From the NCBI RefSeq assembly GCF_037042905.1, contig NC_087251.1:16494001-16554000 (forward strand): DNA of 60,000 nt, written 5' to 3'. This document shows, piece by piece, positions 1 through 60,000 of the stretch. Position numbers and translations under genes: made by a program. The notes under the pieces were generated by a model, which searched no databases, had not been told where the DNA came from, and saw only the letters and a program-made list of their open reading frames with translations. The stretch comes from Lytechinus pictus (Eukaryota). Position 1 is the stretch's first letter, and each line of letters opens with the position of its first letter.

Positions 1-246
1 CACCATTTCGTCTAATAATGCAGTTTGTCCAAGAGCAATTAAGTCCATACTAATTTGTCTAATGAATGAAAATGGAATGGATATTATTCAGACCAACTGG
101 TTAAGAGACGAAATGGTGATTAGACGAAGTGATGATTGGACCAAATGGCTATTGGATCAATGGTTGTATGACGAAATGTTGATGGACGGAATGGCTGAAA
201 GAAGACCATTTGGTGAGTGGACGAGTTGGCGAATCGGCAATTTGCC
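1..246. mobile_element. Partial small foldback/MITE made of degenerate ~15-bp units (TAGACGAA/GACCAA motifs); same family as 21602-21922, opposite orientation
   Basis: TATTGGATCAATGGTTGTATGACGAAATGTTGATGGACGGAATGGC matches the reverse complement of ~21661-21707. Confidence 0.6.
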
Positions 247-317
247 ATAATAATCAAGATCGAGGGCATCAACAGAAAAACAAGACAAGAACAGTTCTAT
301 TTTTTATTTGGCTTAGC

Positions 318-457
318 TAGTAGTAGTGGTGCTAATCTGGCGGTGACGGCGGTGGTGTGTGGTGCATGGTGGCGGTGTGTGGTGCATGGAGGTGGTGGTG
401 GTGGTGGTAGCAGGCCTATAGTAGTAGTAGCTAGTAATAGTAGTAGTAGTAGTAGTA

Positions 458-556
<99 letters not shown>

Positions 557-576
557 GGAGTAGTAGTAGTATAGTA

Positions 577-608
<32 letters not shown>

Positions 609-676
609 TATAGCCCGGGAGTAGTAGTATAGTAGTATACTTAGTAGCAGTAGTAGTGGTAGTAGTGGTAGTATTA

Positions 677-765
<89 letters not shown>

Positions 766-766
766 T
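318..766. repeat. (TAG)n microsatellite with a (GGT)n segment
   Basis: Long, mostly pure gta/tag runs; explains the poly-V and poly-T ORFs. Confidence 0.97.
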
Positions 767-1560
767 ATCTCACCTTTTCTTCTTAATTGTTTTTTAATAT
801 ATGGACCCTATTATTGTTATATTTTTTTTAAAGGCAGCGATCCTGGGGGCAGGCCGGGGCACCGACAGTCCCGGGTACAGTGCCCCCACTTATTGAAGCA
901 CGTCAGAAACCCTTTACCACGAAAAAATGCCTCCTTAACAGTGCCCTATAGCTTTTTATCTTTATAGAAAGACCCGTTTTATGTGTTAACGTGTGCCCAT
1001 TTGCCTTGTAATAGGTGCCCATTCTCATATCAGAAAGTTACCCCCAAATTCTTAACACCGCTCTGTTTTTGTCCAGAGCCCCCGTCAGCTCCTTTTTATC
1101 ATAGTGACATTCCTCTCATGCAGATTGCCCCTTTTACCTTTGACCAAGTGCCCCATTTGAAAATGCCCTTATTTACTAAAGATAAATGCCCTTATTCTTT
1201 TCTAGCTTCTTCAAAATTTTCAGTCTATTATTGTAAGGTTAATTATTTAGCGCCCCTCCATTTCTGCATGGGCAGCGGAACCGGGGGCAGAGGTGTGCCC
1301 TTTGTGGGGTAACACTTATTTTAATCGTTAAGTTTTTATCTCTGAAGTTGTTTCTTTTTTATTTTGTTTTATATTTCATTGTTGTGAAATATTTCCCCTG
1401 TTTATTTCATTTTCTTTTCTCCCTTAATGGGCACATATATACAAAGGAAACTAGTAATATATCTTTATGGGTGAATTATATTTGACAAACATTTAACGCT
1501 TGGACATTTGGCCTCTGCACTTTATAGAGCTCTCAGGGAGGAAAACAAAATGGCCCCTCA

Positions 1561-3280
1561 CAGTGGCGTACCGTGGGTCACGGCATTGGGGCGGGGGCAC
1601 AAGCAAAAAATTTGAGTCACTTTGTGGGCGCGAAAAGTGCGCTCAATTGCCAGGTTTACTGACCTTATAGAGACATTTTAGGAATGTGTATGCCACTAAA
1701 TGGATATGTATCTCACTGATCAAATAATGCGAGCGCGAAGCGCGAGCTGAAAATTTTTGATATTCAGACCTTAAAAGGAACATTGTAAGAATTTGTTTGT
1801 AATCATGATACGTACAGTGTACCTGTCTCGCTAAACAAACAATGTGAGCACAAGCTGAAATTTTTGTAGGGTATATATTGACCCCATACAGGGACATTTT
1901 AAGGACTATGTTTTTAGGAATCCATGCGAGTGCCAAGCGCTTTCTGATTTTGTTAGAATTACATATAAACACATGAAGCACTTTTTGTAGTCATTGTAAT
2001 CATGACCATATGCATCTCGCTGAAAATTTAGGAAATTCAGACCTGAAGAGGGGCATTCTAAGGCTTGATTGTAGGAATTCACTGAGACCATACGTATTCC
2101 ATTAAAGGACAAGTCCACCCCAACAAAAAGTTGATTTGAAAAAGAGGAAAAAAATCCAACAAGCAAAACACTGAAAATTTCATCAAAATCGGATGTAAAA
2201 ATTAGAAAGTTATGACATTTTAAAGTTTCGCTTAATTTCACGAAACAGTTATATGCACATTCTGGTCGGTATGCAAATTGGCAGACTGATGACGTCACCC
2301 ACTCACTATTTCTTTTGTATTTTATTATATGAAATATGAAATATTCTAATTTTCTCCACCTTGTCAAGTGAAACAAAGTTTTATTTCTCCCTGAACACGT
2401 GGAATTACCATTATTTTAACAGTTTATGGTTAAGTTAAGTTGGTCCTTATTGTCAAATTTGTAAAAATTGAAATATTGTATTATTCAAACAATAAAAAAC
2501 AAAAGAAATAGTGAGTGATGGACATCATCGACTCTCTCATTTGTATATCGCTGAGTTGTTCATTTAACTGTTTTGTGAAAAATAAGCGAAACTTTAAAAT
2601 GTCATAACTTTCTTATTTTACATCCGATTTCGATGAAAAAAAATTGCAGCGTTATGTTTGTTTGATTTTTCTCTATCGATTCAAATCAACAATTTTCTGG
2701 GGTGGACTTGACCTTTAACCAAATGATGCGAGCGTGAAGCGCGAGCTGAAATTTTTTATATACAGATCAGAAAAAAGGACATTCTGAGGACTGATTTTAG
2801 GAATTCATGAAGAGCAGACATATCTCACCAATTCATTAATGCGAACGTAAACACGGACTGGAAATGTTTTATATTCAAACCTGGAAAGGGGGCAATCACT
2901 TTAATGAAAAAGAAGCATAATGTGTGTCACTACATAAAATAATAATAATTCGAAGTGCGAGGAAATATACTTGGTGTATATTGACTTGAAACGGGATGTT
3001 TTAGTATACAGGATTGTTTAGCTCGTTGAAAAGACAATGCGAGCACCAGGAACGTGCGATGAACACATAGGCTCTGAGCAAATTATGTTTCATAAAGTTA
3101 GGGGGGGAATTTTTTTTTATGTAATATAACGTAATTAGTATATAATATAACATGATATAATGTACAATAATTTTTTCTTTCCCACTGCGTTTCTCCTACT
3201 TTTTCTCCTTTTCCCCCGTTTTTTTTTTTTTTTTTTTTTGGGGGGGGGCAGCCGATGGGGGGGGGGGGCACGTGCCACTG
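1561..3280 (-). mobile_element. Non-autonomous hAT-like element with internal GCGAGCGCGAAGCGCGAGCTGAAA repeats; reverse-orientation relative of 34440-35610
   Basis: Starts CAGTGGCGTA, ends GCCACTG; flanks GCCCCTCA (1553-1560) and GCCCCTAA (3281-3288) form a 7/8 8-bp TSD. Confidence 0.8.
2106..2714. mobile_element. Kolobok-like MITE nested in the hAT-like element
   Basis: TTAA|AGGACAAGTCCACCCC ... GGGGTGGACTTGACCT|TTAA; extended internal palindromy. Confidence 0.85.
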
Positions 3281-4495
3281 GCCCCTAATCCATTCCATGA
3301 TAAAATGCATTTATATGTCCTACATGACTTGTATGTTCTCTTAAAGCGATAAAAAAGTGTCCTTTGTGCAAACGATTTCCAAGGATGACTTTCCTTTCAA
3401 CAAACAAAATAATTTTAAAGGAAATTTTTAATATACCTTTTTAACTTACTGCAAAAATTCAGAGTTGTAATAACGGCAGAATAGAGCATAAAGTAAGTTT
3501 TACGATACTAAAAATTTCCAAATTTTAGCTTAGTGTCACAGGCGTGGGAGGGGGTGCAAAAGGGGCACTTGTTCCATCCCCCATAACATCATAGCATGAA
3601 TGGGGGGGGGGGGGGCAAAACAAATTTTCGCTTCCCCCCTCCCATGTGCATCCCAAGGCCCTAATTCTTTGTAAAAATAATCAATATTTAAAGACGAAAT
3701 AAACCTATTATGTAGCCACTAATCTTATAAAAAATTGTCAATTTTAGAACTTAAAAACAAATATTAATTTTGTGTACATTTCAAGACTGAAAAAGGAGAA
3801 AATCTCGTTTATAAGTAAAAAGTGTATAAATGTTAGCTTCGCATCTTTCGACGAGTATGCCCCGTGCCCCGTGAAACCTTTTTATTTTCTTTTTCATTTA
3901 ATTATTTTCCATTGCTCGCGTACATATAATTATAACTGTATAATGAATAACTTTCATGAGCTATGGTTATATTCCTTCGCAGTGAATTCTAACTATGTTT
4001 TTATCCCCACCCCCAAAAAAGAAAAAAACTAAATGCTTTGTAAACTCCACTTTCAAAAACCATATCACAAAGTCGCTGTCGTGGGAAGGGGTCCTATGTA
4101 GGCGGATCCATGGAAGTGGCGAACGACCGCCCCCAAATGGCGGTGCAAAAATGGAGAGAAAAAGAAGAAGAAAGTTGAGAGGAGGAAGAAAATTGAATGA
4201 AAATAAGGGGAGGGGATAATTGAAAAAGGGGATAACTTTCAGGTCATATAAAAATAATAAAAAATCACTTGTGCTTCGAGCTCGCATCGTTGCTTGTTAT
4301 TAAAGAGAGCAAATAATGTTCAAGAGGATAACATGTGGTTTATAATACCCCATTCTCAAGTCAATATGCACAATTTTATTTGTTCCCGATTCGAATATTC
4401 AAGTTCTTTTCATTAATACAAAAAGTGCTGAATAAAAAAAATAAAAAAAATCAGATCGCGCTATACGTGCTCGCATTATTGGTGAGATATGAATC

Positions 4496-5933
4496 CAGGG
4501 GTGGATCCAGCTTTCGCCGATAGAGGGGGAGGGCCTGAAACATATTTTCAACCATATTTTTTCCGATCGGTCATTAAAAGTTGACTTTTGATGAGGGAAT
4601 AACATGTAGGCTATTAAAGACTAACGAGTTGATAATTACCTAGCTTCATAGCTAAATTTTCGGGGCATTTTATGTATTTAAACCTGAATTATTTGACATT
4701 CTGACCAGTTGTTGTATTCATCAGGTAAGTATGAACAGGATGGGTATGTAATTAATGCGAGCACGAGCTGAAATATTTTGTTATATCCAAAACTGGACAC
4801 TCCATAAGCACATATTTGAACCATGAACAGGATGGTTATGCGAGCTCGAAGAGCGAGCTTTAATTTTGTTATATTCCGACCCAAAACTGGACAAGCACTT
4901 TTTGTAACCATGAACAGGATGGGTATCTAAACATTTGATGCAAGCGCGAAGCGCGGGCTGAAAATATTTGATATTCTAAAGTTGGTAATTCTGAGCACTG
5001 TTTGTAATCAAGATGCGTATCCAACCTTATTCGATATTGCAAATATAAAGCGGGAGCTGAAAATGTTTGATAAACTGACCTAACAAGGGGATTTACCAAG
5101 GACTGTTTGTGTTGGAATGTATAAAGAGGATATGCCTATCATAAATTATGCAGCACGTTTTTTGTAACCATGAACAGGATGTATATCTCGCCGAAACACA
5201 ATATAATGAAATTCGAATTCCAAGCGGAAAAATGTATGCATATACTGAAAAGGCTTCAAAACGGGATAGGTCTTGTTTTAAGCCCCATGTTTTTTAAAAG
5301 ATTATCCCCCTCAATCGGCCGCTCTCGTGCTCTCATTATTTTCGTGAGGCCTTATGATTATATAGTGTTTTCAGAATAATGCTAATACTAGTACTTCAAA
5401 CCAATTGGGGAAAATGTTGAAAATATCTTGAAAGAGTACTCCGGGCTGAAAATATTAATATCTAGATAAGTAGAGTAAATTCACAAACAAAAATGCTGAA
5501 AATTTCTTCAAAATCGTATAACAAATAACGAAGTTATCGAATTCTAAAATTAAACAATATTTTGTGAAAATAGTTATGCACGTCATCATGAATATTCATT
5601 AGGTGGCTGATGATATCACATCCCCACTTTCCTTTTTCTTATTACATAAAATCATACTAATTCATTTTATCATTCATATAATAAAATACAAAACAAGTGG
5701 GGATATGACATCATCAAGTTGCTCATGATATAAATATTCATTCAGACATGCCTAGAGCTGTTTCACCGGCCGGAATAAAGCAAATCTTTAAAATGCATAA
5801 CTTTGTTATTCCTAGTTCGATTTTGATCAAATTTGAAGTGTTTTGTTTATCTGATTTTTTTTTATCTGTCTAAATCATTATTCTCAACCCGGAGCAACCC
5901 TCTAACGTTCCCCTATAAGCTGGATCCACCTGG
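4496..5933. mobile_element. Degenerate hAT-like non-autonomous element containing an old Kolobok-like MITE (~5430-5905)
   Basis: CAGGGGTGGATCCAGCTT ... AAGCTGGATCCACCTGG inverted ends; internal GCGAGC..GCTGAAA repeats; no clear TSD. Confidence 0.5.
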
Positions 5934-6909
5934 GGTACGCCCCTCCCACATCTGCTCGATGGTCTGCTCCCTCGATCGCTGGGGATCTCCGGCCACTGTC
6001 ACATCATTATGCCCTTCAATATTTGCCCCCCCCCCCCCCCGCAAAACTCCGGCGCGCCAAGCTTGCCATACTTACTGTATAATTATTATTAAATAATCAG
6101 AAATCCGTATTTCAACAAGATTTTACTCAACTTACATCACCAGTACCTCCGAAACACACAGCTATTTCAGGCAGAAAAGTAACATCCGATTGTGAAAACA
6201 TTTGTTTGTACCCAATTCCCTATTTGTAGTCCTACTGTACTGTCCTACTGGCTTTGCCCCACTCCCTTACGAATAGTGCCTGTGTTCCCCGGGCCGGCCC
6301 CACATGGTATAAGTTTCATGAAATGTAAACACTTGTGTGCTTAATTGTCATTTACAATGGTTGGATAGATATGCCCTTTTTGTTGTTTCCCTTAAAAAAA
6401 AAAAAAAAAGCAGTGCCCTTTTCGAAAGAGGAGGAGCTCTTTTCCCCTGCCTCTGCCATGCACTTTCAACTTCGCTTCACCTCCTTGGAAAATGAATAAA
6501 TCTCAATCTCAAATCTGATAAACTGTCAGATTCTTAATTAAATTCCTGTAGTTTTGTGTTCGATGAGGCCCAGTCACTCTCAGCCAAATTTACTATTTAC
6601 TACTCCGGACCCCCGGACCACCCTTATTTTTTCATGTTGTAAAATTAATACAGTGATAAAGCCCCGATAAAGCTGATAAACTCTTGATTTTGATTCGGAC
6701 TATATATACCAGAGTGGATACTGTAAGCCTGTAAGACAGAAGTATTTTACCAAATTTCTTTGTCTGTGATTAGAAAAAAAACTTGAATTCCCTTTCAATT
6801 CGACTTTTTTTTATCAACTCTATGTATTCCCTTTCAATTAAAATTTTAATTAATTCATGTTTCGGATTTCTTGCAGTTTATCGTGATATTGCATTGCCAT
6901 TCAACGAGA

Positions 6910-6994
6910 ACTCTAGAGGGCGACATAAAGGTAACAAATTGCAGACGACGTAAACAAAACTTATACATACCGGTATTAACAGTTAGACGTTTCG
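6910..6994 (+). promoter_or_regulatory. Probable promoter and non-coding first exon of NUDT22
   Basis: CpG-enriched stretch ending in donor CG|GTAAGG at 6995; the coding exon has an acceptor TTTTTTATAG 2 nt before the ATG. Confidence 0.45.
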
Positions 6995-8358
6995 GTAAGG
7001 AAGAAAATCTTACATTCATATTCACGAAAATCAGCATTCTGAGTATTTCAGTATTTTTTATTACGTAACGTGTGATGTTTTGAACACAATTGTATTGTCA
7101 ACTTTCTACGTTGTACCTGAGAACTGTGGTCCTTGTTGAGTTGGATGAGTGGACTTAGCCTAATGTCTTAGCTTCGGTGGGCCGTGGGCGTGGTGGGTGT
7201 GTTTGACAACGCCACGGGACGGGACGTACAGCGGCACGGGTCACTGCCTGTCGCTTTCCCGTCCCTTGGCGGTGGTGCCGCGCCATGGCCATGGGCCCTG
7301 CTACTGCCTGAGCTGCGGGACCCGAATCAGGCAAAAAAATATTTGTGTTTTAATTTTCAGGGGCTGCTTTCCACAACCTGCTGCCTAAATCTGCTCATTA
7401 GATAAGCTTAAACATTAAGGTAAATGGGGACTTTGCAGGGCCGGGCCAGGGGCATTTTTTTTTTTTTTTTTTTTACATTTTTTTAATTTTAGTTTTATCT
7501 ATAAAAATATAGGGCTCAATTTTCAATCATATCTCAATTTTGGGAGTAAAAAGTTAGATCTAACCGTTATATCATAACCTTGTTCATTGAATGAGTGGAT
7601 CTAACGTTCCGTTATATCATAACCTTGTTCATTGAATGAGTGGATCTAACGTTAGATCAGTGAGTGAGTGGGGCAAGGTCATTTTCAAATGACCTGACTT
7701 AATGGAAAGGGATCGAAGGTGGTGCTCACTTTTGGGGGCATCCAACAATGCCATTAAAAAGGGCATCATTGTATTTAAAATTTCATACACAACAACAGGA
7801 CACATGAGGTAGCCATTTATTTATATTATAACCTCATACGTAGGATGAGTGGAGGTAGCTAGAATGCTACAACTACAAGGCCAAAACAGACAAAAAGAGC
7901 ACTTATTTTGGCCTTTTAAATTTGAGCCCTAGCTATACAGTGAAGGCCATCTATTCCGAGGAGTTTTCAATAATTATTTGTTTTTGTTTATGAACAAACA
8001 GCTATCAATTTCAATTTGATGCAGAAATCATTTAATTTATTTGGCATTTGAATATCTGTAAACCTGCACATATTTATCTAACTTTCACAAATATGCACCA
8101 CAGACGCAGAAAGTGAGGAAAATATTGAATTTAAAACAATTGTCTGAAAAATAATCACACTAATTTAAAATTTTCAGTATTGCTTTGCTTCTCCCTTTTT
8201 CTTTCCAATTTGACACAAAAAAGAAATTCTCCATTTTGCCCTTTTCTTGTCATTTATTATTTCATTTTAATTTTCTCCAACTTACATGTATTTTCATTTA
8301 CCTTCTTTGTTTATGTATTTTAAAACCTTTGTAAATTATGTACAATTTTTTTATAGAG

Positions 8359-8832
8359 ATGGATTCTGAAATTACCCTGATATTTACTGCAAGGTCTCCT
8401 ATGGGCATCCCAAAACAGTCAATTCATGTTGTGCTAAGCAAAGACTACAATCGATCCATCCTGCCAGAACATGAGAAACATTTAGAAGAAATCTGGCAGC
8501 AGCGACTTTCAAAGAACCCTCACCTTTACAATGGCTCCAAGTTTCGATTCCATGACATCTTGGAGGACCCAGCAGAAGGCGGTGTGTCTTTTCACCTTGG
8601 TCTAACAGACTACAGGGAATTCCAGGTCACCAACTGGGCACCCAATGCGGAAGAACTTCTGCAGCTGGGGAGCAAAGACATGGGGCGGACTCAAGCATAC
8701 ATGTCGGATCCCCTTGGTGTAGGATCTTTCGTGTTGACGGCTGATGGGTTTGTTATCTTCATCAGGAGGAGTAGTAGGGTAGGAGAAGCAGTGGGATTAT
8801 GGGATATACCAGGAGGTCATCCAGAACCAAAG
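8359..8832 (+). CDS. NUDT22: NUDT22-like UDP-glucose pyrophosphatase, coding exon 1
   Basis: MDSEITL...LYNGSKFR...LGLTDYREF..TNW...DPLGVG...RRS..VGEA.GLWDIPGGHPEPK; ends at a probable GC donor. Confidence 0.9.
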
Positions 8833-9274
8833 GCAAAGATTAAAAACCAGTTATTATTATTACTTCTACAATTGTCTTATTTTTTCAGCTATTTGTTTTA
8901 GGTAATACCTTGGAAAATGTTTTCCTTTTTGTAATTTACAATAATAACTTTGATGGAATATTGATTATGACAGCATTTCACACTTTGCACTGACTTTTGA
9001 TTATGCTAGTATTTCTTCTGATTTTTTGAAACTGATAATTCCTTTTATTGTAGAGCATCAGAATTGTCAATTATTATAGGCAGCTGTGTTTTGCTTTTGT
9101 TTGACCCTGCTATGGTAAAAAAAAATGAATGGTACATGATTTTCTTGATTTTTGAAAAAAGATTGGTATATTTGGATGAATACAAATCAAATAATTAAAA
9201 GAAAGTGCAGAAACTTAATACTTCCTTCATTGTACCTGATGTGTTTCTTTTGATACTAATAATTGAAACTACAG

Positions 9275-9483
9275 GAAGTAAAAGGAGGATCAGCCAATCT
9301 CAACGACATGACCATAAGTGACTTAGACCCTGCTGCAGTGGTGGATGAGATCTTCCAGTCAACCCTTAATGAGATACGAGATGAAATCAACATCCCTCTT
9401 GAGCACCTGAGTGAACCTGTTCTTATGGGCGTGGCTCTCAATCACACCAGCTCTGGAAGACCTAGCTCAGAGTACTTTGTCAA
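9275..9483 (+). CDS. NUDT22: NUDT22-like coding exon 2
   Basis: CAG acceptor; EIFQSTLNEIRDEINIP...LMGVALNHTSSGRPSSEYFV; GTGAGT donor, phase 2. Confidence 0.92.
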
Positions 9484-10349
9484 GTGAGTTAGTCATGACA
9501 CCATCTACCAATCATCTCGAGTCTGCTGAACTAATATTGGAGGGGGGGGGGGTGCTTCATGAAAGACATCAGTTCTGACAAAATTGTCCGCCCTGAAAAT
9601 TTCAGTGAATTCCTTGGTTTTGATTTGCTGAGAAGCTCTGCTCTCTGTTATTATGGTAACTGTCAGCTAATGACAACTTGTAATTGCATACAAGCTTCAT
9701 TTAAATGAGCTGTGGAGACAGTGGTATACCACTTCCTGTAGCTTTATCAAAATTTTCACAAACATACTAAAGATTAACTGAAATGGAAGGAAACTGCCTT
9801 AGGATTATCAATAAGATATAAGGATTTCTGTCTCAAAGCTGTTATAATCGGTTGTTTTTGTACTTTGTAAATAAAATAAACCTACATTTGAAAATAGTTA
9901 AGAAGATCCCATTAATTGCTAGAAAGGGTTCAACTTAGGAAGGGTTTGAACCTTTTTACTTTCAACTCTAGATATTCTTTACAGCTAAATGTTGGTTCCA
10001 ATAATTTTTGAGGATCAGACAGACTTTGTATTTCTAGAGGAGGTAAAACATTACTGACTGTGCTTCACAATTCTAGAAAATAACCCAAACCTTTTATTTC
10101 TTTTGAAATTTTTTCAAGCAGTTTAGGGTGCGTTTCCATTAAGTATGGACAAATACAGAACTTGAGTTTGATTGAATTGAATTTTACAACATCACTGATT
10201 GTTCTTCTTTAAAATCATGTCCTCTATTGATTCTGTAGAAAAGAACTTGTATGGCAAAGAGAAAAATAGTTTAGCAGTGCTTCTTTGAAGTTGTAGAAAT
10301 TGTAATTATTCATTATTTTAGAAGATTGTACTGTGCTGTTTTTGTTTGT

Positions 10350-11841
10350 TTTTGTCTCACCTGCATAGCAGAGTGAGAATATAGGCGCGCTTTTCCGACG
10401 GCGGCGGCGTCAACACCAAATCTTAACCGAAGGTTAAGTTTTTGAAATAGCATCATAACTTAGAAGGTATATGGACCTAGTTCATGAAACTTTGACATAA
10501 GCTTTATCAAGTATTACTGAACTTCTTGCCTGAGTTTCAGGTCACATGATCAAGGCCAAAGGTCATTTGGGGTCTATGAACTTAGACCATGTTGGGGGAA
10601 TCAACATCAAAATCTTAACCTAAGGTTAAGTTTTTGAAATGTCATCATAACTTAGAAAATATATGGACCTAGTTCATGAAACTTGAACATAAGATTAATC
10701 AAGTATTACTAAACATCCTGCCGGAGTTTCAAGTCACATGACCAAGGTCAAAGGTCATTTAGCGTCAATGAACTTTGGCCAAGTTGGGGGTATCTATTGA
10801 ATTACCATCATAACTTTGAAAGTTTATGGATCTGATTCATGAAACTTAAACATAAGAGTAATCAAGTATCACTGAACATCCTGTGCGGATATCAGGTCAC
10901 ATGACCAAGGTCAAAGGTCATTTAAGGTCAATGAACTTTGGCCAAGTTGGGGGTGTTTGTTGAATTAATACCATCATAACTCTGAAAGTTTATTGGTCTA
11001 GTTCATAAAACGTGGACATAAGAGTAATCAAGTATCACTAAACATCCTGTGCGAATATCGGGTCACATGACCAAGGTCAAAGGTCAATGAACTTTGGCCA
11101 TGTTGGGGGTATCTGTTGAATTACCATCATATTTTTGAAAGTTTATGGATCTGATTCATGAAATTTGGACATAAGAGTAATCAAGTATTACTGAACATCC
11201 TGTGCGAGTTTCAGGTCACATGATCAAGGTTAAAGGTCATTTAAGATCAATGAACTTTGGCCATGGTGGGGGTATTTGTTGAATTAACAACATAACTCTG
11301 TAAGTGTATTGGTCTAGTTAATAGAACTTGGACATAAGAGTAATCAAGCATCTCTGAACATCCTGTGCGAGTTTCCTGTCACATGACCAAAGCCAAAGGT
11401 CAATGGACTTTGGCCATGGGGGTATTTGTTGAATAACCATCATAACTCTGTATGGATCTAGTTCATAAAACTTGGACATAAGAGTAATCAAGTATCACTT
11501 AACATCTCATGTGAGTTTCAGGTCACAGACCAAAGTCAAAGGTCATTTAATGTCATTGAACTTTGGCCATTTCGGAGGTAATTATTAGATTGCTGTCATA
11601 ACTTTCAAAGTTTAGAGATATAGTTTATAAAATGTGGATATAGGGGTAATCAAGTATCACTGACAAGTCTTTGGTCGCATGGTCAAGGTCAAATGTCATT
11701 TATTGTCAATGAACGTAGTATTTTATCATTATATGAATGGTGTTTTTTTGAATGATTATTTTATAGTAGTTTTCAAAGTCAGCACTGCTGCTATATTGAA
11801 TCGCGCGATGCAGGTGAGACAGCCTGAGGCACTCCACTTGT
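10350..11841 (+). mobile_element. Helentron-associated non-autonomous element (HINE/DINE-1/Tsp-like) with ~8 internal 150-190-bp tandem units
   Basis: Subterminal IR GTCTCACCTGC ... GCAGGTGAGAC, (GGC)n after the 5' end, short 3' hairpin, T-rich flanks; second copy at 51458-52611. Confidence 0.8.
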
Positions 11842-12068
11842 TTTTTGTTTTTGTCGCAGTCAGGTGAAAAGTATAGTGTTAATATTGCTTGTTTGATACA
11901 GGGTCTTCAAATTTCATTAATTTCAACCAAGAATGAAAGGAAGTAAGCAGATCTTTGAAAGTTCTACTTTAAAAATGGTTTATTCTGTTTTTTACTTAAC
12001 ATATATATAAACCTGTTTTCTGTGATAAATAATCTTACTTAACATTGATTTCAATCCATATTTTGTAG

Positions 12069-12162
12069 ATGTGACCTCCCTTCGAAAGAGGTCAAGAGAT
12101 TGTATCAACTGGGCGGGGCTGAAGCAGATGAGTCTTCAGGGTTAAAGCTGGTATCAATCAAG
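12069..12162 (+). CDS. NUDT22: NUDT22-like coding exon 3
   Basis: TAG acceptor; CDLPSKEVKRLYQLGGAEADESSGLKLVSIK; GTAATA donor. Confidence 0.9.
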
Positions 12163-12442
12163 GTAATAGCCTCAACTTTTTAAATTAAAGAATTCACAAA
12201 TTCTCAACACACCTCACATTTTTATTCAGAGTAATGTTGATATTCATAACTATAGGAGACACAGGCGATATATCAAATGAAAGTGCCATTCGTTTTTTTT
12301 TTTTTTTTGCCTCTTGGACATATTTCTAGTTCACCTTCAGCCATTGCACTGAGAATTGCGATTCATTTGAAACATTGCAGCAAAATAAACATTCAGATCA
12401 TTCCAAGGCCTTGTGTTTTCTATTTGTTTGCTGTGTGTACAG

Positions 12443-12541
12443 GATATTCCATCCTTACCATCGTCTCCCATGTGGTCAGAGATGTGTCCATCAGGAAAAG
12501 GGTGTATTCTCCTCTACAACTCACTCATGTTGGATAGGTGA
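12443..12541 (+). CDS. NUDT22: NUDT22-like terminal coding exon
   Basis: CAG acceptor; DIPSLPSSPMWSEMCPSGKGCILLYNSLMLDR*, matching the MW.E.CPS.KG...LYN C-terminal motif. Confidence 0.9.
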   Translation, partial: DIPSLPSSPMWSEMCPSGKGCILLYNSLMLDR

Positions 12542-13798
12542 TGACAGGCAGGTCAGAGGGCAAAGATCAAGAAACTGAAATAATGTGTGACCAATTCATC
12601 ATTTTCTTCAAGCACGATAGAGTAACACAATGCTTGACTCTTTCCCTATGTGCAATTAGTGTATTCATGTTCTTCATGCACAAAAGAGACTGTTTAGCCC
12701 TATCCATGTGTAGAAATTCATCTTTCAAGATAATATTTTTGCTGAAGGTAGTGGTATTTTTCCTGATAAGTTGTTTGTTTTGTTGCTTATACTTTATTAC
12801 AATGATTACTTCACTGTATTCACAAATGATGAAGAAGAAACTAATAATTAGACAAAAATGTCTATAACTTCACCAAATTTCAAAGTCTGTACAGTTTACC
12901 TTGATTCCTTAGATATTGTATCATCATGGTACTATCAAAATTAGATTCAATCACATGGCTCCAACTCAAAAGCTAAACTTTAAAACCAATATATCCCAAA
13001 ATTTATCCTTCCTCCTGAAACACTCTTGTGAAGTTACTTAATGGTGACAATAGCTTGGTCTGTTTTCCTCTCTGTTTAATTCTAGAAAAATTATATTTTC
13101 GGCAATGGACAATTTTCCTCCAAATGCCCTGAGTAGCACTTGTAAGTTGAAAAATAGCTTGTGTAACTTTATATAGGATTCAATACAAAAATATAATTTG
13201 ATGCGAACTGGGAAAAAAAAATCATGGGTCTAGGGGCGAATTTGCCCCTGAAATTCCAATAGGGTCTAGTTTTTGTCATACAATGTAGGAAATTTGGGCT
13301 GGTAAGCTCTATAAGTAACCCTGGAAAAAAATATGTATTTGTCCCTGATATGAACAAAAGTAGATAAATAGCCTCCAGTCTTTGTAATGAATTGATTGGT
13401 TAGGAAGTATTATATCACACTATTAAAGTATTGGTCAAAACTGCATCATGTGACGCGGCGCTATTCCGTTTGTCATCGTCTCAGGGGTTTGGCTTACTGT
13501 CAATTCTGTCAAACCCTCTGATAGTACTCCCAACCCCTGAGGTAGGGGCCACAAGTTGTGTTGCTACGCGTGCATTTAGTGGCTTGAGCTAATTGGCTGC
13601 TTTGCTGCGCTGCGGCAGCTCGGTCATGTACGCCCTGCCAACGATGCACTGGCCAACTGGAACTATTGGTTGCCCAGCAGCAGTGTAGCTCGTTTAAATT
13701 ACAAAGTGATTTTAGCAAATCAAATTGAGATTATAGTCACATTAGTGGTCCTAAAATTTAATCCATTTGGGGCTAGAGGTATGTGATTAGCAATGAAG

Positions 13799-13958
13799 TA
13801 TAATATGGACTGCTCTGTATTCAGATATGACAGTGGAAATCATCACTCCCTCGGTGCTTTTCATACCGGCCCCCTTCTATCATTGAAGGGTAGGTATGAA
13901 AAGCACCTCAAGAATGATAATTTTCAGTCATCCTCATGCGCAGTCAATATTTGTATAA
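13799..13958. mobile_element. Short palindromic element (possibly Crypton-like non-autonomous)
   Basis: Perfect stem GGTGCTTTTCATACC (13853-13867) / GGTATGAAAAGCACC (13893-13907); outer AATATGGACTG ... CAGTCAATATTTGTATAA. Confidence 0.5.
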
Positions 13959-16853
13959 TATGATATCAAAGGATTAGTTCTGTTGAAAATTTTATCTGAT
14001 TAGTAATTATCTAGTTATGTATCTTTAAGATATGAGGTTAGTCAAATCCATTTGTGTATTTTTAAATTAGCAATTAGGAATGGATTATGATAATTATGGT
14101 AATATTAATAATGATGATGACAATCAGATATTAATAAAAATTAAAGCATGATGATATTTATGACAATATTGATGATAGTAATCATAATTAAAAAAGAGTA
14201 ATGATGATGACAATATGCCACTTATGGTTATTCTATTTATAAAGTTCTATTCTAACTGGACTCTATTTGAAGTAGCGCCACCTTTTTTATGAAGGTGTTG
14301 ATGGAGCTTGGAGAAACAACCGATATTACTGTAAAAAAATATAGGAAACATTTTTCACCAGTTTGAAATTAAGGCTTTGTTTTTGGCAACGAGAAGCCCA
14401 GTACATACTTATGTGCTTGCTGAGTTACCCCCAATATTCCCTGGTGTTTTGATGAAAAGGCACTTTATAACCACTATACATCAAAGACTGACATGTGATA
14501 ACATATGCATTCAAATGCTTGCTAATAATAAGAATTTAATCTAAAAAGATATTTAAAATCTAGTTGATGTGACTGATTGAGAATCTGATTTAGCACAAGA
14601 ACATGTTTCATTTGTAAAGTCATCCATAGCTTTATGTGCGGCTTTTTGACACATTCCCTATATCAACTTGTTGCATGGATATTTGTTTATTGGATCATTA
14701 TTCATTTATCACACAGTTATGCTTGTGTCATATTTTAATGAATATATGCCAATGTGCTGTAAAACAGTTTTGGCCTCAGAGGGAATGTGCTATATCAAAA
14801 TAGGTTATTATTATTGAAATCATCATTATTGGGAAAGGTGCTTGATAACATTCTGGGCCCATTATAGAAAGATTTGGAATCAAATGAAACTAAAAAGAAT
14901 TAATTCAAATCCAAAATGCTCACTTCTTATTGGTTGAAAATAAAATTGTTTGATTGTAACCTTTTTCAACTCTCATTGGAATATCACCTTTCATTGGAAG
15001 AGGTAATAAAAAACAGAACTTTCTTTGTTGTCATGGTAATTGACTTCAGTTGCTATCATAGCAACTTTTTATGAAACGGGACCCTGGGTTGTACAGTGAC
15101 AAACAGGAGCAAGTGATATATCAGCAAAATTTATTTTTTAATGATTAATTTGCTTTCTTCTGGGCCAAATTTTATGCACGAGCGCTCATTCTGCAAAGAG
15201 ATATATCAGACAAGGCATGACATTGCATTGATGTCAGTATATTAGCAATAGGTACATTGGACCTTCTGAAGGAAATTTCATTTAGAAATATCATTTGCAT
15301 CCTTCTACCAATATAGGTCAGAATGGAGTAATACAAAATTGGGTATCAGGTTTGTGGACTCTTGACAGTCATGAGCAATATTTGTATGTAAACAGGCATT
15401 GTTTTTTTTTTTGTCAATTATTGGTAGCAAAATATATTTAACATTCCAAATAATGTGCCTTGTTATTTATGACATTGATTGAAATTTTAGCTGCATTTAG
15501 ATGTAAAGCAATATTTGTGCATGTACTGATATGTAATTATGCATCTGTATGCTCTGTGCATGCCCTTGTAGATACTAGTACATTATATATATTATTATTA
15601 TTATTATAGAAAAGCTGATTTCCTATGTATAAAAGTATATAAGAACTGTCTATTTCCTAAAAAATATCTTGATTTTTATAAAAGATGTTAATAATGTATT
15701 TTTTAATCTTGTGTCATGTGGGCATTGGTATTAAAACCAAAAAAATGAAAAAAGGATGGTTTCTTGAATGCAAATTATATGATTGCATGCAACTGCTTTG
15801 ATTAATATTATCCTAAGTTGAATGATATGATGAGTATCTTGAACACTACTGCATGAATTCCTTTCTTTTGGATGGTCTTTAAAAAGATCCATATGCCATA
15901 TGTTATTACTTTTTTGTCACGAGGGTTAAAACTAAAGCATGATTTAATCATGTAATTACTCTCATTTCTGTTTTTTCTATACCAGGTGTCTCAGAAACAA
16001 GTTTAACAGTGGATTTTGAGTACTTTGCATTCAAAATGTTTAATTTTTGTTTGCATTGATGTTTAGCTTCTTCGAACGAAGAGAGTCCTAACAAGATCAT
16101 TGAGTTTGATGAAGTGATTTCAGATCTATGCATTTTTCCTATAACTTATTTTTTTCATGTTTCACATACTAAAGCAAAATAATTGTATCGAGTCAGAAAT
16201 TGTTGTTATACAGATCAGGAAGCCTTGAAATAGTAATTCTCAACATAATATTTAGGATACTTTGTTTGAAAATTAAAACTCATAATATTACAAACAAAAA
16301 ATGTTGTAGGCAAAGTATTTAAAACCCATCATTCTGTTTATCCTGGGACACCAAGTTTACCAGTAATTCACATTTTGTTTGATTAATGTTTTATTTTACT
16401 TGGTAACTTTTGTAGATGAAGACAAATATATTGATATTTTTAAATAGAGAGATATTGCATAAGTAAATCCATATAATTATAAAATCAAATAAAGCTAGTC
16501 TTATACACTGTACTGTTGTATTTGTTTATTTAGGCTATTAATTCTAGTCATCAATTATTTATTCATGTTTTAATCAATTTCTTTTCATCAACACAAATGG
16601 CATTGATTTACAAATCATTATTTTGGGGTCAAGCACAAATGGAGATTAGTCTCTAAATCTGTAGTGGGAAGCATTCAAAGGTGTCTAGAAGAATTTTTAG
16701 AATTCCAGCCAAAAAAAAAAATTGTTTTAAACGAAAAGGAAAATTAGAGAAGCGGAAACTTGAACAAAATAGTACATATGATAAATAAGTTATGAATGTT
16801 CAAAAGTACTAATCACCATACAAATGCAGACTTTGATTGGTGATTGGTGGGGA

Positions 16854-17051
16854 TTTTTTTACCTGATTGCTAAGAAAGCATGAATGCTTGTAAGCAAGCA
16901 ACCAGAGGACCGACGGCTTAAGGTCCTCTCCGAAGGACCTGGTAATGAGGATTAATGCCTTACCAAAGGGCACTAGCGCACCAAGTGGGAATCGAACCCG
17001 GGTCACCTGAATATGTATCCCCTGCTCTACCGACTGAGCTATCGCGCCTCC
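16854..17051 (-). mobile_element. tRNA-derived SINE
   Basis: Minus strand: GGAGGCGCGA, A box TAGCTCAGTCGG, B box GGTTCGATTCC, ~120-nt non-tRNA body, short A tail. Confidence 0.85.
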
Positions 17052-17219
17052 ACTAGATCTCAAATGTTCTGCAATGTAGGATAGGGACTACCTACCTCTA
17101 TCTCATAACTTTTACTCAGAATATTTACTTATTTCAGGTCAGTGAACAACCATGCTGTCAATGAGCCACAAATTCCTGATATTTTAATACATTTCAAATG
17201 GAATTTTAGTAGTCCTGAT

Positions 17220-18604
17220 CACTTATCATAATGTACTTGCCGAATTGAGGTTTACATATTTTTCAAATTGATTTTGTGCCCAATTTCTTTCAAAATTTCA
17301 GTATTCTAGTCTTTTTTTTCTCCCTTTGCAAAAATAATTTAGTTGCTTTGCCAAAGAGATAGTAACACACAAAAATATCAGTTCACGATTAAGCATTTCC
17401 TTTATTTCTTTGTCTAGTGCGTTTCATTTTTTATGTCCATCATGAGGCTGGTATGCTTCCATCGGAGTACTGCATTATTATTAAAACACAAAGCAAATAA
17501 ACATGTGTTATATCAAAATTTACTAAATCATTTAAATTTACAAAAATAATACAACATAAAGGAATGTAGAATAGAAAGTTGTACTGTAACCAAGAAAAAA
17601 TGGATAAAGACTTAAATAGTGGAACTGTGTAAAGGCAAAAAAAAACTCAACTAAATACAAGAAAAACATTTTGATTTAAACACTTATCATAATGTACTTG
17701 CCGAATTGAGGTTTACATATTTTTCAAATTGATTTTTTGCCCAATTTCTTTCAAAATTTCAGTATTCTAGTCTTTTTTTTCTCCCTTTGCAAAAATAATT
17801 TAGTTGCTTAGTTTGGATTTCCCGCTTAAGTTTTTGAAATAAATTCCCCAAGCAGTTGCCAACCACCTTCCCTCCCTCACTCGCTTTCTCTCGATGCACT
17901 ACTGGCTCTCAAAATAAACAAAAGATTTTGAAATTTTCATATCTTGTGGATCTAAACGATTGATATTTATTAAGTGTTCATTTTTTCAATAAGAATAAAG
18001 TTTTTCATTATGTACACATTATTTACACATGCTTGATACGAAGTTGTTACTTACTGGAATGCACACTGATGAAGATACACCCAAGTTTTAAATTATATTC
18101 TACATTTTTACAATGCAATATGTCTACTTATTCTGTTTTATATATATCTAAACATATTTCTATTTATATATATATGCGTGACAATTAATAATTGACTAAA
18201 CTAAATTTTAGAACAATCATTCATCCAATGCAGGCCAATCTAAGAATTAATTGAGTGCAATAACCAAAGTTGCCAAAGAGATAGTAACACACAAAAATAT
18301 CAGTTCACGATTAAGCATTTCCTTTATTTCTTTGTCTAGTGCGTTTCATTTTTTATGTCCATCATGAGGCTGGTATGCTTCCATCGGAGTACTGCATTAT
18401 TATTAAAACACAAAGCAAATAAACATGTGTTATATCAAAATTTACTAAATCATTTAAATTTACAAAAATAATACAACATAAAGGAATGTAGAATAGAAAG
18501 TTGTACTGTAACCAAGAAAAAATGGATAAAGACTTAAATAGTGGAACTGTGTAAAGGCAAAAAAAAACTCAACTAAATACAAGAAAAACATTTTGATTTA
18601 AACA
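17220..18604. repeat. Near-identical local duplication, A-B-A-C-B
   Basis: 17220-17348 = 17681-17809; 17348-17682 = 18270-18604. Confidence 0.92.
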
Positions 18605-19865
18605 AATTTCTTTACGTATGGATTGATATTCATCATACAAACAAAGATGTTTAAACTAATGTGGATAAACGGGGACAAAGTTAACTATATTTACATTGTA
18701 AATTTTGGAGAACTTGATCCAAAGAATATAACAACTGATTTAAAAGATAATTGATGTGAAATTTTTGTAATTTTTACCCTAAATCACAAGATCTACACTG
18801 ATTATAATAACATTTCACTTGAAGGGAGAGAAAACAAGAAAAACAAGGAAATGACATGAATAAAGTTTGCCAATTATCTTACTTGAATAAAGTAAGATAA
18901 ATAGCAATTTAAAATTTGATTTGAGTCTTTCGAAAGTCCGGGGCCCCACAAGAACCATACATTCCAGAAAGGACATACATAATATATGGACTGCTGATAC
19001 ATTGTGCCTAAACAAATTGTTTTATAATCAATGAAATATGTATAACTTCTATTAAAAGCAAGACTATTAGATTATACCAATCTTAGTTTAATCCAAGGAC
19101 TACTTTCTCGGGAAGCAAAACCCTACACCATTCAATATTCAAATTGAAAGCTATGAAAATATAATATAACACTTTTCATTCAAACTTCACACTTGTGACC
19201 TCAAACACACACACAGCATTCAAAATGGCCTCAAATAAGACATATCTCTCTCACAAGAAGAATAATTTAAACATGCAAAGCTCATTATGCCATTATGCTA
19301 AACACCCAACACATACTTTGTGCAGATATCAAAAAGTCTCGCTCAAAAAGGAAAATGTATGACAAGACCTTCATGTCTTTCTATTCATTTTAAAATCCTT
19401 TGAAAGAATAAAAATGCTTATATATTTTTTAAAAATATGCTCATAGACCAAGCTCTAATTTTCTAATTTTTTTTTTACCTTTTTCACTTCACTTTTCTTT
19501 GAACCTAATGAAACTTTTAAAAAAATCAATCAATATTAGATAAAAGGATAAAATGCATGTTTATTGGGTAAAATGAAACTTAACGCTCGGCAATCTCTTC
19601 CTGATGTTGCTTAAGAATTGCCGATACTCCAATAGAAATATATTTTACACATTATGGGACAAAATTTTACCCTACAAATATGCATGCTCCCTTTTATCCC
19701 AAAAGTTGACCAAATGTTTTACTCAAAATTTTTTTTTATAGATTTTAAACATGATTACATGTGTCAGACTCATTTATAAAGACACTTATGTTTGAAATAA
19801 TATCTCCCAACACAGTAAAATTAACAAGTTAACAACACATGAAGCAAAATCTTATTGCACATTAA

Positions 19866-20451
19866 AGGAGAATGAAACCCTTGAAACCAGCTGAATCCAT
19901 ATCAAAGAGAAAAATCAAAGAAACATATCGTTGAAAGTTTGAGGAAGATTGAATGAATAATAAGAAAGTTATGAGCATTTGAATATTGAGATCACTAATG
20001 CCATGTAAATCTTCCCATTGGCAATGCGACCAAGATCTGTGATGTCACACACGTACAACTCCCTCATTACTTTAGTACTTATTTCACTTATATTCTCACT
20101 TTTATAGAGTCTATCACAAGGTGAGGTGTTCTCTTTATAGGAGAGGACAAGTACAGAGGTTTCACAACATTATATCATTGATGAATCGTTTGTCATATGA
20201 TTAGAATGAGCAAAAAGAGATGTTTTGGGGTATATTTTCAGTGTCCAAATGGGGAGAGTTGTTCATCTGTGACATCATAGATCTTGGTCGCATTGCCAAT
20301 GGGAGGATCTCCATAGCATTAGTGATCTCGACATTCAAATGCTCATAACTCTTCTATTGCTAGTCCTATTTTACTCAAACTTTTGTTGATCTTATTCTTT
20401 GATTTTTCTGCTTTCACAAAAGCTAACTTGCTCCAAGAGTTTCATTCTCCT
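19866..20451. mobile_element. Kolobok-like palindromic MITE
   Basis: TTAA|AGGAGAATGAAAC ... GTTTCATTCTCCT|TTAA; long imperfect inverted arms including CCCATTGGCAATGCGACCAAGATCT. Confidence 0.85.
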
Positions 20452-21601
20452 TTAAATTTGTTTTTGCAAAGTTAGAATTACAGCAACTGACATCAGAATA
20501 TCAAATCCATATGGTACATAACCAGAGAAAATGACATCCTGTGAGATAAGTCAGTTTTTGCTTTAATAGCATTTATGATATGTATCATTTTATCATATAA
20601 ATGACATTTGCTCAGTGCTACTGCCATTTTGAAATCACTTTTATGGTTTCAACATTGTTGGACATTATTCCATCTTCAGTTCTAAAAAAATTACTGTCAA
20701 ACTTGTTCTTGTTTCCCTTGCATGGTCTATATAGACAAGTTTCATTGCAATTGCAATTTTGCATACTCTTAAAGAAATGTACACAAAAGCAATTTCATAA
20801 AGGTGTTCAAAAGTTACAAATAAAGCTCTCATTCATTTTTAAATGCATTGCTTAAGTAATGCAGATGAAGACATTCTTACTGTGAACAAACCGTACAAGA
20901 AAAATATTTGCCCAAGTTTAGATGTAATTATACAGCAAAACTTTGGTCAAATATTGCACACCATATTCCAGTTTTTAATGAACTTATGCATAACTTTATT
21001 AACAATTTTATGAAACTGGCCCTGCACAATTGAATACTACATGATCTCCATATGCATTGTACTCATATTAAACCGTAATCCTAAATCCAATCACAAGCTT
21101 TGATTGTTATGTCTTTGCCAAATAAACAGATCGAGGAAATATCTCTAGAATAGGATGGATTGTGTTGGCACAAATGACCTTGAACGGTATTCACAGGTTT
21201 TCTAAAACATGGGAATGTTCAACTCCATGCATTTTAACAGGTTGCCTACAAGCACAATCTCACAAGTATTTAGGAATAGTACATCATATCGAAAATTCAA
21301 CCTGCAAAGGCTGTCCCTGTGGTGCAAATATGTACACGGATTGGATAAATAATTGCATAATGTTTGTGACCACAGATCAGGTTTTTATCTCTGTAGGATT
21401 TACTATTTTGGTACAAACATTTGCATATATACAGGTATCTGCCCATTTACAGGTTGTACCGTCAAACCAGCTTAATACTGCAGAGTTATGCTGACAGATC
21501 AAAAGTATTCTTATTAAGTATGATTATACATGTATGCTGTAAGGAGAGGGACACATTTTTTTACATATTCCACATCATCTATATGAAGGATCAGTAAATT
21601 T

Positions 21602-21922
21602 CCAATTCGTCTATTGCCAACTTGTCCAATCCTCACATAGTCTACCTTATTTAGTCTAATGCCATTCCGTCCATCAACATTTCATCTAACAACCATTTGG
21701 ACCAATAATTACTTTGTCTATGACCACTTTGTTTCATAACCAGTTGGTCTAATACCCATTTTCTTTTCATTCATTTTGCCAATTAACACTTAGTCCAATT
21801 AGACCAAATGGTATATGGACCAACTGGTTATTAGAAGAAATAGCAATTAGACCCTGTGGATAGAGGACGAACTGATGGTAGACCAAATGATAGTAGACGA
21901 GATGGTAATTAGACGAATTGGC
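21602..21922. mobile_element. Small foldback/MITE of degenerate ~15-bp units
   Basis: Ends CCAATTCGTCTA ... TAGACGAATTGG; units switch orientation mid-element. Confidence 0.7.
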
Positions 21923-22938
21923 ATTAGACCAATTGAAAATAACCGAAGGATCTACTAATGTCACTTTAATTATGTATAGGTTAAAATGCAAGTGCACCGT
22001 GTGCACCTGCATACACCATGCCAGCTTTTAACCACCAGGGACAATTGACCATATTTTGTGATTTGGTCCAATAACTTTTGATGCACAACTCTAAAAATGA
22101 TGCAAACTACATCAAAAGAAAAATATATATATATATTGACATACTGCAACCATTTTCAATGCATCAGTATCTTTCAGTAAATGGAACAAAAAATGAATAT
22201 ATCACTATATTCACTAAATTGGCGATGTAATTTAAACTTCTTAATCACTGTTTATACATGCAAATTAGCAAATTTGCATACAAACAATCTCTACTTAAGT
22301 GAATACAGCATTAAACAACTGAATACTTCATTCTGAATGAAGATGACTATTAAAATCCACATGCAACACATTTTTTATCGATTAATACAATTAAGAAGTA
22401 TATTCTCAGTACTTCATTTGCAAACTCCCCAGTATATCCTACTCATTCTATAACATTCAAGCACTTTTAAAAGGGAAGACTCAAATATCGGTTAGCCTAG
22501 TTTAAGCCAGTCTGAGGTAGGATCCAAGATAAAGTACATTTAGGCAGTCCTAGTTGATTGCTTATGATCAGACACTGTGATCAAATTTTAAAGAATATTT
22601 CCATGCATATATCCTCATAATCGAGATCACTAAGATAAGTGAAGAAAAGAGTGGAAATTTTCATTTGTTAGATAGATCCTATTTAACCATAGCAAAAAAC
22701 ATTTATTAGCCACACCTTCCCAAAGTGCACATTCATGATTTGATCTTTTTAAGTGATCAGCTAAATCAATTGCAAGTTTACCAAGAAAATAATCACAATT
22801 CTCTCAAGAAACTGCATAAAACACCTTTGTACTTCCACCATGGACTCCAAGCTCAATACTCAACCTAACCCTCATCCATGTCTCAGAGCTTATTCTGATA
22901 TGAAGTGCAGAGCTCCTACTGTAGAGTAAGACCATGGA

Positions 22939-23101
22939 CTAGAATGGTTTTTCAATGCAGTGTATGTAGTATGCCGGGTGGGCAACTTCACTGGGTTTCT
23001 TAAAGTCGGCAAGAAGTTCATGTTTGCACTCGGCACCAAAGGCTTCCTTGAGGAGCTCCGTGAATGCATTCAGCCGGTGTGGGTAATAAGACAGACGGAA
23101 C
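22939..23101 (-). CDS. GNMT: Glycine N-methyltransferase, exon 5 (terminal)
   Basis: FRLSYYPHRLNAFTELLKEAFG...ADFK...PAYYIHCIEKPF*; CAG acceptor. Confidence 0.95.
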
Positions 23102-23670
23102 CTGAAGGGAATACAAGAGTGAAATATCAACATTATATCATGGATACATCAACGAGCCTACTGCAGTGAACAATGTAAACAGGGTCAAACAGTGATGTGC
23201 TCCCAAATAAAAATCCATGCAGGTTTAATATCATGTTTGATAAATAGTGTAGTTTTGTACGATCATAAATAATTGAAAAAACACCCAACTCGTACAGATA
23301 TCATCTTAATGTTTCCATTTTCTGACAAAGGAGGCACCTATATGTATTGACATTTTATGTACAGAACAGGCTGAAGCAAACATATGGGAATTCTCCACAA
23401 AAATGTTGCATTTGGAACTAAAATTTGCACTTTGAGGTCTGCCAATAGTTGAAGACTGCATCCTTTCACAATTTTATTATTCAGTGAACTACATACGTTG
23501 CAAATTGTGATTAGAATGGAGACAAGTTAGTAAAATTAGCCTTTTAATATCATGACTAAAAAAATTATAATCCAGGGCTTTTTAAAAACATTAATTTCAA
23601 TAGTTTATAACCCTTGGGATAAAATGTATTGTACATCAAAATTGGCTCAACAAGAGTCCATGTGACTTAC

Positions 23671-23840
23671 TTCATAATGGGTTGGACAGGCTCAAACTCC
23701 AGTTTCTTCTTTGAAAGTTGTCCTTTCTTCTTGATATCCTCTTTAGCAACGTTGATGTCGATGAAGTAATCCAGGGTAACCATGGAAGGTCTACCATTGA
23801 CGTAGAGGGTAGAAGTCTGGATGTCCTTGATACAATTACC
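23671..23840 (-). CDS. GNMT: Glycine N-methyltransferase, exon 4
   Basis: GNCIKDIQTSTLYVNGRPSMVTLDYFID...; TAG acceptor and GTAAGT donor, phases consistent. Confidence 0.93.
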
Positions 23841-24319
23841 CTAACACAAGATAAAGAGAAGAGACATTGAATGGAAGGCTAGCCTTATATCCGTAGTATA
23901 GACCAATACAGACTAAAGCAGACAAAAATCAAGATGAGACCTTGGTGGGATTTCTAAATGATTTAAATGTGACTTAAAACTGCTCTTAGTCAGGCAGCAT
24001 ACGTCATCTACTTCGACAAATATGCCAAGTTTGATATTTCACTTTCATAAGTACGGTGACATCACAAGGAGAACAATTTTCAACTTGGTGTCAAATTTCT
24101 AATGGTCATCTTGGCCATGATTTGAATTGGACACATGAGGAACTTAAACTGCTTCTCTAAACATGTTTGAGTCTTGTGAATCCCTTATTGTGGGTTGAAA
24201 CTATCCCACATATATGTATATTGATATTAATACAAATAAACAAATGATTAACCAATCTGAGATCTAATCCTTCATACAAGAAAACATACAAATCATGAGG
24301 ATGTTAACACTGAACTCAC

Positions 24320-24573
24320 ATGATAATAGATATTGTGGACAGGGGCACGGCCAGTATCCAAGATGGCATCATAATTCCTGTGGTCAATAATCATCATCCC
24401 ACCGGGACGAAGGAAATCTGCAAAATTCTTGAGGGCCAAGCGCTGGTTGGACAGATTTCCCTCAAAGTCTGGCAGGTTGGCAAAGGAGTTTCCCAGACAG
24501 ATAACAGCATCAAACTTGCCTTCTTGCGATGGCAGATCATCTGGAAGGGTCAACCAATTGGCTACCTCAATTT
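24320..24573 (-). CDS. GNMT: Glycine N-methyltransferase, exon 3
   Basis: IEVANWLTL...[16 protein letters not shown]...RPGG...DHRNYD...NIYY; CAG and GTGAGT boundaries. Confidence 0.95.
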
Positions 24574-24818
24574 CTGTTGGTGGATTAGATTGAACAGTGA
24601 ATAATTACGATGAAACTTATTGTATTCAAATCAAAGTTTAGTAGTAACAATGGTAAGCAATAACTTTTAGAAAGTCTTTTTAAAATCAAGGAATATCGTA
24701 ATGTTAAATTCACAATTTGTTACTATTATTTTACTACTATGTGTATTATAAGCATTATTGTTAAGGACTTATCATTATTTTAATTCAACATAACATCATC
24801 ATTAGTAGGGGAGACCGG

Positions 24819-25614
<796 letters not shown>

Positions 25615-26194
25615 GAGACCGGGGTTAGTTGGAACATGGGGTAAGTTGAAACATTGTAATTTTCTTTAACGTCTTTTAAATTTTAAAATTTCTGCAATAC
25701 TGCCCTCAATTTATTGTCATTAACAATAGCCATCCACCATGTTACAGACAACACATGTGCAACAAGCCTGGTGAAGTTAGAAAGGAATTTTTGTTTTTTG
25801 ACCTTCTGAGTAATGTTTTTCTCTTTCAGAAATGATTGATTATCTCAGAAAAGTTTATAGATCAAGTTGGCCAGTTTGGGGGTATAATCTAGACACTTAT
25901 ACCAAGCTACAAAATGAGGTTATTAATATGCCATGGTGAAGTCCCTTTTTTGTGCTGTAAGCTTATAAACGTCAAATGGGCCTCCGGGGTTAGTTGGAAC
26001 AAAATTGAAGGGGCTAGTTGGAACATGTTCCAACTTACCCCAAACATAATTATGAATAAAAACAATGGATATGAGAAAAAAATATATAAAGTATTTCACA
26101 CTCTTCTGAACATGTATTGTATACCATGCTTGTTTTGTTTATCAGTTAGGTCTGAGTGTGCATTTAAGGCCTTTTGTAGGCCCCTAATGCAATA

Positions 26195-26830
26195 TTAACC
26201 CTTATCAAACTGGGGGGGGGGGTCAATTTGACCCCCCCCTTGAGAAATTTCGTCACTATGCCGTCGCGCGAAATTTTTTGACTACACTGCTCGCTGACTT
26301 TTTACTCTCAAGTCTTGCGCATCATTTGAGACCAAATTTGCGATGCCTGTGTGCGCGGTTTCGAAATTACGCAACATTTTGTACGTGCAAGTTTGGACCC
26401 AATATTGCTAAAAAACGTGATTCCATGTACAAGGTCAATTCAAATTGTGTTTTTCAACCAAAAGTCATAAATGTATGATTATTTTTTACTTTTGTTGGTT
26501 CAAATAGATTTATTTTATGCTATTTATGACCGCAAAAGAGTCCCGACAAAGTTCATCGGAAAAAACAAAGGTTCGAAAAAACAAAAATTAAAATTAAAAA
26601 AACAAAAAATACATATATTTTATTTTTTGCAATTTTTGGTGGATATTTGTAATAAATGTGAAAATTGATACTCTCACCAAAAATTAGCATTCTTCTAGCT
26701 TAATAAATAGAGGTAAAGGCAAAAACATACAAAACACAACAAATTTAGGGCAAATTTCATATGCTCATTTGCATAATTAATTAATGAAAAAAATATAAAC
26801 AATTTATTTTTGTCTTATAAATTTGATGCA
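26195..26830 (+). mobile_element. Truncated piggyBac-like MITE related to 52772-53528
   Basis: TTAA|CCCT start; shared body GCTCGCTGACTTTTTACT..AAGTCTTGCGC..TTTGAGACCAAATTTG; right end missing. Confidence 0.65.
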
Positions 26831-27922
26831 GAAGTACATGAAATTGCTGATAGTACACTTAATTGCATGTAAAATCAAACACACCCAAATATGCAGAATT
26901 CTACTACACAGTCTGCTTGCGTGAGTGGCTGTATAATAGAAAACATAAGTTCAACGAATCCACACTTTATTATTTTGAACTTGAATAAAATAAAGCAAAT
27001 AGGCTAAAACCATGTAATATTACAGTTTTAAGTTGTTTAAGTATAATTCTTAATTGACCATGCAGTGTTCCAACTTACCCCATACCATGTTCCAACTTAC
27101 CCCGTATTAGGGTAAGTTGGAATGTTTGCGATGGTCTTGTTCAAGGTGGATTTTTTCAGTAACCATAATAGAGTTAAAAATTTTATGGGGTACATTTGAA
27201 GCCCTTAGATATATGCTTCAAGCTGATATATTGATTGTTTCTCGAATAAAATCTATTTGGATTTTACAGCCATTTTTGTCAAAAATGTTCCAACTAACCC
27301 TGGTCTCCCCTACTGTATAATTGCTATTATCATCATCAGTATCATCTCCATCATTATCATTATCATTCTCCTCCTCATCATCATCATTATAAATATTAAT
27401 GTCATTATTTTTTAACTTTGAGCATGCATCAAGATATTACAAAATGATATTTCAAAATTATGTTTAATATAGTATTCATTTAATTTCCATGAACATGTAA
27501 CTTAATAACACAAAAATAAAGGCAATTAAAAAAATGGTAACCCCACTTCAAAACATATATCCTGGTAATAACTAAAAGGAAACTATATGTATTTATGTTG
27601 AGAGGTTCATCTCATTCATTATACAACAATATAAACAATAGTAAGAATCAAGGGGCAGCTATACTTGTGATAAAAAGAAAAGATAGCGAAGACAAATATT
27701 TTAGTTGGTGTGGTGTACTTGTTAACTGATGATTACCACCAGTCTTTTTTATCCTGTATATGATACATGCATACTGGTATTTAGTTCTTTTAAATAATAC
27801 TTCACTCTTCATGACATGCATATTAATAAGTGATTTCAACATGGCTAAACTGGTAACAAAGCTTCATATTCGCCATTAAAATGACCTGCAGCAAAATGCT
27901 GTCTCACATCAGAACAGACCTG

Positions 27923-28140
27923 GGGGGTGTTTCACAAATATTAAGTATGACAAAGTTTGCACTTAAATGCCGACGCGTACATGATATGCAACGCGCAATC
28001 TTATCGATCAATACGCAGTGGGGCGCGTCCTCTTGGCATGATCTGACCAATAGGCAATGCTGTCATGCCTTTTATACTGCGTGCAACTAGAAATTTAAGT
28101 GCGACTCTAAGTCATACTTAAATCTTTGTGAAACACCCCC
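27923..28140. mobile_element. PIF/Harbinger-like MITE
   Basis: GGGGGTGTTTCACAAA ... TTTGTGAAACACCCCC with CTG 3-bp TSD. Confidence 0.75.
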
Positions 28141-29864
28141 CTGGGTTCCTAATCATAAAGATTTTTCGGCAATGGTAACATTACAGCAACTACCATGGTA
28201 ACAGGGCTGAGCAGCCAATCAAAATCAAGGTATCCATGGAAGTTAAGTGCAACTCTCCACCTGGGCTATGTTTTGTCCTCTTTTCAATAAAAAATTTGAG
28301 GTATAACTAGAATTTCTGTCTTTTATTTCAATACACAGACTGTGAATGTCAATTCATAAAGATTTTATTTTTCTTAATGCAGCAATCATGTATATGTAGG
28401 GGTTGTTTTCGGGGGAAGGGGGTGTAGAGGAATGATTTTTTTTTTACAAATTGATAACTTGCAACTTTCCTATTTTGACTTGTCTACTACTCTATATATT
28501 CCTGTCAAATAAAAAAAATACAAACTTGTAATTTGTGTCAGACTCCCCTTTAATATTTCATATGGTATAATATTGGTTTGTTCGTATTAAGCCTTCATTA
28601 ATGGTCTGTGTTCATGTACCATCTTTCTTTCATGGTGCTATGTACATACATGTCATAATGTATTGTGTAATTCACAAACTTTCAAATGTAGTTTTAATAT
28701 CTTCTCATACATTTTCAAAGAGATGCAGAAAAAATATAATATCACATACATGTACACTTGAAGAAAACATAGTAAAATTATGTAATATTGTTAAATTCAT
28801 GACTTCATGACTTACATGACTTGCTAGAATATGTGTATCTGGTTAATAATTTATTGGGTTAAAAAAGTGCTAATTGAACAAAGGCATTGAAGCTCAAGAA
28901 CACAGACTAACGATAATACAATTTCCAAATTCAGCCTTTCCATCACCTTGTGAACTGCCAATAACAATGCTTCAATTTAATAGCAGAGAGCTGTACAGTG
29001 TACACACAGCTTAGAACAGAAATTGCTGATTCAGCAAACAAATGTTCAATTCCAATGGACTTTGGAATGTCAGCAAACTCTATAATGTTTGAACAGCATA
29101 AATTAGATTTTGCTATCTCACCTACTACACACAAACAATTATCATTTATGAACAGGACTGCCAATTGGATCATTGTACAATATGAGAAAATAACTTACTT
29201 TAGATTTATTTCAAAAAAAATATATATTCATATTCCTCTGGCCAGTTGTGGAAAGAGATGCACATGCACTTGAAAATCCAACATTATTGAATTTTTAACC
29301 ACTCAGACTCAACACAAGAGCTGTGTTCAAGAATGTTGAACTACTGTTTCATTCCCCCACTTGAATAATATGACATCTTAGTTTTACACCCATGATATTC
29401 TACTATTACATCATCTTGCCTTAAGTATCCTCGGATTTAAAAGAAAAAACAAATTCAGGAATTCCACTATCATGGCCAGTATTGGAATGATGCATGTATT
29501 ATTTCTATTCGAAAACAACATTATTATCTTTGTATAGTGTACATGTACCCACAAGAAAAAGTTGCTACAGGAAGGACCTATATCAAATATCATCTCGATT
29601 GGTACACATGCTGTGATACAAATTAGGGTTTGATTATTGAAAGTGTTACAACCATCAATCACTAAGGGATAGCACCAAAGAAAATGGGGGATTTCATATT
29701 TGCACTGGAGCAATTTTACATTTGATCTCGCTTGGTGTTAAACTTTAAAGAAATGTGATTTGAATAAAACTAAGATTAGCAGCAAAAGAGCTATGAAAAA
29801 AAATCTAACACCAGCATCAAGACTAAACTAGAAATTACACATTAACTTCCCAAATTTTGCTTAC

Positions 29865-29992
29865 CCCATTTATCAAAAGCATCCTCTTTGCGACGACTCC
29901 ATCGTTCCCTGAAAGCCTGCATTATCATTTTGTCAGAGGCATCAACGCTAACCACCTCAAATCCCTCCTCCAGTAACATCACAGAATCAATA
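29865..29992 (-). CDS. GNMT: Glycine N-methyltransferase, exon 2
   Basis: [22 protein letters not shown]...[13 protein letters not shown]; 128 nt; CAG and GTAAGC boundaries. Confidence 0.95.
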
Positions 29993-30529
29993 CTGTTAAA
30001 TTATAAGAAAAATAAAAGTCAAACATGAAATGGAAGACATTGAAGAACATCATTATCTGAAAATGAAAACTTTGCAAGTCATTTAACATACATATGACAA
30101 TTTTATGGACTGGACTCATTTCCTAAATTTCTGCTGTCTTTGCCATAGACATTAATTGGATTTGCAGGTTTGTCAGATGCTCCATAATGTTCATTCCACT
30201 AATGTTTTGCTTCACTACAATGTAGGATACACCCTCTCTATTGGAGGATAATTTTCTTATTTTTATATATATACATGTATAGGTTCAAACAAAGAAAAGT
30301 ATCAAAACTCCATGGACAATAAATTTCAACGAATTTTCGCCCATAGGACTTTGACTTTATTATATATATACCTACATCCTACAAAAGGGCGAAGTCTACG
30401 AATGGGTTTATTCCATCATAATACACATATAGACGTAAAGACGAAGGTAGAGGGCGTTAAGGTGCATTACGAACATTGCAAGAAGACAAAAAAATTCGCC
30501 TTAAACACAGATGTAGAGAAATATATACT

Positions 30530-31145
30530 GGTACTTTTTACTGCTAAACTTTGACTGTTGGCGGTGAGGCCCTTTTCAGATTTTCCAGTTTTGGAGCCGG
30601 AGATTCTCCATTGTCACCTTGCAGTCATGGCAACACGTCTATAGATGCGTCTTTTACAGTGCGCTTCTTCCATCTTCAGTGCATTGATTTTTTGAAAGGT
30701 GAGTTTCACGATCCGTGTGCCCATGAACAGACGTGTTTTTCACGTTTTCAGAAATGGATTTTGAATTCTCTTTTTTGTCATCATGGGCACTAAGAGTGAC
30801 TTTACCTTTCATTTTTGAGAGCTACACGTATGCTCCTTTTAAAAGCTATGATTTTATTTCTACGGCATTTACTAAACCATTTGTGATTATTTTATTAATT
30901 TGCCGAAGCAGACTATTTCTATTTTACTCAGGTACTTTTTACTGCTAAACTTCGACTGTTGGCAGTGAGGCTCTTTTCAGATTTTCCTTTCTTTGAAAGG
31001 TGAGTTTCACAATCCGTATGCCCATGAACAGACCTGTTTTTCATGACTGTTTCAGAAACTGATTTTGAATTCTCTTTTTTGTCACATCATGGGCACTGAT
31101 GAAGAGTGTGACTTTACCTTTCACTTTTGAGAGCTATGCTTCTTT
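30530..31145. repeat. Diverged tandem duplication with an internal deletion in the second copy
   Basis: GGTACTTTTTACTGCTAAACTT.GACTGTTGGC.GTGAGGC at ~30530 and 30931; shared TTTGAAAGGTGAGTTTCAC...GAGAGCTA blocks. Confidence 0.85.
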
Positions 31146-31386
31146 AAATTTTCTTGACAGTTAACGTATTGTTTGTCCTATTTCACTATATAAATGATTT
31201 GGTCTGATATATTTTGTATCCCCCTGATCTGTCTACAGCTTTTAAAAGGTTTAGGCCTATAATATTTGAATATCATGACTTTTAGGTGTAACTCTTTCAT
31301 CCATTGATTTTGTGAAAATTTGGGTTCTATACATTTGATGTAGGGCCCTCTCTCTCTCTCTCTTTTTCTTTAATAATAAACACTTT

Positions 31387-31800
31387 ACGCACACCTTACG
31401 ATTGGTCTGCGACCCGATTTCAGAATAAAATGTAGGCCTAGTAGAATTTGATGCTCATATTGAGACATGGAATATCTTACTGTGTTATGTTCTAAATCAT
31501 CGTACGAATACCTATGTTCAAATCTGTGACTATTCTATCATCCTTCTTAGAATAAAAGCAAATTTAAATATCTAGTCGTAATGACTTCATAGCAGTCGTA
31601 CGATGGCTAGGATTTGAAACTAATTTGGCCTTTACTCCAAAATAAAAGCTTGCAATCTTTCAAAATGGTTATATTAGTATTCTTTCAATTGATTTTAACC
31701 TCAAATAAAATGATATGTTCCATTCATTTTTTCAGAAAATGAGCAAAATGTGATGTGTTCCAAAATCGGACCGCGAACAGTCGTAAGGTGTGCGGTGGCC
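31387..31800. mobile_element. Harbinger-like MITE
   Basis: CGCACACCTTACGA ... TCGTAAGGTGTGCGGTGGCC|TTA; left terminus eroded. Confidence 0.6.
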
Positions 31801-32339
31801 TTACACATGTAATGATTGCATACTGATGCTACAAACTTGCTTGAGAAATGGTTTTATACCAAAAAACATAATTCATTTCTATTCTGGTTGGCATCTTACA
31901 ACCAAATTAAATTTTTGATATGTGAAATCTTATAAAAAATACATCCACTACTAGTACTAGTCTAGACTATTGAAGTTTCCAACTTCAACTTTCATATCAT
32001 CAACATTATGAGTTAAAGGTCATCATTCACAGAACAAGAGAATAAATCTGAAAAGTGACAAAGATTTTTGGTATAATTCATTGAGTGATCACTGATCATG
32101 CTGATTAGACTTGAACTTCTCAAAGTTCTTGTTAGTTCAGCCAGGTTCTTTGAAATATTGCTCTTTTTTGTGTGTAAATGTCATTTTAAAAATACGAGAA
32201 CTTTTTCTTGGATATGATTGGGGCTAGTTTGTTTCTAAAATGTGAGTAAAATATGGACACTTCATCTCCCATCATTCATACAGAGTATGAACTGCACTTT
32301 GCATGTGAATTACAAATGAAAACGTGAAAAGGAACTCAC

Positions 32340-32545
32340 CCAGTACCACAAGCGACGTCAAGCACACGCTTGCAATTCTTCTCCCGGAGCAGCTGGGTGA
32401 TCCAGCTCCGATAAACGTCTATCCTTTCATTGCGGCCGCCGATGTAGAATTCCCAAACTTTCGCTGCTTTTCCATCTGCATACTGGTCGGGAATACCCTC
32501 TGACGCGACTCCCAAAGAACGAGTACGATAGATACTATCAACCAT
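32340..32545 (-). CDS. GNMT: Glycine N-methyltransferase, exon 1
   Basis: [31 protein letters not shown]...[10 protein letters not shown]; 206 nt; GTGAGT donor. Confidence 0.97.
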
Positions 32546-34015
32546 TTTTACTTCAAAACTCAAATCTAGATGATGTCGAAAATGAAATTAAAAAGGCTTT
32601 CGACTCGAGCAAAAACGCGATGACACCGCACTTCGTTTGTGTTTCGATGAAGTATGGATACCGATATATAGGTAACGGCAATTGCGTTATGCAATACGGT
32701 ATGGTAATTTACGCAATACGGTACAGTTTTCTGAGCTGGGGCTGCGCTGCTGCTATGTTTACTTCGTCGTATGCCACGTGAACGCGAAGAGGGCGTTGCG
32801 TGGGCGTGGCGCAGAGGAAGATAAATTGACAAGTTTTATCGTTATCAATTTAACTAATTCGAACTTGAGGTCAAAGTAAGTTGAATGATTGTTGAATGAT
32901 TATGGAGTAAAACATGTTGACTAAAATCCCTGTGGGCCTATGGATGGAATTTGCAAATGAAATGTCTTCTATTTCTTTAATGGGTCCGCGGTCCCCATCA
33001 AAACGTTTTGGCATTTTTGGCTAGGCCCCAACCATGACGGTGGGGCGAAGCACCCCCCCCCCCCCCGCCCGCCCCTAATGGCAGCACACACAAAAAAGGG
33101 AAAAGGAGGAGAAGAAAAGGGGGAATGAAGGAGAGGAGGAAGGAAAGTGCATAAAATAATTGGGGAATAATAAGAAAAATTCTTGTTGAGTGCGTGAGAT
33201 AAAAAAGAGAAATCAACTGAGGATACCGTTTTATGAACAGAAGGCCTTTATTAAAAATTGCAGCTCGCACTTCGTGCTCGCTTTCAGTTAGATCTATGCG
33301 TATCTATTACCAAAATTGCTTCAAATGTTTCGTTGATTTTCAGGTTAAATTACATGAAATTTATAAAAATTTTAGCTAGCACTTGATCGCGCTCATATGT
33401 TTACTTTCAGGGTTCATGAGATACCTAATCCTGTTAGTAAGAATAAACTAAATTGTACTTAAAACTTTAGTCTTTAAATTAAATTAGAGAGGACATAATG
33501 AAAACGATCCGACAAGGTGTGGATATGTAAATGCCCCCTCCCCCTTTTCGGCGAAAGCTGAATCTGCCCCTGCCATGCACTTCTAAGACTCAGGCGTGGA
33601 ATCAGGGACCAGGATACATTATAAGCGTTATAAGATATGGACTCGCCAACGAGAAGTAGCTCCATTGGTTGCCCGATGAAAAAAGTATAGAATATCTTGT
33701 GAAATCCCAAATTGCCCGACGCAACAATAAAACTCATATCAAGAAGTAACCATATGCCAGCAATGTCTTCCCTCTCTTAATCCCTCAATATAGGATCATT
33801 TGCCACTGTACTCAGGAATTCCCTAAATTTAAGCCTACATCCATTTTCCACATGTAAAATCTGTTCTTAAAGTAACGGGTATACTCCGGGCTAAAATGAT
33901 TTTACATGTAAATAGACTAATATTCACCGAGCAAACTGCTGAAAATTTCATCAAAACCTGATAACAAATAATGAAGGTCTTGAATCTTATAAAGTTTAGC
34001 AATCATTGTGTGAAA

Positions 34016-35720
34016 CACTGGCGTAAATCCCGGGGGATGGGGGGATATATCCCCCCACTTTTCGAAGAGGGGGGGGGGGGATGGCCTGTACAAACATCCC
34101 CCCACTTTTTACGAAAGAAATGAAAAAAAAATCACAAGAGATAATTGTTTTATTGGTGAAAATTCTACCTGAAATACCGCTTAACAAATAAAACAATATT
34201 ATTGAATCATAAGATGCAAATAAAGAGCCAGTTCACCATTTTCAAACGAAATACTTATGTCCTTATTATAACATTGAAGAGAAACTCCCGTTTCTTCCAA
34301 TTCATCAATGTTGGGGTCTTTGGGAAGGGATTAAGATGGAATGTCAATTCTTTTTTAATGTTATCTCTAATAAAACCATTAAACCGTCATGGGGTAAAAA
34401 AGATAATAATATTGGAGGGGTATTTGCCATATGGACATACAGTGGCGTAACTACGGGGGGGGCATGGGGGGCACATGCCCCCCCCCCCCAATCGGCTGAC
34501 CAAAAAAAAAAACGGGGAAAAGGAGAAAAGAGGGAGAAAGGAAGAGAAGCGTATAGTGGGAAAGAAGAAAATATTATTTATTATAATGTTATATTATAAT
34601 TATGTTATGTTAATTACATTACATAAGAAACATTTTTATCATAACTTCATGAAACATAATTTGCCCAGGGCCTACGTCTTCATTGTTCCTGGTGCTTGCA
34701 TTGTCTGTTAACGAGATATATAATCCTGTTGTACTGAAACATCCCGTTTTCAAGTCAATATAAACCAAATATATTTCCTAGCACTTGAGTTATCATTGTT
34801 TTATGTAGTGACATATGCTTCTTTTTCATGACTCAAAAAGTGATTGCCCCATGTTAAGGTCTTCGTATATATGAAACATTTCCTGTCCGTGATTACGTTC
34901 GCATTAGTGGATTGGTGAGATATGTCTGCTCTTCATGAATTCCTAAAATCAGTCCTTAAAATGTCCCTTCTTCTGATCTGAATATAAAAAATTTTCAGCT
35001 CGCGCTTCGCGCTCGCATCATTTGGATATTGAATTACGTATGGTCCTAGTTAATTCCTACAAAGAAACCTTAGATTGCCCAACTTCAGGTCTGAATTATC
35101 TAAATTTTCAGCTCGCGCTTTGCGCTCGCAATATTTGATTAGTGAGATGCGTATGATAATCATGATTGCAATGACTACAAAAAGTGTTTCATGTGTTCAG
35201 ATGTAATTCTTATAAACCAGCAAGCGCTTGGCACTCGCATTAGATGACTATGGTGAGATATGCATACTCTTAATGGATTCCTAAAATATATTCCTCAAAA
35301 TCTCGCTGTTTGGGGTCAAAATATACGAAAATTTCAGCTCGCGCTTCGCGCTCGTATTGTTTAGCGAGACCTTTTATGATTACACAAATTTGATTATAAT
35401 GTCTTTTTTTCGGTGTGAATATAAAAAAAAATCAGCTCGCGCTTCGCGCTCGCATTATTTGATCAGTGAGATGCATATCCGTTTAATGACATTGTCCAGA
35501 AAATGTCTCTATTAGGTCAGTATAACTGGCAACTGAGCGCGCTCACTCAGTGATTCAAACATTTTGCTGGTGCCCCCCTCCCCAATGCCGTGACCCACGG
35601 TACGCCACTGTGGACATATCAATGACAATTCCTTGCATATCTAAAAACATGATTGCAAAAAAAAAAAGCCAAAATATTTCAGTCATCCCCCCCACCCATC
35701 AACACGGATTTACGCCAGTG
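34016..35720. mobile_element. hAT-like non-autonomous element hosting 34440-35610
   Basis: Perfect 15-bp TIR CACTGGCGTAAATCC / GGATTTACGCCAGTG; no TSD recognised. Confidence 0.7.
34440..35610 (+). mobile_element. Non-autonomous hAT-like element with TTTTCAGCTCGCGCTTCGCGCTCGC repeats
   Basis: TIR CAGTGGCGTA / TACGCCACTG; perfect 8-bp TSD TGGACATA at 34432-34439 and 35611-35618. Confidence 0.9.
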
Positions 35721-35779
35721 ATATATGGACACTTTATCATGTTTATGTTGAAATTTTGCATACATAAATGTGATATTTA

Positions 35780-36250
35780 AAGGTCAAGTCCACACCAACG
35801 AAAAGTTTATTTGAATAAAAAGACACTGAAAATTTCGTGTAAAATAAGAAAGTTATGACACTTTAAGGTTTCACTTATTTTTCACAAAACACAACTCAGA
35901 CAGTGATATGCAGTCGATGATGTCCCCCTATTTCTTTTGTTTTGTATTGTTTGAATTATACAATATTTAAATTTTTACACTCAGATTTGACGATAAGGAC
36001 TCTTTTGTTTAAACCACAAAATTTAAAAACAATGATGATTACACATGTTCACGGAAGACTAAAACTTCGTTTCATGTGACAACGAGGAAAAAATGAGAAT
36101 ATTTCATATTCATGTAATGAAATAAAATGAAAGAAATAATGAGTTGATGATGTCATCAGTCTCCTCATTTGCATATCGACCAGGATGAGAATATATATGG
36201 CAAAATTAAAACGAAACTTTAAAATGTCATATTTTTTTATATTTTACATT
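35780..36250. mobile_element. Truncated Kolobok-like MITE, family of 2106-2714
   Basis: TTAAAGGTCAAGTCCAC start and shared body motifs; right terminus absent. Confidence 0.6.
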
Positions 36251-36889
36251 GGAAAAAAAATCCGGTGAGGTCATCTGGGGCAGTATCAGGCGAAAAACGC
36301 AATTGGAGGATCTCCCCAATCAACTTTATACAGAAACTCATTCCGAATAAATTTGCTCTATATGATCCCTCCTATTGGCATGTATATTTCCCCAGTTTCC
36401 TTGATAAAAAAATCAAATGTTTCAACAGTACAGTAGGATAAATCCAAGTCAACCTTTTTCAACTTTGCCATAATAATCAACACTTTGATTGTGGGCATCA
36501 ACGGAAAGACAAGACAACATCATTGGTATTTTTCAAAAATTATTCTCAAATCTCAGGAAGACATGTGTCTAAATAAGAGTATTTCGGAATTTTCTTCAGT
36601 ATATACGTATAGTCATAAGTGACTAGAAGATTTGATCTCAATTGTGATAAAAAAACTCCAGTAGGATAAGATTTGATGGAATTGCTGATTAAAAAATCTC
36701 ATGGAAAAGCAAATCTTCTGGAATACTAAATCTTTATTTACAGTTTAGATTGCATGACTCTAGATCGGCAATAGCAATATGATCATGTCAACCCGCATAC
36801 CGATACGCGTTTATTTTCTTTCTTATTTCTGTTGCCCCTTGGCCTTGCTGACCGGTCGCGAAGCGGGAGTCGATCTTTCAAATTCAAGC

Positions 36890-36901
36890 ATGTTTTATCA
36901 C
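36890..36901 (+). CDS. POLR2G: RNA polymerase II subunit RPB7, coding exon 1 (MFYH)
   Basis: ATG TTT TAT CAC|GTAAGT after a CpG-rich leader; supplies the conserved N-terminus missing from exon 2. Confidence 0.88.
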
Positions 36902-37614
36902 GTAAGTGACTCGTAAATATGTTGATTATGCTTGGATTTCAATAATACTGCCCATTTGCTACTACAGAGATAAATATTTTGTATTATTCTATCGTCAAGT
37001 CATTGATAATGTTGATTAACTTTTCCTTTTTTTTGTTAATGTTCCCACCTATTGATTTCTGTGTTGGTGTGATGAGTAGAGGAGTTAACCAAGCTAAATT
37101 AATAATAAGATGAGTGCCGACCGCAGCTTCGCGGGTGGCGTAGCCAGGGCAGGAGGCTCCAAAGTTAGAGAGTAAAAATCATTCACTAACTGGCTCCACG
37201 GAGTCGGTGATTGTGCACCTGCACCCATGGCTGCATTACATGCCGCCCTGCACACAGAATAATCGCAGGCACGGGCTAGTCTGCTGGGCAAACCCTTCGC
37301 TCGAGTTAAGGGTCTGAATGTGCAGCCTACTCATGCCTTGTGTACTGAAGGCTCTCTCGCCTTGGAACAGCAAGTTTTGTATGTGCTAGTCTTTGCATGG
37401 AGGCACACTTGTTGATCAAAGTTCGGCATAATCGTGATATAGTCCCCAAATCCAAAAGTGGGGATTATTAGAATCACACCTACCAGAACGCATGAAAATC
37501 ACTTCCTTTCTCCAGAACACAGTCCCCAACTCTCGCACAACTCTGTGGCAAAATGATAACACACACAAATGAAACACACACTGTATATATAAACACTAGG
37601 GTTCTCTCCCTATT

Positions 37615-37920
37615 ATATACTCGTGATCCAGTCCCCACTCAATGGGAAATCCAGTTTGATTTTCACGGCGGTGGGGACAGTTCCAACAGTATATATACTC
37701 GTGATCCAGTCCCCACTCAATGGGAAATCCAGTTTGATTTTCACGGCGGTGGGGACAGTTCCAACAGTATAGTATACTCGTGATCCAGTCCCCACTCAAT
37801 GGGAAATCCAGTTTGATTTTCACGGCGGTGGGGATAGCTCCAACAGTATTCATACTCGTGGTACCGTCCCCTCACAACATAAAATCGTGCTCGTTCAACA
37901 AGGGGATGGGGACAGTTTCC
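37615..37920. repeat. 78/79-bp tandem repeat x3 plus one diverged unit; mirrored at ~38805-39110
   Basis: TCGTG anchors at 37621, 37699, 37778, 37856. Confidence 0.95.
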
Positions 37921-38076
37921 TGATGCATTGTGACAAGGATAAAACATCTTAGGGTATGGCTGCGGAAGCTGAGGGAGGGGGGGGGGGGGACTTCAGCCCC
38001 TACCTTTTTCCAAAACATTGTGAATCCTTCTGAACTAAAATCCTATAGAAATGCCTTCATATATAGCATAAAAGTG

Positions 38077-38296
38077 CAGTCTTTTTTCCAGACCCGGTTA
38101 ATTAAAAATTGTAATATAAGTTCAAAGTCTTTTTTTCCAGACCCGGTTAATTAAAAATTATAATATAAGTCCAAAGTCTTTTTTTCCAGACCCGGTTAAT
38201 TAAAAATTATAATATAAGTCCAAAGTCTTTTTTTCCAGACCCGGTTAATTAAAAATTATAATATAAGTCCAAAGTCTTTTTTTCCAGACCCGGTTG
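38077..38296. repeat. 49-bp tandem repeat; inverted, more diverged copies at ~38430-38650
   Basis: ACCCGG anchors at 38092, 38141, 38190, 38239, 38288. Confidence 0.95.
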
Positions 38297-40264
38297 TTTC
38301 TTGTTTTTATTGTTTCTCGTGATTTCCTATTTTGAAATAACTGGAGCAAAGACTACACCATATTTCCGTGCTATTCAATGTTGATAAGATTGCAGGGTTT
38401 TTGTTTTGTTGTGTTTTTAACAATTTTTATAACTGGGTCTGGAGGAAAGACTACGCTATATTTCCATGTTATTTAACAATAATAAGAGATTGGGGATCTT
38501 TATTACTTTTTTACTCTTTGAGAAATGATTTGTAAAAGTGGGTCTGGAAAAAGACTGAACTTATATTATAATTTTAACAACCGGGTCTGGAAAAAAAGAC
38601 TTTGAACTTATATTACAATTTTTAATTAACCGGGTCTGGAAAAAAGACTGCACTTTTATGTTATGTGAAGGCATTTCTATAGGATTTTAGTTCAGAAGGA
38701 TTCACAATGTTTTGGGAAAAGGTAGGGGCTGAAGTCCCCCCCCCCCCTCCCTCAGCTTCCGCAGCCATACCCTAAGATGTTTTATCCTTGTCACAATGCA
38801 TCAGGAAACTGTCCCCATCCCCTTGTTGAACGAGCACGATTTTATGTTGTGAGGGGACGGTATCACGAGTATGAATACTGTTGGAGCTATCCCCACCGCC
38901 GTGAAAATCAAACTGGATTTCCCATTGAGTGGGGACTGGATCACGAGAATACTATACTGTTGGAACTGTCCCCACCGCCGTGAAAATCAAACTGGATTTC
39001 CCATTGAGTGGGGACTGGATCACGAGTATATATACTGTTGGAACTGTCCCCACCGCCGTGAAAATCAAACTGGATTTCCCATTGAGTGGGGACTGGATCA
39101 CGAGTATATAATAGGGAGAGAACCCTAGTGTTTATATACCCGGTACATACAGTGTGTGTTTCATTTGTGTGTGTTATCATTTTGCCACAGAGTTGTGCGA
39201 GAGTTGGGGACTGTGTTCTGGAGAAAGGAAGTGATTTTCATGCGTTCTGGTAGGTGTGATTCTAATAATCCCCACTTTTGGATTTGGGGACTATATCACG
39301 ATTATGCCCAAAGTTCCAATGAGGGTCTGTGCCTGCAGACTAGGCACGGGCCTACTCACACAACATGCGAGGTTAGTAACCTCGCACAACGCATGTGATT
39401 TCATAGTGCATTTTGACGTTTTCATTCATCACACAAATGTCAGGGAATGAAACATGTCAAAAAGTTCAACATATTTCCTATACGTAATTTACAACAATCA
39501 CCTAGCTTTATATTATAAATTTATTTGAAATTATTTGTAAAAATGATTTTTTAATGCTTACCTCCAAATTTTGGCCAAGATACTCCGTCTGTCCGTCCAA
39601 GTACTGCGGTGGAAATCACGCAAACAACGATTGAAATGCGATTTTTCCTATCGAACAGTCTCGATTTAAGTCGGAAATTGTAGAAAAAGAATCAACAGGT
39701 TGCATTTCATTTTTTTTTTTTTTTTTGAATAATATTTTATTTTCTTCCTCTTTCAAATCAATAAGTTGACAATCACAATTCATATAAATAAAGATTCTTT
39801 GCATGTATACAATCAATAAACAATCAAACAAATAAATATATCAATATCAATGAGATTACAAATATTTTTAAAATGATTACAAATGAAATTAAACTGCCAA
39901 ATTTCTCTTCTATGACAATGTGAAACATTTTTTTTTTTAATGTGAAAAAAAAAAAAATCTCTTATAACTCTTCCCCAAAAAGTACATAATATAGCATAAA
40001 ATTATTTCAATATTTTTTGTATATCAAAATTATGTCAAATCAAATAAACTACTTTTTTTCATGAAACTCTATGCTCCTTTTAGAGGAAGATTACATATAT
40101 ATAATCTTTCACACACCCACGCACCCTCACACACATACACGCACACAAAAACCCTCACGCACACACATCATACAACAGGTAGCACATCCGTTCTGGTCTG
40201 TCGATCTGTAACTTTGTATCATTGAAAAAAAAAAAAAAATATATATAATACGATAAATGATAAG

Positions 40265-43200
40265 TCAAAGAAATGCACCAATTTGTTCCCATTTTCTTAA
40301 GTGTACTCCCAAATTCCCTGTTTTCTTGGCTTTATTATATTCTTCTTTTCTGTAACCTTTAATCATATCTGTTGTTTTTTGTACGGACGGTGGTTCGCCA
40401 TTTCCTCTGGAAATAAAAATTATATGTTTTAGCAGAAAGATTATACAGTTTATTGCATGTATTCTCACACATTTACCAGATAGACCGATGAAAATTGTTT
40501 TCCAATCATCAATCCTAACTTCCTTTAAATGAAGCTTTTTGATGACCTCCTTCCATAACTGTTTAACCTTTAAACAATCTAAAAATAAATGTTGGTATGT
40601 TTCTACCTGTTGTTTACAAAAAGAACAAAAATTGTCTGACTCAAAACCAAATTGGAAGAGCTTCTCTTTTGTATACACTACCCCATGTAATAGTTTGTAC
40701 TGAAACTCCCTTTGTTTACTACATATAAAAGCATTCTTCAATCTTGTAAAGGTTTCTTTCAACTCCCCTATTCCAAGATCATATTCACAATGTCCATCAT
40801 AAACCTTTAGAGTGTACTCTTTTTGAAATTGCTCAATAAAGTAATTATATATATATCTGGCTTTTAAATCCATAAATTTATGTAGGTAACCAAAGATCTT
40901 CAGTTCTATTTGAAAATTTTCACTATCTATAACTATAAAATCACTTTGTATCCATTCTTTTTTAATCACAGAAAAAATTCTTTGAATCATCAGCAGATTA
41001 TCAGCAGTGTAACCCCGGTTATGGAAATATGAGACTGGTCTTAGTTGACCTCCTACAATAATATCTGATGCTTGAAATATACCTTTCTGAAAGAGTTCAA
41101 CATCAAAAAAAGGTTTATTATGAAGACATATAAATCTGTTGTTAAAAATCACAGGATTGATCTTGTTTTCCTCAAAGTTTCTACATTGATCCAAATCTTG
41201 CCATGCTTTCAACATATCTTTATAAAATATTGGTATACCTTGTAAGTCCATTTTATTTGCATCATAATTACAAAGAAATATACTCCGGCCTCCCAATGAT
41301 CTAAAAAAGTAGTCAAAGGTTACTTTCCAACCTAAATATTTCTCACCGTACAGCAGCCTTTTAATCCACATAATTCTCTGAGTTTTAATGAAAACTTCAA
41401 AATTAGTTACTTTGAGTCCCCCTCCACAATAATCTTGATATAGAATTTTCCGTTTTATTCTGTCATTTCCACCCCAAATGAAATTAAAAGAAATCTTTTC
41501 AATTTCTTTAAAGATATTTTGAGGAACTGAAATAAGAGAAGAAACATAATTTAATTTTGAAAATACATGCATTTTTAACAATCTAATTTTACCAAACATT
41601 GTCAGATCTCCATCCAATTAATCTTTTGATTTTACTCAAAATTTCTTTATAATTTAGGTCATCTTTTATTTTGGAGTCTCATGAAAAATATACCCCTAAA
41701 ATGTGTATATATTGCATTCTATGTCCAAACAGAGGTAAAACCGGCCTATCACATTCTTCCCCCAACCACATAAAATTTGTCTTATCCATGTTTATTTTCA
41801 AACCACTCAATTTCTCAAACTCTCCGAAGACTTTCTTCACCCTATTAACTGAGTACGTGTCTTTTAGAAACAATGTACAATCATCTGCGTACAATACTTG
41901 TTTTATTTTTCTTTCACCAAACCCAATCCCTTCAATACCCGGATCATTTCGAATAGAATTAGCAAGTAATTCAATAGCTATAATAAATAAATAAGGAGAG
42001 AGGGGATCTCCTTGTCTTACTCCTCTTTTAACCTCAAAATATCCAGTTGAGTGTCCCCCATTCATCACACAGCTACTAACGTCATTATAAAGAATTCTAA
42101 CCCAAGAGCACAATACATTACCAAAACCAAAAGATTTCAATGCTTTAAATAGAAGTCTATGTGATATACAATCAAATGCTTTTTCGAAATCTACAGCAAT
42201 TACAAATCCTACTGGCTGATATAAGGATTGAAAGAATACATCGTCTATTAACCTCACTGCCTCTCCAATATTCCTATCTTTAACATACCCTACTTGGTCA
42301 TAATGAATAATGTCCCCTAGTACCTCTTTTACCCTTTTAGCTAAAACTTTTGACAATATTTTGTAGTCTACATTAAGAAGTGTTATTGGTCTGTAGTTTT
42401 TCATATATAAATGATCTTTTCCATCCTTTTCAATTAGGGTAATTACTCCCTGTCTCTGCGAGTTTGATAACATTTCTGTATCAAAACTTTCATTAAATGC
42501 TTCAACAATAAATTTCCCTAAAATTGGCCAAAACGTAAAATAGAATTCAGCTGTAAAACCATCATTACCTGGTGACTTATTCCATTTCATTTCCTTTACC
42601 GCTTGATAGCATTCTTCAAATGATATTGGCCCTTCACAAAAATCCTTATTTTCTTCATTCAACTTGGGCAATTCATTAAAAAACATATTGTCAATATCTT
42701 CTGCACTATCACTATTTTTGTATTCATATAAATGCGCATAAAACTTCTTAATAGTGGTTAAAATATCTTTGCTATCACACAAAATTTCCCCGTTTTTACT
42801 GTATATCTCCTTAATCACGCTTTTCCTTTTATTTGATTTCAATAATTGTTCAAAAAAAGCTGAATTCCTTTCACCTTCTTCGGACCATTCCACCCTCGAT
42901 CTCACCTTTAATCCTTGACGAGAGTAATCGAAGAGCTGCTCTAATTCACTTTTTTTCGATTCGATTTCATCTTGAATTCCATTGTGAAAATTAGTAACCA
43001 AATGATGTTCTAAATCTTTAATATCCTTTTCTAATTTTTCAACCTTTGTTTTTCTAATTGCTGCTTTTTTACGAGAGAATTTCATAATATATTCTCTAAG
43101 TTTCATTTTCATAAAATCCCAAAATTTAATTTTACTATTTATTTGGTCTCGCCAGGTTCCCTCTATTTCAGAAACCTCCATTTTTATCTCTTCTACAAAT

Positions 43201-44002
43201 TCTTTATCATTACATAAGCTGCTATTGAACTTCCAATATGATTTCCCATAAATAAAACTCTCAACCAAGTTGCTAAATTCTACACAGACCCCAGCGTGAT
43301 CAGGTGTAATAGAGGGTAAGATGTCAGATTTTTTTACAAGCTTCTCTAATTTCGAAGAGATGAAAATATAATCTAATCTACTCTGAACAAATGGCTGTTT
43401 CTGTCTAAAAGTAAATTCTTTTTTATTTGGATGACGCTTACCAAGAGCTTATCTAGCTTATCTAGCTTATCAAGAAAATCACCTAATAAATCTTTGTATT
43501 TATTTTTTGAAACATTTCTCGCACCCATGTAATCTAAGTCATGGTCTATACTTAAATTGAAATCTCCCCCAATTATCAGAGAGCATTCTTCACTAAATAC
43601 AGATGAAATTATTTTGTCCAAATCAGAAAGAAAATCACATTGGGCCTTTCCTTTATCTCCTGTTGGAAAATATACACTTCCTAGTATCAACTTTTCACTT
43701 TGACATTTACCTTTTATTATAATATATCTTCCGCCTTTGTCTATTAAAACTTTTTCTATCACAAAATCAACATTCGATTTAAACATGAGAATAGTTCCCC
43801 TACTGTGATTACTCCCGTGACTAAAATACATCTCCCCTTCCCAATCAGCCTTCCAACTATTTTCAATATCTTGTGTGCTAAATGTTTCCTGTAAAAATAC
43901 TACATTTCCTGACCTTTTGCACCATTGAAAAATTTTCTTTCTTTTTACTTTATCTCTTAGCCCTCTTACATTGACTGTGAGTATTTTTAAATTACCCCTC
44001 AT
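40265..44002 (-). pseudogene. LINE ORF2 (APE endonuclease, reverse transcriptase, CCHC zinc knuckle), disrupted
   Basis: NVRGL, FLQET, GGDFN, SRLDY, PDH; KSPGNDG, NYRPITLLNVDYKI, DFEKAFD, QGDPLSP, YADD; CSFC..ETYQHLFLDC. Lesions: frameshift ~43440, TGA 41679-41681, frameshift ~41610. Confidence 0.93.
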
Positions 44003-44354
44003 TGGTGAAGAGTTGCCACAGTGATAGGACACGAAATGGTGCATTCCCTACTTCAGAAATAAGAGCTTTTAAGTAAAGTTGAAAATAATACAAGTACAGA
44101 CAGACACAGAAACTTCCAATTACACACATAGCACCCCACTCATTCACATCCACACCAGAACTGGAAAACATACCACTCAACGTATCACTCCACTTCATCC
44201 CAACAAACATAACACATACACTTCTGCAAACATACTCAAACACACGCCCATAGACTATCCTTTGCACGCACAAACACCCCAAGACACTCTCACAAACACC
44301 CCAACACACGCACACCAGCATGATTGACATATATCCTATAGACCCGCAGTTCCG

Positions 44355-44386
<32 letters not shown>

Positions 44387-47328
44387 TTATAGAGCAGCCA
44401 TTTGTATGCTGTCCATATTAACATTATCTCCCTTGTCTACAGAAAATATCTACCTATATAACGCTGAGAAAAAAAAAATAATAATAATAAAAGAGTCCGA
44501 AAGAATAACCTGATTCTGTGTTTTAGCCCTTGTCCCATATCAAAGCTAGACTTAAAACGTTTAGACCTTCATAACATTTGGAGTGAACACATGTAAGAGT
44601 GAACCCAAATAAACCTACATAATAGGATATAACTCACTTGAAACGTATAGCATACTTAAAGATACCAGTCAAAATGAATACAGGACATCCAAGAGGGTTC
44701 TTATTGTAAAAGGTATTATCTGACTGCACCGATAAAGGATACAGTTGATACTATGTTCCAACCTGTCCAAACTATTCCTATTCTTCTACATCCTAATTGA
44801 AAAGCAAATGGCAAAAACTCTTCCGGATACACAAAAATTCCCAATAACAATAACATCGTTCCAATAAACATATACAGCAGGACTTGTATACCTGCATTGG
44901 CATATTTGTTATTCTTCTGTAAACCAATATGAATGAGATTTGGTATGAGAAGAGCTACTACCATGTGTCCTCTATTTATAATAAGCATGATAAGTGATAC
45001 AATGAATGAAAGAAAAAAAAAACACCTTTCAATCAATTCAAATCAAATGACAATACCAACAACAAAGTCATGATTATCCTTAAGAATGTATACGGGAATC
45101 TTTCAGACTCGTTCTGTGATGTAGTCATACATGTTCCACCCACTAGACCCATTACATTATGAATGCATGCATGGAACAAACATTTACCCCACACAATAAA
45201 CGTCATTCAAAATCGCTCTGTCCCCCAGTTCATCAGAATAAATGACAAAACTCTTCAAAGTACTTGAGATCCCATGTAAAATAGCGCCGTTCTAATCAGA
45301 ACAATCAGAAACAAATGAGAGCAAATTTCTTGTCACTCGAATAGCTGGTTACTTTCAATAACATTAATGGAGCTATTCAAATTGCCTATGCTAATTTGTT
45401 TAGAGCCATTGTAACACAGATATCCTAATAATGTACTCTGCCAATTAAAGCTATACCTGCCTGAAGCAAAATCCTTCCACTCCTTCATTATTTTGTTTCA
45501 TTGAATATGTAGATCAATAACCCCTAAAGAAATTTCAAAGACTCTAATTGTTGGAAGTGTCATTCCATGTGACTATTATCATTCAAAAATTCATGGGATG
45601 GGCGATAGAAAAAAGACTTAATGCATAATCACCAGCAAAAGGATCTTGCTTTCAACTCAGGGTCATACAGACGAATGAATTATCAATACAAAATTGCAAA
45701 TGCACACAGAGCTATTCATCCTGTCTACCTTCATTAGCAATATTTATTCTTTTATAAACCGATTTAAGGTTATGCATTTAAATTAGACTGTGCATTGCAT
45801 TACTTTTTCCCCCTTTTTTGGGCTAAAAGTGGTATAGTGAATGAGCCAAGAAACCCCTTCCTACCTTGCAAATTCAAGCTCAAAATTAATTAATTGCAAG
45901 TTAGGTAATATTTTTGTACCTTATTGTTTCAACACACCAAAGATTAGTGCATTAACTCTCTCAAAAATATGTAAAAAATTAAAGAATTTTAAAGAATGTT
46001 ATTTAACATCTTTTTTGCCAGTCCCTCTCTCTCCCTCCGCCTCTCGCTTACAATAATGACGATACCAATGTACGATCGGAATGCGCTATTTTTTTTTTTT
46101 TTATCCAATTAACATCATAACTTTTGAAGGAAGATTTACCTTTTTTGTCTTCCTTTTTTTCAGACAGTTACTCCTCCTATCCGCTATACAAAGCGAAGAG
46201 ATTGACATAACCAGATACATGTAGCTATAGATATTGGCATCAGACCTACAACATTTAACTAGCATTCCTGTCATTATTAGAGGCAGTCCCCGAGAGCGTA
46301 TAGAGAGGGAGAGAGAGAGATAGAAAGAGATCATAAAATAAAAATGCATATTGTAAATACATACAATGTATACGCATATCCACTTATTTATAATGGATAA
46401 AAAAAGTATCTCTTCAAATCCATAGTTATTTTGCAAAGGAAATCCATACTTATTTTACAAAGTAGCTCCACAGCACTTTAATTCACTGCAGTTAAAAAAA
46501 AAAAAAAACTGCAACTTAAAATGCCATTTCCTTTTTCCTCCCTTTCTCTTGGTTTGAACTTAAAGTTTTGTTATTACTTATTCCCACAAATATAAAAGAG
46601 AAATGGTGAAAGAAAAAAAAAACAATAGAAGAGGCTTTCTTTAGTAGGCCTATATTTTTAAATATTTACTTGGTACATATAAGAAGGCCTAAGAATAGCC
46701 TGCACAAGCAATCAGAGCCACTTTAGGCTCTAATAAATATTTATTTAAAGAAAGAAAAAAAAATATATGTATACAGGTCTATGTTACTTTTACACAAAAT
46801 AAAGGGTGATTATTCCATGAACGTCTTCTAGTTTCTTCATTCTAGTTTCTTCTCGTTGCATAATATCTTTGATAATAAAAAAAAAATATCAGCTCTCTAG
46901 CTTTCCACTTTTGAACATTGCGTCTCCTTTCCTTCCTTGCGTCAAAAATAAGATAAGATAAGATAAGAGTACGCAATATCTTTTCTCACACCACGCTTTA
47001 GTTATTGCTGTTATATTTTCCTGTCTTCTTTGTCCTGCATTTCTCTTCCTTTTTGTTTGAATAGGAATATTCTTCAATCATCCTCATTGCATCTTTCAGA
47101 AATAATATACAATTTTGGTTTTAGTTGACTCGCATTTTGTTGTGAAATATTCATCAAACTAAATTCTTATCACAGTTTAACAGTTTAAATGGTGTTTAGA
47201 AGGGTCTCACTTTGTGAAAACCTCTTTAACTCCGTAGTCTAGAAAATTAAATGCTTAGTGTAAGCGAATGTAAACATAACTGATACTTATCCAAGCTTTT
47301 CTCCTTGTATTCTCATAGCGCCAGTTGC

Positions 47329-48144
47329 TTATTCAGGGAGATTGGGCTCTGCACCAGTAGCTACCTGAAGACGTATTCCTGGGTTACCGGGATGTGTCTC
47401 TGTAGGAAGTTGCCGAATGAACACTTGTTGTCTCTCCCGTGGCACGTAAACTCGATCGATATACAATTTCCAAGGTTCGCTTCGGGAGAAATAAGCCATC
47501 TTACCTGAAGACCGGGCTGCCTTTAAGGCTGGCAATTGAGCTCTTTGACGTTCTCTTATTCGCAGTGGGAGATCCTCTGTAATAAACATGCGTGAACCTT
47601 TCAAATTCTTCGCCCTTAGAAACACAGCAGCGCGATCTTTATATCTTAAAAATCTTGCAATGATGGGGCGCGGTCTTCTGGCAGAGTTGATCCGATGGGC
47701 TCTTTGAAATTCAATCCTATCTGCAATCGCTCTATCAAATCTAAGATGCTCCACAAAAAAGTCCCGTAAAAGGTTCTCCACATCTTCCTGTTGATTACCT
47801 TCTACTATTCCGTGAAAAAGTAAATTTTCTCAATTAATGTATGTCTTGAGACTGTCAATTTCCTGGTTGACTATTTCCTTATCCTCCTCTATTTTCTGCT
47901 GAAGTTCTGAAATATTCTGTCCATTAAAAGTGACCGAATTCACAACATCGTTAAGTTTTTCTTCAAATTTCTTTATTTTGGCTCCAAAGTTAAGTTCCAA
48001 AACTTGAATTCTTTCTAGTACCTTTCCTATCTCCTCTGCTAACATATTCTTAATGGCAGGCAAGAGAGCAGGTCCTTCGGGACTAGAGCCGGTAGATGGT
48101 CGAGGGCGTTTCCCGCCTTGTTTCCCTCGATGACCGCTCGACAT
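47329..48144 (-). pseudogene. LINE ORF1 (L1-type coiled coil, RRM, CTD) with one in-frame stop
   Basis: The two track ORFs are in the same frame: ...YIN*ENLLFHGIVE...RAHR...PRPIIARF...ITEDLP; TGA at 47830-47832. Confidence 0.9.
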
Positions 48145-49568
48145 TTTCGTAGTTACCGATATTTTTTCAACTTCAAATATCCACGTTACATAATGGGAGA
48201 GAGGAGGCGAACCCGCGATACGTGTTACTCAAGGACGAACATGCTGATATAATTTCATGTATATACTTATAGGTAAAGTGCGCCATCTTTTGACAGATGA
48301 TGATGAAAGTGGATTGAACGAGCAAGAAAATAATGCTGAGCGCCTAGAATGCAGCTAGCAGTACAAGCTGCAGACAAACGGTACAAACCGGCATAAGAAT
48401 AATATCGCATGCCCTCTTTAGGCAAAAATTGATATCCATGCTGATCAGGAGGCATCTACATGAAGATCAAGCAAAAATGCTTTTTTTTAATTAAAAAAAC
48501 AGCAAAGAGAATTCAACAAACGATCATATGGTTCGGTAAGTGTCATAGCACAATTAGAAATCTTAGCTATAATGGTATGTCATAGTTATTTGAGCAAAAA
48601 GGGTGTGAAAGATTCGCGTGCACCAGGTGCATATGAATCCTTCGCACGCGAGATGAATTGAACCCATGGGTGGCACGGGCCATGGCGCATGCAGCACTCG
48701 GAGTCGTACTCGCATGGCCAAATTCAAATTGAACACAAGCCATAACCTTGTTCTCTGTAACATCTCCATCAAACATTGCCAACCTTATTGTGCCACACAT
48801 GGAGTGGCACAATATAAGGTTGGCAATGTTTGGCTTATTTTCTCTTTTTCTTTGGGACAAATGCTTGATTTTTTTTACACTATCAGTATCAGTTTCCATT
48901 ACAGCTATTCATCATATAACTTGGCTCTTAAGTAAATTTGATTCTTTGAATATTTTTTCTTAATTAAAAATAGAGATTAAAAATGAAAATTTTCTTGCCA
49001 TATTACTTTCCACTAATAGAAGGGCATGTTATACACAAAAATATGCCCAAAATTCAAGTTTTTGAGCGCTCTGGTGAATACAAAAATTATTCCCAAGTTA
49101 CTAATGAAAAATATATTGCAACTGTACAAAAATTAGTATTTTGGGGCACAAAGTGATATCTTAATGATTTTTTAAAGTGTGTGCTGTATACTGCATGGGC
49201 TCCAATATAATTTTAATCCTGTTGGCCCAAAATAGTTATATTTTTAACTAATATTACACATAATGAATGAATTAAAAGTAGAGGAGCGTTTACTCACAGA
49301 CTGTTATTGTCGCCATCTTGCCGTCTTAGTTATCGTAGCCTAGCTACAAGAAGCGTATAGAGGGCGACAATATCATGAGCAGTGCAAAATTAGAATTTAA
49401 AAAATACTTGTAGTTGTATCGGCCAATAAATATCATGAATCTTAGCTGAAAGATAATGCTTTGAGATGCCTCCACTCAGCAATCGATATGTCTCAAGCTG
49501 CTAAATCAAATTATCAATACTTGGTATCAAAATAAAGTTAAAAATTTCTCATGATCATCCCATTTTGA

Positions 49569-49736
<168 letters not shown>

Positions 49737-49964
49737 TGAGTACACCCTCCTATTTTGAAATTTATGAATAAGCCTAAGCCACTTTCAGGATAGCACTTGT
49801 GTCAGCAATGATCCCCCTTTAAAAGTATGATGAAAAGTAAATCAGTTTATAACTTTATTAGGGAATCATTCGTTTATTGACAATGACATATTTTTCTTTT
49901 ATCAATCAGTTATATATGGTTGTAAAGTTTGATGGAATATAGGAATCAATTGTATGAATGCAAA

Positions 49965-50128
49965 TATTTACACATTGTGCAGCACTCAAACCAGGTGAGG
50001 TAAATGGGTATCGGCAGGAAGTAATTCTTCAAAAAGCTGTGTGCACCGGAATCTGTAGACTAGCGTAATATAGGAGCGCCTTGAGCACCTAGGAAGGTGG
50101 ATACGTGCACGATACAAATCCTATGTAT
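49965..50128 (+). mobile_element. 5'-truncated SINE remnant
   Basis: CCAGGTGAGGTAAATGGGTATCGGC core and GCGCCTTGAGCAC...ATACAAAT tail resemble deuterostome SINE bodies (recall). Confidence 0.5.
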
Positions 50129-50636
50129 GTAGTTCCTTGTGCACGGATTATTGGGTTATTAGGGACTTATATTATCAGGACTTATATTATCACACAACAG
50201 TCAAAAACATATTCGGCTAGAGCCTGTCAGAATTTAATCATGTTTCCTACATGTTTGAATCACATGAAATATTTTGTTATTGGAAGCTTTTGTATGTTTT
50301 GTGAATTTGGATAGGTTTATACATTCTGATGGTTGATCTAAACCAAAAGATTTAAAAAAATAATTAAAAGCTCACCAAAATAGAACCTATTGAGGCAGAG
50401 TTTCACTTGTCTGAATATATAAACGTTTAGTATTGAAGAGGATCTCAGACTATGAGTAGAAATATCTGTTATGAACAATGTTTTTGAAGGAATGTAGCAC
50501 ACTGTTGCATGATATTCTATTCTAATGTAGGTATGGCTTCATAATTGCTGTTTAGGACCATTGATAACATTGTTGAAATGTCTAGTATTTGAGATGGTTT
50601 CTGAATCTTAATTTATGGACTTGTATGTTTTTGTAG

Positions 50637-50846
<210 letters not shown>

Positions 50847-51395
50847 TGATTTTGGACAATGAGGTTACTACTGACCAAGGTTAAGATGATAGGTCACATA
50901 TCAAGTGACCATGACCAACAACCAGTGTTGGTGATTTGTGATGTTGGTGATGATGTAAGTTGGTCACCTTGGAAACAACTGATAATCAGTCTCAACTGGG
51001 TGATATAGTTTAAATTTTAACTTGTGGGTGAAAGCTAATGATATGAAGGTAATATTTGTCCACATTGCCGTTTCCTGTAATAACTTTACTACCATATCTG
51101 ATTACTTATGAATTCATGTACTTGCAATATGGGTATGTATTTGTGATACTAGTAAAGTCATTTCATTGAAGTGGTAGAATTTATAGATACATGTAAATTC
51201 TGGTACTGCTATAATATTAGTGATATGAATCAAGTTTTTACATTTTCTCAAGTCTTGCTGATTTAAACCCCATTCTTCCATGTGCTTGTTTTTTTTCCAT
51301 GTGCTTGTTTGTTTAACCTGACTAAAGATAGAAGTATAGAAATAAATTTTACTTTGAATTTTCCTTTAATACATGTATATCTTAATTTTTCCTAG

Positions 51396-51446
51396 GTTGG
51401 CCTTTTCACAGAAATTGGACCTTTGTCATGTTTCATCTCAAGACAT
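51396..51446 (+). CDS. POLR2G: RPB7 exon 4
   Basis: VGLFTEIGPLSCFISRH; TAG and GTGAGT boundaries. Confidence 0.96.
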
Positions 51447-51457
51447 GTGAGTACTTA

Positions 51458-52611
51458 TTTTTGTCTCACCTGCGAAGCAGAGTGAGACTATAGGCGCTGC
51501 TTTTCCGACGGCGGCTGCGGCGTCAACACCAAATCTTAACCGAAGTTTTTTAAATGACAGCATAACTTAGAAAGTGTATGGACCTAGTTCATGAAACTTG
51601 GCCATAAGGTTAATCAAGTATTACTGAACATCCTGCCGTAGTTTCAGGTCACATGACCAAGGTCAAAGGTCATTTAGGGTCAATGAACTTAGACCATGTT
51701 GGGGGAATCAACATCAAAATCTTAACCTAAGGTTAAGTTTTTGAAATGTCATCATAACTTAGAAAAGATATGGACCTAGTTCATGAAACTTAGACATAAG
51801 GTTAATCAAGTATTACTGAACATCCTGCTTGAGTTTCACGTCACATGACCAAAGTCAAAGGTCATTTAGGGTCAATGAACTTTGGCCAAATTGGGGGTAT
51901 CTGTTGAATTACCATCATAACTTTGAAAGTTTATTGGTCTAGTTCATAAAACTTGGACATAAGAGTAATCAAGTATTACTGAACATCCTGTGCGAATTTC
52001 AGGTCACATGACCAACGTCAAAGGTCAATAAACTTTGGCCATAATGGGGGTATCTGTTGAATTACCATCATAACTTTGAAAGTTTATGGATCTGATTCAT
52101 GAAACTTGGACATAGAGTAATCAAGTATCTTTGAACATCCCGTCCGAGTTTCAGGTCACATGACCAAGGTCAATGAACTTTGGCCATGTTGGTTTTTTTT
52201 TTTGAATTACCATCATATTGGTGTAATTGTATTTGTCTAGTTCATAAAACGTGGACATAAGAGTAACCAAGTATCACTGAACATCTTGTTTGAGTTTCAG
52301 GTCACATGACGAAAGTCAAAGGTCATTTTAGGTCATTGAACTTTGGCCATTTTAGAGGTGATTATTAGATTGCTGTCATAACTTTCAAAGTCTATAGATA
52401 TAGTGTATAAAATGTGGATATAGGGGTAATCAAGTATCACTGACAAGTTTTAGGTCACATGATCAAGGTCAAATATCAATGAACGTAGTATTGTATCATT
52501 ATATGAATGGTGTTTTTGTGAATAATTATTTTATAGTAGTTTTCAAAGTCAGTACTGCTGCTATATTGAATCGCGTGATGCAGGTGAGACCGCCAGAGGC
52601 ATTCCACTTGT
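51458..52611 (+). mobile_element. Second HINE/Tsp-like element, ~6 tandem units
   Basis: GTCTCACCTGC ... GCAGGTGAGAC; colinear with 10350-11841. Confidence 0.8.
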
Positions 52612-52771
52612 TCATGTAAGAAAATCATACGAAATCATATTATCTGTTGTTCTGTTCATGATTTGCAAATATTATTTTGTTGCTTAATTTCCCTACAAAA
52701 TTTGGAACATACAAAGCTAAGTTTCAATGTACATTGAAATTGGTGTGAGGCAAAGCTATGTCATCTGTTAA

Positions 52772-53528
52772 CCCTAATTCTCCCGGGGCCATAATGGCCC
52801 CCCCCTCGACAATTTTCGCGATATATCCGCTGCGCAAATTTTTTGACCTCACCGCTCACTGACTTTTTACTTTCAAGTCTCGCGCAAATTTTGAGACCAA
52901 ATTTGTGACGACCGGATACGCGGTTACGACATTACGCAACATTATGTAAGTGCATGTCAGACCCAAAATTGCTCACAAACATGATTTCATGTACAAATCC
53001 AATGCAAATTGTGTATTTAGCCAAAATTCATAAATGTATCATTATTTCTACTTTTACTGATTGAATTTAATTAATTTTGCCTTGCTTATGATCAGAATTA
53101 AGTCTGGAACGATTTCCATTGAAAAAACAATAAAAAAACAAAAAGTAAAAAAAACAAGGAAATACATAAGAAATTCATAAAACAATAAAATACATAAGAA
53201 ATTGATTTCCAAACTGAAGTTTTTTTTAATTGCGATTGTTAAGAATGCTACAAAGAATATTTTAACCAAAAATTAGCATTCTAGGAGCTTTATTTAGTGA
53301 ATTAGAGCAAAAAGTATGATTTATGCATAAATTAGCATAATTAATTCATATAAAATAAAATCTCATTATTTTGGAAAATTTTACCATACAGCCTTGTAGA
53401 TTACATCGCACACAACCAGCGTGCAAATTTTTGCGTCGCTCGAGCGATCAGCGGCCGAGATCTTAAGGGGGGGCCATAATGGCCCCCCCGGGAATGACAA
53501 GAATCAAAATACCCCGGGAGATTGAGGG
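52772..53528. mobile_element. piggyBac-like MITE
   Basis: TTAA|CCCTAATTCTCCCGGGG ... CCCCGGGAGATTGAGGG|TTAA; subterminal GGGGCCATAATGGCCCC palindromes at both ends. Confidence 0.88.
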
Positions 53529-53634
53529 TTAAGAAGACTCAACTTCAGGTGAATTTGAATGCAAAATTATGAAGTATATAACAGCCAACTCAAGTTTGCT
53601 TTTAAACGATGATCATTACTTGTTATATTTTCAG

Positions 53635-53700
53635 TCCATTCCAGCTGATATGGAATTCGACCCCAACTCAAATCCACCATGTTACAAGACGAAAGATGAG
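53635..53700 (+). CDS. POLR2G: RPB7 exon 5
   Basis: [22 protein letters not shown]. Confidence 0.96.
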
Positions 53701-54592
53701 GTAAGGTTCTTTTTCATGTCATCTTGGGACCCATAACACTAAGCTTAGTGATTGATCGTACATTTGATTTATGTGATTGATTGTTCATAGTTGTCAATCA
53801 ATCATAAAATTTAGACTTGTGATCAATTGTTACGCTTTGTGTTACAGATCCAGAGGCCAGTTTCTTGGGCAAGCCATCTACATGTGATAATGAATTAATG
53901 CACATTTCTTTGGGATATCCATTGACTTGGAAGGTTTCATGGAGCAGGCAGTGGATTTGTATGTGCTAAAATTGTGTGATTCTATTCACATTGTGAATGT
54001 AATTTCCATGTCCAGTTTAATTACCTATATTTTTCATATCAGTTTGCTATCAATTGTGCAATGTAGGATGAAATTACCAAAGGTTGTTTAAGTCTAACCA
54101 ATGGACTATTCAAAATACCATATGTTAAAAAGAAAGACTAGATGGTTTAAATACCATACGTTAAATAGAGGCAAATATACTCCAAAATTCATAATATAGC
54201 ATGTAATATTCCTATGAACTGCTATGAATATTTGCACGTAATGTAACAGATTATAATTCATGTTTCATGTGCAACTTTGTATTTATATGCATTATATGGA
54301 AACATCATGGCTTAGTGGTTCAGACTTTTGCCTTTTAAAAGATTGGTTGTATGTTTAAAACTCTTCCATGGTAATTTCCTTCAGCAAGAACTTCATCAAA
54401 AATGTGCACTCGACGTAGTTGAGGTGAATAGATTTTGAAAACTTGAATGCATTAACTCTCATGTAATATTTCAGCTACAACCAGGATAATAATATGCATA
54501 AGAACTGCACCTTAGAGATTGATCTACATATATTAGCAGTATTATTTTTCATTCAGTACATACGGTATCTGTCTACATCTTAATATTTGCAG

Positions 54593-54664
54593 GATATAGT
54601 AATACAGCAAGATGATGAGATCAGGTTAAAGATAGTTGGAACCAGGGTTGATGCATCAGACATT
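54593..54664 (+). CDS. POLR2G: RPB7 exon 6
   Basis: DIVIQQDDEIRLKIVGTRVDASDI. Confidence 0.96.
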
Positions 54665-55285
54665 GTAAGTTAAAGAAAATGTATATGTTTATTCATGTTG
54701 TGATTTCAATGTCTGGTAAATGGTAATGGTGTTGATGTTAAATGCACAATTTAATTTGCCATCCCTTGCTTCAACATCTCCTGTGAGTTTACAGAAATGA
54801 CCCAAATCAATATCTTAGTGAGATACATCCAAGGAGCATACACTTTATGTTTGGTGCTGTGCTGAGCTAGTGTGAAAAGTCACCCAACATCAACACTAAA
54901 AGGTTAACACCTGACTTGAAATCACTGATGTGTATATATTGAGATGGGCTGGGATGAAGGTGAAAGAAAGAAGTTTTAGTGATCAGAGCCTTGAGTGCAC
55001 GAATCTTATACATAATGTGTAAGAATTGAATTATCTGGGTGAATTGTATCCATTAGCCCTAGCCTTAAACTTGTTCAGTTATTATATTGTATCATATGAA
55101 GGTATTTAAAATTCAGCCCCATTTGGTGAGGACTATATTTTCCAGGAGAATATGACAGAACAATTTCAGTGATTTGAGCTTTTCAGCATTCCATTGGAGG
55201 AAAGTGCCCAATGTACTTGTTTACCTACATGTATTTGTGTGTGTTATCTAATTCAATGTCTTTTCTTTACCCAACCTTTTCGCAG

Positions 55286-55319
55286 TTTGCTATTGGAACA
55301 CTCATGGATGATTATTTAG
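55286..55319 (+). CDS. POLR2G: RPB7 exon 7
   Basis: FAIGTLMDDYL(G). Confidence 0.95.
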
Positions 55320-56071
55320 GTGAGCTGATCCTATTTAGTTATATTTAATATAAAAGTTATTGCTCTTTGTATAATCTTCTATTTATTACTAATATATTTT
55401 TTTGTGTAACTGAAGTCATACTAATGTGTTTCATTGAGCTGCTCATAAAGTTACAAGTGAACTAATAAAGACTGGAATATTACAAGCCAAGTGGATTTCC
55501 TCACCCCTTTTAAATCTCATTAGTTATAGTTGAAATATGATAAATGTATATTCTTGTATTACATTAACCAATCTCTTTTTTGACAAAAAAAACCCCAACC
55601 AACCGTAAAACTTGGAGGTCTTCATTTTTTCATTCAAATTTTGACCCCCCTTCCCCCCCAAAATAGTGCTGACAGACCACTATAGCTTATTAGCACCGCC
55701 TCAGGCAAAACTGTAAAAGAAATATGTTTGCCGGTACCAAACAGGACAATATTGTAATAATGAATACAAGCTAGAAAATTGAGAAATCCTCTGTCCTATT
55801 TTAATATCATATTTTAAAATTTAATATCATGTGGAAAGTTTTATAGTAATAGTGAAATAATTAGATCTAAACCAGTTAGATTTTGCATCAATTTTTATTG
55901 GTGCGCTGAGTCCCAATCAGAGCAACGCCATCAGGCCCAGTTTGTTTTCAGTTTCAAGTGATAAAAGAATTAACTCGATGAATGTACATGATTATGAAAT
56001 TAGCTGATGTTTAAATTAGCTGCCCCACAGTTTCCTCTTGTTTTTAAGGCCCTAATGCATAATGTATGTAC

Positions 56072-56310
56072 TACTCTAACTGCTACTACTGCTACTACTG
56101 CCACTACTACTACTACTATACTACTATTGTTACTACTAATGCTACTACTAATACTACTACTATTACTACTACTACTACTCCTACTCCTTCTGCTTCTACT
56201 ACTACTACTACTACTACAACCACTACCACTTCTACTATTACTACTACTACTACTACTACCTCTAATACTACTATTTCTACTATTACTACTATTTCTACTA
56301 TTACTACTAC
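56072..56310. repeat. Imperfect (ACT)n microsatellite
   Basis: actactact runs; explains the poly-T and poly-L ORFs. Confidence 0.95.
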
Positions 56311-56407
56311 CCCTGTTTACTATTATCTTTTTCTCACTGTGTATCAGCAGATTTAGAACGTATATTACTGTGTTGTGTTTGTTTTGACTTCTTCCCCTCT
56401 TCTGCAG

Positions 56408-56421
56408 GTCTTGTGAGCTAA
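56408..56421 (+). CDS. POLR2G: RPB7 exon 8 (terminal)
   Basis: Strong polypyrimidine-CAG acceptor; (G)LVS*; total CDS 519 nt = 172 aa. Confidence 0.92.
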
Positions 56422-58097
56422 CGTCCCATAATGCATTTCAACCTGAACATATTTATGGACAGAAGACACAACATGAGTCAACTTTATGGATATCATTCAC
56501 TTATAATTTAATAGTCATACATCTTGGTAGAATTTGAACTTTCTTTGATTTCTATGATCACTGGTATAATGCTTACAATAGGGAACTTTCAAAAGAAATA
56601 TAAATGGGAGAGAAGACAGTAGTTTCAGATGAAAAGGCACCTGAAAGAATTTTTGAGTCATGTACAATCACATCTTTTAGTGGGAATCAAACCAAATAGC
56701 TCTTTATAGATTTTTTTTGCAGAAATGAATAAATGTCACATGGAATTTTGGAAAGCCATCGTGAAAGGCTGCATGAGGCAAAGTGGTTGACACCTCTCAT
56801 GCTATAGAGATACCGAAAGAAAATCAGGGGGCCATAACACAAAACTAAGTGATTGATCATACAGTTGATTTGTACACTTGATGGCACATAATGATCAATG
56901 TAATCGATCATAAAAGTTAACCTTATGATGAAGCACATTGCTTTGTATTATGAGGCCCAGGACTAAACATGCACAAATGGGTCTTTATCTGAATCTTCCT
57001 CCCCCAATTGTATTTCAAAGGTATTTTCATGTTAGAATAAATTATTTCCATCACAACATCATGGAAAATGTTATCTTTAATGAATAGCTCACAGGCTACA
57101 TCTATTTGGCAAGGTAACTGGAGAGTATATCCAGACAATGAAACTCAAGTTACAATGTTTAACTTGCATGCTATATATTAACTCTCAATGTGCCATTCAC
57201 TGCAATCAGCGAGTGCCACTTTTTTTTCAGTCTATATTTAAATGTTTTATTTATAAAAAAAGATAATCACTCATGAGACAATAATGTTAAACCTCTTGAT
57301 CATAAGCTGAACTGAACAATGGAATCACTCATGCATGCAATGCACTCTTCAAAATGCAATAGGCATAACAATAGCTGTATGACCATTGCACGAAAATGTG
57401 TTCGTGGCACTCCAGTGGATGCACAGATATGTGTTCATGGCACGTTAAGGGTTAATTGGAAATCTTGAGGAATCACAATAGTCTCTCAGGCAGACGTCAT
57501 TTACAATTCTGCAGTCAAATTTTGAAAAGTCCAAGTATTTCCAGCTCTCAGACCGATTTGTGTATTGCAGAATTTAGGTTACTTGAACAATTGTTGAATT
57601 AAATCATGGCATTGGAGAAGGGATGATTTCTTCCACAAAGTAGTCATTATCAGTTTCTGTTATTCACCCAAAAGCCTTTTGAAAAACATCTGCCTCAAAA
57701 TGTTACCAATATAATTCTTTTAGAAGTTTAATGGTTACTTTAATTCTCAGATAAACATCTTTAAGAAGAAGTTCAAGGTGATAAGTGGTACTGGGTAAAA
57801 AAAATATCGCTGATATATCGCTGAATATTACAACATGCCTTTTTGCTTCTGATGAATACACTCTTAACCCAATAAGTGGTTTGTTTCCAAAAGAAAACAT
57901 CTCTTGCATAATAAAGTTGAGGCTGCACAATGTATTGAAATCATTGAAGTTTCAAAGTCAAGATATTTGAAAAATATAATCTTCCTCAGCCCTACTGGCA
58001 CTTGAATACTTGGTCAGGAAGCTACTGTTCATCAATGGATTAATAGCAGCAGATGTTTAGGTGAGAGATTGCGCCAATATAATTTCTTCAAGTAATC

Positions 58098-58154
58098 TCA
58101 TCTCGGTGTATTCAAGGATAACTCTTGGTGCAAGAATGCCCATTCCAGTGTAGC
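58098..58154 (-). CDS. PREPL: Prolyl endopeptidase-like protein, terminal exon
   Basis: CAG acceptor; ATLEWAFLHQELSLNTPR*. Confidence 0.75.
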   Translation of the reverse strand, partial: ATLEWAFLHQELSLNTPR

Positions 58155-59011
58155 CTGTGAATAGTGCAAAAGAATATTAAAATTAAAAGACAGTATGATA
58201 ATGAATATCTTGAACAAAAGAATGATGACCAAATGGTGCACATTGGATTTCACATGAAAATTCTGAAATGAAAGAAAACATGGCTATAGGTAATGATTAT
58301 TCATAAATGCCTTTCATGTGTCATGATATGTATGTACTTGACAATGTTGAGTTCTGTATTATGTTGTAAATAAATTTTGTATATAACATAGAAGTCTTTA
58401 TAACTTAGTAACTTTATTAGCTTTGAGATCATTTTCCAATGACCACGCGTGCAGACCAATCTACGAGACTAAATGAACAAATTAATTTTAAACTATAGTA
58501 ATGGATCCAGTGACTACTGAATTATGTAATCCCCACACTGCATACAGCAACATTTTGTATTCATTTCTCAACCGATCTACCCCTCCTCCAGGCCAAAAGT
58601 GATCAATTAAATATACAACCTCACAAGAAATTTAGAATGACAATGTTCTGGGGAGCGTGTCATGAAAGGTTTAGTCGGTGATTATCACCGACTAATTTGC
58701 TCTGAGCCAATGGGATACAAGGATTTGCAGTAGCTTATAACAATAATCGGTGAAAATCACCGACTATTTCATGAAATGCTAAATCAATCTCCATAATATA
58801 TCCTATTTATACTTTCCTTGGAATTTATTTCACCTGGGCCTTGAACAAATGGTAACTTTGCCATTCAAAGGTAACATCCATCAAATCCTCACTTTTGATT
58901 TGCTATTAAGCATTGTTACCATGGTAGTTGCCACTGGATGACAAAGTTACCCTACTAGTCACTTTCATGCGACATATCTCTAATTCTACCACTCCTGGAG
59001 ACATATCTCAC

Positions 59012-59209
59012 CTGGTCGACCCCACCATCGTCCTCATCAAGCCCAAAGTGACCTCCATCAGGACACATCCTCAACAGGAATGTAGGAAGGTGGAGCCCAT
59101 GACGATGGTCTCTTGTTCTGTCCCTCAGCCTTGCCACATACTTTGCAGGAATCCATGCTGGTACTCGCTGGTCACTCATAGAGGATGTGATGAGAATGGA
59201 TGGATAGTT
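59012..59209 (-). CDS. PREPL: Prolyl endopeptidase-like protein, penultimate exon (catalytic Asp and His)
   Basis: NYPSILITSSMSDQRVPAWIPAKYVARLR...GGHFG...DQ; 198 nt, phase 0/0. Confidence 0.85.
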
Positions 59210-59839
59210 CTGTAATTGAAAGGAAAAAGGTGAAAATGAGATTGACATAGGTACATGGTAAAAGACAAAGGAAAGTGGAGAAAGAAGGGAAAGGGAAATT
59301 AAGTAAGGAAAGAGAGGTTGAAATGAGAGAGAGAGGAATGCCTCTGACAGTTTTGCCTGCATTATGGATTCAACTATAATGAATAATTATTCAAAAAGAG
59401 AAAAAAAAGACCCATTCACTTCATAATAAGATCTCGAGTTCATTGACCTCAAATAACCTTTGACCTTGACTTAGAAATCCACTATACATTATTTGTGATA
59501 TGCCATAAATCACTTCATACAAGTTTCATTTTGAAAGTAATGAGAAAACTTTCTTTTCTCATCCAATTCAATTGATCTGAAGTGACAATCCAAGTAACAT
59601 AACAGTCCTATAATTCCAACATTATCTTGAGAATTAAAAGTCTTATGCTTCAAAAATTTTGTTGTTGATTTCAGTTTATTGACCCTAAATGATCTTCATT
59701 CAGTGACCTGTTATCCCCCTTTTGCTGGTACTTGATAATCATTACATTAAGTTTTACGAAATAAAAACTTCTACTAAAAATAACTTGTATCTTAATTATG
59801 ATACACATAGACATCTAGAGGGCCTCAAGGCAATCTTAC

Positions 59840-59989
59840 CTGTGATTTCAGATTATGGTAAGGGCAATAGGAAGATATACATTCCATTTCAGCTGCACTT
59901 CCCTTTGGGTCACCCCATTCTTCTACATCTTGAGAGGTCAAAGGTGAAGAAGAGTCTAACATGGATGACAGGATATCAACAAAAGGCAT
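59840..59989 (-). CDS. PREPL: Prolyl endopeptidase-like protein, internal exon; gene continues beyond the window
   Basis: MPFVDILSSMLDSSSPLTSQDVEEWGDPKG...ISSYCPYHNLKSQ|GTAAGA; S9A PF.D...PLT..EEWG.P..YCPY.N motif. Confidence 0.85.
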
Positions 59990-60000
59990 CTGAATGGCAT

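Follow-up and report, generated by a model that had tools for sequence, protein, structure and literature searches.

The window, by which we mean the whole 60-kb stretch of DNA that was analysed, comes from an intron-rich animal genome. A glycine N-methyltransferase (GNMT) gene lies on its minus strand, with exons over 24296-32545 (among them one at 24296-24601) and the start codon at 32545, and exons of a Peptidase_S9 (prolyl-oligopeptidase-family) gene are found at 58958-59383, also on the minus strand. The foldback element that is the subject of this analysis is situated about 4.9 kb upstream of the GNMT start codon.

Several other repeats share the window. A LINE on the minus strand (40265-48228), which we take to be L1/Tx1-like, encodes endonuclease, RT and zf-RVT domains in three separate stop-to-stop frames and has ORF1-like frames further upstream. 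A 1,171-bp MITE-like repeat at 34440-35610 is bounded by CAGTGGCG..CGCCACTG ends and has TGGACATA as its perfect 8-bp direct repeat; pieces related to it occur at 1559-3276, 4731-4979 and 24966-25394, and the GC-rich ends that it shares with other short repeats of the window are presumably hAT-like. A perfect 335-bp direct repeat (17348-17682 and 18270-18604), together with a 129-bp repeat of 99% identity (17220-17348 and 17681-17809), constitutes either a very recent duplication or an LTR-like structure. Related arrays of 163/192-bp tandem units, 83% alike, are found at 10346-11842 and 51455-52612 and probably represent one dispersed repeat family.

The element, its target-site duplication and its host repeat

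The element and its immediate surroundings contain the following features.

37425..39308, no strand assigned: whole foldback element, non-coding, 1,884 bp
37417..37424, plus strand: left 8-bp target-site duplication (TSD), CAAAGTTC
39309..39316, plus strand: right 8-bp TSD, CAAAGTTC
37277..37424, plus strand: left part of the host repeat, which measures 174 bp without the insertion and has the ends TAGTCTGC..GCAGACTA
39317..39342, plus strand: right part of the host repeat, the sequence read by contig loose ends behind 37423/37424
37268..37276, plus strand: left copy of the host repeat's own 9-bp direct repeat, GGCACGGGC
39343..39351, plus strand: right copy of the 9-bp direct repeat

The initial annotation had described a 1884-bp non-coding element, and its coordinates and length were confirmed, as were its termini, GGCA at the start and TGCC at the end. 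A coding role was rejected: the longest stop-free frames of the element measure 61-98 codons (six frames), and the one frame that was tested had no match in Pfam. Rfam gave 0 matches to the element at E<=1. The CAAAGTTC direct repeat that brackets the element is perfect; 8 bp would match by chance at this fixed position with a probability of about 3e-5.

To the interval 36300-37690, which extends only over the left flank, the outer arm and the first of the 78-bp units, we aligned the contigs of four (X1, X13, X8 and X11, from organisms A, D, B and C, respectively) of the 24 runs listed. The 148 bp left of the element are part of a very abundant repeat, with a summed depth of up to 775,000 in X1 compared with 69-76.5 in flank contigs. 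At its left border, this host repeat adjoins numerous flanks that are unrelated to one another (71 and 89 contigs, agreement 0.35), and in the window the repeat is surrounded by its own perfect 9-bp direct repeat. At 37423/37424, contigs depart from the window sequence and continue with the sequence of 39317-39342 from the right side of the element; the consensus of the loose ends at 37424 agrees with the right flank at 25 of 26 letters. Such empty-site junctions were found in 84+40 contigs of X1, 18+5 of X13, and one each of X8 and X11. Host-repeat paralogues without the insertion carry the CAAAGTTC 8-mer once in all four runs. Because these uninterrupted paralogues hold a single 8-mer, the element must have inserted with an 8-bp duplication. 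Thus, CAAAGTTC is a true TSD, as had been claimed, and the empty sites are paralogous sites, not an orthologous allele. The element is inserted inside a copy of a 174-bp high-copy, transposon-like repeat.

It might be argued that there is no mobile unit here, and that the structure is an inverted duplication of local origin or an artefact of the assembly, the 8-bp repeat being fortuitous. This would agree with the absence of a second copy of the element from the 60-kb window and of a full-length second copy from the window and the contigs of the four runs over 36300-37690. It conflicts with the uninterrupted paralogues and their single 8-mer, and with the arm itself, which has no homology to the flanks and is present in contigs of four differently labelled organisms. 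Additionally, the two arms differ at 8 places, and a mirrored assembly error would not give these differences. We therefore give this explanation almost no credence and regard it as essentially refuted. With no gene and a TSD established from paralogous empty sites, the element is a real, gene-less, hairpin-shaped, non-autonomous cut-and-paste DNA transposon, which is also what the initial annotation had taken it to be.

The host repeat has TAG..CTA ends and a 9-bp direct repeat. Academ transposons have TAG-type ends. For AcademH, TSDs of 9-10 bp are given in the available part of PMC10045372. The host repeat could be AcademH-like, a similarity that we offer as a lead only. To its right, within 39353-39393, there is a 21-bp near-perfect hairpin (39366-39386) in GC-richer sequence. 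This GC-richer sequence carries on from the stretch on the left side of 37268, so that a third element may in turn enclose the host repeat.

Composition and construction of the arms

Each arm is built from an outer and an inner module, with the following parts.

37425..38147, plus strand: left arm, 723 nt, delimited by alignment to the right arm
38580..39308, minus strand: right arm, 729 nt, delimited by alignment to the left arm
37425..37467, plus strand: terminal unit, with a Merlin-like GGCATAATC end followed by the motif common to the 78-bp unit
37614..37917, plus strand: left array, 3.3 copies of a 78/79-bp unit and a diverged fourth
38807..39110, minus strand: right array, mirroring the left array
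37955..38077, plus strand: start of the inner module, a MITE-like end with a G tract
38650..38769, minus strand: mirror copy of the inner module start
38078..38295, plus strand: left 49-bp array, 4.5 copies, 98% matches
38296..38649, minus strand: right-side units (48 and 45 nt), followed by diverged units (104, 98 and 59 nt) that share the core motif, forming the unpaired middle

The description of near-identical inverted arms of ~725 bp proved accurate: in the alignment of the left with the right arm, 716 positions match and 4 are substituted, and 4 gap events take up 12 bases, one of these events being a 9-bp insert in the right arm. The three 78-bp units and diverged fourth attributed to each arm were likewise recovered, as 3.3 copies with 94-95% matches followed by the fourth unit. 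The outer part of the arm, which had been called unique, is not so, as it carries the motif of the 78-bp unit: the terminal unit and the 78-bp unit agree at 15 of 18 bases. The terminus of the element is thus a shortened 78-bp unit and itself the first unit of the repeat series.

What the units have in common is an inverted motif. The terminal unit contains an inverted GTCCCCA/TGGGGA pair with a spacing of 10 nt, and every 78/79-bp unit of the left array contains one inverted GTCCCC/GGGGAY pair. GTCCCC/GGGGAC occurs 6 times in 373 non-redundant arm bases, compared with 0.15 times per kb in the rest of the window, with the qualification that the diverged fourth unit in this count is partly dependent on the other units. 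The 78-bp repeats had also been described as structured. In single-strand folding, five sequences (the terminal, 78-bp, diverged and 49-bp units and the start of the host repeat) did not go beyond their shuffles (z -1.97 to +0.80). Because the units fold no better than shuffles, we read the inverted GTCCCC motif as a repeated protein-binding site rather than an RNA hairpin. The inverted GTCCCC/GGGGAY pairs are thus candidate transposase-binding sites.

Inward of the 78-bp arrays, the type of repeat switches abruptly at about 37955. The sequence that begins there (37955..38077) resembles other GC-ended repeats of the window, and the inner module looks like a captured MITE end. A 49-bp array had been assigned to each arm. 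Arrays of this type are indeed present on both sides, but they are asymmetric: the left one has 4.5 copies with 98% matches, whereas the right one has 2.4 copies of a roughly 47-bp unit at 85% and continues inward as diverged units. From the right end inward, the units measure 48, 45, 104, 98 and 59 nt, with growing divergence. On the left side, the first unit is copied, three identical 49-mers are added, and the array ends partway into the second unit. The left 49-bp array may be a recent local expansion.

These features bear on how the element was assembled. In what would be the simplest history, both arms derive from one element end that already carried one end of an unrelated MITE; this composite end would have been copied in inverted orientation, and the left 49-bp unit would then have been expanded by slippage. 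Another possibility is simple nesting: the outer element would have been shorter and purely palindromic, and a complete MITE (about 37955-38769) would have inserted into its centre. The abrupt switch of repeat type would suit nesting, as would the similarity of the start of the inner module to other GC-ended repeats, one of which (34440-35610) has its own 8-bp TSD. However, the flanks of the inner module (TCTTAGGG / CCCTAAGA) are reverse complements of each other and do not form a direct repeat, which argues against a plain nested insertion. The sole possible TSD is a 2-bp TA with a shifted border, which inverted arms yield automatically, and the middle of the element reads as a continuation of one side only. 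We consider nesting a conceivable but doubtful route, and prefer inverted copying of one composite end. Nesting concerns the construction of the element and is compatible with its mobilization by Merlin.

Copy number, age and spread

Contigs with the outer arm were present in all four runs compared (X1, X13, X8 and X11). In X1, the summed depth of the outer-arm bins is 4,937-44,121, and single contigs reach 2,567 and 4,088 compared with 69-76.5 in flank contigs; contig depth is not equal to copy number, and more than one copy may underlie the flank contigs. The X1 depth fits a multi-copy family, and the outer arm looks multi-copy in organism A. A tandem loop of the 78/79-bp unit was also found in contigs of X1, X13 and X11. 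In one X1 contig, the terminal unit is joined almost directly to the start of a unit (joint 37444->37637), as would be expected of a shorter relative of the element. A second insertion site was not seen, as there were no loose ends before 37425 among the matches listed for the contigs of the four runs.

The identity of the arms is no clock for an element with terminal inverted repeats (TIRs), because the arms are inherited from the donor copy and can be homogenized. The perfect TSDs of the element and of the host repeat suggest a fairly recent insertion, and nothing beyond that.

Over roughly 250 bp, the main arm variant of X1 has a 4-bp deletion and about five listed positions at which it departs from the window; mismatches of the X1 flank contigs to the window amount to 16 of 245 and 19 of 332 letters, with gaps in addition. 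For X8 (organism B), the interval 37443-37690 is covered by five contigs, which show 1 substitution and 2 gap letters. X8 had 11 matched contigs in all, and the host repeat appears in two listed contigs, at 10-14% divergence and a depth under 3; it dominates organisms A and D and is scarce in organism B. Since host DNA, if it were the contaminant, would be expected to come with an excess of the host repeat, contamination is disfavoured as the source of the arm in X8. A near-identical arm in organism B gives a weak hint of either horizontal transfer or strong conservation. The idea of a transfer is weakened by X17 and X18, two other runs of the same sample as X8, because they contain next to none of the words of the element. 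X8 itself has a word share of 0.13, compared with 0.16 for the outer arms and 0.37 for the whole element, which would fit an organism B that has the outer module without the inner one; as the contig comparison covered the outer part, we do not count this as evidence.

It is improbable, in our estimation, that this is a foldback family driven by Merlin that is spreading at present and has passed between species. If it were, and if organism B is a distant species, then a gene-less, minisatellite-armed Merlin derivative would have undergone recent horizontal transfer among marine animals; the DNA-binding site of the Merlin transposase could then be sought with the 78-bp unit as a ready probe.

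The helper transposase and related systems

The initial annotation had noted that GG termini and an 8-9-bp TSD fit Merlin or MULE. Both still fit, and the choice can be narrowed towards Merlin by a match of the terminus and by catalogued zebrafish Merlins with a similar architecture. Merlin is defined by 5'-GG ends and 8-9-bp TSDs (available text of PMC8101967), and the foldback element has 5'-GG..CC-3' termini and an 8-bp TSD, the latter known from one insertion. Its TIRs of 723-729 nt exceed the 24-462 bp given in the first description of Merlin, as related in the same text, but are within the 1,000 bp of two Repbase Merlins. For the termini, we compared 27 of the 28 alignment starts in the S3 Appendix of PMC8101967 and retained the 12 TIR-bearing F families; 15 alignments (G groups and kinetoplastid contigs) have no defined TIRs and were dropped. 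A match to Perkinsus G1 was discarded as a Merlin terminus for the same reason, as it belongs to the G groups. All 12 retained families begin with GG, and 5 begin with GGCAT. In Monocercomonoides F2, two of six rows end in the last 9 bases of the element, two differ by one base and two are divergent; this is a match to a distant protist family that was found by searching for it, with no control set of MULE or other non-Merlin termini. By hand comparison, 14 of 17 terminal bases of F2 and the element are alike. Additionally, the accessible entries in the S1 table of PMC8101967 give 1,000-bp TIRs for Merlin-N5_DR and Merlin-1_DR, which also have tandem repeats close to each end; for Merlin-2_DR, they give 79-bp arrays near either end.

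The same element could be moved by the same mechanism with a Mutator/MULE transposase, as are Tm1, Muta1 and, as has been proposed, Tetris. MULEs have TSDs of 8-11 bp and long TIRs (excerpts of PMC6446971), and both descriptions apply to the element. Aedes MULEs with 8-9-bp TSDs and subterminal tandem repeats are described in PMC5225508, and most foldbacks are placed in Mutator in PMC4079207. On the other hand, the terminus of the element matches authentic Merlin ends (from the retained S3 families), the commonest MULE TSD is 9 bp (parts of PMC3169594 and PMC6446971), and Merlins of the same architecture are catalogued in the S1 table entries. Three terminal motifs had 0 matches in three supplementary files, which may contain no terminal DNA. 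We think that a MULE helper is unlikely and that Merlin is probably the helper of the foldback element; there is only a slim chance that the helper belongs to neither group.

Pattern scans were made for relatives. In metagenomes, the 24-nt terminus gave 0 loci and a two-part motif gave 7; in viral contigs, a 17-nt motif gave 9 loci, the 18-nt terminus 2 and the end of the host repeat 0; and neither of the two scans of GTDB genomes gave a locus. In all 18 loci retrieved, the similarity does not go past the motif, and we treat all of them as chance matches; the longest, 33 nt at 82%, falls within a glycine-cleavage gene of a bacterium. Thus, no transposase gene with the ends of the element was found in the metagenome, viral-contig or GTDB scans.

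Based on the Merlin assignment, we propose a model for the movement of the element. A Merlin (IS1595-family DDE) transposase would act on it in trans, binding the GTCCCCA-type motif both in the terminal unit and, where it forms inverted pairs, in each of the 78-bp units. The 78-bp array may in this way supply extra transposase-binding sites. The transposase would then cut at the GG ends and insert the element with an 8-nt stagger.

Foldbacks with tandem arrays, and Merlins of this architecture in Repbase, are already known, and the element is probably a genuine foldback of the Merlin type. We found no published description of this family in the literature on sea-urchin foldbacks, Merlin foldbacks and echinoderm transfer, most subscription journals being outside the search. 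Sequence look-ups likewise gave nothing that resembles the element or its host repeat. Foldbacks are usually filed under Mutator by default. The 8-bp TSD and Merlin-type terminus support an independent origin of the foldback architecture in several superfamilies, Merlin included, as the zebrafish Merlins of Repbase already hint. The repeated inverted motif, read from the sequence, would provide a concrete candidate binding site for the Merlin transposase. Otherwise, the element simply adds to the many foldbacks of a repeat-rich animal genome.

The element has the hallmarks of the foldback class, namely long modular TIRs with tandem repeats and a target-site duplication on insertion. The TU foldbacks of sea urchins reportedly have long modular arms, an 8-bp TSD and outer 15-bp tandem repeats. 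The element resembles them in its long modular arms and its 8-bp TSD in a sea urchin, but it lacks the outer 15-bp array: the only trace of a 15-bp period in it is a two-copy 15-mer at 37551-37581 and its mirror, and its array periods are 78 and 47-49. Tetris of Drosophila virilis is also non-coding and, in the available text of PMC4079207, has TIRs of three domains, the intermediate one being a tandem array between a flanking and an inner domain, an 8-10-bp TSD and, as in the element, an array that shares a stretch with the outer domain. The Tetris array has been proposed to add transposase sites, and the repeats of Galileo are reported to hold extra ones (both in the same text). Unlike the element, with its 78-bp units and Merlin-like ends, Tetris is larger, has 220-bp units, is tentatively assigned to Mutator and is tied to satellite DNA. 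Tm1 (PMC3169594) and Muta1 (PMC5225508), as far as the available parts of these papers describe them, share with the element composite TIRs with tandem motifs, non-autonomous derivatives and 8-10-bp TSDs, but have repeat units of 12-15 bp and known MULE transposases; Tm1 additionally has mostly 9-bp TSDs and asymmetric ends (PMC3169594).

The Merlins provide the remaining comparison. A captured MITE-like inner module, present in the element, is absent from the zebrafish Merlin descriptions in the accessible entries of PMC8101967. The 79-bp arrays of Merlin-2_DR were compared with the 78/79-bp period of the element by coordinates only, and are a lead, not homology. Merlin-N5_DR is, like the element, non-autonomous; according to its table entry, its TIRs measure 1,000 bp and both of its arms contain 113-bp arrays. 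Finally, the Merlin superfamily (IS1016/IS1595-related), to the extent that these sources cover it, has in common with the element the GG ends, the 8-bp TSD and the GGCAT-type terminus.
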